In this document: one piece after another, positions 1-25,319 of the stretch | Numbering within the stretch: position 1 is the stretch's first letter | How the letters are laid out: the number at the start of each line of letters is the position of its first letter | Virus record (IMG/VR): IMGVR_UViG_2648501787_000014 | Reading direction: 5' to 3' (one strand) | DNA from: a virus | Taxonomy: Duplodnaviria; Heunggongvirae; Uroviricota; Caudoviricetes | Length of the DNA: 25,319 bases | Position numbers and translations under genes: made by a program | Notes under the pieces: generated by a model | Databases searched by the model: none | Told to the model about the DNA's origin: nothing | Seen by the model: only the letters and a program-made list of their open reading frames with translations

Positions 1-612
1 ATGGCTAAACCAGCGCGAAGACGATGTAAAAACGATGAATGTCGGGAATGGTTTCACCCTGCATTCGCTAATCAGTGGTGGTGCTCTCCAGAGTGTGGAA
101 CCAAGATAGCACTCGAACGACGAAGTAAAGAACGCGAAAAAGCGGAAAAAGCAGCAGAGAAGAAACGACGACGAGAGGAGCAGAAACAGAAAGATAAACT
201 TAAGATTCGAAAACTCGCCTTAAAGCCCCGCAGTTACTGGATTAAACAAGCCCAACAAGCCGTAAACGCCTTCATCAGAGAAAGAGACCGCGACTTACCA
301 TGTATCTCGTGCGGAACGCTCACGTCTGCTCAGTGGGATGCCGGACATTACCGGACAACTGCTGCGGCACCTCAACTCCGATTTGATGAACGCAATATTC
401 ACAAGCAATGCGTGGTGTGCAACCAGCACAAAAGCGGAAATCTCGTTCCGTATCGCGTCGAACTGATTAGCCGCATCGGGCAGGAAGCAGTAGACGAAAT
501 CGAATCAAACCATAACCGCCATCGCTGGACTGTCGAAGAGTGCAGGACCATCAAGGCGGAGTATCAACAGAAACTTAAAAAACTGCGAAACAGCAGAAGT
601 GAGGCTGCATGA
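1..612 (+). CDS. ninG: NinG (Rap) recombination-associated protein
   Basis: 203-aa ORF whose sequence ([20 protein letters not shown]...) matches lambda NinG as I remember it; the stop overlaps the next start (ATGA). Confidence 0.9.
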
Positions 613-1280
613 ATATCTACGAAAGAATTGATGGCAGCAAATACCGAAATATTTGGGTAGTTGGCGATCTGCACGGATGCTACACGAACCTGATGAACAA
701 ACTGGATACGATTGGATTCGACAACAAAAAAGACCTGCTTATCTCGGTGGGCGATTTGGTTGATCGTGGTGCAGAGAACGTTGAATGCCTGGAATTAATC
801 ACATTCCCCTGGTTCAGAGCTGTACGTGGAAACCATGAGCAAATGATGATTGATGGCTTATCAGAGCGTGGAAACGTTAATCACTGGCTGCTTAATGGCG
901 GTGGCTGGTTCTTTAATCTCGATTACGACAAAGAAATTCTGGCTAAAGCTCTTGCCCATAAAGCAGAAGAACTTCCGTTAATCATCGAACTGGTGAGCAA
1001 AGGTAAAAAATATGTCATCTGCCACGCCGATTATCCTTGTGACGAATACGAATTTGGAAAGCCAGTTGATCATCAGCAGGTAATCTGGAACCGCGAACGA
1101 ATCAGCAACTCACAAGACGGGATCGTTAAAGAAATTAAAGGCGCGGACACGTTTATCTTTGGTCATACGCCAGCAGTGAAACCACTCAAATTTGCCAACC
1201 AGATGTATATCGATACTGGGGCAGTGTTCTGCGGAAATCTCACATTGATTCAGGTACAGGGAGAAGGCGCGTGGGCATAA
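609..1280 (+). CDS. ninI: Ser/Thr protein phosphatase (lambda NinI-like, calcineurin-type metallophosphatase)
   Basis: Metallophosphatase motifs GDLHG, GDLVDRG and GNHE; position after ninG and before Q. Confidence 0.9.
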
Positions 1281-1789
1281 GAGAACTAAACCTCACCAAA
1301 GAACAGCATGAGTGGCTGAATGGCTGGCTTGAACTGTGGGGCGCATGGGTTTATTCAGGTCGTTTGGAAAAGCGCATGAGCAGCGTAATAGCGAAGTTCA
1401 TGGAGAGCGTAGAGCCGGGAAGAATTATGACAAGGCCAATGTGCAATGATGATGATGGAATGTTGATTTCTCAGGTCGTCGATTCCGTCATGTGCATTGA
1501 CAAGAAAGCCTTTGGCATCCTCCTCAGCTACTACGCTCATGGTTCATCTAAGCGAGCAATTGCATCCTACTATCACGCGACTGCAAAGCCACGCAAGATG
1601 TGTGGACGTGGTGGCGAGGGATGGAGAAAACCTTCACTGGCAACCTGTAGAAACGAAATTGACGACATCCTGAAAGCGTCATTATTTGTTTTGTACCAAC
1701 CAATGCAAAATGCTTTCAAAATGCGTAAACGTGTTGAGAAAGTTAAGCATGTTGCTGTTAAAAACCTTGACATGCAATTAGCCATTTAG
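1271..1789 (+). CDS. Late-gene antiterminator Q-like protein (non-lambda type)
   Basis: 172-aa Cys-rich ORF lying between ninI and the lysis cassette, overlapping ninI by 10 nt; assigned by position plus family resemblance, not by lambda Q identity. Confidence 0.6.
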
Positions 1790-1796
1790 CCATAAT
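1767..1796 (+). promoter_or_regulatory. Candidate late promoter (pR'-like): TTGACA, 18-bp spacer, CATAAT
   Basis: TTGACA at 1767-1772 and CATAAT at 1791-1796, overlapping the 3' end of the Q-like gene and directly upstream of a T8-run terminator. Confidence 0.35.
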
Positions 1797-1806
1797 TAGA
1801 GGGTAA

Positions 1807-1849
1807 GCTGCCGTTAGTGACTCTTAAGTTGCAACGGTGGCTTTTTTTT
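1807..1849 (+). terminator. Candidate intrinsic terminator (tR'-like) downstream of the Q-like gene
   Basis: Imperfect stem (ccgtt/aacgg core with GU-extended flanks) followed by a run of 8 T at 1842-1849. Confidence 0.45.
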
Positions 1850-1854
1850 GTTTG

Positions 1855-1873
1855 CACAACAGGTAAGAGCATT
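1855..1873 (+). repeat. 19-bp direct repeat cacaacaggtaagagcatt, copy 1
   Basis: Exact 19-mer repeated at 2106-2124; this copy directly follows the terminator T-run. Confidence 0.8.
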
Positions 1874-2105
1874 CTCCCTTATGGGGCTTGGCTTAAATGC
1901 ACCGAGTGCTCTTATCGTTGTGGCAGCACAACGATAGTTTTCGTCAGAGTTGGCGACTTTGCGGTTTTTTAGAAACTGACCACAAAGATAAATGCAAACG
2001 ATGATGTTGTTCTGATGGCGGCGTAATAGCCTGTAAGTCAGCAAGGTCTTCCGACTCCTTGTAAACAAATTCGGCGCACTGGCCCGGTGTGATTAATAAT
2101 GGGCA

Positions 2106-2124
2106 CACAACAGGTAAGAGCATT
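2106..2124 (+). repeat. 19-bp direct repeat cacaacaggtaagagcatt, copy 2
   Basis: Exact copy of 1855-1873; directly abuts stem I of the hammerhead motif. Confidence 0.8.
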
Positions 2125-2172
2125 GCGCGCCTGACGAGTCCATGAGGGACGAAACGCATTAGCGTCGCGCGG
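2125..2172 (+). ncRNA. Hammerhead ribozyme motif (type I topology: open stem I, hairpin stems II and III)
   Basis: Stem I 5' strand GCGCGC (2125-2130); core CUGACGA (2131-2137); stem II GUCC/GGAC with loop AUGAG (2138-2150); GAAA (2151-2154); stem III A-CGC/GCG-U with loop AUUA (2154-2165); cleavage triplet GUC (2164-2166); stem I 3' strand GCGCG (2167-2171). Confidence 0.6.
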
Positions 2173-2616
2173 AGTATCCCCAGCCGGGGAATAACTGTAT
2201 ACCAGGGGAGACAACCCTAAGCGCATTTACGAGTGTGTTTAGGGCGTGGGTCGGCAATGACTCCCTGTGCAGCCGACATCTGGCCCGGCAACATACAGTG
2301 CTCTTTCCGTTGTGCTGAATTAAGCGAATACCGGAAGCAGAACAGGATCACCAAATGCGTACAGGCGTCATCGCCGCCCAGCAACAGCACAACCCAAACT
2401 GAGCCGTAGCCACTGGCTATCCTGAACTCATCAGTGATAGTTACGCTGCGGCCTTCTATACATGACCTTCGTGAAAGCGGGTGGCAAGAGGCTGCGCTAA
2501 CAACCTCCTGCCGTTTTGCCCGTGCATATCGGTCACGAACAAATCTGATTACTAAACACAGTAGCCTGGATTTGTTCTATCAGTAATCGACCTTATTCCT
2601 AATTAAATAGAGCAAA

Positions 2617-2631
2617 TCCCCTTATTGGGGG
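2617..2631 (+). promoter_or_regulatory. sdi-type RNA stem-loop controlling dual-start translation of holin/antiholin
   Basis: tCCCCttattGGGGg hairpin immediately upstream of ATG-AAG-ATG (Met1 at 2638, Met3 at 2644), as in lambda S. Confidence 0.6.
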
Positions 2632-2637
2632 TAAGAC

Positions 2638-2961
2638 ATGAAGATGCCAGAAAAACATGACCTGTTAGCCGCCATTCTCGCGGCAAAGGAACAAGGCATC
2701 GGGGCAATCCTTGCGTTTGCAATGGCGTACCTTCGCGGCAGATATAATGGCGGTGCGTTTACAAAAACAGTAATCGACGCAACGATGTGCGCCATTATCG
2801 CCTGGTTCATTCGTGACCTTCTCGACTTCGCCGGACTAAGTAGCAATCTCGCTTATATAACGAGCGTGTTCATCGGCTACATCGGTACTGACTCGATTGG
2901 TTCGCTTATCAAACGCTTCGCTGCTAAAAAAGCCGGAGTAGAAGATGGTGGAAATCAATAA
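2638..2961 (+). CDS. S: Holin/antiholin S (class I holin, S107/S105 dual start)
   Basis: 107-aa [23 protein letters not shown]... closely matching lambda S as I remember it; three hydrophobic segments; Met1-Lys2-Met3 dual start. Confidence 0.95.
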
Positions 2962-3421
2962 TCAACGTAAGGCGTTCCTTGATATGCTGGCGTGGTCAGA
3001 GGGAACTGATAACGGACGGCAGAAAACCAGAAATCATGGTTATGACGTCATTGTAGGCGGAGAGCTATTCACTGATTACTCCGATCACCCTCGCAAACTT
3101 GTCACGCTAAATCCGAAACTCAAATCAACAGCCGCCGGACGTTACCAGCTTCTTTCCCGTTGGTGGGATGCCTATCGTAAGCAGCTTGGCTTGAAAGATT
3201 TCTCTCCGAAAAGCCAGGACGCTGTGGCACTGCAGCAGATTAAAGAGCGTGGCGCTTTACCGATGATTGATCGCGGTGATATCCGTCAGGCTATCGACCG
3301 TTGCAGCAATATCTGGGCTTCATTGCCGGGCGCTGGTTATGGTCAGTTCGAGCATAAGGCTGACAGCCTGATTGCAAAATTCAAAGAAGCGGGTGGAACG
3401 GTCAGAGAGATTGAGGTATGA
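2945..3421 (+). CDS. R: Endolysin R (lytic transglycosylase)
   Basis: 158-aa ORF closely matching lambda R; overlaps the S stop; standard lysis-cassette position. Confidence 0.95.
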
Positions 3422-3855
3422 GCAGAATAACCGCGATTATCTCCGCTCTGGTTATCTGCATCATCGTCTGCCTGTCATGGGCTGTTAATCATTACCGTGA
3501 TAACGCCATCGCCTACAAAGAGCAGCGCGATAAGGCCACATCCACAATCGCTGACATGCAGAAGCGTCAACGTGACGTAGCAGAACTCGATGCCAGATAT
3601 ACAAAGGAGCTTGCTGATGCTAACGCGACTATCGAAAGTCTCCGTGCTGATGTTTCTGCTGGGCGTAAGCGCCTGCAAGTCGCCGCCACCTGTGCAAAGT
3701 CAACGACCGGAGCCAGCAGCATGGGCGATGGAGAAAGCCCAAGACTTACAGCAGATGCTGAACTCAATTATTACCGTCTCAGAAGTGGAATCGACAGGAT
3801 AACCGCGCAGGTTAACTACCTGCAGGAGTACATCAGGACGCAATGCCTTCGATGA
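3418..3855 (+). CDS. Rz: Rz i-spanin (inner-membrane spanin subunit)
   Basis: N-terminal TM segment ([16 protein letters not shown]) then coiled-coil; N-terminus close to lambda Rz; overlaps the R stop. Confidence 0.9.
3617..3802 (+). CDS. Rz1: Rz1 o-spanin lipoprotein, embedded in the +1 frame of Rz
   Basis: Embedded ORF with signal peptide and lipobox ([20 protein letters not shown]) and a Pro-rich mature region; start taken at the internal Met (track ORF begins at 3590). Confidence 0.8.
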
Positions 3856-4029
3856 TAGCGATAATTTTACTCATCATCCTTCACATCTGGCTCTGTAGGC
3901 AGGGTGGTGAACACTTCTGGAGTGAATCCGGATTAAATATCTCATTGCTGATGCTTGATATTGAGCATCTGGCGCGCGGTAAGGGGCTGCGTTGAGATAA
4001 GGGCCAGTCATTACAAATACCAGGATTTA

Positions 4030-4053
4030 GCCTCGCATTTGCGGGGCTTTTTT
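4030..4053 (+). terminator. Intrinsic terminator downstream of the lysis cassette
   Basis: Stem gcctcgc (4030-4036) / gcggggc (4041-4047), loop attt, then TTTTTT (4048-4053). Confidence 0.6.
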
Positions 4054-4199
4054 ACATCTGCAGTAAACCGCGCATCGCAGCGCGTAACAATCCCGAGTCT
4101 TTCAGAAAGCTGAGCCTGAGAACTGCCGTATATGGTGGCGACCATCTCGGGGCGGCTTTTCTGTGCGAACAGGCTCATCTTTCTAAAAGGTAAGACGCT

Positions 4200-4721
4200 A
4201 TGAATATCGTTCCACTAAATTACAAAGGCGAACCTATCCGCTTCAATACTGATGGCTGGATTAATGCCACTGATATTGCAAAACGTTTCGGGAAGCGTCT
4301 GGATCACTGGTTGTCCAACGCTGAAACTCTCGAATACGTTAGAGCTCTGGATGAGGTTTATTCAGGTGAGCCATCGAAAATTCTACATACCCGTGATTCC
4401 GGGTATGTAAAAACAAGCAAGGCACGAAAGGACAGGGGCGGCGGAACATGGCTGCATCCAAAGTTATCAGTTGCCTTTGCAAGATGGTGCGATCCGAAAT
4501 TCTCCGTATGGTGCGACCTGCACATTGATAGTCTGCTTCGCGGTGAACTGACTGAGCAGCAGAAATATGAGCAAGCATGTCGCATTCGCGATGACCGGAA
4601 ATCAAAAGCCAGCAATGGGGCAAGAGAGATGGCTCGCTGGCGATGGGATAAGCCGGTTATTGAAGCAAATGTCGAGTACTGGCGCGAGCAACTGCAGTTG
4701 ACTCTCGATATCGCGTGCTGA
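4200..4721 (+). CDS. KilA-N domain DNA-binding protein
   Basis: N-terminal region with KilA-N-like motifs (NATDIAKRFGK ... GTWLHPKLSVAFARW); RBS aaaagg upstream. Confidence 0.6.
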   Translation: MNIVPLNYKGEPIRFNTDGWINATDIAKRFGKRLDHWLSNAETLEYVRALDEVYSGEPSKILHTRDSGYVKTSKARKDRGGGTWLHPKLSVAFARWCDPKFSVWCDLHIDSLLRGELTEQQKYEQACRIRDDRKSKASNGAREMARWRWDKPVIEANVEYWREQLQLTLDIAC

Positions 4722-5078
4722 TGGCAAACGCAAAACTGCGTTATCGGAAAAATCAAAGCATTACGAGAACTGAGCAACGGCTATCCATTACAAAGCCCAT
4801 CTACGGGTGGGCTTGATAATGAAACCGGAATTTATTCTTGGCAACCAGTTACGGCAGTACCACGAAACAACCCAAGCCAGTAAGTGGGGAAATAACACTG
4901 GCAGCCACTGAAAGATGAACCTCCAGCCTTATGGCAAAAAAGATTCTTTGTGGTGGCGGACTGATGGAAAGACATCGGTTATTGCAGAGACCATTCAATG
5001 AGTGGTCTCGACAATGGCTTATACCCTACACGGGATAACTTAACTGATATCCCTTTTAACGGATAAACGGAGCCAACA

Positions 5079-5321
5079 ATGGCAGAGATTATTCCCATGA
5101 CTGAAGAACAGAAATTCCAGTTAGAGATTTACAAACTGGTCATGAACCAGAACGCAGCCGCAGAGGAAGCATTTCAATTCATCGGCACTGACGAGCTGAA
5201 GCTTGAACTATTCAAAATTCACTTCCAGTCAGGCGGCGCTAATTCAGATATCACGATCCGCACATTCGAAGCGGTGCGTAAATCGAAGGAAGCGTTAGAC
5301 CTGTTCACTACCGGAGCATGA
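5079..5321 (+). CDS. Hypothetical protein (80 aa)
   Basis: GGAG RBS 6 nt upstream of the ATG; stop overlaps the next small ORF; no family recognised. Confidence 0.5.
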   Translation: MAEIIPMTEEQKFQLEIYKLVMNQNAAAEEAFQFIGTDELKLELFKIHFQSGGANSDITIRTFEAVRKSKEALDLFTTGA

Positions 5322-5322
5322 T

Positions 5323-5502
5323 GTGAGCCGCGTAATCAATTTGGGTAAGGAGAAGAAATTCCCAATTACTCAAGAGCTATACGAGCGGCTGGAAATCGTT
5401 ATCCATGATTACGATGGTGAAATCAGTTTATGCGAGGCGATTGGCACACTCGAATTGCTGAAGCAGTCACTGATTGAAGGCGCGAAAGAGTCCTCAACCT
5501 GA
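5323..5502 (+). CDS. Hypothetical small protein (59 aa, GTG start), translationally coupled to the upstream ORF
   Basis: GTG at 5323 preceded by GGAG (5312-5315); translates to VSRVINLGKEKKFPITQELYERLEIVIHDYDGEISLCEAIGTLELLKQSLIEGAKESST; not in the ORF track. Confidence 0.35.
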   Translation: MSRVINLGKEKKFPITQELYERLEIVIHDYDGEISLCEAIGTLELLKQSLIEGAKESST

Positions 5503-5525
5503 AATAAAAATTAAGTGAGATGAAT

Positions 5526-5948
5526 ATGGCGACTGAACCAAAAGCTGGTCGCCCCTCTGATTATATGCCGGAGGTGGCTGACGATATCTGCTCGTTGCTT
5601 TCTTCTGGCGAGAGTTTGCTGAAAGTATGTAAGCGTCCTGGTATGCCGGATAAGTCCACTGTTTTCCGCTGGTTGGCAAAGCATGAGGATTTTCGCGACA
5701 AGTACGCGAAGGCAACTGAGGCACGAGCTGATTCTATTTTCGAAGAGATATTCGAAATTGCTGACAATGCGATTCCAGATGCTGCTGAAGTGGCAAAGGC
5801 AAGACTTCGCGTTGATACACGCAAATGGGCGTTGGCCCGAATGAATCCCCGTAAGTATGGCGACAAGGTAACTAACGAGCTTGTCGGTAAGGACGGCGGC
5901 GCAATCCAGATTGAAACATCACCGATGAGCACTCTATTCGGAAAATGA
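5526..5948 (+). CDS. Terminase small subunit
   Basis: HTH-like N-terminus (GRPSDYMPEVADDICSLLSSGESLLKVCK ... STVFRWL) typical of phage small terminases; directly upstream of and overlapping the large terminase. Start taken at the second ATG (5526) on RBS spacing; track ORF starts at 5520. Confidence 0.8.
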   Translation: MATEPKAGRPSDYMPEVADDICSLLSSGESLLKVCKRPGMPDKSTVFRWLAKHEDFRDKYAKATEARADSIFEEIFEIADNAIPDAAEVAKARLRVDTRKWALARMNPRKYGDKVTNELVGKDGGAIQIETSPMSTLFGK

Positions 5949-7360
5949 CCTCGATTAATCCTATCTTTGAACCGTTCATTGAGGCGCATCGCTACAAAGT
6001 CGCCAAAGGCGGTCGAGGTAGCGGTAAATCATGGGCAATTGCGAGGCTGCTTGTTGAGGCGGCACGTCGGCAGCCTGTGCGTATTCTTTGCGCTCGTGAA
6101 CTGCAAAACAGTATCAGCGATTCGGTAATCCGGTTGCTTGAAGATACCATCGAGCGTGAAGGGTATTCGGCTGAGTTTGAAATTCAGCGTTCCATGATTC
6201 GTCATCTCGGAACGAATGCTGAGTTCATGTTCTACGGCATCAAAAACAACCCGACGAAGATTAAATCGCTAGAAGGTATTGATATCTGCTGGGTGGAGGA
6301 AGCGGAAGCGGTAACGAAGGAATCATGGGATATCCTGATACCAACCATCCGCAAGCCGTTTTCCGAAATATGGGTGAGCTTTAACCCTAAGAACATCCTC
6401 GACGATACCTATCAGCGATTCGTTGTAAATCCTCCCGATGATATTTGCCTGCTGACGGTGAACTACACCGACAACCCGCACTTTCCTGAAGTCCTCCGTC
6501 TGGAGATGGAAGAGTGTAAACGCAGAAATCCGACACTGTATCGTCACATCTGGCTTGGTGAGCCAGTGAGCGCAAGTGATATGGCAATCATCAAACGTGA
6601 ATGGCTTGAAGCTGCAACCGATGCGCACAAGAAACTCGGATGGAAAGCGAAAGGCGCTGTTGTTTCTGCACATGACCCGTCAGATACAGGGCCAGATGCT
6701 AAAGGTTACGCATCGCGCCACGGTTCGGTAGTTAAGCGCATTGCCGAAGGTCTGCTGATGGACATCAACGATGGTGCTGACTGGGCTACTTCGCTGGCGA
6801 TTGAAGACGGCGCTGACCACTACCTGTGGGATGGTGATGGTGTTGGTGCCGGGCTACGCAGACAGACAACGGAAGCGTTCTCCGGTAAGAAAATCACCGC
6901 CACGATGTTCAAGGGTAGCGAATCGCCATTCGATGAAGATGCGCCTTACCAGGCCGGAGCATGGGCTGATGAAGTCGTGCAGGGCGACAACGTTCGCACT
7001 ATTGGCGATGTATTCCGCAATAAGCGAGCGCAATTCTATTACGCGCTGGCTGACAGGCTGTATCTGACATATCGGGCGGTTGTTCACGGTGAGTATGCAG
7101 ACCCCGACGACATGCTGAGTTTCGACAAAGAAGCGATAGGCGAGAAGATGCTGGAGAAGCTGTTTGCAGAACTGACGCAGATCCAGCGCAAATTCAATAA
7201 CAACGGGAAGCTGGAGCTTATGACTAAGGTCGAAATGAAGCAGAAGCTCGGTATTCCATCTCCTAACCTGGCTGATGCGCTGATGATGTGTATGCATTGC
7301 CCGGAGTCGGCTGCGCAACCCGACTATTCCAGTTACTCAATTCCTTGTGGTGTAGGTTGA
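5945..7360 (+). CDS. Terminase large subunit
   Basis: 471 aa; Walker A motif KGGRGSGKS near the N-terminus; nuclease-like C-terminal half; ATGA overlap with the small subunit. Confidence 0.9.
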   Translation: MTSINPIFEPFIEAHRYKVAKGGRGSGKSWAIARLLVEAARRQPVRILCARELQNSISDSVIRLLEDTIEREGYSAEFEIQRSMIRHLGTNAEFMFYGIKNNPTKIKSLEGIDICWVEEAEAVTKESWDILIPTIRKPFSEIWVSFNPKNILDDTYQRFVVNPPDDICLLTVNYTDNPHFPEVLRLEMEECKRRNPTLYRHIWLGEPVSASDMAIIKREWLEAATDAHKKLGWKAKGAVVSAHDPSDTGPDAKGYASRHGSVVKRIAEGLLMDINDGADWATSLAIEDGADHYLWDGDGVGAGLRRQTTEAFSGKKITATMFKGSESPFDEDAPYQAGAWADEVVQGDNVRTIGDVFRNKRAQFYYALADRLYLTYRAVVHGEYADPDDMLSFDKEAIGEKMLEKLFAELTQIQRKFNNNGKLELMTKVEMKQKLGIPSPNLADALMMCMHCPESAAQPDYSSYSIPCGVG

Positions 7361-7361
7361 T

Positions 7362-9560
7362 ATGGCAGAAAAAAAGATGACTGACTGGCATCGCAAGGTG
7401 CTGTGCAACTTTGATAATGCCTGGTCAGCAACGCAGGATATGCGTGAGCAGATTATTGAGGCTCAACGTTTCGTCCGGGTATCCGGCGCACAGTGGGAAG
7501 GCAGCACAAACGCTGGTTACTCATTTGATGAAGGCAGGTTTGAGCATTATCCGCGCTTTGAACTGAATAAGATTGCCCGTGAATGTGATCGCATCATTGG
7601 CGAGTATCGACAGAATCGCATCAGCGTTAAATTCAGGCCGAAGGACGATAAGGCATCGGAAGCGTTAGCCGAAAAGATGAATGGTAAATTCCGCGCTGAC
7701 TATCAGGAAACATCCGGTGGTGAAGCGTGTGATAACGCATTTGATGATGCTGTAACGGGCGGATTCGGTTGTTTCCGCATGTGTGCCGATTACGAAGATG
7801 AAATGGATCCGAGTAACGAGCAGCGACGCATCAGCCTTCTTCCTGTTTACGACCCAGCGACATGCGTCTTCTTCGATCAGGACAGCAAGCAATATGACCG
7901 CTCTGATGCTATGTGGGCTATGGAAATGTTCTCCATGACGCCCAAAGCGTTCGAGGCTGAATACCCTGATTCCACCGCGGCAAGCCTTTCTCGTGATGAC
8001 ACTGGCACTCAATATGACTGGTCAACGCCCGATGCCATCTATGTTGGACGCTACTACGAAGTTCGCATAGAGAAGGTGAAGCTCACGGCGTGGCGCAACC
8101 CTGTTAGCGGAGAAACGGCAATCTATGATGAAGAGCAAATCAAAGATATTGTCGACGAGCTGACCGATGGCGCATTCGAACTGATTGGTGAGCGGACAGT
8201 GAAGAAACGCAGAGTTTATTGCGGTCTTCTGTCTGGCGCTGAATGGCTGGAAGAACCGAAGCGTATTCCGGGCGAACATATTCCTCTCATCCCGGTATAT
8301 GGGCGTCGCTCATTTGTTGATAATCAGGAGCGAATCGAAGGCCACGCAGCAAAAGCGATGGATGCACAGCGTCTTGAGAACCTGATGGTTTCCATGATTG
8401 CAGATAACGCTACTCAGGCTGGCGGTGATGGCATTCCTATCGTGGATGTTGATTTCATTCCCGGTCCATTAATGAATCACTGGGCAGAGAGGAATAAGAA
8501 AAGACCTGCAGTTCTCCCCATGACCAGCAAGAAGGACAAAAACGGAACGGTCATTTCAGAGGCTCAGGTTGCTGGCTGGACACCTCCGACACAAATGCCT
8601 CCTGCTCTTGCCGGGCTATTGCAGTACACCGGAACGGCTATTCAGCAAATTACAGGTGCGTCGCAGCTTGAGAACATGCCGAGCAACGTCGCCACCGATA
8701 CCGTTGATAGCATTTTTAACCGGATGGATACGCAGTCCTATATCTACATGGACAACATGGCTAAATCCATGCGCCGCGCTGGCGTCGTGTGGCTTTCTAT
8801 GGCGCGTGAGGTCTATGGCAGTGATACGCCGATGCGTATTGTTAATGAGGACGGCAGCGATGACGTGGCGCTGATGACTGGTGAAGTGGTTGACCGTCAG
8901 ACAGGGCAGGTTATCGCGCTTAACGACCTTTCGCAGGGTAACTATGAAGTGACTGTCGATGTTGGTCAGTCGTTCGCTACTCGCCGTGATGCAACGGTTA
9001 AGTCGTTACTTTCCATGCTGGCACTTATCCCGCCCGGAACGCCGAAACACGACCTTGTATCGTCGATGATCCTCGACAATATGGACGGCGAAGGGATGGA
9101 CGACCTTAAAGAATACAACCGCAATCAGTTGCTTCTGTCTGGAGTTATCAAGCCGAGAACGCCAGAAGAACAGCAGATGGTTGAGCAGGCGAAACAACAA
9201 CAGGCCAGTCAGCCAGATCCGGCTATGGTTGCTGCGCAAGGTCAGCTTCTTGCTGGTCAGGCTGAATTGCAGAAAGCGCAGAACGAGCAGGCAGCCATTC
9301 AGGTTAAAGCATTCCAGGCACAGACGGATGCTCAGGTTGCTGCGGCAAATGTTGTGAAAATCCTCGCATCTGCCGATAGCCAGCAAAAATCTGATATCCG
9401 TGAGGCGCTGAAACTGCTCGGACAGTTCCAGCAACAGCAAGGAGATAATGCCCGTGCTGATGCAGAGCTTGTCCTGAAAAGTCAGGCACAGGGCCATGCG
9501 CAGCGCATGGACATCAGCAGCATCCTGCAAAAATCAACTCAGCAACAACCACAGCAGTAA
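7362..9560 (+). CDS. Portal protein (P22 gp1-like)
   Basis: 732 aa; internal and C-terminal Gln/Ala-rich barrel segments resemble P22 portal (e.g. GEHIPLIPVYG, PDPAMVAAQGQLLAGQAELQKAQN). Confidence 0.9.
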   Translation: MAEKKMTDWHRKVLCNFDNAWSATQDMREQIIEAQRFVRVSGAQWEGSTNAGYSFDEGRFEHYPRFELNKIARECDRIIGEYRQNRISVKFRPKDDKASEALAEKMNGKFRADYQETSGGEACDNAFDDAVTGGFGCFRMCADYEDEMDPSNEQRRISLLPVYDPATCVFFDQDSKQYDRSDAMWAMEMFSMTPKAFEAEYPDSTAASLSRDDTGTQYDWSTPDAIYVGRYYEVRIEKVKLTAWRNPVSGETAIYDEEQIKDIVDELTDGAFELIGERTVKKRRVYCGLLSGAEWLEEPKRIPGEHIPLIPVYGRRSFVDNQERIEGHAAKAMDAQRLENLMVSMIADNATQAGGDGIPIVDVDFIPGPLMNHWAERNKKRPAVLPMTSKKDKNGTVISEAQVAGWTPPTQMPPALAGLLQYTGTAIQQITGASQLENMPSNVATDTVDSIFNRMDTQSYIYMDNMAKSMRRAGVVWLSMAREVYGSDTPMRIVNEDGSDDVALMTGEVVDRQTGQVIALNDLSQGNYEVTVDVGQSFATRRDATVKSLLSMLALIPPGTPKHDLVSSMILDNMDGEGMDDLKEYNRNQLLLSGVIKPRTPEEQQMVEQAKQQQASQPDPAMVAAQGQLLAGQAELQKAQNEQAAIQVKAFQAQTDAQVAAANVVKILASADSQQKSDIREALKLLGQFQQQQGDNARADAELVLKSQAQGHAQRMDISSILQKSTQQQPQQ

Positions 9561-9650
9561 TTAACCCATAACGTGCAATGGCTGTCTTTATGAGGCCTGG
9601 CACCCTATTGCCTTCCGATGGGCTGAACATCGAGTAAACAGGGGTAACAA

Positions 9651-10544
9651 ATGGACCAGATGGCAGAAAACACACCAGAAGTTGAAATCGAAACCGACGC
9701 GTCAGAGCAGATTCCTGATGATGTCGAACTGGCTGAAGAAGTCGAAACAGAAGATGGCAGTGAGTCCTCTGGCAATGATGCAGAGGAAGCTACTGAAACT
9801 GATGACGACGAATCAGAACAGGAATTCTACTTTGGTGACGAAAAGCTGGATTCGCCAACCAGCGAAGATAGCGCAGAGCATGGACTGGTAAAACACCTGC
9901 GCAAGACGATTAAAGAGAAAGACCGCGAGCTGAAAGAGCTGATGCGTCAGTCTCAGAAACCCGTCGAGCAGCAGCCGGTAATCACTCAACCACCGCGAAT
10001 GCCAAAACTGGATGATGAGGACATCGGTTTCGATGAAGAAATCTACCAGCAACGCATGGCTAAGTGGGCAGAGGATAACGGCAAGTACCAGCAACAGGAG
10101 ATGGCTCGCAAGCAGAAGGAGCAGGAGCTTCAGGCTGCCTATCAAGAGCGATTATCCAAATATCAGCAACGTGTTAAGGCTCTCAAAGTTCCTGGCTATC
10201 AGGAAGCTGAGCAGGCCGTACTCGAGGAAATCCCCATCGAGACACAAAACGCGATCCTGTTTGAGTCAGAGAAGCCGGAAATCGTTGTTCTGGCACTCGG
10301 TCGCAACGCTGAACTGCGCAAGCAACTGGCAGAAGCTACCAACCCCGTAGCAATTGGTCGTCTGCTGGAACGTATCGAATCGAAGGCCAGAATCATGCCA
10401 AAAGCAAAAACCACGGCAGCCACAACCCCGACAGTTAAGGGGAGCAACGGCGCAGTAATCAATAACCTCGACAAACTGAAAGCCAAGGCGCTGGAAACTG
10501 GTGACTGGACGCCGTATTTCGCCGCTAAAAAGGCAAAAAAATAA
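9651..10544 (+). CDS. Scaffolding protein (P22 gp8-like)
   Basis: 297 aa, acidic N-terminus, coiled-coil character, basic C-terminal tail; sits between portal and coat. Confidence 0.8.
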   Translation: MDQMAENTPEVEIETDASEQIPDDVELAEEVETEDGSESSGNDAEEATETDDDESEQEFYFGDEKLDSPTSEDSAEHGLVKHLRKTIKEKDRELKELMRQSQKPVEQQPVITQPPRMPKLDDEDIGFDEEIYQQRMAKWAEDNGKYQQQEMARKQKEQELQAAYQERLSKYQQRVKALKVPGYQEAEQAVLEEIPIETQNAILFESEKPEIVVLALGRNAELRKQLAEATNPVAIGRLLERIESKARIMPKAKTTAATTPTVKGSNGAVINNLDKLKAKALETGDWTPYFAAKKAKK

Positions 10545-10562
10545 CCTATCGGAGCATTAAGC

Positions 10563-11816
10563 ATGGCTAACCAATTAGCAAAAGACCTTGAAATCATGTT
10601 CGAAAACTACGTTGAAGGCTTTGAGGCCGCCTGCGTAGTTTCCCGTAACGCTAAAAAATTCCGTCCCGGTGATACAGCAATGCAGCGAGCAGGTGATGTT
10701 CTGTATCGTCCGCAGCATTACCACATGAACATTGAGGAGGGCCTAGACCTCAGCGGCAAAACGCCAACAGCACTGGTTCAGCGCCTTGTTCCTTCTGTGT
10801 TCAAGGAGCCGAAAAACATTCTGTACACTCTGGATGCGCGTGAAATGCGTGACCCGGAACATAAAACTGAAGCTGGTCGCGCCGCAGGTATGCGCCTTGC
10901 TGCACAGATTGACTCGGACCTGATTTCCATGGTCACGCAGCGTGCTACTAACGTGATCACGATGGCTGACTCAACCACAGGCACACAGGGCCGTGATTTG
11001 TGGAACTGTGCGGCAGGTATTGATGCCACCATGACGGCGATTGGTGTACCGCAGGGTATCAATCGTCGCTCTTTCTGGAACCCCTTCAACCACAAAGACC
11101 TTGCTGGCGAGCTTGGTCACCGTGCCTATGCTCAGGGCGCAACCCTGACAGCATACGAAAAAGCGCAGATCCCTCCGGTTGCTTCCTTTGATAGCTACAA
11201 GACCGATATTTCTGGTCGATTACCGAAAGGAAGCGCTGAATCCTTGACAGTATCAGGCCAACCTGAACACAAGGTTGAAGCGAAAGATTCAAATGGTATG
11301 CCAGTTGATAACCGACAGGGGACTATTACGGTATCTGCATCTGGCTTGCAGGTTGGTGATGCGTTCACCATTGCCGGTGTGAATTCCGTACACCAGATCA
11401 CAAAAGATACCACCGGGCAACCGCAGGTATTCCGTGTTCTGGCTGTTAGCGGAACTACCGTAACAATCTCTCCAAAGATTCTCCCTGTTGAAAATACCGA
11501 TGTTGCGAGTCGTCCATATGCAAACGTCGATGCCAAACCGGCAGAATCAGCAGCAATCACCATTCTCAACAAGAACGCAGCACCTGCTAACCTGTTCTGG
11601 GCTGATGGTTCTGTTGAGCTGATGTACGGCAAACTGGCGTTCCCGACTGGTCAGGGTCCACAGGTAATGACGGCAACCACCGAGCAGGGCGCTACGCTGA
11701 TCATGTCTTACTCCTTCGACCACATCAAAGGCGTAACCACTGCGCGTTTCACCACTCTGTACGGTTGCTCTGTACTGGTTCCTGAATATACGGGCATCGT
11801 TATTGCCGGGCAGTAA
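10563..11816 (+). CDS. Major capsid (coat) protein (P22 gp5-like)
   Basis: 417 aa; shared motifs with P22 coat (e.g. FWADGSVELM vs FWADDAIRIV); followed by a strong terminator. Confidence 0.85.
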   Translation: MANQLAKDLEIMFENYVEGFEAACVVSRNAKKFRPGDTAMQRAGDVLYRPQHYHMNIEEGLDLSGKTPTALVQRLVPSVFKEPKNILYTLDAREMRDPEHKTEAGRAAGMRLAAQIDSDLISMVTQRATNVITMADSTTGTQGRDLWNCAAGIDATMTAIGVPQGINRRSFWNPFNHKDLAGELGHRAYAQGATLTAYEKAQIPPVASFDSYKTDISGRLPKGSAESLTVSGQPEHKVEAKDSNGMPVDNRQGTITVSASGLQVGDAFTIAGVNSVHQITKDTTGQPQVFRVLAVSGTTVTISPKILPVENTDVASRPYANVDAKPAESAAITILNKNAAPANLFWADGSVELMYGKLAFPTGQGPQVMTATTEQGATLIMSYSFDHIKGVTTARFTTLYGCSVLVPEYTGIVIAGQ

Positions 11817-11822
11817 TTTAGG

Positions 11823-11846
11823 TGGGGCTTCGGCCCCATTTTTATT
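11823..11846 (+). terminator. Intrinsic terminator after the coat gene
   Basis: tGGGGC-ttcg-GCCCCa hairpin followed by TTTTTaTT. Confidence 0.65.
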
Positions 11847-11857
11847 GGGAGAAGACA

Positions 11858-12046
11858 ATGGCACGAACAATGCTCTATAAGCCGGGCAACATGATCACCT
11901 GTGGTCAGTTTGCTGTCGATTACATCATTGTTGATGACGAAGAAGTTAAATCTCACCTGAAAAAAGGCTGGGTAAAAACTCCTGAAGAAACCGCAACGAA
12001 GCATAAAGTGGCTAAGGCGGAAGAAGATGGCGAAAACGAAGGGTGA
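11858..12046 (+). CDS. Hypothetical small protein (62 aa)
   Basis: ATG at 11858 with gggaga RBS; 3' end overlaps the gp4 start; no family recognised. Confidence 0.35.
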   Translation: MARTMLYKPGNMITCGQFAVDYIIVDDEEVKSHLKKGWVKTPEETATKHKVAKAEEDGENEG

Positions 12047-12488
12047 TCTCGTTCTTAAGGCTTTACGAAAAGCCGGGCTGTATTCCAATGCCACGTTGAC
12101 AGATGCTGACCCTCAGGCAATTGAAGATGCCATTAATGACCTCGAAGACATGATGGCAGCATGGCAGGCTAAAGGTATCGAGCTTGGATATCAGTTTGCT
12201 GATACAGAAAACGGCATCATGCCGTTACCTGACGATGATTCAGGTATCCCTGCGTGGGCAAATGATGGCGTCGCTTTGAAGCTCGCTGTGCAAGTGTGCA
12301 TGGATAACGTCATTCAGCCGTCAGATGCTCTCCTTACCGCTGCTGACAGCGCATATCAGACAATCTGCATCGCTTTAACCAAAATACCACCACTTGAGCG
12401 GCGAAATGACATGCCTCGCGGTAGTGGTAACAAAAGCGCGTTTACGTGGAATCGGTTTTACATCGAGAAAGATGATCCAAGTACGTGA
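12027..12488 (+). CDS. Head-to-tail adaptor / tail accessory factor (P22 gp4-like)
   Basis: 153 aa; N-terminus KTKGDLVLKALRKAGLYSNATLTDADPQAIEDAINDLEDMMAAW resembles P22 gp4. Confidence 0.85.
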   Translation: MAKTKGDLVLKALRKAGLYSNATLTDADPQAIEDAINDLEDMMAAWQAKGIELGYQFADTENGIMPLPDDDSGIPAWANDGVALKLAVQVCMDNVIQPSDALLTAADSAYQTICIALTKIPPLERRNDMPRGSGNKSAFTWNRFYIEKDDPST

Positions 12489-12497
12489 GGTGAATAA

Positions 12498-12602
12498 ATG
12501 CCGATTCAGCAACTTCCGCTTATGAAAGGTGTCGGCAAAGACTTTCGAAACGCCGACTATATCGACTATCTGCCAGTGAATATGCTGGCAATTTTGATAT
12601 AA
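12498..12602 (+). pseudogene. Orphaned 5' fragment of gene 10 (34 codons; first 31 are gp10-like), cut off by the homing-endonuclease insertion
   Basis: Encodes [31 protein letters not shown] then ILI-stop; the same N-terminal peptide reappears, recoded, at the start of the intact gene 10 at 13171. Confidence 0.7.
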
Positions 12603-12638
12603 TAAGTACATGAAAAATCGAAACTTTAAGGAGTAGAT

Positions 12639-13223
12639 ATGCTTTCTGAGAATGCTAAAGATATACCTGGATTTGAAGGTGTTTATGCCGTAACAGAAGA
12701 TGGCAGGGTATATTCTCACTCACGTGTTGTTAAGGCTGCGCATGGCAGCACGCAACTCAGAAAGGGGCGCTGGTTAAAGCCTAAAATCAATCAGGGAAGG
12801 GTGCTTTATAATATCGGAGCAAAATGGACTTTTGCCCATCGAATCGTTGCAATGACATTCCTGCCAAATCCTGAAAACAAGCCTCAGGTAAATCATATTG
12901 ATGGCAATCCACTCAATAATAACGTCAATAATCTTGAGTGGTGCACTCAAAGCGAAAACATCAAACATGCATACGCCACCGGATTAAAGAAACCAATCAA
13001 GTTTTTCGGAACCAAGCACCCAAAACACAAGTTGAGTGATGACGATGTTCTTGCAATCAAGTCATCAAAAGAAAGCTTGTCAGTAATTGCGGCTAAGTAC
13101 GGGATATCTAAGACCTGGGCAAGTAGGCTAAAGCGTGATGCTAACTGGGTTCATATAAAGGTTGATTCCAATGGCAATACAACAACTACCACTAATGAAG
13201 GGATTGGGGAAAAGTGCGGTTAA
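12639..13223 (+). CDS. HNH homing endonuclease (NUMOD4 + HNH_3-type, with C-terminal HTH)
   Basis: IPGFEGVYAVTEDGRVYS (NUMOD4-like) and HRIVAMTF...VNHIDGNPLNNNVNNLEWCTQSEN (HNH) motifs; aaggag RBS; inserted within gene 10. Confidence 0.85.
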   Translation: MLSENAKDIPGFEGVYAVTEDGRVYSHSRVVKAAHGSTQLRKGRWLKPKINQGRVLYNIGAKWTFAHRIVAMTFLPNPENKPQVNHIDGNPLNNNVNNLEWCTQSENIKHAYATGLKKPIKFFGTKHPKHKLSDDDVLAIKSSKESLSVIAAKYGISKTWASRLKRDANWVHIKVDSNGNTTTTTNEGIGEKCG

Positions 13224-14589
13224 TGCTGATTATATAGACCAACTTCCAGTCAATCTTTTAGCTACGCCCAAGGAGGTGTTGAATTCATCGGGATATCTTC
13301 GCTCATTCCCGGGCATTGCCAAACGTTCTGATGTGAACGGCGTATCGCGAGGCGTCGAGTACAACATGGCGCAGAGTGCTGTTTATCGCGTGTGTGGTGG
13401 CAAGCTGTACAAAGGAGAAAGTGAAGTTGGTGATGTTGCCGGAAGTGGTCGCGTATCAATGGCACATGGTCGGACATCACAGGCGGTAGGCGTTAATGGT
13501 CAACTGGTCGAATACCGCTATGATGGCACGGTTAAAACCGTCTCAAACTGGCCTACGGACAGCGGATTCACGCAGTATGAGTTAGGTTCGGTCCGTGACA
13601 TTACGCGTTTACGTGGGCGTTATGCGTGGTCAAAAGACGGTACTGATTCATGGTTTATCACTGACCTTGAAGACGAATCGCATCCTGACCGCTACAGCGC
13701 ACAATATCGGGCAGAATCGCAGCCGGACGGTATCATCGGCATCGGAACATGGCGAGATTTCATCGTCTGCTTTGGTTCATCGACGATTGAATATTTTTCC
13801 CTGACTGGTGCAACCACCGTTGGTGCCGCTTTGTATGTCGCACAGCCATCACTAATGGTGCAAAAAGGAATCGCCGGGACTTACTGCAAAACGCCATTCT
13901 CTGATTCATATGCGTTCATCAGCAATCCGGCAACAGGTGCGCCGTCTGTGTACATCATCGGCTCCGGTCAGGTGTCACCAATCGCCAGTGCGAGCATTGA
14001 GAAAATCCTCCGCTCCTACACTGCTGATGAACTGGCTGATGGCGTGATGGAATCGTTGCGGTTTGATGCTCATGAGTTGCTGATTATCCATCTTCCGCGT
14101 CACGTCCTCGTGTACGACGCATCTTCAAGCGCCAATGGTCCGCAATGGTGTGTGCTTAAAACAGGCCTGTATGACGATGTGTACCGCGCTATCGACTTCA
14201 TTTACGAAGGCAATCAGATAACGTGCGGCGATAAGCTGGAATCGGTGACCGGGAAATTGCAGTTCGATATCAGCAGTCAGTATGGGCTTCAACAGGAACA
14301 CCTTCTGTTTACTCCGTTGTTCAAAGCGGATAACGCCAGATGCTTCGATCTGGAGGTGGAATCGTCCACTGGCGTAGCTCAGTACGCCGACCGCCTGTTC
14401 CTCTCTGCGACCACTGACGGCATAAATTACGGTCGTGAGCAGATGATTGAGCAGAATGAACCGTTCGTTTACGACAAACGCGTTTTGTGGAAGCGAGTCG
14501 GGCGCATCAGGAAAAATGTCGGCTTCAAATTGCGCGTTATCACGAAGTCACCTGTCACTCTGTCTGGCTGCCAGATAAGGATTGAGTAA
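13171..14589 (+). CDS. Tail hub / packaged-DNA stabilisation protein (P22 gp10-like), intact copy
   Basis: 472 aa from ATG 13171 (track ORF begins at a TTG at 13162); N-terminus [14 protein letters not shown]...; synteny gp4-gp10-gp26. Confidence 0.85.
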
Positions 14590-15290
14590 TGGCTGATTCG
14601 AATCTCAACACCCCTGTTATTGTGCAGGCGACGCGGCTCGATACATCAATCCTTCCACGCAATATATTCAGCCAGTCTTACCTGCTGTATGTCATTAATC
14701 AGGGGGCTGATGTCGGCGCAATTGCCGGGAAGGCAAATCAGGCTGGTCAGGGCGCTTACGATGCTCAGGTGAAAAACGATGAACAGGACGTCGAACTGGC
14801 TGATCACGACGCAAGAATCACCGCAAACACAAAAGCGATAAATCTACTTGAGGTCAGGTTAACAACTGCCGAAGGGAAGATAGTCGTACTGCGTAGCGAT
14901 GTTGATTACTTGCTGGATGAGGTTATCGATATTCAGGCGCATCTGGTCACTGTTGACCAAAGACTGGATGACGTAGAAAACGATGTCTCTGGCATTAAGA
15001 GTGATTACGTATCGAAAACCGTAACCGAATTGCAGTCTCTTGAGTCACCGCTGGATGTAAAAACATCATATTCAGTTGATGGAATTCAGGTTGTTGGAGC
15101 AAGAAATACCGGATGGACTGCAGCCACAGGTACGCCACTTCTTGGCTCATTCAACGCTAACCAGTCATACACTGTCGGCACTACGTACACACAATCCGAA
15201 GTCGCAGCTCTCGCTACAGGTTTGCAGCAGGCGCGGCAGCGTATTCTGGCGCTTGAAACGGCACTTAGATTACATGGGCTGATTGACTGA
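14589..15290 (+). CDS. Tail needle protein (P22 gp26-like)
   Basis: 233 aa; N-terminus [36 protein letters not shown] and heptad coiled-coil core; TAATG overlap with gene 10. Confidence 0.85.
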
Positions 15291-15745
15291 TGATTACATT
15301 CAAACCAACGCGAAACATCGACCTGATAGAAGCAGTCGGAAATCACCCTGACATTATCGCCGGGAGCAACAACGGCGATGGATACGACTACAAACCTGAA
15401 TGCCGTTACTTTGAGGTGAGCGTGCACGGGCAGTTCGGCGGCATTGTTTACTATCAGGAGATTCAGCCGCTGACATTCGATTGCCACGCCATGTACCTGC
15501 CAGAGGTTCGTGGATTCAGCAAGGAAATCGGTCTGGCGTTCTGGCGATACATTCTGACTAACACCACCGTTCAGTGCGTCACATCGTTCGCTGCACGCAA
15601 ATTCCGCCACGGGCAGATGTACTGCGCAATGATTGGCCTTAAGCGTGTAGGAACCATCAAGAAATACTTCAAAGGCGTGGATGACGTGACTTTTTACAGT
15701 GCTACACGCGAAGAACTAATCGAATTCCTGAATCACGGGAGATAG
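15290..15745 (+). CDS. gp14-like internal virion / ejection-associated protein
   Basis: 151 aa; assigned mainly by synteny (needle-14-7-20-16 order of P22-like phages). Confidence 0.55.
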   Translation: MITFKPTRNIDLIEAVGNHPDIIAGSNNGDGYDYKPECRYFEVSVHGQFGGIVYYQEIQPLTFDCHAMYLPEVRGFSKEIGLAFWRYILTNTTVQCVTSFAARKFRHGQMYCAMIGLKRVGTIKKYFKGVDDVTFYSATREELIEFLNHGR

Positions 15746-15747
15746 CC

Positions 15748-16440
15748 ATGTTATATGCATTTAAGCTGGGCAGAAAACTGCGCGGCGAGGAACCTTATTG
15801 CCATGAAAAAGGCGGGAAAGGTGGCAGCTCTGATAAAAGCGCAAAGTATGCAGCAGAAGCTCAGAAGTATGCCGCCGACCTGCAAAATCAGCAGTTCAAC
15901 ACCATCATGAACAACCTGAAACCGTTTACTCCTCTGGCTGAGAAGTATGTCGGCAGCCTCGAGAACTTATCGTCTCTGGAGGGGCAAGGTCAGGCGCTTA
16001 ACCAGTATTACAACTCTCAGCAGTATAAAGACCTTGCAGGTCAGGCTCGCTATCAGAGTCTGGCTGCAGCGGAAGCAACAGGTGGATTGGGTTCCACCGC
16101 AACCAGTAATCAGTTAGCAACAATCGCACCAACGCTTGGTCAGCAATGGCTATCTGGTCAGATGAACAACTACCAGAATCTGGCAAATGTTGGTCTTGGC
16201 GCACTGCAAGGTCAGGCAAACGCCGGGCAGACATATGCCAACAACATGAGTCAGATTTCTCAGCAAAGTGCGGCTCTTGCAGCGGCAAATGCCAACAGAC
16301 CATCAGCAATGCAATCTGCTATTGGCGGAGGTGCGTCTGGTGCTATTGCTGGGGCTGGACTTGCGAAATTAATTGGTTCATCCACTCCGTGGGGGGCTGC
16401 GATCGGCGGCGGTCTTGGTCTGCTTGGCTCGTTGTTTTAA
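15748..16440 (+). CDS. Ejection protein (P22 gp7-like)
   Basis: 230 aa, Gln/Ala-rich with Gly-rich hydrophobic C-terminus; size and position match gp7. Confidence 0.7.
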   Translation: MLYAFKLGRKLRGEEPYCHEKGGKGGSSDKSAKYAAEAQKYAADLQNQQFNTIMNNLKPFTPLAEKYVGSLENLSSLEGQGQALNQYYNSQQYKDLAGQARYQSLAAAEATGGLGSTATSNQLATIAPTLGQQWLSGQMNNYQNLANVGLGALQGQANAGQTYANNMSQISQQSAALAAANANRPSAMQSAIGGGASGAIAGAGLAKLIGSSTPWGAAIGGGLGLLGSLF

Positions 16441-16449
16441 GGGGTAATC

Positions 16450-17865
16450 ATGGCTACGTGGCAACATGGTATTAATTCTGGTGGTTTTCTGGCTGGCATC
16501 GGTACGCAAAATGAGAATGCGCCAAAGGCAAGCGACATTAACGCAACGCTTGGTCTGATCCGCGAAAACAATGAGTTGGCTCGCTCAGGTGCAAATAACG
16601 TTGGTCTGACCGCGTTACGTGGTCTGGCTGGAGTTGCTGATATTTACAATCAGGAACAGCAACAGAAAGCGATTAGTGCGTTCAATAAGGTTCACGCTGA
16701 TGCATGGGCTTCTGGTGATCCATCGGGACTATTTAAGTTTGCCCAGGAAAATCCAGCGTTTGTTGCACAGGCACAACAGGCGTTTTCTGGTCTTAATGAT
16801 CAGCAACGCAACGATATGGGCGATTTAGCCATGAGGGCTAACGTCGCTCTTTCTCAGGGACCGGAAGCCTACAGTAAATTCATTACTGACAACAAGGACA
16901 GGTTAAATCGCGTTGGTGCTAATGCTGACTGGATGATTCAGACAGGTATCCAGAATCCAGAGCAGCTATCACACATGCTGACTACTATGTCTCTCGGTGC
17001 GCTTGGACCAGAAAAGGCGTTTGCTGTTCAGGATAAGATGGCTGGTCGTGAAATTGACCGAGGCAGGCTGGCAGAGACAATCCGCAGCAATCAGGCTGGT
17101 GAAGCACTTCAGGCGAGAGGGCAAAACCTTTCCTATCAGTCAGCAATGACTGGGCACAATATCGCAGCACAACGCTTGGCTCTGGATCAGCAAGAGTTCG
17201 GGTTTAAGATGCAGCAAGCGCAGGAAAAGGCTCAGCAGTTGATTAGTGAAGCACCTAAGCTGTCAGTAAACATGGAAAAAGGCATCGAGACGGCTGTAAA
17301 CAATGCCACAGCATCATCAAACTCAGCCAATTCTATGAGTGCGCTTGCTCAACAGTTCAGAGCAGAAAAACCAACGACAGGTTTGTTCGGTAACGCACAG
17401 AACATGTTCGCAAAACTTACCGGAAGCGATACGACATTGCGTGATTTGCGCATCCGCCAAAATGCCCTTGTTAACAGTCAGGTTCTTAAATTCCTACCTC
17501 CCGGCCCAGCAACGGATAAAGACGTTGAGATCGTTCGGCAGGGTGCGCCAACTGACATGGATAACCCTGAGACGGTCGCAAGATGGCTTGATGCAATGGC
17601 AAACCTTGAGCGACGAAACGCGCAGTTTAATGAGTTTAAAGCTGAGTGGATGAGCGCGAATGGCAATCCTGGACAATCGCGTAATGGCGGTCAGATATTG
17701 GGGTTGGATGTTAAAAAAGGTGAATCATTGGGGAGTGCCGTTAAGCGGTATATGTCATTGAATACTGACGCAGCGCCAGCACAAGATTCGACACCTTCAG
17801 GAGAACCACGGAATCAGGTTGGATCATATACCTCAAAATCAGGCATTCAATTTACGGTGGAATGA
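16450..17865 (+). CDS. Ejection protein (P22 gp20-like)
   Basis: 471 aa; size and position match gp20. Confidence 0.75.
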
Positions 17866-19703
17866 TGAAAGTAACTGCAAACGGTAAGACATTTACCTTC
17901 CCTGATGGTACGAGCACGGAAGATATTGGAGCCGCCATTGATGATTATTTTGCTGGTCAGGTTGTTCAGCAACAAACAGTTTATCAGGCCAATAATGCAC
18001 CAGTACGTGAAGAACCATCATTGATGCAACAAGCTGGCGATTGGCTCACTGGTGGTCAAAGTGCAGGGCAAATTGCAGAACAGGCTGGTCGTGGTCTGGT
18101 AAACATACCATTTGACGTATTGCAGGGTGGCGCAAGTCTGATTAATGCAATCAGTCAGGGGCTTGGTGGGCCAAAAGTTTTGGATGATGTTTATCGTCCA
18201 GTAGACAAACCGACAGACCCATACGCACAAGCCGGTGAAACAATTGGTGGGTATTTAGTTCCAGGAGTTGGAACGGCAGGAAGCATGGCTATTGGATCGC
18301 TGGCAGAGGCCGCAAATCAGAAAGGCGATTTCGCACAAAATGCAGCTAAAAATGCCGGAGTTAACCTTGCCGCTCAGGGTGTTCTTTCCGCAGCAGCAAA
18401 GGGAATAGGGCGTGGAATAACGGCTATAAAAGGTGATATTGCGCCAGAAGTGGCGAAGAAAATTGCCACATCAGAATCGATGGGCGTGACACCAATGACA
18501 TCTGATGTTATCCCGCCGAAAAATGCTTTCACTCGCGGCCTTACTCAGGATGCCGAGGGGGCTTTGCTCGGGACGGGCTCAAAGCGAGCAGAGCAATATG
18601 CAACGCGGAGTAAGCTGGTAAGCAATTATTTTGACCGTTTTGGTGAGTACAACCCTGATGATGTGGTGAAATCTCTGACCACCACGTTAAGGGGGCGGAA
18701 GGATGCCGCTGGCGCTGTTATCAATGACGTCACCAATAAAATGGGTAATGCCGCAGTTGATACCACAAATACCATGAATGCTCTGAATACAGCGATCGCA
18801 AGACAGGAACGGCTTGGGACGTCTGCCAATCAAAGCCTGCTTACATCCTTGCGTAACCTACGTGAAGAATTAGCAAACCCTGCAACTGATTTGGATGTTA
18901 CGTTTGATCTCTTGCGTCAGCACAGAACAGCATTTAGATCTAATGTTCAGGGAGATGCTATGGTCTTCCCCAACCAGGCAAAAGCAGCTACCAATATGGT
19001 AGAGAATGCAATGTCAAAAGACCTTCGTAACGCAGTTGCTAAAAACCTCGGTGCATCAGACGCAGCAAAATACCTTAAAGCAAATTCCGATTATGCAAAC
19101 GTTTATAATAAGGTGCTTAATAAAAACATTGCCAACAAGCTCAACAAGGCAAGCAGTGAAGCCAGTCCTGAACTTATAAATACCGTTGTATTAAGCAGAA
19201 AACCATCTGACGTGAAACGAATCTGGAGCGCACTGGATGATAAGGGGAAAGATGCTATGCGTGCAGCTTACGTCAGCAAAATAGCGGAAAAGGCCGGGGA
19301 CTCTCCAGCCAAGTTCATCACTGAAGTTAATAAGCTGAAATCTCAGTCAGGCGGTGAAATTTACAACACTATTTTTTCTGGAAAGCACATGAAAGAGCTT
19401 GATGCTCTTCATGAAGTTCTACAGCAAACAGCAAGGTCAGACACCGCAAATGTAGTAACTCAGACGGGGCAATCGCAAGCCAACAGGATAAGGACGATTG
19501 GCGCAACTGCGACCCTTGGCGTATCAATGGGGCTTGAGGCTGGTTTTGGTGCAATGATGCGCTTGTATGAGTCCAAAGCAGCAAGGAATATGCTTCTTCG
19601 TTTGGCAAACACCAAAGCAGGAACACCAGCCTATGAAAGAGCGATAAATAACGCTGCGAATGCCATCAGACCGCTGTTTGCTACTGAGGCAACACAGCAG
19701 TAA
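17862..19703 (+). CDS. Ejection protein (P22 gp16-like)
   Basis: 613 aa; overlaps the gp20 stop; size and position match gp16. Confidence 0.75.
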
Positions 19704-19727
19704 CGTATGGGAAATTGGATTCAATCG

Positions 19728-20117
19728 CTAACATTTTCTTTTTACTTTTCCAACAAAAGCTTTGGTTGAATCCATATTTCCATAACCGGAAATGGTTTTT
19801 GACATTAAAACTGTTCCAGTAGGATGTATTACCCATGAGTCGATAACGCGTTGAGTTTCGCCATTCGCGCCGATTCCTATGATGGAGTTTTTAGACAATG
19901 CTTTGTAAGCCATGCCGCCCGCATCTGTCCCAGAATATGTGATGCTGGCATCTTCACCGTTTGTCTTAATGATGAATGTTCCACTAAAACCATCTTCTTC
20001 CGGATGGAAATTATTTCGTTCTGAATAGCTTATTCCGCGCATATCTCCAACGACCCAGCACTCTGCTGTAGCCCCAAAAGATATGAATAAGAACATAGCA
20101 GTAAGAAATTGCTTCAC
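19728..20117 (-). CDS. Secreted (periplasmic) protein of unknown function; probable moron
   Basis: GTG start preceded by the strong SD taaggaggt (5-nt spacing); signal peptide VKQFLTAMFLFISFGATA then ECW...; opposite strand to the virion genes. The track ORF extends to an upstream ATG at 20198, which lacks an SD. Confidence 0.5.
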   Translation of the reverse strand: MKQFLTAMFLFISFGATAECWVVGDMRGISYSERNNFHPEEDGFSGTFIIKTNGEDASITYSGTDAGGMAYKALSKNSIIGIGANGETQRVIDSWVIHPTGTVLMSKTISGYGNMDSTKAFVGKVKRKC

Positions 20118-20234
20118 GCCAACCTCCTTAGTTTTGAGCAGGATACCATGAAAAAAGTAAACATCTTTTGCGTACTTCACATTTGAATGGTTTGTCATTA
20201 GGATGTTTCCGGTTTTTTAAATATGGAAATTGAT

Positions 20235-20654
20235 ATGAAGAGGATTATTGGCGTCGTTGCTGGCGCTATATTGTTATCTGGGTGCGCAACTATTGTTGGT
20301 GACGAAACGCAGCTTGTGCAAGTGAACAGCAATCCTTCCGGTGCGAGCTTTAAGGTAAAAGACGAATCAGGCGTGATTGTTGCGCAAGGTAAGACCCCGC
20401 AAGGAGTAACTCTTGCCAAGTCAGATGGTAGTTATTTTGGCAAAAAGAGCTACCAGATCACTATGGAGAAGGATGGGTACGAACCAGTTACCCTACCAAT
20501 CAAAGCCAATGCTAATGGTTGGTATATTGGTGGAAATCTTGTGTTTGGTGGGTTAATTGGTTGGCTTGCTGTAGATCCATTTAATGGTGGGATGTATACC
20601 TTGAAGCCTAAAGAGGCAAATGCATCCCTTATACCGTCAACAAAGCAAGACTAA
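20235..20654 (+). CDS. Lipoprotein of unknown function; candidate superinfection-exclusion or lysogenic-conversion protein
   Basis: Signal peptide with lipobox MKRIIGVVAGAILLSGC; Gly-rich amphipathic C-terminus; divergent from the secreted-protein gene; followed by a terminator. Start may instead be the ATG at 20223. Confidence 0.6.
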   Translation: MKRIIGVVAGAILLSGCATIVGDETQLVQVNSNPSGASFKVKDESGVIVAQGKTPQGVTLAKSDGSYFGKKSYQITMEKDGYEPVTLPIKANANGWYIGGNLVFGGLIGWLAVDPFNGGMYTLKPKEANASLIPSTKQD

Positions 20655-20661
20655 TAAATGG

Positions 20662-20686
20662 AACCCACCATCAGGTGGGTTTTTTG
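20662..20686. terminator. Bidirectional intrinsic terminator between the lipoprotein gene and mnt
   Basis: CCCACC-atca-GGTGGG hairpin flanked by an A-run on one side and TTTTTT on the other; convergent gene ends on both sides. Confidence 0.65.
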
Positions 20687-20922
20687 TACAAATCCTTCAG
20701 CGTATCAAACACCATCTTCTTAACAAGTTCGGACTGCTCATCAGCGATGCGTTCCGCATCGTCTCGATAGCCTGAAATTTTGGATTGCCTTGATACAGCA
20801 TCAGTCACTATCTGAACTAATTCTGAATTAATAGAGCGGCCATTGGATTTGGCTCGCTGTTTTAGTTTTTCCTTTAATTCGTAAGGTAGCCGCAGATTAA
20901 ATTGCGGGTCATCTCTTCCCAT
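20671..20922 (-). CDS. mnt: Mnt repressor (Arc/MetJ ribbon-helix-helix family)
   Basis: 83 aa, MGRDDPQFNLRLPYELKEKLKQRAKSNGRSINSELVQIV...ELVKKMVFDTLKDLYKK, closely resembling P22 Mnt. Confidence 0.85.
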   Translation of the reverse strand: MGRDDPQFNLRLPYELKEKLKQRAKSNGRSINSELVQIVTDAVSRQSKISGYRDDAERIADEQSELVKKMVFDTLKDLYKKPT

Positions 20923-20985
20923 TCTTGATGCCTCGCTTTTGTGAGTGGATCGGCATCTTATTATTTGCTGGTTGCATCCTCAATA

Positions 20986-21000
20986 AGACCACTGTGGTCT
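20986..21000. promoter_or_regulatory. Candidate Mnt operator (Omnt-like palindrome)
   Basis: AGACCAC-T-GTGGTCT: perfect 7-bp inverted repeat about a central T, 64 bp upstream of the mnt start, in the divergent promoter region. Confidence 0.5.
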
Positions 21001-21347
21001 CTTTATTTGATTAATAATGCATCACTGCGGCCACGCTGCAGCGATTCCTTGTATCTGGAGCAAATTAAATGACAGATATTATAAATAGGAATTGTTATTT
21101 AATAATATTTGAAAATGAAAATCATGGACGATAGGAATAAAAGTAGTACTTGTTATTTTTAAGTGACGCATTAAACGCATAAAGCATATGTCTGTTGATC
21201 AAGATTCTTGCTTGTTGTAAAATAATTGTTTTGTTCATGTTGTATAGTTTTAAAGTGAATAGAAGATTATTTTTCAAAACAATTGCATCTTTGTCTGCAG
21301 TCATTCCGTTTTCTTCAATATCTAAATTTTCAAACAGGATGACTAAT

Positions 21348-22754
21348 ATGCCTGATATAACTCCAAATGTTGTAATTGGGATGCCTTCTCAACTCTTCAC
21401 TATGGCTCGTTCTTTTAAAGCCGTAGCTAATGGCAAAATTTATATCGGTAAAATTGACACTGACCCGGTAAATCCTGAAAACCAGATTCAGGTTTATGTG
21501 GAGAACGAAGACGGCTCTCACGTTCCTGTATCGCAACCAATCATCATTAACGCTGCTGGTTACCCGGTATATAACGGACAGATTGCCAAGTTCGTAACTG
21601 TGCAAGGCCATTCTATGGCTGTATATGATGCGTATGGTGCGCAGCAGTTCTATTTTCCTAATGTGCTGAAGTATGACCCAGAACAATTTAAAGATACACT
21701 TCATTCTGCGAGCGGAGCGGATAATGTTGGATATAGGGGTTATACTGTTAGTGAGTATCTTTCACACACCGCATTGAGTTTTGGTAACTTAAACGATTGT
21801 CTGTCTCATGACAAATACAAGATAGGAGATAAAGTATTTGTACATGGATATAATTATCCATCAGATGGAGGAATGGCTTCATTTGAGGTTGTGTCATCAG
21901 ATGAACCAGTTGGAATAAAAACTTACGATGGTAAGTTTAAGCTAAAGCGAACATCTGGGCATAATTATCTTGAGTTAATAATAAAAAATGGTGCGACGCC
22001 AAAGATAATTGCCCATAGAGGATGGGCAGGAATAACGCCAAATGAATATCAGGGAGCATTGACTGCGCCTGTTTATTTCGTTCCAGAAAATACAAGGGCA
22101 TCAATTAGATTTTGTGCTGAAAGAGGAGCTTTTGGTGTTGAAGGGGATACCAAAATAACATTAGACGGAGTTCCTGTCATATTCCATGATGAGACAGTTG
22201 ATAGAACTACAAATGGTACTGGTGCCGTATCAACATTTACTTTTTTAGAGCTAAAGGCCCTCGATGCTGGATCGTATGTTTCTGGTATTTATGCAGATGA
22301 GAAAATACTCAATTATGATGAATGGATTAGAGAATGCAAGCGTCGCGGAGTAATGCCATTTGTTGAGTGGTCTGCGCCAATGAGTGTCACTCAAGCTGAT
22401 AATTTTCTTGAAACTATAAATAAATATTATGGCACAAAGCCGACGAATGTCTTTGTTTATTCAACATATCCTGCCGTTCTTGAACTGTTGCGTTCAAAAA
22501 ATGCTTATATTGGACTTGGTGTTATACCATCTTACGGTGTCGCACCAACTACAGAACAATTGGAGCTGGCGTATAAGCTTGGCAACTGTGGTATATCTCT
22601 ATCAGGTGGAATAATTACGAATGCCGCTGTTGTAAATTCAGTTAAGAAATATGGTTTGTTGTTGATTTATGCAATTGCTAACACCCCGGCAAGAATTGAT
22701 AATTGCATATCTGCAGGCGTTGATATAATGATTACTGATTGCTATAGAGGGTAA
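21348..22754 (+). CDS. Tailspike: P22-type N-terminal head-binding domain fused to a GDPD (glycerophosphodiester phosphodiesterase) domain
   Basis: N-terminal ~110 aa ([38 protein letters not shown]...[13 protein letters not shown]...[10 protein letters not shown]) match the P22 gp9 head-binding domain. C-terminal half carries GDPD motifs: [32 protein letters not shown]. Confidence 0.8.
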
Positions 22755-22755
22755 A

Positions 22756-23541
22756 ATGAATATAAAAACATATAGACAAATTCATGGTGGTATGAGGTCG
22801 TTTGTTACCACAAGTTTATTCCCTGTTGGGGCGAATAAATTTGACAAATCCGATGCAAGGAAGTCTGTTCTCAGTAAGACATCATCAGATAGTGCGGCGC
22901 TGGAAGTGATGGATTTAGGATGGCTGGCTGCTGGTACATGTATTTCATTTTGCTGTGATATAAAAATAAATACTCAAATGTCTGGTGCACCGTCAATAAG
23001 CATCGAGTCGCGTAATGGCGCAAGGCTAAGTGATGGAAGGAAAATAGTAAACATAGGCACGACTAACTCTAAAGAATGGGAGACAGTGCGTTGTGATTGG
23101 ATTGTGTCTGAGTTTGATAACTGGATAACTCTGTCATATGGGGCTTCTACACCTGTATTGGGACAGTTTGAGTTCAGAAATCCAAGAATTTCTATCACGA
23201 ATGATCAGGCTAGATTGCCTATAAATTTCTCTCTACTCAGATCAGGTAATGTTTGGCGTGTTGATACTGGCACATTTATTTACAATGGAGCTGTATTAGT
23301 ATCAGCAAACGGTGACTCAATAGAGGTTAGTTGGCCATATGTGAACAATATTAGATCACCAATAGTTCACACAACTATAGATACTGGTTTTAGTCTGTTA
23401 TCTGCTGGATGTATATCATGCGGTCCACATTCAGTAAGTAATTCAGGATGCAAAATTCGATTAATTAAACCTGATGGCTCATTTGTAACAGATGTTACAA
23501 ATGGAACGACACTGAGAATTCATGTAAGCGTTAATTATTAA
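22756..23541 (+). CDS. Hypothetical protein (261 aa) coupled to the tailspike; possible receptor-binding accessory
   Basis: Starts 2 nt after the tailspike stop; same AT-rich composition; Ser/Thr/Asn/Gly-rich, beta-like sequence; no TM segment or known motif recognised. Confidence 0.5.
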   Translation: MNIKTYRQIHGGMRSFVTTSLFPVGANKFDKSDARKSVLSKTSSDSAALEVMDLGWLAAGTCISFCCDIKINTQMSGAPSISIESRNGARLSDGRKIVNIGTTNSKEWETVRCDWIVSEFDNWITLSYGASTPVLGQFEFRNPRISITNDQARLPINFSLLRSGNVWRVDTGTFIYNGAVLVSANGDSIEVSWPYVNNIRSPIVHTTIDTGFSLLSAGCISCGPHSVSNSGCKIRLIKPDGSFVTDVTNGTTLRIHVSVNY

Positions 23542-23801
23542 TTCAACATGTGCGCACGTACCCCTATGAACACACGAGTCTTTGAGTTGTGTGATTAATG
23601 AGACACACAAAGCTTTGCACTTGATTGCAAGGCTTTGTGCTCTTCTGTGGATGTGTGGCTACATGTTTGAAGATCGTTGTGTCGTATTTGTGACATACAC
23701 ATGACAACATCATGCATCAACTTTCTGTTTGTGCCATCAACTATAGCTTAGTGAATGCGGTTAATGCTTGCTAAAACAGATAGTTATGATTGGTGCTACA
23801 G

Positions 23802-23847
23802 ATTCGTAATGCGAAGGTCGTAGGTTCGACTCCTATTATCGGCACCA
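23802..23847 (+). other. Partial tRNA-Thr (thrW-like) 3' end: prophage att core (attR)
   Basis: ATTCGTAATGCGAAGGTCGTAGGTTCGACTCCTATTATCGGCACCA is the anticodon-loop-to-CCA portion of enterobacterial tRNA-Thr; the upstream sequence cannot supply the 5' acceptor strand or D-arm. Confidence 0.75.
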
Positions 23848-24001
23848 TTCTAACGTCTCCCCAAGTCTACTCAAGTATTTAAAAACCTCTTATAATCAGT
23901 ATATTAATGCCCCTTTTAGTCTTTTGACGTCTATTTAAGTACCCCAAACTCTACAAGCAATTGAGGGGATTTGCTGTTCAGTTTAGTGGAGATACCCCCA
24001 A

Positions 24002-24340
24002 GTGAAACTCAATGCCCGTCAAATAGACACTGCCAAGCCAAAAGAGAAGGCTTACAAGTTGGCTGATGGTGGTGGTCTGTACCTCCTGGTAAAACCTGGT
24101 GGAGGAGAATATTGGCGTCTCAAGTATCGTGTAGCTGGTAAAGAGAAGCTGTTAGCACTAGGTGTGTATCCTGAGGTCACCTTAGCTGATGCTCCTGCAA
24201 AACTTGAAGAAGCTAAAAGAGGTATCTCTGGGGGAATCGATCTGATGGAAGTGAAGCGCGAGGAAAAGATTGCCCGGGAAACGCAGTTAAACAACACCTT
24301 CAAAGATATTGCCCTTGAGTGGCACAGTAACAAATTATAA
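24002..24340 (+). pseudogene. Truncated P4-type tyrosine integrase (N-terminal arm-binding domain only)
   Basis: GTG-start ORF VKLNARQIDTAKPKEKAYKLADGGGLYLLVKPGGGEYWRLKYR...LALGVYPEVTLADA is a typical P4-family integrase N-terminus but stops after 112 aa, with no catalytic domain. Confidence 0.7.
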
Positions 24341-24770
24341 TCACAATAATAGTGTATATAATTATACATTGTATGCTTGGTAATCATATAATGATAAAAG
24401 CTTCCGATAATCAGTATGAGATTTGTCCTTAAACTCCTGGACATGCTTTTCTAAATCTTCCAATGGTATATGTCCATTTATACAAATAAAATTCTAGTGA
24501 TAAATACCTTCAGGTATGATTAGACAACATCTTTATTCGATGGGGGTTAATCTATATTTGATATCTTTCTTTTAAATAACAACGCCATTAAAAACGCTTT
24601 GTTTAATGACGTTTTTTTATTGTTTCCTATATAAAGCCTAACCAGCATAAACATTGGTGGCTCTTATGCTCATTGTAATTAAATGAGAGTGTGATTAATG
24701 TCTTTATATATTCTGGTAGTTATTCTCTCCAGACGAATACATTGTAAGAAGATGACTGTTAGTATGTTTT

Positions 24771-24810
24771 AACGTCAATTAACATCAATTAACATCAATT
24801 AACATTAAGG
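24771..24810. repeat. Four tandem copies of a 10-bp unit (aacRtcaatt)
   Basis: aacgtcaatt aacatcaatt aacatcaatt aacattaagg; overlaps the last codons and 3' flank of the MarR-like gene. Confidence 0.7.
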
Positions 24811-25289
24811 TTTGATAATAATTTTTTGTTGGCGAGTTCAAATGTTTTCATTTCATCATCTGATAGCCCGCTCCAGATTTTCTTTAGCATTACATTTTGA
24901 GTGTTTATTAGTTTTTGAGCAAGTGTAACTCCGTCAGGGGTTAAGCAAATACTTTTGCTTCGACGATCGTTTTTATTATTAATTCTTTTGGCAATATTCT
25001 TTTTTTCTAATTTGTCTATGATGTGTGTGATGTTTGTTTTGGAGAATTGTAACTCCTTGTAAATATCAGAAGGGGACTGACAATAATCATCAGACATATA
25101 TAATGAAACTAACACCATAAATGTTGAAGTGTTTATTCTATACTCGCTCAATTCATTTTCTATAATACTCTGGATTTTGTCATTTACTCTAATATATAAG
25201 TGTATTAACAGACTCTCCTGAGCCGGGTATGCCGGATTTTTGATTTTTTTGTAGTTTGTTATAGTTTTTAATAAATCTATATTATTCAT
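24795..25289 (-). CDS. MarR-family winged-helix transcriptional regulator
   Basis: MarR-type wHTH segment SPSDIYKELQFSKTNITHIIDKLEKKNIAKRINNKNDRRSKSICLTPDG; very AT-rich. Start taken at the internal Met (MNNIDLL, GGTGG RBS); the track ORF runs to the window edge at 25319. Confidence 0.65.
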   Translation of the reverse strand: MNNIDLLKTITNYKKIKNPAYPAQESLLIHLYIRVNDKIQSIIENELSEYRINTSTFMVLVSLYMSDDYCQSPSDIYKELQFSKTNITHIIDKLEKKNIAKRINNKNDRRSKSICLTPDGVTLAQKLINTQNVMLKKIWSGLSDDEMKTFELANKKLLSNLNVN

Positions 25290-25319
25290 AATTCCACCAC
25301 ACGGCAAAAGAAAACTCAT

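Follow-up and report, generated by a model that had tools for sequence, protein, structure and literature searches.

A probable mosaic of clamp-bracketed RNA modules, including a tmRNA-like body and a candidate hammerhead ribozyme, in the late leader of a lambdoid prophage

The window, a stretch of 25,319 nt of viral DNA, contains genes for NinG, a phosphatase, the Q antiterminator, a lambda-type holin S and Rz, all of them confirmed by Pfam; the ORF of the R lysozyme is without a Pfam match, but homologs of the same length carry the annotation glycoside hydrolase family 24. A pR'-like late promoter on the + strand (1767-1796; TTGACA, an 18-nt spacer and CATAAT, 11 of 12 consensus positions) overlaps the Q gene at its 3' end. 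The tR'-like intrinsic terminator read from the sequence on the same strand (1807-1849) has the arms GCTGCCGTT (1807-1815) and AACGGTGGC (1833-1841) and a T8 run (1842-1849). Other prophages, whose cargo downstream is different, have the block 1790-1848 in the tR' region at 100% identity. At the other end, the proximal leader of S (2397-2637, + strand) is common to other lambdoid prophages, being 98% identical to the part of the sister prophage L001 that follows its tRNAs; many lambdoid phages match the stretch 2467-2640, and a CCCC-TTATT-GGGG hairpin (2617-2629) covers the ribosome-binding region of S. From pR'/tR' to the S leader the features are arranged as A1-L-B1, a small hairpin, M, A2-[hammerhead and Y]-B2, and X3.

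The longest ORF in 1855-2637 has at most 84 aa and a Pfam search of the ORFs in this region yielded no family match, in agreement with the original prediction that no credible ORF lies between the terminator and S. Could the region nevertheless code for one or several small proteins, the RNA features being incidental? There are ORFs of 35-84 aa on both strands, and in some phage records a "hypothetical protein" or a "plp lipoprotein" is annotated over homologous stretches, but in addition to the lack of Pfam matches every ORF is crossed by module boundaries, the variation tracks base pairing and not codons, and most records leave the homologous stretches unannotated. We regard a protein-coding role as extremely improbable, and several of the annotations as "hypothetical protein" or "plp" are likely to be false. 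The leader from 1851 to 2400 folds with a minimum free energy of -200.5 kcal/mol (z = -4.3 against shuffles), the hammerhead stems being intact in this fold. Folding, covariation and the sharing of modules among phages agree that the region is modular structured non-coding RNA and not spacer DNA, as had been proposed.

The exact 19-mer CACAACAGGTAAGAGCATT that had been reported at two positions was found at both, 1855-1873 (A1) and 2106-2124 (A2) on the + strand, by a repeat search which allowed up to three mismatches on both strands and gave no further match in the 25-kb window; the repeat was seen in none of 100 dinucleotide-preserving shuffles (0 expected by chance). Its first copy begins 5 nt past the T-run of tR' and its second copy ends 1 base short of hammerhead stem I. 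The complements claimed for the two copies are also present, at 1904-1914 and 2296-2308 respectively, and these too belong to a direct repeat (1905-1922 and 2297-2314, 89% identity). The 19-mer had been described as framing the ribozyme region, and this is so in the sense that it forms one strand of the helices bracketing that region. It is the 3'-type strand, here called A (CACAAC-AGG-TAAGAGCATT), of a two-part clamp helix, whose partner strand B is AGTGCTCTTnnCGTTGTG, composed of AGTGCTCTTnnC-GTTGTG. Direct and inverted repeats together with covariation, and for B2 also homologs, place the B strands at 1905-1922 (B1, AGTGCTCTTATCGTTGTG) and 2297-2314 (B2, AGTGCTCTTTCCGTTGTG), both on the + strand. 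A1-L-B1 is a hairpin of 68 nt. According to the folds and the covariation of the clamp, A2 can close either M, with B1, or the hammerhead and Y, with B2. The 19-mer is thus present twice because the leader holds two bracketed units.

The clamp brackets about 35 distinct A-X-B cargos of 31-172 nt, with identical boundaries, in many enterobacterial phage families; in Pectobacterium phage Pappous the position of B2 is taken by the 5' end of a real tRNA-Met. Among 34 distinct arm pairs 95.1% of the cells are paired, compared to 37-61% with the partner slid. Seven pairs show compensatory changes, AAGAGC/GCTCTT being replaced by AATTGC/GCAATT, AAGGGT/ACCCTT or AATGGC/GCCATT, and the observed covariation score was reached in none of 500 shuffles. 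G·U pairs occur often (in 21 of 34 arm pairs at one position and in 10 of 34 at another), and since these would be C·A mismatches on the opposite strand, they argue for RNA-level selection on this strand. With 18 pairs and a 1-nt bulge, lengthened by pairs of the cargo, this covariation-supported helix is long enough for an RNase III stalk.

The clamp strands might act mainly in DNA, as linkers or inverted repeats for homologous or illegitimate swaps of cargo, with RNA pairing as a by-product. All mosaic breakpoints lie at clamp edges, the 19-mers bound a 251-bp block that is missing from sister prophages, P7 has two copies of A around an inserted block of tRNA-Asn and tRNA-Thr, and the clamp sequence itself, beyond its pairing, is 91% conserved across families. 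On the other hand, compensatory changes preserve the complementarity of A and B, only RNA of this strand would tolerate the frequent G·U pairs, and the loci compared have no recombinase or homing endonuclease gene as a constant neighbor. A mainly DNA-level role is therefore a credible account, if one we would not favor. The two roles are mutually compatible, and as module boundaries coincide with clamp edges, the clamp may double as a recombination linker beside its function in RNA. Two specific kinds of DNA element were considered and rejected: CACAAC and GTTGTG do not fit the core consensus of integron attC sites (RYYYAAC, GTTRRRY), which is also at odds with the G·U pairs, and a MITE-type element is contradicted by the differing cargo from copy to copy and again by the G·U pairs, which point to RNA-level selection.

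The clamp resembles RNase III stalks, known from the stems flanking 16S and 23S rRNA in rRNA operons and from the intergenic sites of phage T7, in that distant complementary sequences pair into a helix of roughly 19-22 bp with a bulge or internal loop, enclosing a stable RNA within a longer transcript. It differs from them in that a near-identical stem is reused across cargos and phage families and that the cargo may sit at either end of the helix.

The original prediction considered one element duplicated, with one copy degenerate. The presence of A and B in two copies each and in the same order fits a tandem duplication of one RNA element, as does a weak likeness between 1866-1886 and 2609-2629 (76%). 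However, the 19-mers bracket unrelated cargos, the 31-nt L and the 172-nt hammerhead and Y, each of which has intact homologs elsewhere; M, a conserved RNA distinct from both, lies between the repeats; and sister prophages hold either half of the arrangement independently. A duplication is therefore very unlikely and this part of the prediction was not upheld. In the sister prophages L134, L136 and L140, the same tR' is directly followed by A-hammerhead-Y, while the window has in addition the 251-bp block L-B1-hairpin-M-A2; in E. coli prophage EH2252 another cargo comes after tR'-A-L-B-M-A, and E. coli CFSAN018748 carries the block too; and in L001 tRNA-Asn and tRNA-Thr exactly replace 1849-2396 of the window. 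Judged from these arrangements, the repeat arose by the joining of the 251-bp block, at A, to the more common array tR'-A-hammerhead-Y-B-X3. The full 780-bp combination is rare, with at least 80% of it covered in two of 5426 E. coli genomes. A lack of conservation in related phages had been named as a result that would speak against the prediction; the comparison gave the opposite, every module being conserved far beyond the lambdoid phages.

The first cargo, L (1874-1904, + strand; CTCCCTTATGGGGCTTGGCTTAAATGCACCG), has a core about 90% conserved in Felix-O1-like phages (Ounavirinae), P1/P7 and lambdoid phages, and its flanking stems covary. We infer that L is a capped, T-arm-less remnant of a tRNA-like domain. 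Behind it, overlapping B1, lies a small hairpin (1913-1936, + strand; TATCGTTGTG-GCAG-CACAACGATA, then TTTTCG). It had been proposed with arms of eight bases around the GCAG loop (tcgttgtg, cacaacga) and proved to be a perfect hairpin of 10 bp (1913-1922 with 1927-1936), which forms in the minimum free energy fold of the full leader and was flagged as terminator-like. Searched against Rfam, neither the clamp nor L, Y or X3 matched a known family, be it over 1500-3000 at E up to 1 or in related loci, and matches to MIR535, snoU85 and CbSR9 were judged to be noise.

The segment between the two 19-mer copies, in which the original prediction had missed a tmRNA-like element, contains M (about 1936-2105, + strand), delimited by sub-threshold Rfam matches, alignments, covariation, a table of tags and its distribution. 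M starts with the conserved motif AGTTTTCGT (1936-1944), for which no partner consistent across the aligned subfamilies was found. Its resume codon GCA at 1994 opens a tag ORF (1994-2023) encoding ANDDVVLMAA with the stop codon TAA at 2024-2026, so that 1994-2026 reads GCA AAC GAT ... GCG GCG TAA, like the resume codon and tag of a tmRNA. The resume region TAAATGCAAACGAT is invariant and the same as in genuine phage tmRNAs called by ARAGORN in other viral contigs. All 30 distinct tag sequences have ten codons; the pattern of the viral tag scan imposed TAA at codon 11, and the loci found by BLAST, independent of that pattern, agree with this length. The tags consist of A-N-D, mostly hydrophobic residues and A-A or V-A before TAA, codon 10 being GCC, GCG or GCT; since the free third base of codon 10 falls in a predicted loop, the codon pattern may reflect RNA structure and not translation.

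Downstream of the resume codon, M contains helix 5 (2012-2016 with 2037-2041), with the stop codon in its loop, and two H-type pseudoknots, pseudoknot 2 (2042-2046 with 2057-2061 and 2051-2054 with 2071-2074) and pseudoknot 3 (2075-2080 with 2086-2091 and 2082-2085 with 2101-2104). In these structures 90.8% of the cells are paired, compared to 37-48% when slid, and 20 of the 24 pairs show compensatory changes, which none of 500 shuffles matched; helix 5 and pseudoknots of the tmRNA type are thus present. At the site expected for pseudoknot 1, immediately upstream of the resume codon, RNAalifold gives no more than a 2-bp stem, and manual candidates were inconsistent across subfamilies.

M hence resembles tmRNA (SsrA; RF00023; permuted forms RF04321 and RF01849-51) in having a GCA resume codon after a conserved motif, a 10-codon A-N-D...A-A tag, a stop codon placed in the helix 5 loop, H-type pseudoknots past the tag and a long P2-like closing helix. 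Its arrangement is likewise permuted, circularly permuted gene order being established for tmRNA (PMC11915505). Unlike tmRNA, M lacks a tRNA-like domain: the T-arm, the 7-bp acceptor stem with G3·U70 and the CCA are all missing. It has only two verified pseudoknots, forms part of an mRNA leader or of a tRNA array, and is flanked by clamp strands that unrelated cargos also use. The Rfam models tmRNA_permuted and beta_tmRNA align to its tag region only (E = 0.005-0.007), below the curated scores (26.3 bits versus 47 for RF04321 and 17.2 versus 84 for RF01850), and ARAGORN found no tRNA or tmRNA in the window or in the complete genome of the M-bearing siphovirus Sa179lw. The possibility that the phage supplies an acceptor piece in trans was rejected, as the complete Sa179lw genome is without a tRNA-like domain detectable by ARAGORN or Rfam. 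Without a chargeable end on M, a direct role in tagging lacks a mechanism.

M was identified in 770 phage records, in about 600 P1-like plasmids and in 137 of 5426 complete E. coli genomes (2.5%), and in none of these records was it annotated as RNA. The absence of T-arm, acceptor stem and CCA would also be expected of a decaying, functionless piece of a tmRNA gene, from phage or host, that recombination left behind and the leader tolerates, and phages often carry fragments of tRNA or tmRNA genes from integration sites. Such decay is quite unlikely, given that the 770 phage records come from unrelated families with 70-92% identity, that helix 5 and both pseudoknots are maintained by compensatory change and that the 10-codon frame is unbroken in 30 of 30 variants. 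Moreover, M has its own consensus-like promoter and terminator in Sa179lw, and a Felix-O1-like phage (Ounavirinae) has M as a unit within its tRNA cluster.

M may instead be part of a working tmRNA, made of two pieces and chargeable after CCA addition and processing at a capped remnant of the tRNA-like domain, either the L hairpin or a cargo with a T-arm, which would tag stalled proteins with ANDDVVLMAA. The order M-A-[cargo]-B corresponds to the circular order of tmRNA (body, 3' strand of P2, tRNA-like domain, 5' strand of P2); cargos of the L010 type have a T-arm, a capped acceptor-like stem and a D-loop-like stretch between A and B; GGGG and CUCC of L, as read from the sequence, could form G1-C72, G2-C71, G3·U70 and G4-C69; and genuine permuted phage tmRNAs have the identical resume region, the composition of the tag still being ssrA-like. 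Against this, L has no T-arm and encodes no CCA, its putative acceptor stem has 3-4 bp only, and the G3·U70 register is neither unique nor kept in P7 (AGGG). Furthermore, ARAGORN and Rfam reject L-type and T-arm cargos as tRNA-like domains, and the T-arm cargos are not beside M in their own loci. We consider a chargeable two-piece tmRNA unlikely. The top of the clamp was also tried as an alanine acceptor stem and rejected: a G·U falls at 2:71 in one register and is A-U in many cassettes, so that no conserved G3·U70 acceptor stem was found.

Complete tmRNAs are present in mycobacteriophages and Bacillus phage G, and mycobacteriophage DS6A carries a tmRNA fragment consisting of the tRNA-like domain only, which inhibits the host tmRNA when expressed in E. 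coli (PMC4131195, PMC11915505). A partial mimic can therefore be functional. The DS6A fragment keeps the tRNA-like half without a tag, whereas M keeps the half with tag and pseudoknots without the tRNA-like half, and M, found in enterobacterial phages, has a far wider distribution. Only 79 phage sequences are listed in the curated tmRNA database, which rejects truncated forms (PMC4131195, PMC11915505). Full-text searches on phage tmRNA-like RNAs, on the tag peptides and on hammerhead, tmRNA and prophage in combination turned up no account of either M or the clamp, and papers on ViI-like and Salmonella phages name tmRNA only in citations of ARAGORN.

The second bracketed unit starts with a candidate type I hammerhead ribozyme (2125-2172, + strand), for which Rfam gives a Hammerhead_1 match at 2126-2172 (24.7 bits, E = 0.003; under the curated cut-off of 34) and which is supported by its core and by covariation. 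Stem I pairs 2126-2130 with 2167-2171 and is followed by the core CTGACGA (2131-2137), stem II pairs 2138-2141 with 2147-2150 and is followed by GAAA (2151-2154), and stem III pairs 2155-2157 with 2162-2164, leaving T2165 and C2166 at the cleavage site; cleavage is predicted 3' of C2166. The catalytic core is complete, and in eight homologs CUGANGA varies at N7 only (C, U or A). Two compensatory pairs in stem II and one in stem III support the three-helix structure, stem I being invariant and hence uninformative. Bacterial and prophage hammerheads are known from genome surveys. The likeness to RF00163 comprises the CUGANGA ... GAAA ... UC core and three stems, stem I open and stems II and III covarying; the differences are the score below the cut-off, the constant fusion to the 124-nt domain Y, the mounting on a clamp and the position upstream of a tRNA or tRNA-like module. 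A hammerhead in L009 and L090, which are genuine permuted phage tmRNAs, was also considered and rejected, because UGACGA...AGCAAAC, conserved in their intervening segment, does not fit the hammerhead core.

Y (2173-2296, + strand) is a conserved pseudoknotted domain, defined by homologs of 79-96% identity, their alignment and covariation, and is constantly paired with this hammerhead. It contains the hairpins TCCCC/GGGGA, CCCTAAGCGCA/TGTGTTTAGGG and GTCGGC/GCCGAC and the pseudoknot GGGGAG/CTCCCT; the first of these, predicted earlier as TCCCC-agcc-GGGGA, was seen in every fold made. Hammerhead and Y together make up the cargo of 172 nt between A2 and B2, in which 98.8% of the cells are paired, compared to about 40% when slid, with 11 compensatory pairs including three of the six pairs of the pseudoknot.

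The last module, X3 (2315-2396, + strand), is closed by an inverted repeat (2304-2317 with 2385-2398) and ends in ...AGCACAA-C-CCA, with CCA at 2394-2396. The homology to L001 resumes where this CCA ends (window position 2397 corresponds to 1721 of L001, whose tRNA-Thr ends at 1719). The core of X3 is shared with P7 and rV5-like phages, and its orientation relative to the clamp varies, being A-X-B in P7 and B-X-A' here; the occurrence of both orientations favors a generic clamp over strict tmRNA geometry. ARAGORN detected no tRNA in X3 (2310-2396) or in A-X-B cargos, and matches to RF00005 in related loci were limited to annotated tRNAs. X3 was rejected as a degenerate tRNA, its three homologs showing no covariation and no cloverleaf.

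Stx phages carry tRNAs between Q/tR' and the lysis genes. Such late-leader tRNA genes in lambdoid phages, exemplified by tRNA-Asn and tRNA-Thr of L001, occupy the same cargo slot between identical flanks (1790-1848 and 2397-2640) and give small stable RNAs, which are expressed with the late operon and released through RNA processing; the cargo of the window is not a tRNA but comprises a tmRNA-like body along with tRNA-like remnants and a ribozyme domain. Other prophage sRNAs, the Pas sRNAs and STnc100, are encoded beside the holin gene (bioRxiv 10.64898/2026.05.13.724894) and resemble the modules as non-coding RNAs directly upstream of the holin-lysozyme operon in lambdoid prophages. In P7, an STnc100-like match was obtained downstream of the homologous array, scoring 43 bits against a cut-off of 47, while Rfam gave none to STnc100 in this window.

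In summary, the Q-S leader is very probably a mosaic of horizontally exchanged, clamp-bracketed RNA modules on the + strand, for which we infer roles in processing and trans-translation. The layout suggests that the modules are transcribed within the pR' late unit. After Q-mediated read-through of tR', the late transcript would fold as clamp-closed modules, and the clamps of about 19 bp would insulate the folds and provide duplex sites for processing, as RNase III stalks do. Cleavage by the hammerhead after C2166 would free M from Y-X3 and the S-R-Rz mRNA, leaving a 2',3'-cyclic phosphate on M and a 5'-OH on the side of Y-X3 and S-R-Rz. The freed M might then act on the trans-translation machinery of the host, the likelier possibility being that of a non-chargeable mimic or decoy of the template domain of tmRNA; less likely, M would be one of the two RNAs that make up a processed tmRNA, and A-L-B what remains of the tRNA-like domain.

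A broader and more tentative proposal, which we put forward as possible but doubtful, is that these elements represent an unrecognized class of T-arm-less permuted tmRNA derivatives, carried in cassettes that share a single universal clamp helix and reprogramming or blocking host trans-translation in many enterobacterial phages, P1 and lambdoid prophages of pathogenic E. coli included. They would be packaged with capped remnants of tRNA-like domains and a hammerhead-pseudoknot processing module. Blocking could proceed by sequestration of SmpB, protein S1, RNase R or the ribosome; alternatively, a processed two-piece tmRNA could provide a phage-specific degradation tag.

The clamp helix offers a simple, reusable rule for the exchange of small structured RNAs among phages, and searching from A to B is a practical route to new phage non-coding RNAs. 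The location of the hammerhead and Y upstream of tRNA-like genes suggests a natural ribozyme-based device for RNA processing. Some lambdoid hybrid phages and Mu need the host tmRNA, and active manipulation of the tagging system by phages is now directly testable. If functional, M would be a widespread unannotated phage RNA aimed at ribosome rescue, a highly conserved bacterial quality control, and the mirror image of the DS6A fragment, the sole known partial phage tmRNA.

The window begins with genes for NinG, a Ser/Thr phosphatase and a Q-family antiterminator, all identified with Pfam, while a lambda-family holin S, an R lysozyme ORF and Rz lie downstream of the leader; S and Rz have Pfam matches, and R itself has none, its homologues being annotated as glycoside hydrolase family 24. 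A near-consensus sigma-70-type promoter (TTGACA, 18-nt spacer, CATAAT; 11 of 12 consensus matches) at 1767-1796 overlaps the end of Q and is followed by a hairpin with T8, read from the sequence, at 1807-1849. The region is therefore the pR'/tR' late leader of a lambdoid prophage, which agrees with the Q-S setting in the original prediction. Its description as structured and non-coding also holds: no ORF in 1855-2637 matches a protein family in Pfam, and the leader folds far more stably than shuffled sequence (z = -4.3).

The exact 19-mer (A) occurs at 1855-1873 (A1) and 2106-2124 (A2), its sole occurrences in the window even at up to three mismatches, with a chance expectation of none. The repeat, noticed earlier, is thus real, as are the downstream complements of both copies (1904-1914 for copy 1 and 2296-2308 for copy 2) and the hairpins named with them (1913-1936 and 2176-2189). 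The complementary strands, 1905-1922 (B1) and 2297-2314 (B2), are themselves 89% identical; the B strand reads AGTGCTCTTnnCGTTGTG. In loci from other phages, A and B enclose many unrelated cargos of 31-172 nt with always identical boundaries. A looser search, in which the two arms were located independently of each other, gave 38 distinct arm pairs, 34 of which were retained once spurious B matches were removed. In these 34 pairs 95.1% of cells are paired, versus 37-61% with the partner slid; compensatory changes occur at seven positions (for example, AAGAGC/GCTCTT to AATTGC/GCAATT, AAGGGT/ACCCTT or AATGGC/GCCATT), and the pairing score was reached by 0 of 500 shuffles. G·U pairs, frequent in this clamp helix, are C·A mismatches on the opposite strand, and therefore selection acts at the RNA level, on the + strand. 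The helix consists of 6 bp at its base (CACAAC/GTTGTG), then a bulged A, then 12 bp at its top, the cargo being attached to the top end (A-X-B order) or to the base end (B-X-A order). A perfect hairpin followed by TTTTCG at 1913-1944 was flagged as terminator-like; its stem, GTTGTG/CACAAC, is the clamp base sequence, it resembles a collapsed clamp or an empty acceptor-like stem, and the conserved 5' motif of the next module, M, makes up its T-rich tail.

The modular RNA element proposed earlier stands as a modular RNA, with the segment between the two copies, M (about 190 nt), proving to be tmRNA-like. Rfam tmRNA models give sub-threshold alignments to 1972-2075, and the aligned stretch GCA AAC GAT GAT GTT GTT CTG ATG GCG GCG TAA encodes ANDDVVLMAA, compared with ANDENYALAA, the tag of E. 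coli tmRNA. An alignment of 32 diverse copies yielded helix 5, which contains the tag end and has the stop codon in its loop, and two H-type pseudoknots (CAAGG/CCTTG and CCGA/TCGG; CGCACT/GGTGTG and GCCC/GGGC). Together they have 90.8% of cells paired versus 37-48% when slid, compensatory changes at 20 of 24 pairs and a score equalled by 0 of 500 shuffles. Fourteen nucleotides around the resume codon are invariant, and the resume region is identical to that of bona fide phage tmRNAs, both standard and permuted, called by ARAGORN in other viral contigs. The tag has ten codons in all 30 distinct sequences (A-N-D, a largely hydrophobic stretch, and A-A or V-A at the end), the scan pattern itself having fixed the stop position; codon 10 is GCC, GCG or GCT, its free third base sitting in a loop. 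M lacks a T-arm, an acceptor stem and CCA, and ARAGORN found no tRNA or tmRNA in the window or in one complete M-bearing phage genome (Sa179lw); M is therefore the body of a tmRNA with no tRNA-like domain.

BLAST matched M to 770 phage records that span unrelated groups (among them siphoviruses of Klebsiella and E. coli, Ackermannviridae, Felix-O1-like phages (Ounavirinae), Erwinia phages, P1/P7 and phages of about 72-76 kb), to about 600 P1-like plasmids and to 137 of the 5426 complete E. coli genomes; among the matches listed it is almost always unannotated, in a few cases covered by a short hypothetical CDS and in no case labelled as an RNA. In siphovirus Sa179lw, whose genome has no tRNA, M lies 3' of a consensus-like promoter (TTGACA-17-TAGATT) in a non-coding unit, some 570 nt long, closed by a terminator (9683-10256, minus strand: M, A, cargo, B, an X3-like module ending in CCACAAC, and a long hairpin). 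In the Felix-O1-like phage mistaenkt, M lies within a tRNA cluster. This cluster also contains scattered HNH homing endonuclease genes (250-678 and 2482-2934), by which cassettes might move in this phage group; none occur near the lambdoid or P1 arrays.

Genuine phage tmRNAs called by ARAGORN in IMG/VR contigs are permuted (L009, L040, L055, L058, L090 and L091) or standard (L077); their tags include ANDNVWALAA, ANDNKYALAA and ANDNAYAMAA. A hammerhead in the CCA-GGGG segment of the permuted forms was considered and rejected: the conserved UGACGA-hairpin-AGCAAAC resembles the hammerhead core but misfits it. The curated tmRNA database holds 79 phage sequences and rejects truncated forms; the only kind of fragment known to it is the DS6A RNA, which consists of the tRNA-like domain only and is thus the opposite of M, a body only (PMC4131195, PMC11915505).

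A1, a 31-nt module L and B1 form a 68-nt hairpin (1855-1922, + strand). Its loop core TATGGGGCTTGGCTTAAATGCA shows about 90% conservation across Felix-O1-like phages, P1/P7 and lambdoid prophages, and its stem covaries. The order M-A-L-B in mistaenkt and one P1-like contig and A-L-B-M-A in the window are one circular order opened at different points. In tmRNA, helix P2 connects the pseudoknot ring to the tRNA-like domain, and the array order (body, helix strand, cargo, helix strand) is that of tmRNA with P2. Locus L010 carries between A and B a T-arm, a capped acceptor-like stem and a D-loop-like stretch. The 87-nt cassettes of L010, L013 and L102 (T-arm GTAGAG-TTCGACT-CTCTAC, a 6-bp acceptor-like stem capped by CTTTTT, 12 nt, then B) match a closed tmRNA tRNA-like domain in topology. 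Given this order, the L010 type of cargo and the GGGG/CUCC within L, we infer that L may be a capped remnant of the tRNA-like domain that has lost its T-arm. The start of L (1866-1886, AGAGCATTCTCCCTTATGGGG) has 76% direct similarity to the hairpin over the S ribosome-binding region (2609-2629, AGAGCAAATCCCCTTATTGGG), which may be due to chance or shared origin. In phage records such as RCS47, JL22, P1 OP279344 and 24-32N (1315-1548), a CDS is annotated either over the A-L-B hairpin ("putative lipoprotein Plp") or over M ("hypothetical protein"); these calls are probably spurious because of the RNA covariation.

A2 and B2 enclose a hammerhead joined to a 124-nt domain, Y (2106-2314, + strand). 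The hammerhead has a full core with predicted cleavage after C2166; among eight homologues the core varies only at N7, and compensatory changes are found in stems II and III. Y contains three hairpins and one pseudoknot and has no Rfam match; over hammerhead and Y, 98.8% of cells are paired versus about 40% when slid, with compensatory changes at 11 pairs. Very highly conserved single-stranded or junction stretches (GGAGTATCCC, GGGGAATAACTGGATACCAG, GGGCGTGGGTC and ACATCTGGCCCGGCAAC) surround the covarying helices and pseudoknot of Y (2173-2296), a pattern that would be expected for a ligand-binding or catalytic RNA rather than a passive spacer. The hammerhead-Y cassette stands alone between capsid and tail genes in a T7-like Enterobacter phage; in Pectobacterium phages it is immediately 5' of a real tRNA-Met, whose 5' end takes the B position, and in other loci it is followed by B and an X3-type module.

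X3 (2315-2396, + strand) is closed by 2304-2317 with 2385-2398, and its core is common to bracketed P7 cargo and rV5-like phages. Its 3' end is C-CCA, at a junction matching the tRNA-Thr 3' end in a sister prophage, and no tRNA model accepts it as a tRNA. Just 3' of the P7 cassette with the X3 core, P7 positions 3259-3374 give an STnc100-like sRNA hit (43 bits; cut-off 47); STnc100 and Pas sRNAs are reported to adjoin holin genes in lambdoid prophages (bioRxiv 10.64898/2026.05.13.724894).

The suggestion of a duplicated element with one degenerate copy was not upheld: the spacing of the two 19-mers is a 251-bp block (L-B1-hairpin-M-A2) bounded by those copies, and sister prophages carry the parts separately. 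In the EH2252 prophage, tR'-A-L-B-hairpin-M-A is identical to 1839-2124 and is followed by different cargo, while three others (L134, L136 and L140) have the same tR' directly followed by A-hammerhead-Y-B-X3; the window combines the two array types, joined at A. In another prophage (L001), tRNA-Asn and tRNA-Thr replace 1849-2396. The leader is therefore a cargo slot, and the clamp strands may also serve as array recombination points. The combination was found, at no less than 80% coverage, in only two of 5426 E. coli genomes.

In the minimum-energy fold, A1/B1 closes L and A2/B2 closes hammerhead and Y, with the hammerhead stems intact; alternatively, B1 could pair with A2, closing M. Following Q-dependent read-through, the transcript would fold into modules closed by clamps, which would insulate the folds and serve as double-stranded processing sites, and the hammerhead cut would separate M from downstream RNA, so that the lysis mRNA would begin with a 5'-OH. 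Conservation of the resume site, tag and pseudoknots favours an interaction of M with the trans-translation machinery, in which M, lacking a tRNA-like domain, would more likely act as a mimic or decoy than as a tagging RNA; M could also be part of a processed two-piece tmRNA, though this has little support.

The components fall into familiar classes, namely tmRNA, hammerhead ribozyme and, in the late leader, tRNA-type cargo. M, the clamp system and the hammerhead-Y domain have no description in Rfam or the accessible literature, and a more radical, less likely reading is possible.

Follow-up and report, generated by a model that had tools for sequence, protein, structure and literature searches.

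Our analysis of a 25,319-nucleotide stretch of viral DNA (the window) indicates that the motif at 2126–2171 is a genuine, selectively maintained hammerhead ribozyme on the + strand of the late-operon leader. The ribozyme is joined to a second RNA of about 125 nt, here called the cargo, and we think it probable that the hammerhead cuts a stable phage RNA out of late transcripts and gives it a precise 5′ end, the cutting of mRNA being a by-product. The features on which the argument depends are collected in Table 1.

Table 1. Features of the region between the Q antiterminator and holin S genes and its borders; positions are those of the window.
Feature	Position	Strand	Remarks
Q antiterminator	1271–1789		Pfam Phage_antitermQ
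pR′-type late promoter	1767–1796	+	TTGACA-18-CATAAT; overlaps the 3′ end of Q
tR′ terminator, phage-21 type	1806–1849	+	Hairpin and T run; Sf6 and HK75 have near-identical annotated tR′ sites
First L/R hairpin	1855–1924	+	L1 1855–1873, R1 1905–1924; 31-nt interior
Second terminator-like hairpin	1912–1937		Overlapped by the R1 arm of the first L/R hairpin
Module A, tmRNA-like RNA module	1936–2103	+	Directly upstream of the cassette; unannotated
Module A tag template	1994–2029	+	GCA...GCG TAA TAG; ANDDVVLMAA and two stops
L2 arm, ACAACAGGUAAGAGCAUUG	2106–2125	+	5′ strand of the leader–trailer helix; stacks directly on stem I
Type I hammerhead ribozyme	2126–2171	+	Complete; 13 of 13 fixed core nucleotides
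Hammerhead stem I	2126–2130/2167–2171	+	5 bp
Hammerhead core C3–A9	2131–2137	+	CUGACGA; G8 = 2136
Hammerhead stem II	2138–2141/2147–2150	+	4 bp; loop AUGAG
Hammerhead GAAA	2151–2154	+	G12–A14 = 2151–2153; G12 = 2151
Hammerhead stem III	2154–2157/2162–2165	+	4 bp; loop AUUA
Hammerhead A15.1–U16.1 pair	2154/2165	+	
Hammerhead C17	2166	+	Cleavage predicted between 2166 and 2167; new 5′ end = G2167
Cargo, conserved structured RNA	2167–2295	+	About 125 nt; pseudoknotted; covariation
Cargo invariant 5′ leader, GCGCGGAGUAUCCC	2167–2180	+	14 nt; first nucleotide = predicted cleavage site
Cargo closing helix P1	2183–2188/2284–2289	+	Four pair types at one position (RNAalifold)
Cargo small hairpin	2195–2205	+	
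Cargo pseudoknot helix Pb	2205–2212/2259–2266	+	5 of 8 pairs changed on both sides
Cargo hairpin Pc	2215–2226/2233–2244	+	7 of 12 pairs changed on both sides
Cargo helix Pd	2250–2255/2272–2277	+	2 of 6 pairs changed on both sides
Cargo 3′ tail		+	AACAUA
R2 arm, CAGUGCUCUUUCCGUUGU	2296–2314	+	3′ strand of the leader–trailer helix; overlaps, at its 3′ end, the tRNA-like unit that follows (5′ strand)
tRNA-sized unit	2310–2396	+	7-bp helix UUGUGCU 2310–2316/AGCACAA 2386–2392, then C, CCA
Holin S	2638–2961		Pfam Phage_holin_3_1

On the + strand, positions 2125–2172 read GCGCGC CUGACGA GUCC AUGAG GGAC GAAA CGC AUUA GCG U C GCGCGG. Every hammerhead element listed in an earlier, sequence-only reading of this DNA is present here, and its numbering of G8 (G2136), G12 (G2151) and of cleavage after C2166 is correct, as is its placing of the motif between Q and the holin gene. 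The flanks, which it took to form stem I, do so over five base pairs, leaving G2125 and G2172 unpaired. That reading had also named the Rfam hammerhead covariance models as a check. The Hammerhead_1 model (RF00163) aligns end to end with 2126–2172 (24.7 bits, E = 0.0017 in a search of 851 nt), but the score is below the gathering score of 34 bits. A scan of the whole window at the gathering level returned no match, and the hammerhead was left unannotated because its score falls short of the cut-off. The shortfall is due to stem I and the loops; the core is not responsible. None of 11 homologous loci reaches an Rfam hammerhead cut-off, and a relative of the type found in tRNA arrays scores 30.9 bits on Hammerhead_3 against a cut-off of 48.5.

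The hammerhead fold is the minimum-energy fold of 2120–2180, with an energy close to that of shuffled sequences (z = −0.43), so that thermodynamics alone is uninformative about the motif. A relaxed type I descriptor (stem I of at least 4 bp, stem II of at least 3, stem III of at least 4, wobble pairs allowed) finds a single match in the window, at 2126–2171, and only one of 2000 dinucleotide shuffles of the window contains a match. The earlier judgement that such a motif is very unlikely to arise by chance in 25 kb therefore holds.

Further evidence comes from an alignment of 19 distinct relatives (A3). All fixed positions of the hammerhead core are invariant, and the two variable positions carry allowed bases only, N7 being C, A or U and H17 being C or A, while the loops vary freely in sequence and length. 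Two of the four stem II pairs are changed on both sides (GUCC/GGAC, GUUCC/GGAAC, GUCUU/AAGAC), as is one of the four stem III pairs, which also shows one G–U (CGC/GCG, CAC/GUG, UAC/GUG). Stem I is paired in 100% of the relatives and is invariant except for two G–U changes; in the absence of variation, covariation is uninformative on this stem. Covariation of stems I–III, to which the earlier reading had looked for support, is thus seen in stems II and III and not in stem I. RNAalifold independently recovers the hammerhead from the alignment. Over the structure as a whole, 92.5% of cells pair, whereas sliding the partners leaves 36–50%; two-sided changes are seen in 32 pairs, compared with 16.8 ± 2.5 in shuffles (0 of 500 reach 32). 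Only a working hammerhead would be expected to combine an invariant core, allowed variation only and covarying stems. The variants of loop II (AUGAG, ACACG, AUAAG, AAAAA, UGAAAU) have no covarying partner that we could find by reading the alignment and, since no conserved loop II contact was identified, the speed of cleavage in vivo is uncertain.

The cargo is, as judged by covariation, a previously undescribed structured RNA with a complexity like that of a riboswitch or ribozyme. A closing helix bounds the domain, and the 3′ strand of Pb lies within the loop of Pd. In alignment A3 the cargo has long invariant single-stranded stretches, of which the leader GCGCGGAGUAUCCC is the most striking; about 60 unpaired nucleotides are under strong purifying selection across approximately 30% divergence. 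The window copy carries a unique G2198U substitution at an otherwise invariant position and, in common with other E. coli-type copies (L008, L010, L011 and L026), an A–A mismatch at 2211/2260 in Pb. Either change could weaken this copy.

Attempts to relate the cargo to known RNAs gave negative results. The cargo of the window and that of a divergent relative match none of the 4227 covariance models of Rfam 15 at E ≤ 10, and a sensitive blastn search of 5426 E. coli genomes returned only 15 prophage copies and no similar chromosomal RNA gene. Mimicry of a host RNA was rejected because of the latter result. An identity as tRNA or tmRNA was also rejected: ARAGORN is negative, the consensus fold leaves the 5′ leader unpaired, the tail at the 3′ end reads AAC and a T-loop motif is lacking. 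Neither a T arm nor a complementary acceptor strand was found, and so the cargo was rejected both as a tRNA-like domain and as the acceptor half of a tmRNA in two pieces. A CCCC/GGGG hairpin at 2178–2189 was ruled out, since GCCGGG (2183–2188) pairs with CCCGGC (2284–2289) according to RNAalifold and covariation. Likenesses seen by eye to RNase P CR-I/CR-V, pistol and twister were set aside, either because the positions involved vary in homologues or because the Rfam models are silent. Protein coding on either strand is contradicted by the distribution of variable sites (13, 15 and 14 on codon positions 1, 2 and 3); in addition, the loops carry 2-nt indels and no reading frame stays open across the homologues. 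With no recognizable relative and no conserved protein neighbour found (Rfam, E. coli blastn, comparison of neighbours), the description of the cargo as a trans-acting stable RNA is drawn entirely from its context.

Ribozyme and cargo occur together. Similarity and pattern searches provided 26 distinct versions of the region. When copies are found by the cargo pattern, the ribozyme lies upstream in all 26 distinct copies, one of them decayed; when the viral collection is scanned for the ribozyme first, the cargo is present at all 16 loci returned. The linkage is obligate and reciprocal: no copy of the ribozyme stands by itself. When ten relatives, none from an E. coli-type lambdoid prophage, were used to build a covariance model, the model matched, over its full length, 2125–2293 of the window with 193.8 bits (E = 2e-56). 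A second match, at 4713–4864 with 13.3 bits, lacks the CUGANGA core and was dismissed as chance.

In many copies the unit has a further layer. The L2 and R2 arms form a leader–trailer helix of 19 bp that encloses ribozyme and cargo in lambdoid, T7-like and several metagenomic copies, and both this helix and the hammerhead appear when the whole element is folded to minimum energy. Changes on both sides affect 15 of 18 pairs, and a U–U mismatch is conserved; in one relative (L028) the arm sequence is different, with at least eight pairs swapped, and the mismatch is kept. G–U pairs in the helix show that it is selected as RNA on the + strand. Since the helix abuts stem I without a spacer, the cargo can be regarded as a 125-nt insertion in the 3′ strand of one long stem I. 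The copies in tRNA arrays are without L/R arms. Conversely, the same arms enclose unrelated short interiors in HK75, C1, Eta and phiKDA1 and at 1855–1924 of the window itself, where the first L/R hairpin has the same arm sequences as those enclosing the ribozyme. The site behind the capsid-gene terminator has three forms in a single T7-like genus: empty (SDFMU_Pec), with arms and a 41-nt interior (phiKDA1), or with arms, ribozyme and cargo (SDFMU_EhYP). Three forms at one site within a genus identify an exchangeable cassette, and 2106–2314 is probably one portable RNA gene cassette.

The cassette is rare. It occurs in 15 of 5426 complete E. coli genomes, always on the chromosome and in none of them annotated, and in four records of the phage collection; no plasmid copies were found. 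E. coli EC6622, CFSAN061763 and A35 are examples of strains that have it. A pattern scan of one genome per species gave 0 matches, which is weak evidence because the pattern was strict. Nearly identical cassettes are found in unrelated phage families.

In the window the gene order is NinG, phosphatase, Q antiterminator, holin S, R, Rz and a KilA-N protein. The 850-bp spacer between Q and S is a mosaic in which homology to phage lambda begins only at 2296. Homologues of the promoter at 1767–1796 are annotated as pR′ in Sf6 and HK75, and we found no other promoter-like site in the Q–S interval. As no other such site precedes the ribozyme, its expression should depend on Q read-through: only Q-modified polymerase should pass tR′ and reach it. 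At the cassette site most phages with a Q21-type antiterminator have a short hairpin only, or tRNA-Asn and tRNA-Thr genes. The tRNA-sized unit that follows the cassette is common to the window and phage lambda, and its versions in HK75, L055 and Eta keep D-arm-like and T-arm-like hairpins. ARAGORN calls no tRNA in any version of this unit, which is probably a decayed tRNA-like gene that marks the site as a tRNA slot.

The space between the second terminator-like hairpin and the cassette is occupied by module A. Of 113 viral contigs that match, 104 have readable flanks; they yield 81 distinct versions, each of which has a ten-codon frame and stop following ...GAUAAAU, and the versions differ by synonymous changes. 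All 81 keep the pattern A-N-[DES]-[DEN]-x-x-L-[AMI]-[AV]-A and stop; examples are ANDDVVLMAA, ANEEMYLAVA, ANDEQFLAVA, ANDDLMLMAA and ANDNTFLAVA. The module has what defines a tmRNA tag, namely an alanine resume codon, about ten codons, a hydrophobic Ala-rich C-terminus and selection at the peptide level. It further resembles tmRNA in having no start codon, an in-frame upstream stop, double stops and a downstream pseudoknot-like fold; after the tag there is a covarying pseudoknot-like hairpin and then a hairpin with the conserved loop GGUGUGAUUAAUAAU. It differs from tmRNA in that no tRNA-like domain with G3–U70 and a CCA end was found. A domain of this kind, with its T arm, was rejected after ARAGORN, Rfam and an acceptor-strand search had all proved negative. 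ARAGORN called no tmRNA in 12 module A loci. The Rfam tmRNA models align to such loci at 10–26 bits against cut-offs of 47–84, the window giving 26.3 bits with tmRNA_permuted (cut-off 47). In seven phage contigs of about 155–160 kb there is no GGGGCYG-type 5′ strand within 1.5 kb upstream or 1.2 kb downstream. Module A is widespread, being present in more than 100 phage contigs at least, and in a T1-like phage it is flanked on the + strand, as seen by eye, by a promoter-like TTGACA-17-TAGATT and a terminator-like hairpin. Neither this module, the cargo nor the enclosing helix was mentioned in the sequence-only reading.

The genomic contexts of the cassette are informative as to what is selected. 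It lies between Q and S in rare lambdoid prophages of E. coli and, in a contig that represents a second lambdoid lineage, between Q and the holin gene with tRNA-Met behind it. In a T7-like Enterobacter phage it follows the capsid gene. Phages of Pectobacterium and Dickeya carry it with a gap of about 5 nt to the tRNA-Met that follows (Pappous), and in Pappous the trailing arm overlaps the 5′ acceptor strand of this real tRNA. Phage contigs of 141–148 kb carry the ribozyme–cargo unit inside arrays of 14–17 tRNA genes, and the model match of these copies ends 2 nt before tRNA-Gly and, in L027, starts 13 nt after tRNA-Thr. Elsewhere the cassette precedes tRNA-Ser (L035), and further copies are near tRNA arrays. 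Wherever the flanks are readable the cassette shares the strand of the genes or tRNAs beside it. The recurrence of the same unit in T7-like, Pectobacterium and tRNA-array contexts argues that the selected unit is ribozyme plus RNA, not ribozyme plus lysis genes.

We infer cleavage activity, a maturation pathway, a trans-acting role and Q-dependent expression, and our model combines them as follows. The cassette occupies the slot behind pR′–tR′ in which related phages keep tRNA genes, and it would be transcribed only when Q carries polymerase through tR′, late in lytic growth. The nascent hammerhead would fold and cut after C2166, leaving a 5′-hydroxyl end at G2167, which is the start of the 14-nt invariant leader. 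The cut fragments would still be paired through 5 + 19 bp, so that release would need a further step. In the tRNA-array phages, where a tRNA follows directly, RNase P would set the 3′ end of the cargo; in the window copy this end would probably be made by a double-strand nuclease or a 3′ trimming nuclease acting at the leader–trailer helix. The product would be a stable, trans-acting phage RNA, and the severing of the late mRNA leader from S, R, Rz and the virion genes would be a by-product rather than the selected function. Because the cargo travels with tRNA genes, our best guess is that it acts on translation or the tRNA apparatus, or on a defence aimed at that apparatus.

A bolder proposal, tentative and on balance unlikely, is that ribozyme and fused pseudoknotted domain constitute a new class of phage RNA machine that is more than a processing signal. 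It might be a natural hammerhead gated by a ligand or factor. Alternatively, the ribozyme might mature an effector RNA that uses its precisely cut, invariant leader GCGCGGAGUAUCCC against a defence directed at tRNAs, or to act on translation or the tRNA apparatus of the host. Such a machine may even join the adjacent tmRNA-like module in a multi-piece trans-translation system held together by the leader–trailer helix.

The sequence-only reading had suggested that self-cleavage processes or times late mRNA. A cut would indeed sever the transcript of the lysis and virion genes, and we have considered the cassette as a late-operon regulator that processes, stabilizes or times this mRNA, with the cargo as a folding platform or protective 5′ structure. 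Given 5′-end-dependent decay in E. coli, a 5′-hydroxyl held in a long helix could stabilize an mRNA; the cut late mRNA would have just such an end. The lambdoid, T7-like and Pectobacterium cassettes are all upstream of structural or lysis genes, on the same strand and just past a terminator or hairpin. As a lambdoid device, however, the idea is unsupported. The element is not conserved in and restricted to the Q/pR′/S context, being present in 15 of 5426 E. coli genomes, missing from nearly all lambdoid phages that have the same Q, promoter and S, and found again in other phages. The genes downstream differ in every context, and a copy within a tRNA array, 2 nt from the next tRNA, has no mRNA to act on. 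Furthermore, the cargo, 125 nt long, with its four covarying helices and its long single strands free of variation, far exceeds the needs of a protective hairpin. A regulatory role is, in our view, unlikely.

We regard as quite unlikely a natural allosteric hammerhead, in which the pseudoknotted domain senses a metabolite, ion, tRNA or protein and switches cleavage through stem I and the invariant GAGUAUCCC linker. Its appeal lies in the riboswitch-like complexity of the domain, with a pseudoknot and invariant junction nucleotides, and in the insertion of this domain precisely where stem I meets the coaxial leader–trailer helix, as in engineered aptazymes. The alignment also suggests that invariant GUAUCC (2174–2179) could pair with invariant GGAUAC (2197–2202) to give alternative folds. 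Against this, no ligand and no alternative fold is backed by covariation, the class of downstream gene is not consistent, and a position in a tRNA array is hard to square with a cis-regulatory switch.

The mobility of the cassette raises the matter of a selfish RNA or DNA element, with arms and ribozyme serving their own spread (through RNA circles, reverse splicing or recombination at the arms) and bringing the phage no benefit. Self-cleaving ribozymes have been noted as common in selfish elements (Perreault et al., 2011; PMC3088659). The near-identity of cassettes across unrelated phage families, the three states of the site in one genus and the frequency of arms with unrelated interiors would all fit. 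With one ribozyme per unit, though, unit-length excision is impossible; no reverse transcriptase or integrase is consistently nearby, the array copies have no arms, and purifying selection on some 60 unpaired cargo nucleotides argues for a function of the RNA. Such an origin is highly improbable.

A chance match, or conservation imposed by a protein-coding frame on either strand, is next to impossible: the sub-threshold Rfam score, the shuffle-like fold energy, the mechanically derived open reading frames that overlap the region on the minus strand and the 38-amino-acid coding sequence annotated over the cargo in Pappous are outweighed by the rarity of the motif in shuffles, the invariant core with its compensatory stem changes and the even spread of variable sites, indels and broken frames described above, so that the comparative data refute this explanation as far as computation reaches.

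The preferred reading, a hammerhead that matures a stable phage RNA, has consequences for the wider study of these elements. Hammerheads have been known in phages since 2011. All three hammerhead types are common in bacteria, often in prophages and phage intergenic regions; they have been suggested to process transcripts, although their functions are unclear (Perreault et al., 2011; PMC3088659). A fixed partner RNA and a tRNA-slot neighbourhood make the purpose of phage hammerheads testable, and in easily handled E. coli-type phages. Standard annotation misses both the ribozyme and its partner. The cassette, the tag template and the exchangeable hairpin-flanked RNA units suggest that the 'tRNA regions' of phages hold far more than tRNAs.

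What is out of the ordinary is not the ribozyme itself but its obligate fusion, the partner RNA and the cassette. With the type I hammerheads (RF00163, clan CL00010) it shares the catalytic core, three helices, a GUC/GUA cleavage site and an open stem I, and its stem II (GUCC/GGAC) and stem III (CGC/GCG) match the family consensus. It departs from the family in its score under the gathering cut-off, in having no recognizable loop II–stem I contact, and in an invariant 5-bp stem I that is continued by a 19-bp helix and has a 125-nt domain in its 3′ strand. The hammerheads described by Perreault et al. (2011; PMC3088659) are likewise intergenic and in long phage transcripts, but they flank genes, are often multiple and have no fixed partner, whereas the type in the window is a single, obligate fusion to a noncoding RNA. 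In the part of the supplementary material of that study available to us, no hammerheads from Escherichia, Enterobacter, Salmonella or Pectobacterium were found. The open-access full-text literature yielded phage hammerheads and theta ribozymes and no description of the ribozyme–cargo unit or the tag module.

Theta (HDV-like) ribozymes adjoin the tRNAs of gut phages, and their proposed role is to remove the 3′ trailers of tRNAs (Kienbeck et al., 2024; PMC10879173). Like the cassette, they place a small self-cleaving ribozyme among phage tRNA genes as a proposed substitute for a host nuclease; they are of another class and concern tRNA 3′ trailers in phages of Bacteroidota and Bacillota, whereas our hammerhead is predicted to form the 5′ end of a non-tRNA RNA in phages of Enterobacterales. 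By analogy, they would be the nearest functional parallel to the cassette. In the leader–trailer stalks of rRNA operons and the RNase III sites of T7 a long imperfect helix flanks a stable RNA within a longer transcript. The helix of the cassette differs from these in stacking on stem I and in overlapping the next tRNA-like unit, and RNase III cleavage would here be a prediction. Finally, a 5′ hammerhead that gives an exact end without host nucleases is known as a laboratory design in engineered ribozyme-processed RNAs and aptazymes, among them a Racr variant with an engineered hammerhead for Cas6f-independent processing (PMC10651486). The cassette would be a natural counterpart of these engineered RNAs.

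Directly upstream of the ribozyme cassette, in the spacer between Q and S, lies an unannotated tmRNA-like module whose tag frame encodes the 10-codon peptide ANDDVVLMAA, followed by two stops. The frame has no start codon and there is a stop in frame upstream. A 21-mer of the module is present in 113 viral contigs. We compared 81 distinct versions of the tag, and every one has 10 codons and the pattern A-N-[DES]-[DEN]-x-x-L-[AMI]-[AV]-A. Synonymous substitutions occur among them, and the carriers include T1-like, ~157-kb and lambdoid phages. Two hairpins lie 3' of the frame, one pseudoknot-like and the other with GGUGUGAUUAAUAAU as its fixed loop; a comparison by eye suggests that both covary. 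A tRNA-like domain was looked for and not found; ARAGORN made no call there and nothing reached the Rfam cut-offs.

Features of the window and related loci
Feature	Locus	Position	Detail
Hairpin with common arms	Window	1855-1924	
Hairpin with common arms	L038	362-437	
Hairpin with common arms	L003	2668-2745	
Hairpin with common arms	L006	1503-1580	
Hairpin with common arms	L148		
Second terminator-like hairpin and T run	Window	1912-1937	60 nt after the late terminator tR'
tmRNA-like module, unannotated	Window	1936-2103	Tag frame 1994-2029
tRNA-sized unit	Window	2310-2396	Closing 7-bp helix UUGUGCU/AGCACAA, then C-CCA
Decayed cassette copy	L017	11260-11388 (-)	

Between tR' and this module is a hairpin with arms of ~19 nt, ACAACAGGTAAGAGCAYTG and CAGTGCTCTTWYCGTTGT, which are the same across the related loci, while the interiors (30-41 nt) are unrelated. 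Hairpins with these arms are found repeatedly, in phages of the lambdoid, T1-like and T7-like kinds and in Serratia phages, and the loop and right-arm (R1) part of the window hairpin is also carried by E. coli plasmids of ~86-99 kb. The interior behaves as an exchangeable cassette. The second terminator-like hairpin uses R1 as its left arm, and therefore the two structures are mutually exclusive, as in an attenuator-like layout.

The best E. coli matches to the window's ribozyme cassette are 99.4% identical. Position 2198 is U in the window and G in every other copy found. At 2211 an A, common to the window and the other E. coli-type copies (L008, L010, L011 and L026), places an A-A mismatch in the cargo pseudoknot helix Pb. 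Given U2198 and A2211, the window's copy may be slightly impaired. The decayed copy in the related locus L017 scores 57 bits on the family covariance model; in its hammerhead the first pair of stem II is U-U and the cleavage site is GUA, and its cargo ends early, after ~50 nt, continuing into an ORF.

Downstream of the cassette, the tRNA-sized unit falls within sequence common to the window and phage lambda. In HK75, Eta and the related locus L055, versions of this unit retain a D-arm-like hairpin together with a GGUUCGAUUCC T arm, but they contain a ~77-nt insert; ARAGORN did not call these versions as tRNAs.

A comparison of two phage contigs of ~157-160 kb revealed an insert of ~190-210 nt in L040 that is absent from L051. 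The insert lies within the tmRNA-like RNA region, between the two copies of an inverted repeat, AAATCTGTTTGGGAGG and CCTCCGCCCAAACAGATTT; after it come more long units between inverted repeats, with T-arm-like hairpins. Because the insert and the further units have inverted-repeat flanks, the hairpin-cassette theme extends beyond one arm sequence.

Follow-up and report, generated by a model that had tools for sequence, protein, structure and literature searches.

The window, by which we mean the whole 25,319-nt stretch of DNA analyzed, has three ORFs in the interval between its Rz gene (3418–3855) and its gene for an Sf6-type small terminase subunit, and each of the three is located where the initial annotation had placed it (table 1). 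All three have the orientation of the late genes. A consensus scan of positions 3700–5700, of a kind that weak promoters could escape, found no sigma-70-like sites on the + strand, and no Rfam families were found in 3400–6000. Given this shared orientation and the absence of promoter-like hits on the + strand, we presume that all three are expressed late, from the pR′ transcript.

Table 1. Genes and non-coding features between the lysis genes and the packaging module of the window.
Feature	Positions	Strand	Description
Intrinsic-terminator-like hairpin followed by a T-run, 3′ of the lysis cassette	4029–4048	+	terminator scan
Leader hairpin conserved at the variable Rha/KilA-N slot	4097–4191	+	inverted repeat 4099–4118/4170–4189
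KilA-N ORF	4200–4721	+	173 aa; ATG start
Conserved self-complementary non-coding block upstream of DUF2560	4782–5078	not assigned	near-perfect palindrome 4981–4997/4999–5015
Empty pid-moron site	5038–5064	not assigned	blastn of the window against P22
DUF2560 ORF	5079–5321	+	80 aa; ATG start; SD GGAG 5069–5072
orf59c-type ORF	5323–5502	+	59 aa; GTG start; SD GGAG 5313–5316
Sf6-type small terminase subunit, start of the packaging module	5520–5948	+	PF20901, E = 7.8e-45

The first ORF encodes a basic protein (pI 8.9) for which the proposed KilA-N identity is borne out: residues 7–114 match positions 4–106 of the 107 in the PF04383 model (E = 2.8e-24; 85.5 bits against a gathering cut-off of 23.8). 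The protein also matches phrog_129, annotated as a transcriptional regulator (E = 1.4e-58). Residues 118–170 match phrog_518, annotated as a Rha-like regulator (E = 2.3e-08), and the C-terminal region has a below-threshold match to ORF11CD3 (E = 0.01; 16.5 versus 25 bits). In having a full-length PF04383 domain, the protein is like the N-terminus of P1 KilA, HK620 HkbK, and D3 Orf11. It is nevertheless a different allele from HkbK, with 27% identity over the full length including the C-terminal region. In P22, the slot occupied by the KilA-N gene is held by rha, and a comparison of the KilA-N protein with P22 Rha found no similarity. Between otherwise collinear phages, this slot shows presence/absence polymorphism.

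The two small ORFs have long-standing equivalents, DUF2560 in P22 orf80, HK620 hkbM, and Sf6 gp67, and the 59-aa gene in P22 orf59c, HK620 hkbN, and Sf6 gp68. In all three phages, the same two genes lie directly upstream of the small terminase gene, as they do in the window. Nucleotide identity to P22 is 95% across both genes (orf80, NP_059625; orf59c, NP_597915), and the proteins are 96% (DUF2560) and 96.5% (59 aa) identical to their P22 counterparts. In terminase type, the window agrees with HK620 and Sf6 (Sf6-type) and differs from P22 (gp3-type). The initial annotation recognized no family for either small protein. That does not hold for the 80-aa protein, which is DUF2560 (PF10834; E = 2.6e-42; 143.3 bits against a gathering cut-off of 25; model positions 1–72 of 72); the 59-aa protein belongs to a PHROG family, phrog_3546 (E = 3.1e-42; positions 1–59 of 59), that has no Pfam entry. 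Annotation of the genes in P22, HK620, and Sf6 goes back more than 20 years.

Comparisons with relatives show purifying selection on both small ORFs, which are not chance ORFs. For DUF2560, dN/dS is 0.11 across 115 distinct sequences. For the 59-aa ORF, dN/dS is 0.19, and shifting the frame raises it to 0.57 and 1.9 (IMG/VR relatives, 62 distinct nucleotide sequences). None of these 62 sequences has an internal stop, and 61 keep the GTG start. Both proteins are acidic and have no hydrophobic segment (DUF2560, pI 4.7 and net charge −5.4; 59-aa protein, pI 4.8 and net charge −4.4). DUF2560 has four predicted helices, but its AF2 model is of low confidence (pLDDT 59) and yielded no Foldseek matches. 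The model of the 59-aa protein (pLDDT 76) is a beta-hairpin and two helices, and Foldseek found no match with E < 0.6 in PDB or BFVD. Profile searches of PDB, Pfam, NCBIfam, and PADLOC produced no meaningful functional match for either protein; weak matches to CATASP (E = 0.08), JetB (E = 0.013), and Rad50 (E = 1) were treated as chance. The remote-homology and structure predictions that had been proposed as a check gave Pfam and PHROG identities but no functional family or fold.

The junction between the small ORFs differs from its initial description, in which the stop of the 80-aa ORF overlapped the GTG start within the string ATGTGA. The stop is TGA at 5319–5321, followed by T at 5322 and GTG at 5323–5325, and the two ORFs are separated by a 1-nt spacer. 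The string ATGTGA does occur, at 5321–5326, although the TGA in it is not in the frame of the 80-aa ORF. The remainder of the description stands: the ORFs are tightly coupled, by a spacing of 1 nt, and each has its own ribosome-binding site, a GGAG located 6 nt 5′ of the start. That of the 59-aa gene is within the last codons of DUF2560. The junction of P22 is identical (TGA-T-GTG), and the 1-nt spacing is kept in 106 of 108 loci. No RNA structure masks the GTG or its SD at the junction (z = +1.4), and hairpin-enforced coupling was rejected on this basis. Ribosomes that finish DUF2560 most likely reinitiate at the weak but conserved GTG of the 59-aa gene, and the coupling would therefore reflect compaction of the operon. 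A 140-aa fusion of DUF2560 and the 59-aa protein is encoded in one contig.

Conserved non-coding elements lie upstream of the KilA-N and DUF2560 genes. A Q-modified late transcript would have to read through the terminator-like hairpin of the window, whose homologous site carries a rho-independent terminator annotation in phages Emek and epsilon34. A minus-strand ORF at 4011–4178 (55 aa, HTH-looking) was rejected as a gene, as it crosses this hairpin, its frame is broken by indels in relatives, and it has no family match. The base of the leader hairpin (fold z = −2.7) pairs with the SD of the KilA-N gene (AAAGG, 4186–4190). Among 25 distinct sequences, pairing is kept in 99.5% of cells, and one pair is compensatory; 11 of 70 paired columns are variable versus 55 of 92 unpaired columns. 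The same leader stands 5′ of at least six different cargo genes. The block upstream of DUF2560 is shared at 90–98% identity by 209 phage records, among them HK97, mEp234, HK620, Sf6, and P22, and is strongly folded on either strand (z = −5.2 on + and −4.8 on −). Upstream extensions of DUF2560, called as proteins of 102–129 aa, differ in frame from phage to phage, with all three frames represented; we therefore rejected the extensions and consider the block non-coding.

The initial annotation described the interval between Rz and the terminase as a hotspot for accessory genes, and relatives agree, as their equivalent slots carry Rha, KilA-N, pid, Dec, and other cargo (PMC3573128). In P22, the pid moron is inserted in the same interval between orf25 and orf80 (Cenens et al. 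2013, PMC3573128). The blastn comparison of the window with P22 places ∼630 bp containing the divergently transcribed pid between the equivalents of positions 5037 and 5065, and the window, which has no pid, retains the empty site. The pid locus has its own promoter and its own terminator (PMC3573128), whereas the genes of the window have the orientation of the late operon and no detectable promoter. The 59-aa gene resembles a moron (Hendrix/Juhala sense) in its presence/absence polymorphism but not in having a promoter and terminator of its own for expression from the prophage: the scan of the + strand showed no promoter-like or terminator-like site next to it or DUF2560. In phages L and ST64T, the order is orf118-orf129-dec. 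There, orf118 is a DUF2560 homolog (43% identity) in the same position and is likewise followed by variable cargo before the terminase; that cargo is orf129 and the gene for head decoration protein Dec, in place of the 59-aa gene of the window.

Distributions of the two small genes differ. DUF2560 is found in 170 GenBank phage records, always upstream of terminase genes, and in HK97-like phages its first 28 codons alone are kept. The 59-aa gene is found in 45 GenBank phage records, and in close relatives it is always directly 3′ of DUF2560 with the junction conserved. Its family is broad: 196 clusters at 50% identity are reached at E ≤ 1e-3, and all 59 diverse relatives in the alignment match phrog_3546. 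Distant relatives were examined in ten contexts, of which eight are among early-type gene arrays, including sites after a DnaB helicase gene, beside genes for a SNF2 helicase or a PD-(D/E)XK nuclease, at the left end of a lytic phage, in its early region, and in an ea region near the integrase. Of the other two, one, from a P22-like metagenome contig, has lysis genes on one side and the terminase on the other; the second is on a contig too short to classify. In these ten contexts, DUF2560 is absent among the genes that were checked or annotated adjacent. Membership of the 59-aa gene in an Sf6-type terminase module was rejected, given that the gene occurs with P22-type small terminases at 57 loci and Sf6-type at 40. 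Phage E212, which had prompted this idea, has homology to the window that stops at the DUF2560 stop codon.

Adjacency of two small, closely spaced, co-oriented genes is a feature of type II toxin-antitoxin modules, and the pair had been read as such a module or as a two-part anti-defense system. As a toxin-antitoxin or abortive-infection module, the pair would consist of one toxic protein and another that neutralizes it. Spacing of 1 nt, separate SDs, and a junction kept at nearly all loci are in favor of this reading, and a functional pair would likewise be expected to show the constant adjacency and conserved junction seen in close relatives. But the genes are not an obligate pair, because of the record counts, in which DUF2560 is alone in most phages, the distant 59-aa relatives that have no DUF2560 neighbor, and natural variants in which the 59-aa gene is deleted or replaced. 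In one of these variants, a clean internal deletion spares just the last 10 nt of the gene; others have a 23-aa mini-ORF in its place or, in phage L, orf129 with Dec; in a further variant, a 95-aa ORF separates it from DUF2560 and the 59-aa gene has an ATG start. P22 derivatives that lack orf80 and have orf59c are viable and lysogenize (bioRxiv 10.1101/2023.08.15.553423; PMC11016777). Neither protein matches a recognized toxin-antitoxin or defense family or fold in Pfam, NCBIfam, PADLOC, PDB sequences, or Foldseek, the consensus scan found no promoter-like site, and acidic proteins of 59–80 aa are unlike known toxins. The pair is extremely unlikely to be a toxin-antitoxin module; orf80- and orf59c-type genes are independent cassettes, each of which occurs naturally without the other. 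The two proteins are not paralogs either (hhalign probability 3.6%). The 59-aa protein on its own could be viewed as a ribbon-helix-helix regulator that binds DNA, with a strand, a helix, a G-x-x-S turn, and a second helix. By eye, KKFPIT, helix 17–29, DGEIS, and helix 36–57 are spaced as in Arc and Mnt, and the AF2 model also has N-terminal strands followed by two helices. This fold is very improbable and was rejected: it has no ribbon-helix-helix match in Pfam, PDB sequences, or Foldseek, the hhalign probability is 0.6% against an Arc/Mnt/CopG alignment, and 58 of 59 members of the family are acidic.

The position of DUF2560 raises the alternative that, with or without the 59-aa protein, it is an accessory factor in DNA packaging or head assembly. 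Both podoviruses and siphoviruses have DUF2560 between their lysis and terminase genes, whether the terminase is P22-type, Sf6-type, or HNH-associated, and in phage L the slot that follows it carries dec, which encodes the head decoration protein. However, one and the same allele is found alongside unrelated small terminases, so it does not covary with the packaging machinery, HK97-like phages retain a mere fragment of the gene, and the shared flanking non-coding blocks can account for its position. P22 orf80 is also dispensable for lytic growth (bioRxiv 10.1101/2023.08.15.553423). A packaging or head role is therefore rather improbable. For the 59-aa protein, alone or aided by DUF2560, we consider as an unlikely alternative an inhibitor that binds a host protein in anti-defense or host takeover. 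Its family is small in protein size, widespread, and almost uniformly acidic, the gene is present or absent among related phages, and distant members are located among early, nin, and ea accessory genes. Such regions are the usual place of host-directed inhibitors. Against this, the protein resembles no characterized protein in searches of PDB and BFVD, and its late-operon position in P22-like phages is late for an anti-defense factor.

The KilA-N gene and the equivalents of P22 orf80 and orf59c are genuine genes, but accessory genes of an ordinary kind for P22-like phages. The interval is quite probably the accessory region that follows the lysis genes and precedes the terminase in a P22-like (Lederbergvirus) phage or prophage, with three independent cargo genes in its late operon. 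Fixed slots of a Q-dependent late operon would carry KilA-N, DUF2560, and the 59-aa gene in that order. DUF2560 and the 59-aa gene are probably co-transcribed and non-essential cargo that encodes small, acidic, soluble proteins, which are probably protein binders to judge from their size and charge, from the helices predicted in them, and from searches that showed no enzymatic or DNA-binding signature. P22 Δ(orf25-orf80)::Km lyses and lysogenizes (PMC11016777). The two proteins appear to be soluble and helical; they are non-essential in the laboratory, mutually unrelated, and independently inherited. Stoichiometric binding of a host or phage protein would be the likeliest action of each, rather than catalysis, DNA binding, or toxin-antitoxin activity. 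In the 59-aa family, a host-directed accessory role is suggested by the sites of distant relatives in early, nin, and ea regions.

As initially proposed, the locus is of little importance: its genes have long been annotated, laboratory growth does not require them, and a toxin-antitoxin module is not supported. The region does illustrate how lambdoid late operons are built, with fixed slots between conserved, structured non-coding blocks and cargo swapped exactly at the start codon. In orf59c/hkbN, a broad family that lacks a Pfam entry is present in a genetically tractable phage, P22. We tentatively suggest, while considering it unlikely, that phrog_3546 is a large unnamed family that moves as a single-gene cassette among early, nin, ea, and late sites of unrelated phages, that it may be an undescribed host-directed inhibitor, for example of defense, and that reinitiation after DUF2560 would determine its dose in P22-like phages. 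The literature library that was searched has nothing on orf59c, hkbM, or hkbN, and the source annotations of the distant relatives are all "hypothetical protein."

The window comes from a P22-like phage or prophage and corresponds to the late region, and the three ORFs that the initial annotation placed between the lysis and terminase genes are present there (table below). The two small genes have existing annotations in P22, HK620, and Sf6, and are non-essential. The 173-aa protein has a KilA-N domain (PF04383, E 2.8e-24) and a C-terminal region with a sub-threshold match to ORF11CD3 and with a match to the PHROG annotated as Rha-like regulators; it is 27% identical to HkbK of HK620 over its full length but unrelated to Rha of P22. 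The 80-aa protein matches DUF2560 (PF10834, E 2.6e-42) over its full length, and the 59-aa protein, which has no Pfam family, does the same for phrog_3546. Megablast and annotated records identify the two small genes as hkbM/hkbN of HK620, gp67/gp68 of Sf6, and orf80/orf59c of P22, with P22 and the window 95% identical across both. Of 5426 complete E. coli genomes, 2567 contain parts of the region, and in these PGAP labels the genes "KilA-N domain-containing protein", "DUF2560 family protein", and "hypothetical protein". The earlier description of the interval as an accessory hotspot with a KilA-N gene holds.

Coordinates of genes and sequence elements in the window
Feature	Coordinates	Remarks
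Holin	2638-2961	
Endolysin	2945-3421	
Rz	3418-3855	Rz1 embedded
50-aa hydrophobic ORF	3843-3995	overlaps Rz end; Sf6 gene 65 equivalent; phrog_11822; one predicted membrane segment
Direct repeat, copy 1	3999-4022	
55-aa ORF, minus strand	4011-4178	probably no gene
Hairpin after repeat copy 1	4029-4048	GC-rich; terminator-like
KilA-N leader	4045-4199	155 nt 5' of start codon
Leader hairpin	4097-4191	long, interrupted; base of the hairpin pairs with SD
KilA-N gene	4200-4721	173 aa
Direct repeat, copy 2	4776-4799	
Non-coding block	4782-5078	~300 bp
Hairpin after repeat copy 2	4793-4813	GC-rich; T-run on minus strand only
Palindrome in block	4981-4997/4999-5015	near-perfect
orf25-like mini-ORF	4998-5066	22 aa
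Empty site of pid	5038-5064	
DUF2560 gene	5079-5321	80 aa
phrog_3546 gene	5323-5502	59 aa; GTG start
Small terminase	5520-5948	Sf6-type; downstream of the three genes
Large terminase	5945-7360	followed by portal

Both small ORFs are genes. Among 160 IMG/VR loci retrieved with both small proteins as queries, the 59-aa ORF is represented by 62 distinct nucleotide sequences, none with internal stops and 61 with a GTG start, and has a pooled dN/dS of 0.19, compared with 0.57 and 1.9 in the shifted frames; the GTG ORF is therefore conserved. The dN/dS of DUF2560 is 0.11 (115 distinct sequences). Each small ORF has a GGAG located 6 nt 5' of its start. The junction between them was misread as a stop/GTG overlap. 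The TGA of the 80-aa ORF occupies 5319-5321 and the GTG begins at 5323, leaving a one-base gap; the hexamer ATGTGA (5321-5326) contains a TGA, but not in the reading frame of the 80-aa ORF. The identical 1-nt junction is found in P22, at 41256/41258.

Apart from the junction, the observation is real, but its reading as a toxin–antitoxin system or other two-gene module is not supported. In close relatives the 59-aa gene always directly follows DUF2560, and in 106 of 108 loci the two are 1 nt apart. The converse fails, as tblastn finds 170 GenBank phage records with DUF2560 against 45 with the 59-aa gene. One group of loci lacks the 59-aa gene because of a clean internal deletion that kept its last 10 nt (GGAGCATGATG/CTCAACCTGA). 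In a second group, found with both terminase types, it is replaced by a 23-aa mini-ORF (MATQGFDNPSKFRDEWDKQAEGK, P0068) that lies behind DUF2560, 2 nt past a TAA stop. At one locus a 95-aa ORF separates the two genes and the 59-aa gene starts with ATG. Phage L and phages of the ST64T type have a divergent DUF2560 with orf129 and dec, a decoration gene, behind it. Experiments in P22 bear on the same question. A cassette used by the Casjens laboratory replaces orf25, pid, and orf80, and leaves a fragment of orf80 and an intact orf59c (bioRxiv 10.1101/2023.08.15.553423); P22 delta(orf25-orf80)::Km phage retain lysis and lysogeny (PMC11016777). Viable phages that lack orf80 and retain orf59c argue against a toxin–antitoxin pair in one polarity, and the occurrence of DUF2560 by itself in natural phages argues against the opposite polarity. 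A literature search for orf59c, hkbM, and hkbN found nothing.

The wider phrog_3546 family points to independent genes. An exhaustive profile search recovered 196 clusters (50% identity) at E<=1e-3, mostly of 53-67 aa. All 59 aligned members match phrog_3546, none matches Pfam, and every source name is "hypothetical protein". In ten contexts of distant members, DUF2560 is absent from the adjoining genes checked or annotated; flanking products of four metagenome loci were scanned with the DUF2560 profile, and the remaining contexts were judged from precomputed Pfam tables or record annotation. A distant member follows a DnaB-type helicase both on a metagenome contig and in Providencia phage PSTCR7lys, where the site is the nin region. 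Another is flanked by a PD-(D/E)XK nuclease on one side and an SNF2 helicase on the other, and in the lytic Erwinia phage AH03 the member is gene 3, at the left end. Others belong to arrays of small early-type genes, in the vicinity of ThyX and DNA ligase, of ERF, or of Ead/NinX and integrase. One contig is too short for its context to be classified, and one member lies between the lysis and terminase genes of a P22-like metagenome contig, behind an unrelated 72-aa membrane protein. The two small families are not homologous (hhalign probability of 3.6%). The 59-aa gene is therefore a mobile cassette consisting of one gene, and it is paired with DUF2560 only locally, in enterobacterial P22-like phages. 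Membership of the 59-aa gene in an Sf6-type terminase module is refuted by its occurrence with P22-type terminases at 57 loci and Sf6-type terminases at 40.

Two unusual forms of DUF2560 were observed. A 140-aa DUF2560-59aa fusion (P0092) is present on one contig alone and may reflect a sequencing error. In HK97-like siphoviruses, only the first 28 codons of DUF2560 are kept (phrog_23132) and joined to other sequence just upstream of a gp74-type HNH gene, placing a mosaic junction inside DUF2560 (HK140, locus L182, 1501-1638; also mEp234, mEp235, mEpX2, and HK106).

The AF2 model of the 59-aa protein has an N-terminal beta-hairpin (residues 2-16) and two helices (17-29 and 36-57; pLDDT 76), and that of DUF2560 has four helices at a pLDDT of only 59. 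Foldseek searches of the PDB and BFVD with these models gave nothing better than E 0.6, profile searches of PDB sequences gave no match below E 1, and PADLOC and NCBIfam gave no meaningful match. A ribbon–helix–helix reading of the 59-aa protein, based on its strand/helix/G-x-x-S/helix pattern, is unsupported by the PDB-sequence profile search and hhalign. Both proteins are acidic (net charges of -5.4 and -4.4), as are 58 of 59 members of the 59-aa family, and neither has a hydrophobic segment. These features speak against binding to DNA and in favor of binding to protein.

All three genes run in the direction of the late operon and lie downstream of a terminator-like hairpin, and no promoter-like site was found upstream of them on the plus strand. 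They are predicted to be expressed late from the Q-antiterminated transcript. The RNA at the small-gene junction has no stable structure masking the GGAG or GTG (z +1.4). The weak GTG is probably served mainly by ribosomes that terminate 1 nt upstream, such that coupling would set dose and would not signify a two-part system. Each small, acidic, helical protein probably binds another protein. For the 59-aa family a host target is favored because relatives sit at early, nin, and ea locations, and for DUF2560 a minor role in packaging is possible because its position upstream of the terminase genes is constant. It is rather unlikely that phrog_3546 is an undescribed family of host-directed inhibitors.

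The KilA-N leader recurs, at 77-99% identity, in front of at least six different cargo genes (KilA-N, three with Rha-type N-termini, and two others), all of which begin with ATG AAY. Since one leader precedes different cargo genes, the mosaic boundary is exactly at the start codon. In 25 distinct sequences of the leader hairpin, 99.5% of cells are paired with one compensatory pair, and 11 of 70 paired columns vary versus 55 of 92 unpaired columns. These features hint at a possible translation-limiting or RNase III element but fall short of proof, since the stems are mostly invariant; Rfam has no family matching the leader. Further matches, of 80-87% identity, are in Stx2a, Klebsiella, Enterobacter, Hafnia, and Providencia phages.

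The block between the KilA-N and DUF2560 genes is non-coding, 90-98% identical in 209 phage records (P22-like phages, HK97-like siphoviruses, and some Stx phages), and shows strong self-complementarity on each strand (z -5.2 and -4.8). Homology breakpoints cluster at its palindrome, which alone shows mostly wobble-preserving changes (6 of 7) among block sequences that are 95-99.6% similar. Homology to P22 reaches 5037 and restarts at 5065. Between the equivalent positions P22 has ~630 bp that contain pid, the divergently transcribed moron of its orf25-orf80 interval (PMC3573128; PMC8835761), whereas the window has an empty site. The TAA of the orf25-like mini-ORF is immediately 5' of the DUF2560 SD.

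The HTH-looking ORF on the minus strand has been given a hypothetical-protein annotation in some phages (SPN3UB gp70). It crosses the terminator hairpin, indels break its frame in relatives, and it has no family match, so it is probably not a gene. The two copies of a direct repeat (75% identity, core CATTACAAA) flank the KilA-N cassette, each preceding a GC-rich hairpin, and may mark its insertion boundaries.

Follow-up and report, generated by a model that had tools for sequence, protein, structure and literature searches.

An HNH endonuclease cassette lodged within tail gene 10 of a P22-like phage, with a second start for the gene it interrupts

Introduction

How can an endonuclease gene colonise an essential coding sequence without killing the gene that receives it? 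Introns and inteins are the usual answer. The question is raised anew by a locus in a 25,319-nt stretch of phage DNA (hereafter the window; all coordinates are positions in this whole stretch), where an HNH endonuclease cassette is lodged within the essential tail gene 10 of a P22-like phage, after codon 31, and the gene starts a second time. A preliminary description of the locus had proposed that a mobile endonuclease brought along a recoded, cleavage-resistant copy of its own target flank, preserving gp10 function. The data presented below make it likely that this is a homing cassette of the I-HmuI-like HNH type, free-standing and about 710 bp long, that restarts its own target gene.

Results

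All features of the locus lie on the plus strand. Gene 4 (12027 to 12488), coding for the tail accessory factor gp4 (Pfam P22_Tail-4, E=7e-41), provides the upstream context and is outside the mobile unit. Next comes the stranded 5' end of the resident gene 10 (12498 to 12605), complete with its native ribosome binding site (RBS) and ATG. Here codons 1 to 31 (12498 to 12590) are followed by three read-through residues (ILI) and two consecutive TAA codons (12600 to 12605), which close an ORF extending from 12498 to 12602. A native inverted repeat, TGCCAGTG-AATA-TGCTGGCA (12571 to 12590), ends exactly at the insertion junction, inside the candidate recognition region considered further below. 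The endonuclease gene (12639 to 13223; 194 aa) lies between the two gene 10 starts, flanked by just 48 non-coding nt on its 5' side and 40 on its 3' side; its RBS, as judged from the sequence, is AAGGAG (12628 to 12633), and the motif GGAGTAGAYATG is conserved in all lineages. The intact gene 10 (13171 to 14589; gp10, 472 aa) matches the Pfam Phage_stabilise family over its full length (E=1.4e-296). It begins 9 nt downstream from a putative RBS (AAAGG, 13157 to 13161; every lineage has RBS-like purine runs ahead of its working ATG) and overlaps the 3' end of the endonuclease gene by 53 nt in a different frame. Endonuclease residues 177 to 194, encoded by the overlap, form a disordered tail. 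Thus, the arrangement given in the preliminary description, with an in-frame stop behind the upstream copy, a free-standing HNH gene between the copies and a gene 10 restart at 13171 overlapping that gene in another frame, is borne out. The mobile unit, as delimited by the population data (12591 to 13300), comprises the leader with its RBS, the HNH gene and a foreign, AT-rich version of the gene 10 RBS, ATG and codons 1 to 31 and 32 to 42; its GC content ranges between 0.39 and 0.43, as against 0.50 to 0.55 downstream.

Sequence and predicted structure identify the protein as an HNH (beta-beta-alpha-Me) endonuclease of the I-HmuI type. It matches the Pfam families HNH_3 (E=1.9e-10; 40.6 bits, cut-off 24.8) and NUMOD4 (E=1.3e-8; 35.3 bits, cut-off 23.4). 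I-HmuI (PDB 1U3E) is the only significant PDB match by sequence (E=1e-8, 26% identity) and again the sole significant match when the predicted fold is submitted to Foldseek (E=2.3e-6, 179 columns). The AlphaFold model (pLDDT 85.9) has strands at residues 16 to 65 and three helices at residues 134 to 165; Pfam, model and Foldseek together indicate the presence of both the N-terminal, beta-rich NUMOD4 DNA-binding region and the C-terminal helix-turn-helix. The residues of the HNH motif, comprising a general-base His, a structural Asn and a metal-binding Asn, are in place: H86, N98 and N107 align with H75, N87 and N96 of I-HmuI and, along with N85 and H110, are invariant among 44 homologues. N85 occupies the position of I-HmuI D74. 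A packaging role as a terminase-associated HNH protein was considered and discarded: the protein is I-HmuI-like, the cassette lies far from the terminase genes and it is found in about 2% of the prophages with this gene 10.

I-HmuI is described as the homing endonuclease of the group I introns of phages SPO1 and SP82. This relationship, and an insertion point that separates codons 31 and 32 without any shift of frame, would suit a group I intron, gp10 being then produced by splicing the upstream codons 1 to 31 to codon 32. We regard this as extremely improbable. An Rfam scan of the 12300 to 13500 region returned no intron match at E<=1, its only output being a sub-threshold match to MicA on the other strand. 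The 48 plus 40 non-coding nucleotides are too few for an intron core (P3 to P8), and a second ATG with an RBS and a full alternative set of codons 1 to 31, all pointless inside an intron, are kept in all lineages. Furthermore, the stranded copy is frameshifted in one locus (LD39-1) and truncated at codon 26 in another (L017), yet gene 10 is intact.

Alignment to the endonuclease-free alleles of P22 and Kapi1 places the insertion at 12591 to 13263 (673 bp), exactly after codon 31. The duplication goes with the endonuclease, as originally supposed: in P22, Kapi1, HZ41, four E. coli prophages and Proteus phage Brookers, gene 10 starts only once and nothing is duplicated. Endonuclease-free alleles are collinear with the occupied ones.

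Codons 1 to 31 of gene 10 do occur twice (12498 to 12590 and 13171 to 13263); however, the initial statement that both copies encode the same peptide must be amended, since only 24 of the 31 residues are identical. The changes, going from the stranded to the working start, are P2A, V12L, DFR15-17SAV, Y24Q and M29L. At the nucleotide level, 59 of 93 positions match (63%) and the longest common run is 8 nt. The working copy is indeed the AT-richer of the two, written in different codons (38.7% GC vs 47.3% in the stranded copy). The upstream copy matches positions 1 to 28 of Phage_stabilise (E=7e-11) and its first 75 nt are 99-100% identical to the gene 10 start of endonuclease-free phages, which excludes that it arose by chance.

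Of the 22 conserved codons open to synonymous change, 16 are different in the two copies. The working start, called "recoded" in the preliminary description, is more aptly regarded as an allele of foreign origin that diverged long ago and hitch-hikes with the endonuclease. The diverged tract extends past the end of the duplication, through codons 32 to 42, to approximately position 13296; the foreign segment (13171 to 13296) therefore consists of the duplicated part (codons 1 to 31, 13171 to 13263) and of a putatively co-converted part (codons 32 to 42, 13264 to 13296). In the latter, the KEV and NAS/TCA-TCG variants of codons 32 to 40 occur naturally in SEN22 and Brookers, so that part of the "recoding" is mere lineage divergence. 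The stranded copy follows the resident allele at every locus, and the working copy clusters with the endonuclease-linked copies from other lineages. When the 13150 to 13300 segment was compared with 50,697 phage records (blastn, distant mode), no DNA match to the foreign start was obtained except in Salmonella phage UPF_BP1. Likewise, a tblastn search with the first 57 residues revealed no endonuclease-free phage with the N-terminus of the working copy; the nearest endonuclease-free sequence, SEN22 (90% over residues 18 to 57), has only some of the variants in common. On this sequence evidence, the working start is foreign and travels with the endonuclease.

The foreign start joins the resident gene 10 body in frame, which implies that gp10 is made from the restart at 13171; the resident codons 1 to 31 persist upstream as a dead-end ORF of 34 codons. 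In each of the cassette-carrying E. coli prophages that were fetched, the annotation shows gene 10 as an intact CDS. The restarted gene is also carried by UPF_BP1 and, this being an isolated phage, supports virion production. As to annotation, the stranded copy is called a pseudogene by NCBI PGAP in E. coli genomes, and gene 10 of UPF_BP1 is annotated from an internal ATG.

A survey of E. coli genomes revealed the presence/absence polymorphism that a mobile element should display: the cassette was found in 18 of 5426 genomes, against some 919 that have this gene 10 (about 2%). Altogether, the junction reads GCA/ATTTTGATATAAT in every one of 32 endonuclease-positive loci, in spite of these including four unalignable upstream contexts (four unrelated gene 4 3' ends) and 19 distinct alleles of the stranded copy. 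Across these loci, the cassette has a nucleotide diversity (pi) of 0.006, as compared with 0.039 for the stranded copy and 0.057 to 0.115 for the gene 10 body; it is approximately 10 times less diverse than its flanks. The edges of the trough are sharp. Resident polymorphism extends up to position 12585 on the left and resumes at 13308 on the right; hence, the low-diversity tract ends no more than 6 nt to the left and about 12 nt to the right of the diverged DNA. Ordinary recombination of the flanks around a vertically inherited cassette (phage mosaicism) could give a similar trough without active homing. UPF_BP1 combines a stranded copy identical to the P22 allele with a cassette 99% identical to that of the window, so that 99%-identical cassettes occur in gene 10 of the E. 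coli type and of the P22 type alike. Besides the LD39-1 frameshift in the stranded copy, a frameshift interrupts the HNH gene in ES5; such decay is expected of a selfish element. With a near-invariant unit amid diverged flanks and a stranded copy that is always the resident allele, the core of the preliminary description, namely that a mobile endonuclease brought its own copy of the target flank, is supported.

The single junction common to all loci points to one founding event. Conceivably, an old illegitimate recombination might have produced the duplication around the endonuclease gene, all subsequent spread being due to vertical inheritance and mosaic shuffling, with the endonuclease inactive or irrelevant. 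The highly mosaic nature of P22-like phages (witness the four types of gene 4 upstream), the occurrence of the cassette in just about 2% of prophages and the one frameshifted copy would all fit. We nevertheless consider this scenario unlikely, for it leaves unexplained why lineages down to 68% identity have kept the full ORF with its catalytic residues, why cassette diversity is tenfold below that of flanks differing by 5-12%, and why the same 99%-identical cassette resides in E. coli-type and P22-type gene 10. Moreover, tract edges within 6 nt and about 12 nt of the diverged DNA are predicted by repeated targeted conversion; had mosaic crossovers fallen at random, so close a match would be surprising.

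The arrangement is not confined to the window lineage. Loci L017 to L022, whose endonucleases are 68-83% identical to that of the window and are known from six contigs representing four lineages, are all arranged alike: a stranded start comes first, then the endonuclease with a gene 10 start of its own behind it. In L017, gene 10 is closest to that of Proteus phages; its stranded copy is 79% identical to Brookers and its working copy only 57%. A scan of IMG/VR produced matches that were either 99-100% identical or at most 51% identical, with nothing between, and a scan of representative-genome contigs with the endonuclease alignment yielded no confirmed locus.

Comparison of free and occupied alleles suggests where the enzyme might act. 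Kapi1 and Proteus phage Brookers, compared over nt 1 to 200 of gene 10, agree best in the run CTGCCAGT.AA.ATGYTGGCNACACC.AAAGA; between P22 and Kapi1, conservation of the insertion site is only moderate (top 17-24% of 45-nt windows). In the stranded copy, the insert interrupts the candidate site. The working copy has a changed version of it, with differences at codons 29 and 30 in all five lineages (AAT ATG YTG GC to AAT CTT TTA GC) and, in the window lineage, at codons 32 to 40 as well. We thus envisage that the homing enzyme introduces a nick or a cut into endonuclease-free gene 10 close to where codons 31 and 32 meet, at a candidate site CTGCCAGTGAATATGYTGGC/ACACCNAAAGA, and that repair copies the cassette from the donor. 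The stranded copy would probably serve as the left homology arm, the gene body beyond position 13297 or thereabouts as the right one. The foreign start supplies gp10 function and probably also cleavage immunity, the latter predicted from the constant difference at codons 29 and 30, plus that at codons 32 to 40 in the window lineage. Its 63% identity to the stranded start may in addition prevent loop-out deletion of the cassette. I-HmuI is a nickase that also cuts intron-containing DNA; immunity, therefore, need not be absolute.

A peculiarity of the leader of the endonuclease gene is an extended -10-like motif, TGATATAAT (12595 to 12603), that could represent a promoter of the cassette's own. 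TG[AC]TATAAT is kept at this place in all five diverged lineages; a two-hexamer scan for sigma-70 promoters called none between 12300 and 13500. Conservation of this motif, and the fact that the stranded copy retains its native RBS and ATG and an open ORF of 26 to 34 codons in nearly all loci and lineages, could alternatively mean that the phage has co-opted the element. The 34-aa N-terminal peptide of gp10 might hamper tail assembly by competitors, or an endonuclease made in lysogens from a promoter of its own might cut incoming endonuclease-free P22-like phages, either function being compatible with homing. Such co-option seems quite improbable to us. The length of the stranded ORF varies (26, 30, 32 or 34 codons), the ORF is frameshifted in LD39-1, and non-synonymous singletons are found in the stranded copies of L030 and L041; its general intactness is explained if homing renews the stranded copy from a functional resident gene each time. 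In addition, the promoter scan did not pick up the putative -10 motif, and the cassette is rare, being present in about 2% of the prophages with this gene 10.

Discussion

The closest relatives of the enzyme are I-HmuI and I-HmuII (NUMOD4-HNH-HTH proteins of Bacillus phages SPO1 and SP82; PDB 1U3E), with which it has in common domain order, HNH residues, full-length fold and the location of its gene, which always occupies one particular site of a conserved phage gene. Unlike I-HmuI, the gene 10 cassette has no intron, and it is a second start, with codons in duplicate, that restores the function of the gene. A free-standing endonuclease gene adjoining its target gene is also typical of intronless homing, as carried out by T4 SegF, SegG, SegB and MobE and by F-CphI beside cyanophage psbA (for references, see PMC8351571). 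In these systems, the endonuclease-linked sequence differs at the presumed site and flanking markers are co-converted, resulting in localised marker exclusion. Like the gene 10 cassette, these endonuclease genes show presence/absence polymorphism among close relatives; unlike it, they sit between genes or split a gene into two working pieces, as mobE does with nrdA of Aeh1. We know of no free-standing phage endonuclease that leaves a stranded duplicate of the start of its target and supplies a replacement start.

The nearest precedent is found in fungal mitochondria, in the form of endonuclease ORFs with a duplicated, foreign C-terminus (mORFs). These were described in atp6 of Allomyces macrogynus (Paquin et al. 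1994), in atp6, atp9, cox2 and nad3 of Glomus and in cob and atp6 of Endoconidiophora (PMC3630166, PMC6279837). Together with the inserted endonuclease gene comes a diverged version of the gene end that it displaces, in frame with the host gene, and the native end persists as a nearby remnant; the native copy is 91-98% like close relatives, the inserted copy foreign at 64-81% (PMC3630166, PMC6279837). The phage cassette shows the same pattern, in L017 as well as in the window: a foreign end in frame and a displaced native end resembling close relatives. It thus works like the fungal hybrid-gene elements without belonging to that group. The enzyme belongs to the HNH family and not to GIY-YIG or LAGLIDADG, there is no in-frame fusion between the endonuclease and the host gene, and the cassette resides in a bacteriophage or prophage rather than an organelle. 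Finally, it is the 5' and not the 3' end that is duplicated, a mirror image of the fungal case, which means that the cassette must supply an RBS and a start codon instead of a stop. Among phages, a free-standing HNH insertion in mycobacteriophage Omega was associated with a new 3' end of the lysin A gene and a 35-bp loss, in a single case (PMC3706429). It resembles the present locus in being a phage HNH insertion with a remodelled end of the neighbouring gene; however, no duplicate, stranded copy or replacement segment was described there, all of which are present at the gene 10 locus. Full-text searches of the literature, of incomplete coverage, turned up no description of a phage layout with stranded start and replacement start.

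In practice, both the stranded fragment and the internal restart mislead genome annotation. The locus also offers a compact natural system, with a unit of about 710 bp, a candidate target of about 35 bp and tractable recipients (P22 and Kapi1), that is usable for measuring homing, the limits of co-conversion tracts and the role of a built-in homology arm.

In conclusion, the gene 10 locus represents a different solution, in a tailed phage, to the problem of occupying an essential gene: a diverged replacement start and a restart of translation, in a layout that is stable across endonuclease lineages differing by up to about 30% in protein sequence. Taking all elements jointly, we tentatively entertain a wider reading, possible though short of probable, in which the element is a self-contained "gene-restart" cassette, a third route besides introns and inteins. 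The stranded start would then be no scar but a portable left arm renewed at each invasion, the diverged start would confer immunity and block loop-out, and TGnTATAAT would give endonuclease expression independent of the late operon, possibly from the prophage. If this is true, the portable left arm makes homing independent of the highly mosaic gene 4 upstream, and an endonuclease expressed by the prophage could attack incoming endonuclease-free P22-like phages.

Two starts of gene 10 flank an HNH endonuclease gene

The window comes from a P22-like phage or prophage and covers its late region. Its large ORFs lie on the + strand and include, besides gene 26, a 417-aa ORF (10563-11816) at the position of the coat gene in annotated relatives and gene 4, which ends at 12488. 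A 34-codon ORF starting at 12498 on the same strand comprises the first 31 codons of gene 10 (the stranded copy, 12498-12590; E=7e-11 against positions 1-28 of Pfam Phage_stabilise), followed by ILI and the stops TAA TAA. Further along the + strand are a 194-aa ORF (12639-13223) with Pfam HNH_3 and NUMOD4 matches and the full-length, 472-aa gene 10 (Phage_stabilise, E=1.4e-296), whose ATG at 13171 opens the working copy and whose first 53 nt are shared, in a different frame, with the 3' end of the HNH gene. The preliminary description had recognized both gene 10 starts, the in-frame stop behind the upstream copy, the HNH gene between them and the AT-richer codons of the downstream start; GC content is 38.7% in the downstream start and 47.3% in the upstream copy. 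The same description had the first 31 codons occurring twice with the same peptide; the duplication is confirmed, but the two peptides are merely similar (24/31 residues and 59/93 nt identical), and synonymous changes have affected 16 of the 22 conserved codons open to them.

Megablast retrieved Salmonella phage UPF_BP1 with an identical arrangement, and many P22-like phages from which the middle 673 bp are missing. Alignment with the endonuclease-free ("empty") alleles of Kapi1 and P22 sets the insertion at 12591-13263, precisely between codon 31 (GCN) and codon 32 (ACA), in a gene 10 that is otherwise collinear with these alleles. Codons 32-42, 3' of the insertion, also differ from empty alleles (ACG CCC AAG GAG GTG TTG AAT TCA TCG in the window vs ACA CCC AAA GAA ATC CTG AAC AGC AGC), and the usual similarity is back from ~13297. 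None of seven endonuclease-free alleles, nor that of Proteus phage Brookers, carries a duplicated start; each has a single one, so this check, named in the preliminary description as a possible refutation, did not refute its reading.

The endonuclease resembles I-HmuI

By sequence, the nearest solved structure is I-HmuI (1U3E, E=1e-8). Catalytic HNH residues are present, so the other check named in the preliminary description does not refute its reading either: H86, N98 and N107 align with I-HmuI H75, N87 and N96. Across 44 aligned homologues these three residues, N85 (at the position of I-HmuI D74) and H110 do not vary. An AlphaFold model (pLDDT 85.9) has I-HmuI as its sole significant PDB match (179 columns, E=2.3e-6), the fold alignment taking in the C-terminal helical DNA-binding part. 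Residues 177-194, encoded by the gene 10 overlap (13171-13223), have a pLDDT below 50, which predicts disorder, and are missing in paralogues at other sites. This tail is probably an incidental read-through into the replacement start, not a functional extension.

Escherichia phage HZ41 (locus L003, 2946-3491) has a paralogous NUMOD4-HNH gene of 181 aa precisely in the gap that separates the gene 10 stop from the gene 26 start, a site that is occupied likewise in ~17 E. coli prophages and at which no stranded fragment is found; the 3' end of HZ41 gene 10 is diverged. Over the leader (AAATCGAAAC..GGAGTAGATATG) and the initial ~150 nt of the ORF, this paralogue and the window endonuclease gene have 80-97% nt identity, with divergence thereafter. 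The two look like mosaics that combine a common 5' module with differing DNA-binding parts.

A foreign start travels with the endonuclease

The comparison covered 32 endonuclease-positive loci, namely the window, UPF_BP1, 8 E. coli prophages and 22 IMG/VR contigs. All 32 share the junction between GCA and ATTTTGATAT(A/G)AT. Upstream of it, the gene 4 3' ends fall into four mutually unalignable types and the stranded copy is represented by 19 distinct alleles. Nucleotide diversity drops from 0.039 in the stranded copy to 0.006 in the insert plus foreign codons and rises to 0.057-0.115 in the gene 10 body. On the left, the last resident-type polymorphism (C/T at 12585, a CTG/TTG variant also present in empty alleles) lies 6 nt before the junction; on the right, the first polymorphism is at 13308. 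This drop in diversity and these edges delimit a mobile unit, the cassette, at ~12591-13300, which matches a trough in GC content (0.39-0.43 vs 0.50-0.55). Origin of the arrangement as a fossil duplication, reshuffled through mosaic recombination, fits poorly with a diversity trough that is tenfold, tract edges that are tight and an endonuclease ORF that is conserved.

UPF_BP1 has P22-type sequence in gene 4 and in the stranded copy, whose first 75 nt match P22 without a difference, and its cassette is 99% identical to that of the window. UPF_BP1 is an isolated phage, showing the cassette to be compatible with viability. The prophage survey proposed at the outset revealed presence/absence polymorphism: the cassette occurs in 18 of 5426 complete E. 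coli genomes and this gene 10 in about 919, and a working-type start without the endonuclease was never found in these genomes. The replacement start is foreign and linked to the endonuclease; the stranded copy is resident.

Signs of decay are seen in E. coli ES5 (L005, 1249-1832), where a 1-nt deletion splits the endonuclease gene into two ORFs, and in E. coli LD39-1 (L009, 1107-1200), whose stranded copy has a +1 frameshift. Non-synonymous singletons in the stranded copy include R17L (L030) and P2T (L041). NCBI PGAP labels the pieces of the locus as pseudogene fragment, HNH endonuclease and gp10. The GenBank gene 10 CDS of UPF_BP1 (L001, 2283) begins at an internal ATG, 3' of the true restart codon. 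Gene 10 of Salmonella phage SEN22 (L023, 1949-2040), annotated from an internal Met, contains a 1-nt insertion near codon 17 that could reflect either faulty sequencing or a genuine defect.

A group I intron was also considered and is excluded, because the locus has no Rfam match and too little non-coding sequence, the second ATG and its RBS are conserved, and stranded copies are broken while gene 10 is intact.

Sequence features at the left junction

Right after the junction, where the stranded ORF has its stop codons, TGATATAAT (12595-12603) forms a perfect extended -10 motif that overlaps them. The motif, which a two-hexamer promoter scan did not report, is conserved as TG[AC]TATAAT through all diverged lineages, with TGATATGAT in the IMG/VR copy L028, and may be the cassette's own putative promoter. 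Its retention in the leader is also the only hint that the stranded peptide or a prophage-expressed endonuclease has been co-opted, which is possible but unsupported. The insertion point coincides exactly with the end of a native inverted repeat of gene 10 (12571-12590, TGCCAGTG AATA TGCTGGCA); occupied alleles continue with ATTTTG, giving a weak terminator-like shape.

The architecture is old

A protein search yielded relatives of the window endonuclease (83, 82, 71 and 68% identical to it), all from other P22-like phages, in which they are flanked by gene 4 and gene 10. At every one of these loci a stranded gene 10 start (26-34 codons) comes first, then the endonuclease, and then a separate complete gene 10 start, which overlaps the endonuclease 3' end. 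The gene 10 bodies of these lineages are just ~70% identical to those of E. coli/Salmonella phages. One of them (contig L017) is nearest to Proteus phages (72%); compared with endonuclease-free Brookers, its stranded copy is 79% identical and its working copy 57%. The stranded start/endonuclease/restart architecture is old and conserved. In L017 (3560-5353), gp10 has about 570-597 aa, like Brookers, and the stranded copy consists of 26 codons followed by extra T-rich sequence ahead of the conserved leader, which suggests a later deletion or rearrangement of this left junction.

Working copies are closer to one another than to stranded copies (83% between the window and L021, for example). Codons 29-30 part all endonuclease-linked copies (AAT CTT TTA GC, CTG TTA or TGC TTA) from all stranded and empty alleles; empty alleles have AAY ATG YTG GC (NML-A). 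The preliminary description had taken the replacement start to be recoded. Its codons do differ, but other "recoded" positions (KEV, NAS, TCA TCG) are natural in SEN22 and Brookers. Since these variants are natural and working copies resemble one another, the replacement start is best seen as an anciently diverged allele travelling with the endonuclease, rather than a new recoding.

A model for spread of the cassette

We envisage empty gene 10 as the target of the enzyme, which would nick or cut it close to the codon 31/32 boundary, a candidate site. Within the first 200 nt of gene 10, the longest run that is conserved when Kapi1 is compared with Brookers, CTGCCAGT.AA.ATGYTGGCNACACC.AAAGA, is split or altered in occupied alleles. 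During repair, recipient codons 1-31 would pair with the donor stranded copy on the left, and the gene body past ~13297 would provide the right side. Such pairing would explain why occupied genomes retain their own allele as the stranded copy and why the cassette lies behind four unrelated gene 4 types. The direct repeats formed by stranded and working copies are 63% identical and nowhere share more than 8 consecutive nt, and this low identity should keep recombination from removing the cassette. The arrangement must have been founded by a single illegitimate join, given that all close copies and, approximately, the diverged lineages have the junction in common. The mobile-endonuclease interpretation originally advanced is supported, with the refinements that the replacement is best read as an old foreign allele and that its cleavage resistance is putative.

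T4 Seg and Mob endonuclease genes occupy intergenic sites or divide a gene into halves that still function. The cassette, with its I-HmuI-like HNH enzyme, would behave as in the intronless homing of such free-standing phage endonucleases. By analogy, the closest architectural precedent is offered by fungal mitochondria, where mobile endonuclease ORFs in atp6, atp9, cox2, nad3 or cob bring a foreign duplicate C-terminus that displaces the native one (PMC3630166; PMC6279837); an ORF of this kind with a duplicated gene end is attributed to Paquin et al. 1994 in PMC3630166. The cassette is the mirror image of these elements, affecting the 5' end of a phage gene through an HNH enzyme and needing its own RBS and start codon. 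A literature search found no paper on this arrangement. Though assembled from known parts, the cassette is neat and tractable for experiments.

Follow-up and report, generated by a model that had tools for sequence, protein, structure and literature searches.

Temperate P22-like phages carry, between gene 16 and the tailspike gene, a stretch known as the ‘ant moron’, a name given by Villafane et al., who found its content to change rapidly (PMC2629481). In P22, this stretch holds the superinfection exclusion gene sieA; a single copy preceded by no more than 85 bp of its upstream sequence is enough for full exclusion of P22 (PMC10883804). A different gene, hex of phage 434, is co-transcribed with the repressor gene cI from PRM in lysogens (Shkilnyj et al., PMC3564112) and is reported, with reference to Susskind and Botstein 1980, to be indispensable if lambda-imm434 lysogens of Salmonella are to exclude P22 (PMC3564112). 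In this one biochemical study of the protein, Hex was proposed to shield the repressor from RecA-stimulated cleavage, a role in the cytoplasm (PMC3564112). At the outer membrane, lipoproteins encoded within the structural clusters of temperate coliphages exclude phages that share a receptor there (PMC11893012). Here we describe a prophage locus at the sieA position in which a distant hex homologue and a lipoprotein gene lie back to back.

A two-gene locus at the sieA position

The window, the whole stretch of 25,319 nucleotides that was analysed (IMG/VR record IMGVR_UViG_2648501787_000014), comprises the late region and the right end of a P22-like prophage of E. coli. Its gene 16 homologue is syntenic with those of epsilon34, Emek, P22 and HK620. 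Downstream of mnt there is neither arc nor ant; a tailspike gene with a P22 head-binding domain begins at about 21345, and from about 23.6 kb onwards the DNA matches the E. coli chromosome (a MarR gene, an Arm-domain remnant and tRNA-Thr). The two genes under study sit in the variable stretch from gene 16 to the tailspike, with the following features.

17862–19703, plus strand: gene 16 homologue (ejection/DNA transfer protein), a 613-aa ORF; left boundary of the ant moron
19728–20117, minus strand: Hex-family gene for a 129-aa secreted protein; predicted small eight-stranded β-barrel with N- and C-terminal Cys
20064–20117, minus strand: signal peptide, residues 1–18, read from sequence; predicted cleavage between ATA and ECW
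20115–20164, minus strand: conserved expression module with GTG, Shine–Dalgarno sequence (20123–20129), leader, extended −10-like TGGTATCCT (20140–20148) and part of the region that is annotated in P22 as sieA promoter
20176–20204, plus strand: promoter-like site TTCACA-17-TAGGAT from a consensus scan (9/12 matches), putatively serving the lipoprotein gene
20235–20654, plus strand: lipoprotein gene (epsilon34 gp15 family, phrog_6823), 139 aa; lipobox LSGC, Cys17
20661–20687, both strands: bidirectional intrinsic terminator common to the lipoprotein gene (plus) and mnt (minus)
20671–20922, minus strand: mnt repressor gene (Pfam Arc, E 3e-21; Repressor_Mnt, E 1e-18); right boundary of the two-slot cassette

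Because each belongs to a conserved protein family, the two ORFs are not chance reading frames. The exact proteins of both genes are present on at least 1000 contigs of E. coli and its relatives, all labelled hypothetical, and apart from the annotations of epsilon34 and Emek, literature searches found no paper on either gene; epsilon34 gp15 was noted in 2008 as matching many bacterial genes lacking assigned function (PMC2629481). Scans of both proteins against Pfam, NCBIfam and PADLOC returned nothing for the leftward protein, and only a sub-threshold PEGA match and a weak LEPBI_I2678 match overall. Profile searches of PDB sequences with both families were negative, comparing 60 proteins of the Hex family and 30 of the lipoprotein family with Pfam yielded nothing further of use, and scans for related loci with the single proteins gave one locus in one scan and none in another. 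Among otherwise syntenic relatives, the genes are present in some and absent from others, as seen in mosaic matches, in a census of both slots and in published comparisons (PMC2629481). We read the region as the left part of an ant moron carrying two exchangeable cargo genes back to back, and regard this reading, with the roles proposed below, as standing in even balance. The variability of the region and both families, as hypothetical proteins, are already known from databases; what appears to be new is the connection of Hex with the sieA slot, the recognition of Hex-family proteins as secreted, and a conserved start module with many cargoes.

The leftward gene encodes a predicted exported Hex homologue

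The longest leftward ORF (19728–20198) over-extends past the real start. The start codon is the GTG at 20117, 5 nt after AAGGAGG (the complement of 20123–20129), in agreement with homologues from other phages, and the resulting 129-aa product begins with MKQFLTAMFLFISFGATA followed by ECW and ends in Cys. RefSeq start calls often mask the signal peptide, giving 122-aa and 103-aa forms. Across 60 aligned Hex-family members the N-terminus varies in sequence but keeps its export features, namely one to three K/R within the first eight residues (58 of the 60), an uncharged run of 12–22 aa, and A, S or G at position −1 (56/60). All 60 mature proteins have two or four Cys, and the Cys at mature position 2 is invariant. 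At the sequence level, this combination of N-terminus and Cys pattern marks a protein that is exported to the periplasm and disulfide-bonded there.

The leftward protein aligns with 434 Hex over its full length (hhalign, 98.2%, E 5e-14, 128 columns). Searching phage genomes by tblastn gave E 9e-5 for 434, Sf6, HK446, HK633 and Sf101, with 27% identity over 129 aa; full-length matches at this level were found in 434, lambda-imm434, Sf6 (gene 38), Sf101, HK446 and HK633, in each case to the gene that immediately follows the repressor gene. Identity to Hex is about 27–29%. The Salmonella phages Emek (orf129) and ST-35 matched at 97%. A signal-like segment, an x-C-W motif and a Cys at or near the C terminus are shared by the leftward protein, the 60 family members, 434 and Sf6. 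The protein was assigned to phrog_2651; a word-indexed search found only 22 close relatives, and with a full profile search the family came to 119 representatives at 50% identity, almost all of them 120–140 aa long. The mature part of the most divergent close allele carries nine synonymous versus three non-synonymous changes. Judged by these alignments, the leftward protein is distantly homologous to 434 Hex and Sf6 gp38 along its entire length.

AlphaFold models the protein as all-β (pLDDT 82), the first and last strands being the long ones, and a Foldseek search against viral models gave TM scores below 0.5. The predicted barrel fold is generic, and the structure therefore hints at no target. 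We dropped a lysozyme-inhibitor reading (PliC/MliC-like, ‘Spackle-like’), for which there was no MliC profile match and a fold match no better than that of unrelated barrels. An outer-membrane barrel was likewise rejected, the mature protein having about 110 residues and a C-terminal Cys rather than an aromatic residue.

Homology to Hex raises the possibility that the leftward protein acts as published for 434, stabilizing lysogeny by guarding the prophage repressor from RecA-stimulated autocleavage, with any exclusion as a secondary effect. Deletion of hex raised spontaneous induction 30-fold in recA+ and not in recA− hosts, a Hex fragment blocked cleavage of the 434 and P22 repressors in vitro (PMC3564112), and ‘repressor protection protein’ is what the 434 protein is called in some database records. 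Against this stand the signal-peptide-like N-terminus and the even number of Cys in 60/60 family members, and the identity of the active fragment itself. The stable fragment, ‘sHex’, begins at Glu43 of a 158-aa ORF (PMC3564112). Since that ORF is the 134-aa ORF extended by 24 upstream codons, Glu43 is the first residue past the predicted signal-peptidase site of 434 Hex, whose N-terminus reads MIRIAALLSILLTTSANS followed by ECW. Export is not considered and a signal peptide is nowhere mentioned in PMC3564112, which also reports that over-produced full-length Hex is toxic. Gene position is a further counterargument. In 434 and Sf6 the matched gene lies directly downstream of cI, whereas the window gene occupies the sieA slot, with gene 16 and mnt as its boundaries and not beside a repressor gene as in those phages, and another Hex-family gene follows the tail-fibre genes of a siphovirus contig, near a Cor-like lipoprotein ORF. 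Phages with the gene in different slots would be expected to differ in their repressors, and this is hard to reconcile with a partner specific to one repressor. We consider the cytoplasmic mechanism published for Hex doubtful, and repressor protection by the window protein improbable.

The sieA start module carries many cargoes

The segment 20115–20164 is 94% identical to P22 13828–13877, which is annotated as sieA promoter and SieA. Read on the minus strand, the module ATGTT(T/A)ACTTTTTTCATGGTATCCTGCnCAAAACTAAGGAGGTTGG(C/T)GTG is common to P22 sieA, HK620 hkcB and epsilon34 gene 14, and its downstream half, from TGGTATCCT onward, is also found in Emek orf129, JEP4 and phiv205-1. On one side homology ends at the start codon; on the other, in the case of Emek, JEP4 and phiv205-1, it ends immediately upstream of TGGTATCCT. 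We infer that TGGTATCCT is an extended −10 element; the window does not conserve the more upstream portion of the sieA promoter as annotated in P22, TTGGTA included.

An exact-pattern scan of IMG/VR returned at least 120 loci, which with the window and six reference phages make at least 127 instances of the module, each translated from its GTG. Twelve unrelated cargo families and one truncated ORF start at this codon. Among the matches listed, the families are represented as follows.

Hex-like: 31 instances
HkcB-type, first group (membrane anchor plus coiled coil): 25 instances
HkcB-type, second group: 15 instances
62-aa two-helix peptide: 11 instances
SieA: 9 instances
75-aa membrane peptide: 9 instances
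116-aa multi-helix protein: 6 instances
149-aa anchored protein: 5 instances
140-aa protein without a hydrophobic segment: 5 instances
99-aa protein with a signal peptide: 4 instances
106-aa anchored protein: 4 instances
68-aa protein: 2 instances

The Hex family is thus the most frequent occupant among the matches listed. Within the same set, a transmembrane-like 19-mer is present in nine of the 12 families and a short hydrophobic or signal-like N-terminus in a further two; the remaining family has neither. Because 11 of the 12 families have such an N-terminus, the leftward slot seems to be reserved for envelope proteins, including the proven SieA, and seems to behave as an exchange site for them, one occupant being a proven exclusion protein. 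A bolder version holds that the sieA module is a swap socket for at least 12 envelope exclusion proteins, that the Hex family acts in the periplasm on the DNA delivery of incoming phages and that the published repressor protection is an artefact of an unexported fragment; we offer this tentatively, as a possibility that more probably fails than holds in full.

Transcription signals

Of a moron’s own promoter and terminator, the terminator is clear here, and the promoters are recognized by consensus or by homology to the sieA region only. The consensus scan found no more promoter sites than expected by chance, and the site ahead of the lipoprotein gene is nearly identical in epsilon34; for the leftward gene, the scan found no standard sigma-70 site. 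On the plus strand, the terminator hairpin (20661–20681) and its U-run fold with a dG of −15.4 kcal/mol (z −3.1), on the minus strand with −14.0 kcal/mol (z about −3), and the epsilon34 annotation places a rho-independent terminator at the same site. The leftward gene, whose stop codon lies 24 nt from that of gene 16, has no terminator after it (fold dG −3.2, z +0.96). Being co-oriented with the late operon, the lipoprotein gene should also be expressed by late read-through, as we reason from the P22 ant moron.

These features bear on a preliminary description of the locus, which had placed at the sieA position a minus-strand gene for a secreted protein with a cleavable signal peptide and a strong Shine–Dalgarno sequence, and a plus-strand gene with a classical lipobox. 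Both gene assignments stand, as does the position, with gene 16 upstream, mnt downstream and the promoter-proximal DNA, Shine–Dalgarno sequence and start codon shared with sieA; the signal peptide and lipobox likewise support its claim that both products are targeted to the envelope. The terminator that it gave to both genes belongs to the lipoprotein gene and not to the leftward one. Its shared divergent promoter region holds in part, as a consensus match to the right and, to the left, a region without a standard site yet homologous to the P22 sieA control region.

A widespread lipoprotein family in the rightward slot

The rightward product begins with MKRIIGVVAGAILLSGC followed by ATIVGD and has the lipobox L-S-G-C (LLSGC; pattern [LVI][ASTVI][GAS]C), with Cys17 and, at +2, Ala. 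Residue +2 governs lipoprotein sorting, Asp leading to inner-membrane retention. As Ala18 at +2 is invariant, along with Cys17, in a 30-sequence alignment, outer-membrane sorting is predicted for this protein. The family numbers 728 homologues across Enterobacterales, and four of 30 scanned homologues match the Pfam model LPAM_1. A Gly-rich hydrophobic motif, NGWYIGGNxxFGGxIGWxxVDPFNGGMY (residues 94–121), is invariant or nearly so in the 30 homologues. AlphaFold predicts a PEGA/transthyretin-like β-sandwich over residues ~25–93 (pLDDT above 90); the Gly-rich motif is modelled, with low confidence, as a helical hairpin, and a further short hairpin lies at the C terminus. The match to the PEGA domain (PF08308) is below the Pfam gathering threshold.

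The protein is 98–100% identical to epsilon34 gp15 and to the products of genes in phages Gally and 720R6, and tblastn with it found only four phage records, all gp15 orthologues. In epsilon34 the 98% identical lipoprotein gene occupies the same slot and ends at the same terminator, and its leftward neighbour is an HkcB-type gene where the window has a Hex-type gene. The gene recurs as an insert in the tail clusters of unrelated prophages. Homologues of 68–78% identity are encoded in siphovirus prophages of E. coli and Proteus, between the tail chaperone and tape-measure genes, and a Pseudescherichia homologue lies just before a J-like tail-tip gene. These tail-cluster copies are always co-oriented with the tail genes, and the Proteus copy lies between terminators and has a promoter-like site of its own. 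Prophages with the tail-cluster lipoprotein also carry a porin gene as an insert. Close relatives in Enterobacter are ordinary chromosomal, non-phage genes, and for this reason a housekeeping envelope role of the lipoprotein is possible; longer forms occur in other chromosomal contexts.

Profile and sequence searches detected no relation of the lipoprotein to Cor, Llp or any known exclusion protein. A match to the PHROG ‘Cor’ family (E 0.003) covers only residues 1–20, the signal peptide, and PADLOC models gave no match.

In an alternative account, one or both genes would be host-fitness (lysogenic conversion) cargo of the Bor/Lom type, serving envelope robustness, serum or stress resistance, or colonization, with no effect on phages. 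In its favour are the 728 matches across Enterobacterales, chromosomal Enterobacter copies and longer forms included, the occurrence of the exact same proteins on so many E. coli contigs, and the observation that tail-cluster inserts are often virulence or fitness genes, such as the porin gene. It is opposed by the leftward slot, which holds the proven exclusion gene sieA in P22, by the exclusion phenotype of the Hex relative and by the position of the lipoprotein gene next to DNA-delivery genes in three phage architectures, although this last may only reflect tolerated insertion sites. We judge such an account unlikely overall, while a host-fitness role for the lipoprotein taken singly is about as likely as an exclusion role.

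The two genes are independent modules

Both genes were also examined for evidence that they work together. The preliminary description had presented them as a pair, and a single two-component envelope system, with the periplasmic protein acting with the lipoprotein, would be in keeping with their adjacent, divergent arrangement and with the presence of the whole 983-bp unit, at 98–99% identity, in 45 of 5426 complete E. coli genomes (parts of it are in 311); E. coli O111:H- 11128 is one strain with the exact unit. The census gives a different picture. Among the matches listed, the lipoprotein gene faces leftward genes of six families, SieA and HkcB types among them, and the Hex-like gene, in the 29 cases with enough flanking sequence, is accompanied by the lipoprotein in 12 and lacks it in 17, being found instead with HkcC-type and other rightward genes. 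The rightward slot itself is occupied by an HkcC-type protein with an HExxH motif (31 instances) or the lipoprotein (29 instances), with several other genes besides, among the matches listed. Megablast shows the same mosaic, as epsilon34 shares 20115–20686 without the Hex-like gene, and Emek and ST-35 share 19704 to ~20150 without the lipoprotein. Each family also occurs alone at other genomic positions. The census pairings and the Megablast mosaic indicate that the two genes are independent modules; a functional pair is not borne out, and we regard a two-component system as highly improbable.

Proposed roles

We propose that the module driving sieA in P22 expresses a Hex-family protein here. 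This protein would be exported through its cleavable signal peptide to the periplasm, as a small disulfide-closed β-barrel, and would most likely keep other P22-like phages out of the lysogen. Its target may be DNA delivery across the periplasm, either the ejection-protein conduit or cell-wall passage, so that it would be the soluble equivalent of SieA, which resides in the inner membrane. The lipoprotein gene could be transcribed both from a weak promoter directly ahead of it and by late-operon read-through, and its product would reach the outer membrane (Ala at +2), where its Gly-rich hydrophobic segment probably dips into the membrane. There it would most likely mask or disturb an outer-membrane component needed by incoming phages, and it could possibly protect released progeny.

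For the leftward gene, exclusion is a reasonable reading because its Hex homologue has a published P22-exclusion phenotype (PMC3564112). Superinfection exclusion by the Hex-like protein is well motivated by this homology; by the lipoprotein it is only plausible. The suggestion in the preliminary description that both genes are exclusion candidates can accordingly be kept for the leftward gene, through its homology to 434 Hex, and not for the lipoprotein, which has no homology to a known exclusion protein; nothing points to the surface (O-antigen) modification that it had also raised. We infer expression in the lysogen, cellular location and exclusion activity for both products. The identity to Hex of only 27–29% and the low-confidence model of the lipoprotein’s Gly-rich motif are points against the exclusion reading.

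If the Hex-like protein blocks the entry of P22-like phages from the periplasm, it would offer a soluble, easily purified probe of the trans-envelope DNA conduit formed by ejection proteins, complementing the membrane protein SieA. Periplasmic action, if true, would also reopen the mechanism of the classical 434 hex gene. The sieA start module provides a simple sequence handle with which to harvest more candidate exclusion proteins from prophages. As the exact proteins are found on at least 1000 contigs, any phenotype would bear on the phage susceptibility of many clinical and food isolates, which would matter for phage therapy and typing.

Comparison with known systems

P22 SieA shares with the window gene its place between gene 16 and mnt, its leftward orientation, its targeting to the envelope and its Shine–Dalgarno sequence, start codon and promoter-proximal DNA (94% over 50 bp). 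The proteins differ. SieA has 3–4 transmembrane helices and no signal peptide, resides in the inner membrane and blocks DNA injection, whereas the window protein has one cleavable signal peptide, corresponding to its single hydrophobic 19-mer, and a predicted all-β soluble domain. BLASTP shows no sequence similarity to SieA (types A, B and C; E 0.99), and the motif FxRYPxEAxxFNK is absent from the 129 aa.

434 Hex and Sf6 gp38 resemble the window protein in size, in a signal peptide followed by ECW and in their C-terminal Cys, and they too are encoded by temperate enterobacterial phages at positions expressed from the prophage. They differ in lying downstream of cI, where 434 hex is transcribed from PRM, whereas the window gene occupies the sieA slot of the late region. 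The role published for 434 Hex is cytoplasmic, whereas its sequence points to a location in the periplasm.

Cor (phi80/N15), Llp (T5) and Lpp021/Lpp010 (mEpimmI phages) are lipoproteins encoded in or beside structural clusters that act on a receptor at the outer membrane. The window lipoprotein is larger, combines a PEGA-like sandwich with the Gly-rich hydrophobic motif and has no sequence relation to them; by analogy, their mode of action is a possible working model for it.

P1 Sim and T4 Spackle are small exported phage proteins that stop incoming phage DNA at the envelope, Sim targeting P1 entry and Spackle the gp5 lysozyme. The mechanism that we propose for the Hex-like protein would be of the same kind, with different targets.

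Start-codon calls and the predicted export of Hex

Phage 434 (L013) 2429-2905, hex

The first residue of the 'sHex' fragment (PMC3564112) is Glu43 of a 158-aa ORF, precisely the residue at which the mature form of the 134-aa 434 protein would begin after the predicted signal-peptidase cleavage. Export of Hex was not considered in PMC3564112. RefSeq start-codon calls cut the signal peptides off Hex-family proteins (L003 20025-20393; protein clusters), listing the window protein in a 122-aa form and 434 Hex in a 103-aa form that occurs on 759 contigs. Because these starts truncate the signal peptides, the predicted exported nature of the Hex family has been hidden.

Siphovirus neighbourhoods and other slot genes

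L004 10261-11424, porin gene (PF00267); also in L006, L007 and L008
L147 2386-2619, Cor-like small lipoprotein ORF
L147 4001-4390, Hex-family gene
JEP4 (L015) 2321-2509, 62-aa ORF lacking annotation, with a pair of hydrophobic helices; also in phiv205-1 (L016)
HK620 (L018) 1534-1899, hkcC

The E. coli siphovirus prophages that carry a homologue of the window lipoprotein are the same ones in which a porin gene interrupts the tail cluster between genes M and L (L004, L006, L007 and L008). On the siphovirus contig L147, the Cor-like ORF and the Hex-family gene are both situated within the tail-fibre gene cluster or following it, which makes them neighbouring candidates for exclusion genes.

At the sieA-type module, the 62-aa two-helix ORF of JEP4 and phiv205-1 takes its start from the module itself. 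The commonest rightward-slot protein is of the HkcC type (121 aa; 31 census loci), which lacks an export signal. It contains an HExxH motif, as AHECAHM, and may be a small metalloprotease-like regulator.

Tailspike and prophage junction

Window 21195-22754, tailspike gene (Pfam domains; likely start about 21345)
Window 22756-23541, 261-aa ORF, next after the tailspike gene
Window about 23600-25319, E. coli chromosomal DNA
Window 24795-25319, MarR-family gene, within the chromosomal part

Since the window runs into E. coli chromosome at its right end, it must include the prophage junction. Window 20900-25319 is not covered to 80% or more by any complete E. coli genome. The mnt gene is an orphan, with neither arc nor ant between it and the tailspike gene (window 20671-21344). 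The 261-aa ORF gave no Pfam match. In the tailspike, a head-binding domain of the P22 type (PF09008, E = 6e-66) is joined to a domain of the glycerophosphodiester phosphodiesterase (GDPD) family (PF03009, E = 2e-23), which stands in place of the usual beta-helix glycanase. The substrate of this enzyme may be a surface polysaccharide with phosphodiester linkages.

Follow-up and report, generated by a model that had tools for sequence, protein, structure and literature searches.

A possible twin-arginine leader on the tailspike of a P22-like prophage, next to an ant moron that retains only mnt

An ant moron that retains only mnt has already been published (Villafane et al. 2008, PMC2629481, section 15; Zaworski et al. 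2020, PMC8022706), and two readings of this arrangement, a new function or a remnant, are likewise in print (PMC2629481; PMC8022706). In phages L, ST64T and ST104 and in Para1, the moron sits between a gene-16 homologue and the tailspike gene, with mnt transcribed away from gene 9, without arc, ant or sar, and with an operator palindrome AAGACCAC-N-GTGGTCTT. The tailspike encoded by gene 9 of such phages belongs to a group of proteins seen as enzymes that are carried exclusively by virions and attack the cell from outside. Cleavage of O-antigen by a virion-borne tailspike is documented, for example, for BTP1 (PMC4413052), and a trimeric tailspike-fold glycanase whose N-terminal Tat signal spans about 28 residues has been described in the bacterium Pantoea stewartii (WceF; PMC7949094), although export of WceF itself was, according to that paper, not demonstrated.

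The window analysed here, a 25,319-nucleotide stretch of viral DNA (IMG/VR record IMGVR_UViG_2648501787_000014), shares all of these moron features. Its mnt gene (20671-20922, minus strand) encodes an intact ribbon-helix-helix repressor of 83 aa, with Pfam matches to Arc (3e-21) and Repressor_Mnt (1e-18) and 73% identity to P22 Mnt and 96% to Mnt of phage 720R6. Searches of the whole 25-kb window by tblastn and blastn with P22 Arc, Ant and immI DNA confirmed that arc and ant are missing: for arc, sar and ant, the P22 queries returned only a cross-match to Mnt, which is the sole Arc match, and a 47-nt block preceding gene 9. Comparison with related immI regions showed the same gene order, mnt leftward and gene 9 rightward, in L, ST64T, ST104, ST160, SE1, SPN9CC, 720R6 and Gally, and positions 20900-21079 of the window are colinear base by base with 720R6 and L, up to ATGACAGATAT. 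The preliminary description had called this interval a remodelled immI region; the retention of mnt and operator and the loss of arc, ant and sar bear this out, but the layout is not new and corresponds to the known L/ST64T/ST104-type ant moron (PMC2629481, PMC8022706). It differs from the L-type moron in its other moron genes, an epsilon34 gene-15-like lipoprotein and a phrog_2651 ORF, and in the distance from mnt to the functional tailspike start, which is 425 bp here compared to 135-146 bp in the eight phages, owing to a 268-bp block and a relic start. The mnt-only immI is textbook mosaicism and carries little weight; what matters, if real, is a leader at the end of the 268-bp block.

We read the interval 20923-21347 as two unrelated parts, the intergenic DNA of a mnt-only ant moron and a tailspike module with a Tat-type leader, and assign this reading a probability of roughly 0.45. 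The first part (20923-21068) would be ordinary intergenic DNA of such a moron in a P22-like (Lederbergvirus) prophage. The second would start at 21069 with the tailspike module, in which the Shine-Dalgarno (SD) sequence and first 11 nt of gene 9 would be a relic, followed by the AT-rich 268-bp block whose final 93 nt would encode a 31-residue N-terminal extension of the tailspike.

A perfect palindrome with 7-bp arms (AGACCAC, a central T, GTGGTCT; AGACCACtGTGGTCT) lies at 20986-21000, where the preliminary description had placed the Mnt operator, and aligns with the annotated P22 Omnt (14828-14844; AGGTCCAC-G-GTGGACCT). Rarity was discarded as evidence, as palindromes with 7-bp arms are no rarer in the window than expected by chance (8 seen, 6.7 expected); the palindrome carries weight because of its position and homology. 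Both operators are located 2 nt from the -35 element TTGAG(G/A) of Pmnt. In the window, the predicted mnt promoter (20955-20983, minus strand) consists of TTGAGG (20983-20978), a 17-nt spacer and TAAGAT (20960-20955), and is positionally homologous to the annotated P22 Pmnt (TTGAGA-17-TATCAT) and to TTGTGG-17-TATGAT in phage L; it was absent from the promoter scan output because its 8/12 consensus matches fall under the threshold. No second operator was found elsewhere in the window at up to three mismatches. Whereas the operator occupies the same place relative to Pmnt as in P22, its half-sites differ from those of P22 at positions ±5 and ±7 from the centre, and residue 6 of Mnt is Gln instead of His. 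His6 of P22 Mnt is reportedly a specificity determinant (Youderian et al. 1983; Knight and Sauer 1989). Operator and Mnt allele co-vary, with GGTCCAC and His6 in P22, AGACCAC and Gln6 in L-type phages and TACCG-n3-CGGTA in JEP4, and in all relatives with an undamaged mnt the operator arms are invariant while the central base is free (T, G, A or C).

The preliminary description had further suggested that Mnt represses transcription of the tailspike cassette. According to this explanation, Mnt at the palindrome would repress a rightward promoter or block read-through and thereby keep the cassette silent in the lysogen, in line with the operator's location between mnt and the tailspike gene, with the proposal that the P22 ant moron modulates late transcription reaching gene 9 (PMC2629481), and with the terminator-like score of the palindrome followed by CTTTATTT on the plus strand. 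However, the T-run that follows the palindrome is not shared by L or P22, and the P22 geometry of the operator is preserved only with respect to the leftward mnt promoter. Where P22 has Pant, the window reads TCGGCA-17-TGCATC, so that the -10 element is destroyed, and the promoter scan detected no sigma-70-like site overlapping the operator on either strand. In addition, the same leader block occurs behind a complete immI, behind a different mnt or without any moron, and some relatives carry a nonsense mnt next to an unchanged tailspike region. Control of the tailspike by Mnt is thus unsupported, and we consider it highly improbable.

Without Pant, arc or ant left to control, Mnt would be an orphan repressor, probably regulating itself by binding the palindrome beside the -35 element of its own leftward promoter. 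Any further role would be limited to silencing the ant gene of an infecting phage with the same operator. The suggestion that Mnt is a regulatory relic is upheld in part. Variant sites among 13 E. coli mnt alleles comprised 14 nonsynonymous and 9 synonymous ones, plus one nonsense allele, pointing to relaxed constraint, and degraded operator arms were found only in haplotypes with mnt R53* or R29C; in the window, in contrast, both mnt and its operator are intact.

Downstream of the operator, positions 21022-21068 correspond to the conserved pre-gene-9 block of P22-like phages, which is 85% identical to P22 16157-16203 and also present in L, 720R6 and JEP4. It contains the late-operon SD sequence GGAG (21057-21060), whose layout, cTGGAG-n8-9-ATG, recurs in more than 30 species. 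Directly behind it lies ATGACAGATAT (21069-21079), by homology a relic of the point at which the ancestral tailspike gene began; in 720R6, L and P22, gene 9 does begin with this ATGACAGA(T/C)AT. The relic start opens a 21-codon uORF (21069-21134, plus strand; MTDIINRNCYLIIFENENHGR*), which was rejected as a conserved peptide because the position of its stop shifts (codon 17 is TAA instead of GAA in L007, L015, L019 and L020). The interval had been portrayed as about 350 bp of AT-rich, ORF-free DNA leading straight to the tailspike. The AT-richness holds (26-31% GC over 21000-21400), but the DNA is neither ORF-free nor a direct lead-in, as it contains the relic gene-9 SD and start (21057-21079), the uORF and a 31-codon in-frame tailspike extension (21255-21347). 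Two minus-strand ORFs (21122-21304, 60 aa; 21079-21180, 33 aa) were dismissed as genes, since 5-bp and 1-bp indels in relatives break both.

The block itself (268 bp, 26% GC) begins with an AT-rich spacer (21080-21254, plus strand) that is absent from 720R6, L and P22. All occurrences of this spacer precede a tailspike; they comprise 44 of 5426 E. coli genomes, JEP4 and contigs from IMG/VR and metagenomes. The junction of the block, ATGACAGATAT|TATAAATAGG, is identical in every copy. The block sits behind an L-type mnt, a JEP4-type mnt (JEP4, L020) or a complete mnt-arc-ant region (L013, L009, L010, L018; in L013, Mnt 98%, Arc 98%, Ant 86%), and the C-terminal tailspike domains following it differ in every case. 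The block thus travels with the tailspike 5' end, independently of whatever lies upstream, and the AT-rich DNA, judged by this sequence comparison, is not part of immI. An origin as a mobile element (MITE or IS remnant) was ruled out: there are no terminal inverted repeats, the flanking 11-mers agree at only 9/11 positions, and each genome has a single copy of the block, which invariably precedes a tailspike and never lies on a plasmid. An Rfam scan of 19600-25319 at E<=1 gave nothing in the region (a weak Thr-leader match lay elsewhere), and predicted RNA folding of 21056-21365 was not more stable than that of shuffled sequences (z -1.7 on the plus and -0.6 on the minus strand).

The low GC content of the block would also suit a moron-like promoter or silencer cassette, which would provide the tailspike with its own transcription, for instance in the lysogen, or be subject to H-NS silencing. 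The spacer contains one promoter-like match (TTGATC-17-TAAAAT, 21195-21223), and both of its hexamers are identical across 15 variants, with variation at 5 of the 17 positions between them. Nevertheless, shuffles of the same region yielded 3.5 matches on average compared to this single one, the 12 invariant positions have a chance probability of about 0.1, and both lineage 2 of the leader (see below) and L173 carry the leader without TTGATC-17-TAAAAT and without any promoter match. We hence rejected an independent tailspike promoter and rate such a cassette as very unlikely.

The last 31 codons of the block (21255-21347, plus strand) are open in the tailspike frame and encode Val or Met followed by 30 residues. 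The start codon is GTG in the window and ATG in most relatives, and is always one of these two. Across more than 20 distinct versions, the leader contains no stop and no indel, whereas 5-bp and 1-bp indels do occur in the spacer. A diverged homologue, MNRRSFFKSIASFVALTPLSSLSNMSNRIAH, was present in another 18 E. coli genomes as well as in L173. The 18 E. coli prophages, which lack the moron and are referred to as lineage 2, are about 70% identical to the leader over exactly its length: homology between the lineages starts within 6 nt of the start codon, while the 100 nt upstream are 65% identical, which is shuffle level (mean 59%, maximum 68%). The head-binding domain behind it is 92% identical between the lineages. 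Differences in the leader are distributed over the three codon positions as 7:3:17 (p=0.003), with 8 synonymous codons and 13 replacements that spare RRxFFK, the hydrophobic core, the Pro, S-x-S and SNR. Within lineage 1, substitutions are only weakly coding-like (5 synonymous versus 5 nonsynonymous). An open frame with RRxF[FLIVM]K would arise in DNA of such composition with a chance of about 5e-6. These patterns indicate that the leader has evolved as a protein-coding sequence in frame with the tailspike and that both start sites are conserved.

Alternatively, the block could be an inert AT-rich scar of illegitimate recombination, with the leader an untranslated fossil or fortuitous frame and mnt and its operator decaying. 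A grafted foreign tailspike 5' end would account for the imperfect 11-bp repeat (ATGACAGATAT / ATGCCTGATAT) and the relic start, which together resemble a recombination joint; the missing SD, HMM match and annotation of the leader, the relaxed constraint and pseudogenisation of mnt in relatives and the presence of defective prophages among the carriers point in the same direction. In contrast, about 9% of random codons are stops in DNA of such composition, so a non-coding fossil at 30% divergence should show stops or indels, yet indels are confined to the spacer; nor would the codon-position bias be expected, or the onset of inter-lineage homology next to the start codon, or the preservation of start codon, RRxFFK, Pro and S-x-S in three lineages. 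Taken together, we regard a mere scar as somewhat unlikely.

The distribution of the leader is narrow. The carrying subset amounts to about 1% of complete E. coli genomes, including ST131 strains, and to the isolated phage JEP4, the only hit of a tblastn search of the leader against 50,697 phages. A word-index search for the leader in other protein families returned nothing, an exhaustive search of representatives returned only short-start tailspikes, and the 37 GTDB loci with a P22-like head-binding domain, from 37 other species, showed neither an insert nor an RR leader. Because it is absent from these species and from all isolated phages except JEP4, the leader is dispensable for tailspike function. 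Among the carriers are an isolated phage, JEP4, and many sequenced lysogens, as well as defective prophages such as TUM10008.

The leader looks like a twin-arginine signal peptide and is a predicted Tat signal. Residues 2-8 form the motif N-R-R-(L/S)-F-F-K, invariant in all versions (chance about 3e-5 per ORF), and the RRxFFK n-region is followed by an h-region, a Pro at -6 and S-I-S before a Lys. The c-region, P-(F/L)-S-S-(I/L)-S, is conserved with basic residues behind it, and the cleavage-type site is S-x-S, not A-x-A. Hydropathy of the h-region (best 13-residue mean) was 1.7-1.8, compared to 1.4-1.75 for the E. coli Tat signals of TorA, SufI and AmiA, which served as hydropathy and profile controls. 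Pfam TAT_signal (PF10518) and NCBIfam TIGR01409 gave no match to the leader at E<=10, but these models are insensitive and also fail on the controls, with no match for TorA, and with 15.5 bits for SufI and 17.7 bits for AmiA, both below the 22.7-bit cut-off. At 150-300 kDa, tailspike trimers match or exceed the usual size of Tat cargo.

A translated leader could instead act as a Sec signal, as an uncleaved inner-membrane anchor or as a regulatory nascent peptide or ORF that opens the SD sequence of the short form. Its n-h-c organisation, the Pro at -6 and S-x-S fit Sec signals as well, and a 13-nt pairing (21299-21311 with 21332-21344) that covers the internal SD is seen again in variants of lineage 1 and, in a different form, in L060. 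However, RR-x-F-F-K is the Tat consensus and invariant, and Lys8 breaks the long hydrophobic core typical of Sec signals. Tailspikes fold and trimerise in the cytoplasm, which is compatible with Tat but not with Sec export, and the structures predicted for the leader do not exceed shuffled sequences in stability (z -0.1 to -0.6) and are not conserved in L173. A leader with a role other than Tat targeting is therefore quite unlikely in our view.

Behind the leader, the short form of the tailspike (468 aa; 21348-22754, plus strand) starts at the ATG at 21348 and combines a P22 head-binding domain (Pfam Head_binding, 6e-66) with a GDPD phosphodiesterase domain (1.5e-23). Its internal SD, AGGA (21336-21339, plus strand), lies 8 nt before this ATG within the codons for Asn27 and Arg28. 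Although the three leader lineages have diverged by 30%, each of them retains it as AAY-AGG-A. PGAP places the start at the short ATG, as do nearly all database representatives, including all of the 150 best. None of the lineages shows a purine-rich SD in the 15 nt preceding the leader start; the start region has an AU-rich composition and is predicted to lack pairing. In lineage 2, a uORF opening with TTG ends in a TGA that overlaps the leader ATG, but translational coupling was discounted as chance because lineage 1 has no equivalent. Similarly, a 10-bp inverted repeat before the lineage-2 leader (L060, 3471-3497) was set aside, as it is not kept in L173.

From this arrangement we infer that the late mRNA would yield two isoforms of the tailspike, one short and destined for virions, the other long and exported by Tat. 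The short form, translated from the ATG at 21348 behind AGGA, would be abundant and built into virions. The long form would be minor, initiated without an SD at the GTG or ATG at 21255 in its unstructured AU-rich context, and its RRxFFK signal peptide would direct the folded enzyme through Tat into the periplasm, where its cleavage or modification of nascent surface polysaccharide would destroy the receptor from within, with less re-adsorption of progeny to debris, exclusion of phages using the same receptor, or both, as the proposed benefit. That a subset of E. coli P22-like prophages makes both a virion tailspike and a Tat-exported periplasmic isoform that remodels host O-antigen or capsule is a tentative proposal, for which we would give slightly less than even odds.

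We know of no case of an exported isoform of a tailspike itself. WceF illustrates that a tailspike fold can be paired with Tat targeting, but it is encoded by a chromosomal gene of an EPS cluster, has neither a head-binding domain nor a second start, and its signal shares no sequence similarity with the leader. Two in-frame starts in one late gene with different isoform fates are found in lambda S107/S105 and P22 13/13' (annotated in NC_002371); in these, however, the starts are 2-3 codons apart and separate holin from antiholin, while here they are 31 codons apart and the extension would change the cellular compartment. The proposed benefit, removal of the phage's own receptor from the infected or lysogenic cell, is the one ascribed to receptor masking or destruction by phages at a late stage of infection, as with T5 Llp and with O-antigen cleavage by virion tailspikes such as that of BTP1, which differ in relying on a separate lipoprotein or on free virions acting from outside, respectively.

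If real, the long form would mean that some temperate phages also deploy their tailspike enzyme within the envelope of their host, whether infected or lysogenic, and would have a new way of destroying receptors, excluding superinfecting phages or converting the serotype. This would bear on O-antigen and capsule phenotypes, on phage-phage exclusion and on the serotyping of lysogens, as the carriers include ST131 clinical strains, and also on the origin of host glycan-trimming enzymes; bacterial enzymes with a tailspike fold and Tat export, such as WceF, could plausibly have evolved from such a form. It would also expose a systematic annotation gap, in which all automatic callers place the gene start 31 codons downstream of that of the long form and PGAP misses it.

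A P22-like (Lederbergvirus) prophage is represented in the window by its late half, which runs from nin/lysis genes through terminase, portal, coat and ejection protein genes to an 'ant moron', the tailspike gene and the attachment end. Its mnt gene (20671-20922, minus strand) is an intact ORF matching Pfam Arc and Repressor_Mnt, whose product shares 73% identity with P22 Mnt and 96% with Mnt of the E. coli phage 720R6; compared with the E. coli consensus allele, it carries L31I, K45R and P46Q and zero synonymous changes. The reported absence of arc and ant held, as P22 Arc and Ant match nothing window-wide save for Arc's cross-match to Mnt, and the only P22 immI DNA is the 47 nt immediately preceding gene 9 (window 21022-21068, 85% identity). 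With Pant, arc and ant/sar each tested and missing, the window lacks a complete P22 immI, and its flagged part is an example of the already recognized mnt-only ant moron. This mnt-only state was correctly described as such but is not a novel remodelling: BLAST finds mnt facing the tailspike without arc/ant in phages L, ST64T, ST104, ST160, SE1, SPN9CC, 720R6, Gally and others, and ten moron types are known among sixteen genomes (PMC2629481). Because the layout is common and discussed in the literature, the two alternatives of the preliminary description (a repression role or a relic) are ones already published. Two ORFs (20223-20654 and, on the minus strand, 19728-20198) make up the rest of the moron. 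Its lipoprotein-like ORF has a weak PEGA-domain match, belongs to the epsilon34 gene-15 family (phrog_6823) and is followed by a bidirectional terminator-like hairpin (20662-20681); its phrog_2651 ORF occupies the P22 sieA position, and no SieA homologue is present.

The palindrome AGACCAC-T-GTGGTCT lies exactly at 20986-21000, where it had been placed. Palindromes with 7-bp arms are not unusual per se (8 seen in the window versus 6.7 expected), and no second copy of the operator motif was found in the window. The annotated P22 record places Omnt (AGGTCCAC-G-GTGGACCT) 2 nt away from the -35 element (TTGAGA) of the leftward mnt promoter, and the window shows the same geometry, with the operator followed by 'TA' and, on the minus strand, TTGAGG-17-TAAGAT (20983-20955); the phage L counterpart of this promoter is TTGTGG-17-TATGAT. 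The operator also varies with the repressor allele, GGTCCAC accompanying His6 in P22 and AGACCAC accompanying Gln6 in the L-type, while a JEP4-type Mnt (46% identical) adjoins TACCG-TTT-CGGTA. Comparison of 13 distinct E. coli haplotypes of the region revealed perfect operator arms in 10/10 with undamaged mnt, around a central T, G, A or C. Mutated arms (GTGGTCA, GATCAC, and AATACCAC with GTGGTCG) were restricted to the three haplotypes in which mnt is damaged, by R53* (L021/L116, L022) or by R29C, which replaces the invariant RHH arginine (L011/L118). Repressor and palindrome are tied together because both decay in the same haplotypes, and on these comparative grounds the palindrome is the predicted Mnt operator. 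This co-decay, together with 14 nonsynonymous versus 9 synonymous variant sites among the 13 alleles, indicates that the pair is dispensable.

As one of its two options, the preliminary description suggested that Mnt may repress transcription of the tailspike cassette in the lysogen. We found no support for this model: Pant is lost, with TCGGCA-17-TGCATC in place of P22 TTGACA-17-TATATT, and scanning of both strands revealed no sigma-70-like site overlapping the operator. The T-run that lends the palindrome the look of a terminator is conserved in neither L nor P22. Repression of the cassette by Mnt is thus very improbable.

The DNA between operator and tailspike had been called AT-rich and ORF-free. 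AT-rich it is (26-31% GC), but not featureless, as it contains a relic start and an in-frame tailspike extension. The window aligns collinearly with 720R6 and L through cTGGAGCAAATTAA-ATGACAGATAT, which are the gene 9 Shine-Dalgarno sequence (SD) and start in 720R6, L and P22. In the window, this ancestral start (21069) is a relic that now opens a 21-codon uORF with a non-conserved stop; 11 nt later the sequence departs into a 268-bp block of 26% GC (21080-21347), after which the tailspike resumes with SD AGGA (21336-21339) and ATG 21348 (ATGCCTGATATAACT..., MPDITPNVV). Blocks with identical junctions are present in phage JEP4, 15 IMG/VR contigs, several metagenome contigs and 44/5426 complete E. 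coli genomes (each with a single, chromosomal copy), and are absent from plasmids, from all isolated phages other than JEP4 and from 37 other species carrying P22-type head-binding domains. Upstream of the block lies, depending on the locus, an mnt of the L type, an unrelated one of the JEP4 type (L002, L020) or a complete immI region, as in locus L013 (98% identity to P22 for Mnt and Arc, 86% for Ant), and ant is also present in the block carriers L009, L010 and L018. Because these upstream types differ and the receptor-binding domains 3' of the block likewise differ case by case, the block is part of one particular tailspike head-binding module, at its 5' end, and not of a remodelled immI. 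Its single promoter-like match (21195-21223) is no more than expected by chance and is missing from a diverged lineage described below; we therefore make no claim of lysogen-specific expression.

The last 93 nt of the block (21255-21347) form a 31-codon leader that shares the tailspike reading frame. This frame stays open for 51 codons 5' of ATG 21348 (probability ~0.008 at this composition), and the leader, (V/M) plus 30 further residues followed by MPDIT, starts with GTG 21255 in the window and ATG in most relatives, the position annotated as the start in JEP4. Sensitive searching with the block added 18 more E. coli genomes, which match only window 21249-21340 at 76-78% identity. These represent a second lineage, moron-less P22-like prophages adjoining intS, in which the gene-16 homologue is followed by ~100 unrelated nt, an ATG opening MNRRSFFKSIASFVALTPLSSLSNMSNRIAH and then MTNITPNVV. 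A third variant, MNRRSFFKSIASFVALTPFSSLSSQSNRIAP, in metagenome contig OGXH01004339 (L173, 5618-7900), again has different upstream sequence and is fused to a tailspike body resembling an SGNH/GDSL esterase; the leader is thus found with tailspikes of phosphodiesterase, esterase and glycosidase type. The window-type and second lineages share ~70% leader identity over 31 codons with zero indels, whereas the 100 nt before the leader are at shuffle level (65% versus mean 59%, max 68%) and identity reaches 92% in the head-binding domain, where 26/28 differences are at third positions. The 27 leader differences distribute 7:3:17 over codon positions (chi-square p=0.003), giving 8 synonymous and 13 replaced codons, and RR-x-F-F-K, the hydrophobic core, Pro at -6, S-x-S and S-N-R are preserved despite the replacements. 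All three lineages retain AAY-AGG-A at the internal SD, rare AGG codon included. More than 20 distinct leader versions contain no stop or frameshift and always start with ATG/GTG, and indels are present in the spacer just 5' of the leader. Random 31-codon stretches of the same composition were open with RRxF[FLIVM]K near the start in ~1/200,000 trials. The open frame, fixed starts, codon-position bias, motif retention and low chance odds argue that the leader probably is, or was, under coding selection in the tailspike frame.

Within the leader, a 13-nt pairing (21299-21311 with 21332-21344) covers the internal SD and recurs in window-type variants; a different pairing covers SD and start in L060, a prophage of the second lineage, and none was seen in L173. 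The stability of these folds does not exceed that of shuffled sequences. L060 also carries an 18-codon uORF (3454-3510) with a TTG start behind a relic GGAG, its TGA overlapping the leader ATG (ATGA), and a perfect 10-bp inverted repeat (CATTAATGCA-n7-TGCATTAATG, 3471-3497) just 5' of the leader, neither of which is kept in the window-type lineage or L173.

Judged by its residues, the leader has the anatomy of a putative twin-arginine (Tat) signal peptide. Its n-region reads N-R-R-x-F-F-K, the Tat consensus being S/T-R-R-x-F-L-K; its h-region is mildly hydrophobic (best 13-residue hydropathy 1.7-1.8, like E. coli Tat signals); and its c-region has a helix-breaking Pro at -6, small -3/-1 residues (S-I/L-S) and basic residues within and after. 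Tat would suit a tailspike because it handles pre-folded proteins. A precedent for this pairing is Pantoea WceF, a trimeric glycanase of tailspike fold carrying a Tat signal (PMC7949094). Pfam and NCBIfam Tat profiles gave no match on the leader; in a control, the Pfam profile failed or remained sub-threshold on the TorA, SufI and AmiA signals. The cleavage motif is S-x-S, not A-x-A, no SD precedes the leader start, the best 150/150 database representatives start at the short ATG, no other protein was found to share the leader, and it is rare and dispensable across the tailspike family. Large trimers also strain the Tat size range. Weighing these points, we tentatively favour a composite explanation that includes Tat export, at a probability of about 0.45. 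One late mRNA would be translated from two starts: the short form, with its good SD and the canonical N-terminus common to all P22-like tailspikes, would build virions, and the long form, from an SD-less, AU-rich, predicted-unpaired start, would be a minor product bound for the periplasm, placing a receptor-destroying enzyme where it could reach nascent O-antigen or capsule. No description of the relic-start-plus-block anatomy or the Tat-like leader was found in the searchable literature, and PGAP leaves both unannotated.

The tailspike body (21348-22754) is not a beta-helix glycosidase: the P22 head-binding domain is joined to a glycerophosphodiester phosphodiesterase (GDPD) domain (Pfam 1.5e-23), which suggests a receptor containing glycerol phosphate. 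This body is absent from 5426/5426 complete E. coli genomes; its closest phage relative is the Erwinia phage Snitter tail protein (31% identical), the remaining matches being Gram-positive phage tail GDPDs. A 261-aa ORF (22756-23541) beginning 2 nt past the tailspike stop matched nothing in Pfam, PHROG or a phage tblastn search, is likewise absent from complete E. coli genomes, and might supply the short GDPD tailspike with a partner or second module. A sub-threshold Rfam threonine operon leader match (24575-24686, minus strand; 25.8 bits versus a gathering score of 55, E=0.12) is probably chance in AT-rich DNA, and no tRNA gene was found in 23000-25319. Window 23600-23900 matches ~5000 E. coli chromosomes at 94-98% identity, and a 112-aa N-terminal fragment of a P4-type integrase (24002-24340) lies past the prophage end.

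Follow-up and report, generated by a model that had tools for sequence, protein, structure and literature searches.

A P22-type tailspike with a glycerophosphodiesterase-fold domain and a co-inherited partner gene in an Escherichia coli prophage

The tailspike gene and its prophage

The whole stretch of DNA analyzed, referred to below as the window, is 25,319 nucleotides long (IMG/VR record IMGVR_UViG_2648501787_000014) and constitutes the right arm of a P22-like (Lederbergvirus) prophage of E. coli. Its structural genes are 94–96% identical to those of CUS-3, phiv205-1, HK620 and Sf101, the closest backbone being that of CUS-3 (95.8% DNA identity over 56% of the window). The late operon of a P22-like phage predicts the tailspike downstream of the gp16-like gene and mnt, and here, in synteny with CUS-3 and HK620, lies a gene whose product is laid out as a head-binding domain, a neck, a small alpha/beta domain and a barrel with the fold of glycerophosphodiester phosphodiesterases (GDPDs). 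The features of this part of the window are as follows.

17862–19703: gp16-like open reading frame, upstream of the tailspike gene
19728–20198, minus strand: 156-aa protein, phrog_2651
20223–20654, plus strand: 143-aa putative lipoprotein, phrog_6823, with weak PEGA and Cor-like N-terminal matches
20671–20922: mnt, 83 aa, with Arc and Repressor_Mnt domains, in the immunity-I region
21348–22754, plus strand: tailspike gene, 468 aa (open reading frame; Pfam PF09008 and PF03009)
21348–21686, plus strand: P22-type head-binding (tail-attachment) domain, residues 1–113 (PF09008; Sf6 gp14 7sg7, P22 gp9 1lkt/2vky)
21687–21764, plus strand: neck or linker, residues 114–139, the module junction (collapse of identity with the CUS-3 spike; low pLDDT)
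21765–21995, plus strand: small alpha/beta domain, residues 140–216, GYNxxxDGG...FKLKRxSGH (pLDDT >90; invariant columns)
21996–22751, plus strand: GDPD TIM barrel, residues 217–468, with the catalytic set H223, R224, E247, E265, D267, H280 and E340 intact (PF03009; Foldseek match 2pz0; residue map; invariance)

The start codon of the tailspike gene is the ATG at 21348, 8 nt past an AGGA at 21336–21339, and its stop is the TAA at 22752–22754. An alternative in-frame ATG three codons upstream abuts the same AGGA and is a poorer start.

An earlier note on this DNA had claimed that the first ~110 residues are homologous to the attachment domain of P22 gp9 and that a GDPD domain takes the place of the beta-helix, and it had proposed profile searches for the two families. 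Pfam finds both. The Head_binding profile (PF09008) is covered in full by residues 1–113, with an E-value of 5.3e-66, and a sequence search of the PDB returned Sf6 gp14 (7sg7), near-identical over residues 1–118, as well as structures of P22 gp9 at E-values of 1e-44 to 1e-49. Tailspike 5' ends in more than 1,100 E. coli genomes share 92–96% DNA identity with the head-binding part. Similarity to other P22-like spikes ends at about residues 113–125, the classical module junction; in a pairwise alignment with the CUS-3 spike, identity is near-complete to about residue 113 and then collapses. A neck domain common to the two spikes was considered on the basis of a tblastn match over residues 1–205 and rejected, since pairwise identity is real only to about residues 113–125, the remainder being BLAST extension. 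Since the structures homologous to the head-binding domain are trimeric, three spike chains would be expected on the virion.

Beyond the junction the protein departs from its P22-like relatives. An AlphaFold2 model built from a 91-sequence alignment has a pLDDT above 90 over residues 140–468, and it contains no parallel beta-helix glycanase domain; an alpha/beta domain and a TIM barrel are found instead, with GDPDs as the top structural matches, so the replacement claimed earlier is borne out. The head-binding part is poorly modeled owing to a thin alignment, though solved homologues exist. Relative to other family members, the neck of this spike bears an insertion of ~14 residues ([14 protein letters not shown]; 21708–21749, residues 121–134) that resembles the "GAxxVGY" neck motif common in beta-helix tailspikes.

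The surroundings of the gene show several peculiarities. The immunity-I region (20671–21347) is without arc or ant, and in their stead there is a spacer of 425 bp. The interval from the gp16-like gene to mnt contains two moron-like genes, one of which, encoding the 143-aa putative lipoprotein, is possibly a superinfection-exclusion factor. At the other end, a partial 3' copy of a tRNA-Thr gene (~23790–23850) marks the junction of prophage and chromosome; phage DNA ends near 23.8 kb, and host-identical DNA (99.9%) begins at ~23802. ARAGORN found no complete tRNA in the window. The E. coli chromosome past the junction, with a GC content of 34%, carries two open reading frames, the first of which is left over from another element at this tRNA.

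24002–24340, plus strand: 112-aa open reading frame, limited to the Arm DNA-binding part of a P4-type integrase
24795–25319, minus strand: MarR-family regulator, reaching the end of the window

The barrel and its active site

The GDPD profile (PF03009) matches residues 241–464 over profile positions 9–240 of 244, with an E-value of 1.3e-23 and a score of 84.8 bits as compared to a gathering cut-off of 23.6 bits. The E-values of both domains are so low that the assignments lie far beyond chance. In the PDB sequence search, the C-terminus of the spike matches the GDPD 2pz0 (E-value 1.6e-16) and, weakly, GP-PDE proteins of staphylococcal phages, and a lysophosphatidylglycerol phospholipase D (8ghh) and a lysoplasmalogenase (7ym0) are also among the matches. 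Comparison of structures leads to the same family. The best Foldseek match to the model in the PDB is again 2pz0, the GDPD of T. tengcongensis (E-value 2e-18, TM-score 0.84 on the target), and the GDPD fold is present in all 50 of the 50 best matches listed, which include the C-terminal domain of phage K gp155 (9f5m), the central spike of phi812 (9eul) and B. subtilis GlpQ (5t91). The GDPD fold that the earlier note expected from structure prediction is thus recovered: the best matches of the confidently modeled residues 140–468 are GDPD TIM barrels.

Each of the signature motifs that had been named (HRG, ENT, E-x-D and HD...DRTTNG-G) is present in the spike, as AHRGW at residues 222–226, PENT at 246–249, EGD at 265–267 and [14 protein letters not shown] at 279–292. 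A gap-free HMMER alignment equates E265/D267, H280 and E340 with E44/D46, H59 and E119 of 2pz0, and the AHRGW motif supplies the equivalence of H223/R224 with H17/R18. The catalytic His, Arg, Glu and Asp residues, on whose presence the earlier claim depended, therefore align with those of a known GDPD; moreover, H223/R224, E265/D267, H280 and E340 are invariant in 21 family members (42–99% identity), and the catalytic residues are at least 90% conserved over 91 GDPD homologues. Judged by sequence and model, the C-terminal domain is a GDPD fold with all metal-binding and acid/base residues conserved, and phosphodiesterase activity is its predicted property.

Two features set the active site apart. 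Lys121 of 2pz0, found in the sequence IEIK after the third metal ligand, is replaced in the spike by Ser342 (in VEWS), a serine that is invariant in the family, and ~12 additional residues adjoin the active site, between HRG and PENT. With the substitution and the insertion, the substrate or the chemistry may differ from those of classical GDPDs.

The small domain that precedes the barrel (residues 140–216) has no match to any known family. Its invariant columns are G167, Y168, N169, D173, G174 and G175. When the 120 best GDPD homologues were compared by local phmmer, this domain (from residue ~125–140 to 216) was confined to proteins P0001–P0020, all of which are accompanied by a particular partner gene.

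A two-gene cassette and its spread

The tailspike gene is followed by this partner and then by a terminator, and most of the region belongs to a block with a near-identical counterpart in another prophage.

22756–23541, plus strand: partner gene, 261 aa, two beta-sandwich domains, CBM- and fibre-tip-like (GAGG at 22747–22750; ATG 1 nt past the spike stop; translationally coupled)
23606–23639, plus strand: strong terminator-like hairpin closing the two-gene cassette, 14-bp stem and T-rich tail, inside the 99%-identical block
21380–23645, plus strand: exchangeable block, 2,266 bp, 99.0% identical to the P22-like prophage L001 (blastn)

A homologue of the partner (257–264 aa) lies directly 3' of the spike gene in 13 of 13 family loci outside the window (L001–L007, L009–L012, L014 and L015), taken from E. 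coli, Kluyvera and Proteus. These represent eight distinct cassette lineages, over which the identity of the partner ranges from 33 to 100%. Among the sources of the cassette are GCA_013074365.1, the runs ERR13620999 and SRR16572020, GCA_009184605.1 (Proteus) and CP162271.1 (Kluyvera). In a database of 5.8 billion proteins, ~20 clusters match residues ~125–468 of the spike at 48–100% identity, and their sources are E. coli, Kluyvera sichuanensis, Providencia vermicola, Proteus mirabilis and metagenomes. The N-termini of the family vary: some have the P22 head-binding domain, others Tail_spike_N (PF18668) or the T7 tail-fibre N-terminal domain (PF03906), and in others none is recognized. Genomic settings vary as well, from P22-like prophages (L001, L006, L014/15) to a ~72-kb SU10/kuravirus-like phage (L003–5), siphovirus tail modules of two kinds (L002, L007, L011) and a myovirus baseplate cluster (L012). 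Such differences in N-terminus and setting are what marks a receptor-binding module as horizontally exchanged. Spike and partner gene adjoin each other in every case and are inherited together, and the pair moves among the tail modules of podo-, sipho- and myoviruses, where it stands behind differing virion adaptors.

The exchangeable block runs from about codon 11 of the spike gene to just beyond the terminator. L001 is a different P22-like prophage, differently organized, with another immunity-I region (it retains arc and ant) and another integration site, and an identity of 99.0% between such differing prophages indicates that the block moved between prophages recently. The recent acquisition proposed in the earlier note fits this result, and so does its idea of a mobile receptor-binding module, except in extent: the unit comprises two genes, the spike and the 261-aa partner that had been overlooked. 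The note was also right that the gene sits in AT-rich DNA. The GC content is 38.4% in the C-terminal part of the spike, 38% in the cassette and 32% in the non-coding spacer upstream, as compared to 49.1% in the structural-gene backbone. In L002, L007 and L012, the cassette is AT-poorer than its own backbone.

One E. coli assembly (GCA_013074365.1, contig WERF01000002.1, 207628–253064) has the cassette twice, 38.6 kb apart (L014 and L015). The same integrase comes after both copies; beyond it lie phage early genes in one case and host yfdC in the other. The two look like tandem P22-like prophages.

The cassette is rare. IMG/VR holds two loci only, one identical and one at 54%. No full-length member was found in 50,697 phage records, nor was the cassette found by megablast and sensitive blastn in 5,426 complete E. 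coli genomes. The phage records contain only distant GDPD tail proteins, mostly from Gram-positive phages. The Gram-negative exceptions are GDPD domains of 31–36% identity in annotated tail or tail-fibre proteins of three cultured phages, the first of which was grown on O-antigen-less K-12.

Escherichia phage DTL, 38904–39284: distant GDPD domain (H98/H99)
Erwinia phage Snitter, 15062–15637: distant GDPD domain (H86)
Aeromonas phage pAEv1810: distant GDPD domain (H109)

Rarity, the serine at the position of Lys121 and the loss of arc and ant from the prophage might together suggest a GDPD domain that binds but is catalytically dead, or a gene in decay within a cryptic prophage. I consider this extremely unlikely. 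The metal ligands and both catalytic histidines do not vary over the 21 sequences despite their divergence, the open reading frames are intact in every locus, and the window's structural genes are, as noted, close to those of functional phages. Where dN/dS could be estimated, it lies between 0.09 and 0.33 for both genes, well under 1 and pointing to purifying selection, although dS is saturated in most pairs and the values are therefore a rough bound only.

The partner matches no Pfam or PHROG family, and its sequence shows neither a signal peptide nor a membrane segment. An exhaustive HMMER search of 1.84 billion representative proteins returned only 8 relatives (256–266 aa), and another homologue search only 2 clusters as compared to these 8. 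Its model, predicted from database homologues, shows two beta-sandwiches of the jelly-roll type seen in CBM4/16/22 and resembles phage fibre tips; the CBM-like beta-sandwich is a very common fold, however, and so argues only weakly for a lectin role. Pairwise identities of partner and spike module are correlated (r = 0.88 over 21 pairs, which are not independent). Adjacency, co-inheritance and the restriction of the small domain to spikes with a partner lead me to infer that the partner functions as part of the spike. Most likely it docks on the spike, possibly at residues 140–216, and supplies glycan binding.

The position of the partner, where gtr, oac or neuO might be found, also raised the possibility of lysogenic conversion. 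This was rejected, because the protein lacks a signal peptide and membrane segment and because in lytic-type and myovirus genomes the gene lies within the structural modules. Another candidate role is that of an assembly chaperone for a non-canonical spike, comparable to tail-fibre assembly proteins: the partner would then be missing from the virion, and the spike itself would bind the glycan. Small, translationally coupled genes downstream of fibre genes often do encode chaperones, and the gene after a distant GDPD tail protein, P0068, a gene different from the partner, has a weak signature of the Peptidase_S74 chaperone. But the predicted fold of the partner is that of CBM or fibre-tip beta-sandwiches rather than any known Tfa, gp38 or S74 chaperone fold, and 261 aa is large for a chaperone. 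I therefore regard the chaperone role as somewhat unlikely, and a subunit of the spike remains the preferred interpretation.

The P0068 locus (L013, 6001–8410) encodes a protein with Tail_spike_N and a GDPD domain of 27% identity, followed by an unrelated gene of 352 aa, the one with the weak Peptidase_S74 match. The pair may represent a second, independent way to assemble a GDPD spike.

Known systems and the candidate substrate

The architecture places the protein among enzymatic tailspikes, with a predicted catalytic class that, within the literature searched, is new for phages of Enterobacterales, and in a two-gene cassette. Its closest relatives by position and attachment are the spikes of other lederbergviruses, P22 gp9, Sf6 gp14 and HK620 gp9, which have a homologous head-binding domain, the same location at the end of the late operon and a junction after YDP(D/E)Q. 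Those proteins, however, are trimeric endoglycosidases built as right-handed beta-helices, whereas an alpha/beta domain and a GDPD barrel follow the junction here, and a second gene is needed or at least co-inherited. The domain swap at the head-binding junction is itself classical, its closest parallel being the endosialidase spike of the E. coli K1 prophage CUS-3, in which a P22-type head-binding domain was also joined to an acquired catalytic module other than a beta-helix. The CUS-3 spike targets capsule and so provides a precedent for such a target in a P22-like phage; it differs in being a sialidase beta-propeller rather than a phosphodiesterase TIM barrel and in having an intramolecular C-terminal chaperone, with neuO downstream and no 261-aa partner.

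Fold and catalytic residues (the metal ligands and the His/His/Arg set) are those of cellular GDPDs such as 2pz0, UgpQ (2otd) and GlpQ (5t91), but identity with these is only 24–28%, and they lack the serine in place of Lys121, the extra HRG–PENT loop and the fusion to virion adaptors. Among phage proteins, phi29 gp12 degrades teichoic acid and is built on a beta-helix scaffold. The catalytic activity of this appendage is the subject of a study cited in PMC6116005, and the baseplate glycerophosphodiesterase of Lactobacillus phage Ld17 is reported to act on a polymer of the (lipo)teichoic-acid type (Cornelissen et al. 2016, J Biol Chem 291:16816, cited in PMC6116005). Both are phage tail proteins with phosphodiesterase-type action on teichoic-acid polymers, though of Gram-positive hosts, and no partner gene is described for them. 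The "petal" of the central spike of Staphylococcus phage 812 and its counterpart in phage K, gp155 (9eul, 9f5m), also display a GDPD-fold domain in threefold array on a tail protein and have been proposed to cleave teichoic acid (bioRxiv 10.1101/2024.09.19.613683). They are only ~20% identical to the spike and belong to a myovirus baseplate hub on a Gram-positive host instead of a lateral spike that determines host range, and their activity, too, is a proposal.

The earlier note had regarded characterized tailspikes as glycosidases, lyases or deacetylases, and a 2023 review classes coliphage spikes as hydrolases, lyases and deacetylases (PMC10743462). Phosphodiesterase-type tail proteins nevertheless have precedents, in the phages of Gram-positive hosts just named. 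The novelty consequently lies in the Gram-negative, P22-type context and in the partner, not in the chemistry. Nowhere in the literature searched, most subscription journals lying outside it, is the partner described or a Gram-negative phage credited with a GDPD spike.

Taking these observations together, I think it probable that the gene encodes the receptor-destroying tailspike of a temperate podovirus akin to P22 and CUS-3, with the beta-helix glycanase replaced by a cassette of small domain and GDPD barrel plus the lectin-like partner of 261 aa. Most likely it is a metal-dependent phosphodiesterase spike, the presumed substrate of which is an O-antigen or capsule containing glycerol phosphate. 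Three chains would attach to the tail through their head-binding domains and display three barrels, each holding a divalent metal by E265, D267 and E340 and using the pair His223 and His280. The barrel would hydrolyze the phosphodiester between glycerol phosphate (or a related alditol or sugar phosphate) and a sugar hydroxyl in a teichoic-acid-like O-antigen or capsule, the docked partner adding its glycan binding. A phosphate in the main chain would mean depolymerization of the glycan, one in a side group its stripping, and cleavage of the glycan would let the virion reach the outer membrane.

Some group 2 K antigens, and many O-antigens of Proteus and Providencia, are glycans of the glycerol-phosphate type. 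Within E. coli, glycerol 1-phosphate is present in the O28ab, O37 and O100 antigens, glycerol phosphate in O130 and glycerol 2-phosphate in O33, O29 is teichoic-acid-like, and O118/O151 contain ribitol phosphate (PMC7685785). The candidates in this species are O28, O29, O33, O37, O100 and O130, with phosphate-containing capsules also possible. The cassette suggests that phages have a tool against those surface polysaccharides of Gram-negative bacteria that are phosphate-linked ("teichoic-acid-like").

The range of strains open to a phage is set by its tailspike enzymes, and these are being developed into therapeutics that strip capsules and into reagents for typing. With a phosphodiesterase spike, the enzymology of phages would come to include glycans joined or decorated by phosphate, which are beyond the reach of glycosidases. 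The strictly co-inherited orphan partner suggests in addition that a catalytic domain other than a beta-helix needs a separate subunit for binding or assembly, a design rule of use in the engineering of receptor-binding proteins. I advance only tentatively the broader view, that trimeric GDPD spike and separately encoded lectin subunit form a portable hetero-oligomeric receptor-binding device, a class of depolymerases for phosphodiester-linked O-antigens and capsules of Gram-negative bacteria with interchangeable adaptors for podo-, sipho- and myovirus tails. If this view is true, no earlier phosphodiesterase depolymerase from phages of Enterobacterales is on record in the literature searched, and the device would offer a template for enzymes against phosphate-containing capsules.

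The spike might instead leave the O-antigen intact and strip from it, without depolymerization, a side substituent of glycerol phosphate or similar, moving processively like the deacetylase G7C gp63.1. Classical GDPDs free sn-glycerol-3-phosphate from small diesters, and B. subtilis GlpQ, one of the structural matches, is exo-acting on teichoic acid. Spikes that modify without cutting are established in coliphages: G7C gp63.1 itself is a coliphage spike with a non-glycanase esterase module swapped at the same kind of junction, although its module is an SGNH-type deacetylase acting on O-acetyl groups and not a phosphodiesterase (PMC10743462). Several E. coli O-antigens do carry Gro-P (PMC7685785). 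The sequence does not tell endo from exo or side-chain action, however, and the family-specific insertion near the active site could equally open a cleft for a polymer. On balance, I judge stripping alone to be unlikely.

Finally, the target could be a lipid-linked phosphodiester of the envelope, such as the phosphoglyceride anchor of ECA-PG, the lyso-phosphatidylglycerol anchor of group 2 capsules or (lyso)phospholipids of the outer membrane, in which case the enzyme would aid penetration and not recognition. Consistent with this, 8ghh and 7ym0 are lipid-acting enzymes of the GDPD fold, ECA-PG is phosphodiester-linked (PMC10743462), and phage DTL, with its distant GDPD tail-fibre protein, grows on a host devoid of O-antigen. 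Yet the anchors are buried under the glycan layer, the spike holds the position that determines host range, and its fast divergence (48–74% identity) alongside a lectin-like partner is what one expects of serotype-specific receptor-binding proteins, all of which makes a lipid target very unlikely.

Follow-up and report, generated by a model that had tools for sequence, protein, structure and literature searches.

The gene behind a prophage tailspike that ends in a predicted glycerophosphodiester phosphodiesterase domain almost certainly encodes a helper dedicated to this tailspike, or a second subunit of it

ORF261, the last gene of a P22-like prophage in the 25,319-nt stretch of DNA analysed here (hereafter the window; IMG/VR record IMGVR_UViG_2648501787_000014), almost certainly encodes a dedicated helper or a second subunit of the tailspike specified by the preceding gene, and not a lysogenic-conversion protein, because members of its family are always encoded immediately after a tail protein with a terminal glycerophosphodiester phosphodiesterase (GDPD) domain. 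The reading that we prefer, to which we assign a probability of roughly 0.45, is that ORF261 is an accessory component of the virion, CBM-like in character, which attaches to the GDPD domain and contributes to recognition of a glycerol-phosphate O-antigen or capsule and/or to oligomeric order. In this view, a GDPD-ended tail protein and a partner of ~260 aa make up a mobile receptor module of two genes, and ORF261 would be the second of these. From the tailspike gene to the att site, the window contains the following features.

21348-21686, plus strand: N-terminal head-binding (anchor) domain of the tailspike, Sf6/P22 type (Pfam Head_binding, residues 1-113, E = 5.3e-66)
21687-22754, plus strand: linker and C-terminal GDPD domain of the tailspike (PF03009, residues 241-464, E = 1.3e-23)
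22747-22750, plus strand: Shine-Dalgarno sequence GAGG for ORF261, within the final tailspike codons, read directly from the sequence
22756-23541, plus strand: ORF261, ATG start, 261 aa; members of its family are stand-alone proteins of ~260 aa
23606-23639, plus strand: terminator-like hairpin with a 14-bp stem and a T-rich tail to 23649, closing the tailspike-ORF261 unit
23802-23847, plus strand: 3' fragment of tRNA-Thr (thrW), the attR core, which matches unoccupied loci; CCA is read at 23845-23847

ORF261 is present as it had been described in a preliminary description of this DNA, i.e. as a 261-aa reading frame right behind the tailspike stop. The tailspike TAA codon (22752-22754) is followed by one spacer base and then by the ATG of ORF261 at 22756, and the position of the Shine-Dalgarno sequence implies that translation of ORF261 would be coupled to that of the tailspike. 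When ORF261 is compared with its closest diverged homologue (P0002 in locus L001, 69% aa identity), pN is 0.21 and pS, which is saturated, is 0.755, while the differences at the three codon positions number 63, 50, and 152. Because pN is lower than pS in this comparison and homologues occur in unrelated phages, sequence comparison confirms that ORF261 is no chance ORF but a genuine gene, and that it is subject to purifying selection. The protein, with a calculated pI of 8.7, has no predicted transmembrane segment (the maximum 19-residue hydropathy, KD19, is 1.39) and no hydrophobic N-terminal leader that is visible when the sequence is read by eye.

The tailspike (21348-22754, 468 aa) is a chimera in which an Sf6/P22 head-binding domain is fused to a C-terminal GDPD. 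Its anchor is near-identical to residues 1-118 of Sf6 gp14 (7sg7) and is common to many Escherichia coli P22-like prophages. The remainder of the protein scores 84.8 bits against PF03009, for which the cut-off is 23.6, which places it in the GDPD family. It also matches the GDPD of PDB entry 2pz0 with E = 1.6e-16 and displays the catalytic motifs HRG, PENT, ExD, and HD, and the polypeptide ends four residues past the domain. A P22-type tailspike combines a head-binding domain with a right-handed β-helix endoglycosidase; here the first is present, the β-helix is absent, and GDPD stands in its stead. It had been noted that 468 aa is short for a spike of the P22 type. This is correct as to size, but the cause, replacement of the P22 β-helix by the GDPD TIM barrel, had been missed, and it is the presence of this domain in the tailspike that explains the pairing with ORF261. 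As judged from sequence, the GDPD would be the receptor-destroying module of the cassette, a TIM barrel in place of the P22 β-helix. The literature searched yielded no account of a P22-like phage with a phosphodiesterase tailspike.

GDPD and ORF261 lie in one foreign cassette. Both are AT-rich relative to the structural genes at 1-19703: the GC content is 0.383 in the linker and GDPD part of the tailspike, 0.384 in ORF261, and 0.491 in the structural genes, and the corresponding GC3 values are 0.25, 0.275, and 0.39. A megablast search of 5,426 complete E. coli genomes showed homology that stops at ~21690, just past the head-binding domain, and returns at ~23600, just past ORF261; the intervening GDPD and ORF261 segment is found in none of these 5,426 complete RefSeq genomes. 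It follows from the two homology breaks that the foreign AT-rich cassette comprises the GDPD module and ORF261 and nothing else. On the right, homology to other thrW-integrated P22-like prophages returns at 23599-23628, and the ~200 nt from the terminator to the att core (23599-23801) are common to these prophages, so that the right cassette junction lies at the terminator hairpin. From ~23802 (query position 261) on, unoccupied E. coli thrW loci, in which tRNA-Thr is annotated at this place, match with 99.9% identity, and ARAGORN did not identify a complete tRNA, which is what an attR fragment should give. In agreement with the preliminary description, no further prophage gene thus lies between ORF261 and attR; the terminator-like hairpin separates ORF261 from the thrW fragment.

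Several other genes flank the cassette. In the host DNA beyond att, where GC content is 0.30-0.40, there are a truncated P4-type integrase remnant (24002-24340, 112 aa, Arm DNA-binding domain only) and a gene for a MarR-family regulator (24795-25319, minus strand). The tailspike gene is closely preceded by an Arc/Mnt-type ribbon-helix-helix repressor gene (20671-20922, minus strand), as in P22 immI, the equivalent of which in a second P22-like prophage (L004, see below) matches Pfam Arc and Repressor_Mnt. Between the gp16-like injection protein gene and this mnt-like repressor gene are two small genes (19728-20198, minus strand, and 20223-20654, plus strand; GC 0.39), one encoding a product of 156 aa with a hydrophobic N-terminal stretch and the other a product of 143 aa with a lipobox-like LLSGC. 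Neither has a confident family match or a PADLOC match, and they may be morons in the immI-equivalent region.

To define the family of ORF261, we used sequence and profile searches. ORF261 has no match in Pfam, PHROG, NCBIfam, or PADLOC (E ≤ 0.1 in the last case), nor was there a tblastn match in the 50,697 phage records of INPHARED, and profile searches against PDB sequences returned noise only. A profile search (hmmsearch) of 1.84 billion representative proteins identified only nine members, all of them stand-alone proteins of 256-269 aa, with E values from 1e-104 to 1.5e-24 for eight representatives and of 8.5e-4 for P0026; it revealed no protein in which a GDPD and its partner are fused. 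In a collection of 5.8 billion proteins, the search of which is word-indexed and recovers few members even with profile queries, we found two 90% clusters, both from E. coli, named "hypothetical protein" and distributed over >200 contigs. Scanning with motif patterns yielded no confirmed relative among genome and metagenome contigs and a single locus, L002, among viral contigs. The nine representatives can be aligned end to end, and they share a conserved N-terminal F-P-x-G-x-N segment and the motif G-x-[FY]-E-F-R-N-P-R (residues 136-144 of ORF261).

A second branch emerged from a search downstream of GDPD tail genes in isolated phages, which returned a 263-aa hypothetical protein (QXG07654) in Erwinia phage Snitter and a 265-aa ORF in Escherichia phage DTL, both virulent Drexlerviridae. 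This branch, to which a later search added four further members, is linked to the family by hhalign with a probability of 87% (E = 3.7e-6) over 191 colinear columns that include both motifs. In the RefSeq and GenBank records of DTL, the ORF is unannotated and sits in an 845-nt gap behind the GDPD tail-fibre gene.

L006 4722-5519, corresponding to NC_047893.1 37769-38563 (minus strand in NC_047893.1): DTL homologue of ORF261, unannotated ORF

A 307-aa ORF behind the GDPD tail fibre of Aeromonas phage pAEv1810 was also considered, and showed no detectable relationship to the family. By sequence comparison, the ORF261 family is thus a new, rare, and unnamed family of phage proteins.

Genome context ties this family to GDPD. 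In all 15 distinct loci (the window, L001, L002, L003, DTL, Snitter, P0018-P0025, and P0030), a GDPD-ended tail protein is encoded directly upstream of the ORF261 homologue, with gaps of -4 to +16 nt. The upstream gene has a purine-rich end in 15 of 15 pairs, as at the Shine-Dalgarno sequence of ORF261, and the GDPD catalytic motifs are intact in every full-length upstream tail protein. What precedes the GDPD is different from locus to locus. The N-terminal anchors include P22 head-binding domains, TSP1/Gp66-type domains, and T1-type fibre N-termini, the spike of L002 (a siphovirus-like IMG/VR contig) has a Tail_spike_N anchor, and the protein upstream of the homologue in L003 (a low-GC contig) has a coiled coil. 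What follows the pair varies as well and may be an integrase gene or att, lysis genes, or SSB and recombination genes; in some temperate siphovirus-like prophages the homologue is at a distance from att, flanked by the tail gene on one side and lysis genes on the other. The view that tailspike and ORF261 form one coupled AT-rich cassette is therefore borne out, both by their matching GC content and by the recurrence of the pair in 15 loci with different anchors. There is no gene at the position of the homologue in Drexlerviridae AKS96 and XT34, the tail fibre of which is without GDPD, and no ORF261-like neighbour next to the GDPD tail lysins of Gram-positive phages.

Some of these loci display additional features. 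A segment of ~80 aa before the GDPD (residues ~150-235 of the window tailspike, ending ...KFKLKR) is conserved in the window and in L002-type spikes (L002 617-2020) and is absent from the DTL and Snitter fibres, and the GDPD of the window subgroup has an insertion of ~16 aa between the HRG and ENT motifs. In L001, a gene with an Acyl_transf_3 domain (1180-2331, minus strand) lies directly after the ORF261 homologue on the opposite strand and is a candidate O-antigen acetyltransferase, i.e. a conversion gene; beyond it are genes for an S24 peptidase (UmuD-like) and a sensor kinase. L004 and L005, from an E. coli assembly (GCA_013074365.1, WERF01000002.1), are two P22-like prophage copies with the identical GDPD and ORF261 pair, ~38.6 kb apart, in what looks like a tandem double lysogen adjoining yfdC (argW region). 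The same receptor cassette, present in the thrW prophage of the window and in these argW prophages, is hence associated with different integration sites.

We then compared the divergence of the two proteins. In a mirror-tree analysis of 13 pairs, the identities of the GDPD domains and of their partners were strongly correlated (Mantel r = 0.91), with none of 5000 permutations giving a value as high, and mean identity across pairs was 27% for the partner and 37% for the GDPD, indicating that the partner evolves somewhat faster. This correlated divergence shows that the unit of inheritance and exchange is GDPD plus partner. The two co-diverge without shuffling, whereas the anchors in front of them are swapped across podovirus-like and siphovirus-like, temperate and virulent phages. 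A programmed frameshift that would fuse GDPD and partner was considered and rejected because the reading frame of the partner relative to the upstream stop differs between loci (-4 to +16 nt).

Such a pattern bears on the main rival to our preferred reading, namely that ORF261 is a dedicated assembly chaperone that the GDPD-ended tail protein requires for folding or oligomerisation and that afterwards leaves it, or remains in loose association as Mu Tfa does. Co-inheritance and co-divergence are expected equally of a chaperone and of a virion subunit. An adjacent downstream position, translational coupling, and co-transfer and co-divergence with the C-terminal domain of a tail protein together make up the classical arrangement of fibre tip and tfa, examples of which are lambda stf-tfa, Mu S-U, and P2 H-G, and the absence of the gene where the GDPD is absent (AKS96 and XT34) is in keeping with it. 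Features of the protein itself argue the other way. ORF261 has no sequence match to the Tfa or gp38 families in Pfam and PHROGs, it is predicted to be all-β, and it is larger than typical Tfa proteins, which have about 175-200 aa. Moreover, GDPD TIM barrels, as cellular enzymes, normally fold unaided, and the GDPD tail lysins of Gram-positive phages exist without such a partner. A chaperone accounts less well than a virion subunit for the size of ORF261, for its all-β prediction, and for the CBM hints described next, and we consider it the less likely of the two.

The fold of ORF261 was predicted with AlphaFold2 from alignments of two and three sequences, which gave models of low confidence (pLDDT 41.8 and 51.9). 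At these pLDDT values, the models agree in being all-β, with two β-sandwich-like halves and a first stretch of ~45 residues that is unstructured in the monomer. These N-terminal 45 residues, for which the single-chain models predict no structure, are conserved. A comparison with hhalign gave no sign that one half is an internal duplicate of the other (probability 0.6%). Matches to the low-confidence ORF261 fold in BFVD are mostly tail fibres and receptor-binding proteins; since the models are of low confidence, such matches are hints that may reflect a generic β-sandwich. At the sequence level, residues 26-114 of P0018 are colinear with positions 25-115 of CBM_4_9 (PF02018), with E = 0.0028 and a score of 18.5 bits that is below the gathering score of 25.9 bits. 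P0018 is the only one of 17 family members tested to give this sub-threshold match, and ORF261 gives none even at E ≤ 10. Together, models and profile match weakly support the notion that the body of ORF261 may be a CBM-like carbohydrate-binding β-sandwich.

The remote-homology search and structure prediction that had been proposed for this gene thus led to no known family, but they did bring out a new one, together with all-β models of low confidence and the sub-threshold CBM_4_9 match in P0018. A second receptor-binding protein, a carbohydrate-binding component, and a chaperone had all been put forward as possible roles; each is still live, and the weak fold and Pfam evidence leans to a carbohydrate-binding β-sandwich.

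On the accessory-subunit reading that we prefer, ORF261 would bind the GDPD domain, perhaps by its conserved N-terminal 45 residues, and would ride on the virion. β-helix spikes have a long binding groove and a C-terminus that trimerises, both of which a GDPD TIM barrel would lack, and ORF261 could lend affinity, specificity, or oligomeric order to the enzyme, with its CBM-like body binding a surface glycan that contains glycerol-phosphate (O-antigen or capsule). The GDPD would cut phosphodiester links in this glycan, and the phage would thereby reach the outer membrane.

Two further explanations give ORF261 a role in the producing cell or the lysogen. It might be an intracellular inhibitor or mask that holds the GDPD inactive in the producing cell or until attachment, which we regard as improbable. 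All that speaks for it is the strict pairing with an active-looking enzyme and a tight coupling that suggests equimolar synthesis, whereas cells tolerate cytoplasmic GDPDs, for example UgpQ in E. coli, without harm, Gram-positive phages encode GDPD tail proteins without a partner, ORF261 has no resemblance to known immunity proteins, and the CBM-like signals would be left unexplained. The least probable explanation, implied as an alternative by the att-proximal position, is that ORF261 is a moron for lysogenic conversion or superinfection exclusion that the prophage expresses and that lies beside the tailspike by chance: the interval between tailspike and att is indeed the site of gtr and oac in P22-like phages, an Acyl_transf_3 gene adjoins the homologue in L001, and there is a weak promoter-like match at 22675-22703, but homologues occur in virulent Drexlerviridae (DTL and Snitter) and, in siphovirus-like prophages, between tail and lysis genes far from att, promoter-like matches around ORF261 are fewer than in shuffled sequence (8 versus 12.6), and ORF261, with neither transmembrane segment nor leader on reading, neither glycosyl- nor acyl-transferase domain, and no match to a PADLOC defence model, is unlike conversion genes such as gtrABC and oac, which encode membrane transferases and are confined to temperate phages.

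We tentatively propose, as a possibility somewhat short of even odds, that GDPD and partner represent an undescribed class of two-component receptor-binding module, so far in phages of Enterobacteria. In this class, an obligate lectin-like subunit would dock on the enzyme and supply glycan recognition and/or oligomerisation, a tail phosphodiesterase would depolymerise O-antigen or capsule linked by glycerol-phosphate, and the pair would serve as a plug-in cassette across podoviruses and siphoviruses. Neither partnered GDPD tailspikes in Gram-negative phages nor the DTL ORF are described in the literature searched. Known tailspikes of enterobacterial phages, including P22-like ones, are β-helix glycosidases, lyases, or esterases; a spike that is a phosphodiesterase and has a small obligate partner would, if confirmed, be a different receptor-binding design, and it would indicate that the targets are O-antigens or capsules in which glycerol-phosphate is present. 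Knowledge of the pair would help in predicting host range from the sequences of prophages and provide a name for a "hypothetical" family, and engineered phages, tailocins, and depolymerases could make use of it as a portable enzyme-plus-lectin cassette of compact size. The pair is open to direct tests in DTL and Snitter, both of which are isolated phages.

Known systems offer partial parallels. Like lambda Tfa, Mu U, P2 G, and gp38 of T4, T2, and S16, ORF261 is encoded by a separate gene right after a receptor-binding gene, and like the Tfa and gp38 genes it is specific to the upstream C-terminal module, with which it is exchanged horizontally. It is unrelated in sequence to Tfa (Caudo_TAP) and gp38, no member of its family matches any Pfam, PHROG, or NCBIfam entry, and its partner is not a fibre tip but an enzymatic TIM-barrel domain (GDPD), ORF261 itself being predicted all-β and ~260 aa in size. 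The putative fold can be likened to β-jelly-roll CBMs (CBM4/9/16/22) and to the lectin-like C-termini of CBA120 TSP4, KP32gp38, and phiAB6. Unlike these domains, ORF261 is free-standing and encoded in trans, its family match is below the Pfam gathering score, and its fold comes from low-confidence models. The combination of an O-antigen-modifying enzyme with a second binding protein recalls the G7C esterase gp63.1 and gp66, which form a branched adsorption device. The G7C proteins are both large spikes with their own anchors, whereas ORF261 is small, has no recognisable anchor domain, and would be attached only putatively.

The catalytic family is known from phages of Gram-positive bacteria. 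A baseplate glycerophosphodiesterase of Lactobacillus phage Ld17 is named in a title in the reference list of PMC6116005. Like the tail GDPDs of these phages (Ld17, and the tail lysins of Staphylococcus Kayvirus and Enterococcus phages), the GDPD of the window tailspike is a tail-borne member of this catalytic family that cuts glycerol-phosphate polymers, an activity that in our case is predicted. The GDPDs of Gram-positive phages target teichoic acids and are embedded in larger tail lysins with no ORF261-like neighbour, whereas in the system of the window the protein terminates with the GDPD and is followed by a dedicated partner, and the hosts identified are Enterobacteria.

Follow-up and report, generated by a model that had tools for sequence, protein, structure and literature searches.

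The closest described systems to the locus that we consider here are the phages and the island that occupy the tRNA gene thrW. Phages P22, ST104 and ST64T have thrW as their integration site (PMC2629481), and the serotype-converting Sf phages of Shigella integrate at the same gene with an attP of 46 bp (PMC3851460). A second group, which includes HK542, HK75, HK446, mEp213, mEp043, mEpX2 and ECP1, is made of HK97/HK022-like siphoviruses in which a region similar to thrW and ptwF is annotated as attP. In E. coli K-12 it is the cryptic prophage CP4-6 that lies between thrW and ptwF. A pathogenicity island that encodes Vat has its place beside thrW, according to Parreira and Gyles (2003) as that work is cited in two reviews, and the regulator VatX has also been described (PMC6956023).

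The stretch of DNA analysed in this study (the window) has a length of 25,319 nucleotides and comes from the virus record IMGVR_UViG_2648501787_000014; it starts inside a phage. Our reading, to which we assign a probability of about 93%, is that positions 23802 to 23847 are the right junction (attR) of a P22-like (Lederbergvirus-type) prophage in thrW, lying beside an older vat island whose integrase has been cut. An attR in thrW next to the vat island is textbook biology, and the junction is an ordinary right-hand one. The features on which the argument is built are the following, with positions in the window and strand in brackets.

21348 to 22754 (+): tailspike gene, 468 aa, with the Pfam domains Head_binding (E 6e-66) and GDPD (E 2e-23).
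22756 to 23541 (+): last phage ORF, 261 aa, starting 1 nt after the tailspike stop codon.
23599 to 23801 (+): phage-derived att arm, corresponding to the attP side away from int and absent from empty sites.
23604 to 23673 (-): element resembling lambda sib/tI, with a hairpin at 23606 to 23639, apart from int in the prophage.
23802 to 23847 (+): att core, an exact copy of nt 31 to 76 of thrW and the displaced 3' part of the tRNA gene, with identity to attP reaching 23849.
23848 to 24001 (+): native spacer downstream of thrW, identical to empty-site strains; it marks the left edge of the vat island and precedes the integrase gene.
24002 to 24340 (+): truncated P4-type tyrosine integrase gene with a GTG start and 112 codons, containing the arm-binding domain only.
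24795 to 25319 (-): vatX, encoding the MarR-family regulator of the gene for the Vat autotransporter toxin (Pfam MarR; RefSeq annotation of identical loci).

We consider the core first. The 46-mer ATTCGTAATGCGAAGGTCGTAGGTTCGACTCCTATTATCGGCACCA lies on the plus strand and has its terminal CCA at 23847. All 46 of its nucleotides agree with nt 31 to 76 of the 76-nt E. coli tRNA-Thr(CGU) gene thrW, which is located downstream of proA, and a search of the window that tolerates three mismatches finds the 46-mer a single time (0 matches expected from 100 shuffles). No whole tRNA gene is found in the window by ARAGORN, and therefore only the 3' portion of thrW is present; an Rfam scan of positions 23000 to 25319 at a permissive threshold gives sub-threshold chance matches only, the partial copy producing no tRNA match. 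The identical 46-mer is carried by phage P22, where 14 bp lie between it and the end of int, and by the attP sites of HK542, mEp213 and SfX, and in E. coli K-12 it is present twice, at both ends of CP4-6. The initial annotation, made from the letters of the window, had called this sequence the 3' portion of a thrW-type tRNA-Thr ending in CCA and a target of P22-like integrases. The exact alignment to thrW bears out the former and the copy beside the P22 int gene the latter.

The arrangement around the core is given by a four-way alignment of the attP of HK542, the attB of strain Trh52, the attL of strain 23CRST013 and the window. The four sequences follow the classical Campbell pattern. A block of 48 bp is common to all of them, being the 46 nt of tRNA plus the two bases TT by which the identity to attP and attB extends past the 46-mer to 23849. 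The order found in the window (phage arm, core, host flank) is that of attR, and in this way the earlier proposal that the window holds the prophage end with the duplicated core is confirmed. On the phage side, the arm of 203 bp matches, at 96-97% identity, the sequences annotated as attP in HK542, HK75, HK446, mEp213, mEp043, mEpX2, ECP1 and SfX. The match to the free-phage attP runs unbroken through the core as far as 23849, arm and core together being 96-97% identical over 251 bp, and the same arm is common to the attR of strains AHB29 and 23CRST013. On the host side, the comparison with empty sites that had been suggested gives a clear result: from 23802 to its right end the window shows 99.9% identity to thrW loci that have no prophage, such as that of strain Trh52. 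In this unoccupied state the order of the locus is proA, thrW, a truncated integrase (a pseudogene labelled 'Arm DNA-binding domain-containing protein'), vatX (the MarR regulator) and vat. The right boundary of the prophage is thus fixed to the base, with 23801 as the last phage base and 23802 to 23847 (or 23849) as the core. The uses of such a boundary are prophage delimitation, strain typing and judging whether the phage could still excise, and it offers little beyond annotation.

Could the 46-mer instead be a direct repeat or pseudo-tRNA that belongs to the vat island or to an older element, the phage genes that end at 23541 being merely a nearby remnant? Partial tRNA copies are a known trace of islands at tRNA genes, CP4-6 of K-12 has the 46-mer at each of its ends, and the thrW locus contains several remnant layers. 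The 203 bp to the left of the 46-mer, however, are the very sequence that is 96-97% identical to the arm of a free-phage attP, and the homology does not break before the core has been crossed. In the strains that carry the island but not the prophage, moreover, the 46-mer is the plain 3' end of an intact thrW. The far end of the island has no second, distal copy of it; none is found there with up to 8 mismatches allowed. We consider this alternative extremely improbable, and continue with the attR of a P22-like prophage.

The junction would then be formed by Campbell-type site-specific recombination, in which the tyrosine integrase of the phage would bring the core of attP together with its identical counterpart in thrW and exchange strands. 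The phage attP brings with it a copy of 46-48 bp of the tRNA 3' end. After the exchange, the phage copy would complete the tRNA at attL, by int and xis, and the original 3' part of thrW would be moved to attR (23802 to 23847), still joined to its native downstream DNA. The tRNA gene would stay intact because the two copies of the core are identical.

A further observation on the core comes from two lysogens that carry the same phage without the island. Their attR cores (L011, positions 12455 to 12500, and L016, positions 2551 to 2596) contain the changes T20G and A34C, which make up a compensatory pair in the T-stem, at core positions 20 and 34. If the attP of the phage is canonical, this suggests that the strand exchange took place to the left of core position 20, within the first 19 nt. 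The annotated core of P22, which covers positions 8 to 30 of the 46-mer, agrees with a crossover there. As a separate observation on the arm, CGTATTTGTG is located at 23683 to 23692 and has a second copy in the int-side arms of HK542 and 23CRST013; it may be regarded as a candidate arm-type integrase site.

The outer part of the arm contains a stretch of 70 bp that is about 83% identical to lambda 27473-27536. This piece of lambda is located on the side of attP that faces away from int, some 200-250 bp past the core, and we take it to be the sib/tI retroregulator. The hairpin in the window has a stem of 14 bp, with a predicted energy of -24 kcal/mol (z -3.6) for the minus-strand RNA. In HK542 the geometry relative to int can be seen, and the sib-like element is located beyond attP, away from int. 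Judged by this resemblance, the element is a homologue of the lambda sib/tI region and may have a regulatory role here. Retroregulation of int by sib has been described (PMC5300877). In the free phage the sib-like element is downstream of int, and in the prophage it is uncoupled from int, as in lambda.

We turn to the other end of the prophage. The window, starting inside the phage, has no int that tblastn detects with either P22 Int or HK542 Int as the query, and the public contigs with the exact tailspike break about 20 kb upstream of the tailspike; attL, the full thrW and int are known from related genomes. Two complete genomes, those of strains AHB29 and 23CRST013, have the same attR arm. 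At the far end of their prophages we find proA, a complete thrW, int and an excisionase-like gene, with the site-specific integrase (384 aa) on the opposite strand. The 46-mer is present exactly twice in each genome, one copy at each prophage end, and AHB29 shares the vat-island flank with the window as well. The 384-aa Int of these relatives has 99% identity to HK542 Int and only 55% to P22 Int, and so it belongs to the P22 family yet is not P22 Int. By sequence, then, the integrase paired with this arm in the relatives is assigned to the SfX/HK542 subtype of that family. The window itself has a public match: contig SPKU01000019.1 (GCA_049894205.1) is 100% identical to it over 13,972 bp and starts about 1.1 kb to the left of it. 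Among 5,426 complete E. coli genomes, none covers at least 80% of the window and none carries this exact prophage.

How does this integration module compare with the described ones? With P22 and with the Shigella phages SfX, SfV, SfI, SfII and SfIV it has in common the identical 46-bp tRNA-Thr(CGU) core, the location of int and xis by the core, and the family of the tyrosine integrase. It differs from P22 in the SfX/HK542 type of the relatives' Int and in the att arms, and from P22 and the Sf phages together in that a gtr conversion operon is missing between tailspike and attP in the window prophage. With the HK542 group it shares the annotated attP region, but those phages are siphoviruses, whereas here the same integration module is found in the genome of a P22-like podovirus. 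Such a module in such a genome is ordinary lambdoid mosaicism. CP4-6 of K-12 likewise has the same 46-mer duplicated at the ends of the element, but it differs in gene content and in its integrase (intF), and its int lies by the distal copy. As a candidate for the island seen here CP4-6 is rejected: the core is the same and the element is different.

Directly beyond the spacer lies the integrase ORF, for which the only Pfam match is Arm-DNA-bind_3 (PF13356, formerly DUF4102; E 9e-24). What the complete gene looks like can be seen in strains ARS-C301, MB10 and D72, in which an intact tyrosine recombinase of 404 aa occupies the same place, 166 bp after thrW, and contains the domains Arm-DNA-bind_3, Phage_int_M and Phage_integrase. 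The ORF of the window is 92% identical to residues 1 to 112 of this protein. At the DNA level the homology to the intact gene (93%) ends at about 24337, which puts the break at about 24337/24338. The TAA stop codon at 24338 to 24340 is a product of the new junction, and the G+C content at the break falls from about 0.45 to about 0.30. Compared with P4 Int, the fragment is 56% identical to residues 5 to 116 (E 1e-34) and the intact thrW-adjacent integrase is 43% identical over the full length (E 2e-117), and these values make the name "P4-type" correct; P22 Int has no meaningful similarity to either the fragment or the intact P4-type integrase. In its three-domain architecture the intact allele resembles P4 Int and the integrases of IntS/Sf6 type, and it is 49% identical to the integrases of Sf6 and CUS-3. 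The differences are that the copy in the window is without the residues after 112, and that the target is thrW rather than leuX (P4) or argW (Sf6). The initial annotation had described this ORF as the N-terminal domain of a P4-type integrase that ends after 112 aa and had proposed an alignment to full-length relatives as a means of locating the truncation. The domain match and the identity to P4 Int agree with that description, and the alignment does locate the point where the homology is lost.

The loss affects most of the protein. The core-binding domain Phage_int_M covers residues 100 to 194 in the intact allele, of which 13 residues are left in the window ORF, and the C-terminal catalytic domain (Phage_integrase, R-H-R-Y) is absent from it, with no other integrase-like sequence found in the window by tblastn. 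Because everything past residue 112 is gone, the ORF is a remnant and not a working integrase. A deletion or rearrangement would have cut the integrase of the older P4-type element after codon 112 and removed the core-binding and catalytic domains; with these lost, we infer that the island is no longer self-mobile.

While the fragment is no longer an integrase, it may be asked whether it is retained as an expressed arm-type DNA-binding protein, which could for example interfere with related P4-type integrases at thrW. The start codon is kept, the Arm-DNA-bind_3 domain is intact at the E-value given above, and the ORF has no internal stops. It is also highly conserved across about 540 genomes, and its pairwise dN/dS against the intact alleles is 0.09-0.18, still below 1. 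The conservation can be explained, however, by a recent spread of the island, and the fragment lineage has the non-conservative changes K36E, R65P, R68L and P81L at positions that are invariant in the intact alleles. Upstream of the fragment, 12 bp of the intact allele are also missing (in comparison with strain ARS-C301), and RefSeq annotates the fragment as a pseudogene. Counting changes, we find 6 non-synonymous and 9 synonymous ones on the fragment lineage against 3 and 19 between the intact alleles; this excess of amino-acid changes is a trend to relaxed constraint that is not significant (Fisher p = 0.12). Retention as an expressed protein is very unlikely on this evidence. Less likely again is the more specific proposal that the fragment is kept through its expression and would bind the arm-type sites of related P4-type elements, blocking integration or excision at thrW. 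If true, the expressed fragment would stabilise the vat island and would leave the tRNA gene open to P22-type phages, whose integrase is unrelated. We return to the decayed remnant as the preferred reading of this ORF.

The remnant is the left edge of the vat pathogenicity island, and the junction of truncated integrase and vatX is found in about 540 of the 5,426 complete E. coli genomes. Just beyond the window lies vat itself, 1376 aa with the domains Peptidase_S6 and Autotransporter, as can be seen in the 100%-identical contig L012 and in the RefSeq loci. In its place directly after thrW and in its order (integrase remnant, vatX, vat) the island agrees with the VAT-PAI of APEC and UPEC, and the flank in the window is 98.6-99.9% identical to many ExPEC genomes. 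We find no substantive difference from the VAT-PAI, except that here a prophage lies between the island and the functional thrW. In comparison with the island-free strains that carry the same phage (L011, L016), the island is an insert of 7.2 kb that begins exactly after ...CACCATT. A side observation concerns the DNA on the far side of the island. About 6 kb past the right end of the window, on the minus strand of L012 (19731 to 19886), lies a still older remnant, the final 52 codons of an int of P22 type, which has 75% identity to P22 Int and is interrupted by two stop codons, and this remnant is preceded by a P22-like int-side att arm. With a P22-type int remnant beyond the island, there have therefore been at least three layers of integration at thrW in this lineage.

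The next question is the order in which the phage and the island arrived. The simplest history is that the island came first, that its integrase was truncated, and that the phage came later; this we infer by parsimony and not from the topology alone. The topology alone is also compatible with the opposite order, in which the vat island integrated into the partial thrW copy at attR after the phage and had its integrase truncated later. P4-type integrases recombine within the 3' end of a tRNA gene, and attR keeps that part. Against this order, those roughly 540 complete genomes carry the identical truncated island, with at least 99% identity, and most of them lack this prophage arm. The phage with this tailspike, by comparison, is absent from all 5,426 complete genomes, while the prophage-free island is common among them. 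The same phage is also present at thrW in strains without the island, and it has 99.9% identity between island-bearing and island-free backgrounds, so that the truncation would have to arise identically in both settings. An island that followed the phage is accordingly very improbable. The earlier suggestion that the phage inserted beside a pre-existing tRNA-associated island is supported to the extent that parsimony allows, with the truncated integrase, vatX and vat occurring together, at 99.9% identity, where no prophage is present.

The phage to the left of the junction has a P22-type set of genes, namely terminase, portal, scaffold, coat, gp4, gp10, gp26, gp14, gp7, gp20, gp16 and Mnt. Its tailspike has a head-binding domain (aa 1 to 115) as in P22, followed at aa ~244 to 465 by a GDPD domain that replaces the beta-helix and contains AHRG, EGD and HD motifs. 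Neither 50,697 phage records nor the 5,426 complete E. coli genomes contain a counterpart of the tailspike module over 80% of its length. The exact tailspike protein does occur in draft assemblies, in at least 95 blocks and at thrW in every case. Proteins with GDPD in the tails of Gram-positive phages have been described (PMC10194240). The tailspike here may, as a prediction, cleave a capsule or O antigen that contains glycerol phosphate. The 261-aa ORF that follows it occupies the place of the gtr conversion genes in P22. This ORF has no Pfam or PHROG match and no obvious membrane segments, appears to be rich in beta-strands, and always accompanies the GDPD tailspike in other assemblies.

Some smaller observations concern the same part of the window and its relatives. 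Upstream of the tailspike gene, ATGACAGATATT at 21070 looks like the beginning of a tailspike gene of P22 type (MTDI...). Between it and the true start of the tailspike gene at 21348 lie about 260 bp that are very rich in A+T (G+C about 0.29-0.32), and these contain a 60-aa ORF on the minus strand (21122 to 21304). The stretch from 21070 to 21347 is common to other P22-like prophages of E. coli. Between the gp4 and gp10 genes is an ORF of 194 aa (12639 to 13223, plus strand) that resembles HNH/NUMOD4 homing endonucleases, and it varies among otherwise near-identical copies of the prophage, being present in L010-L012 and absent from L009. In another copy of the same prophage (GCA_001283225.2; L013, positions 87 to 1888) an IS21-family element with istA and istB lies within the gp16 ejection-protein gene, and because of this insertion that copy is probably defective.
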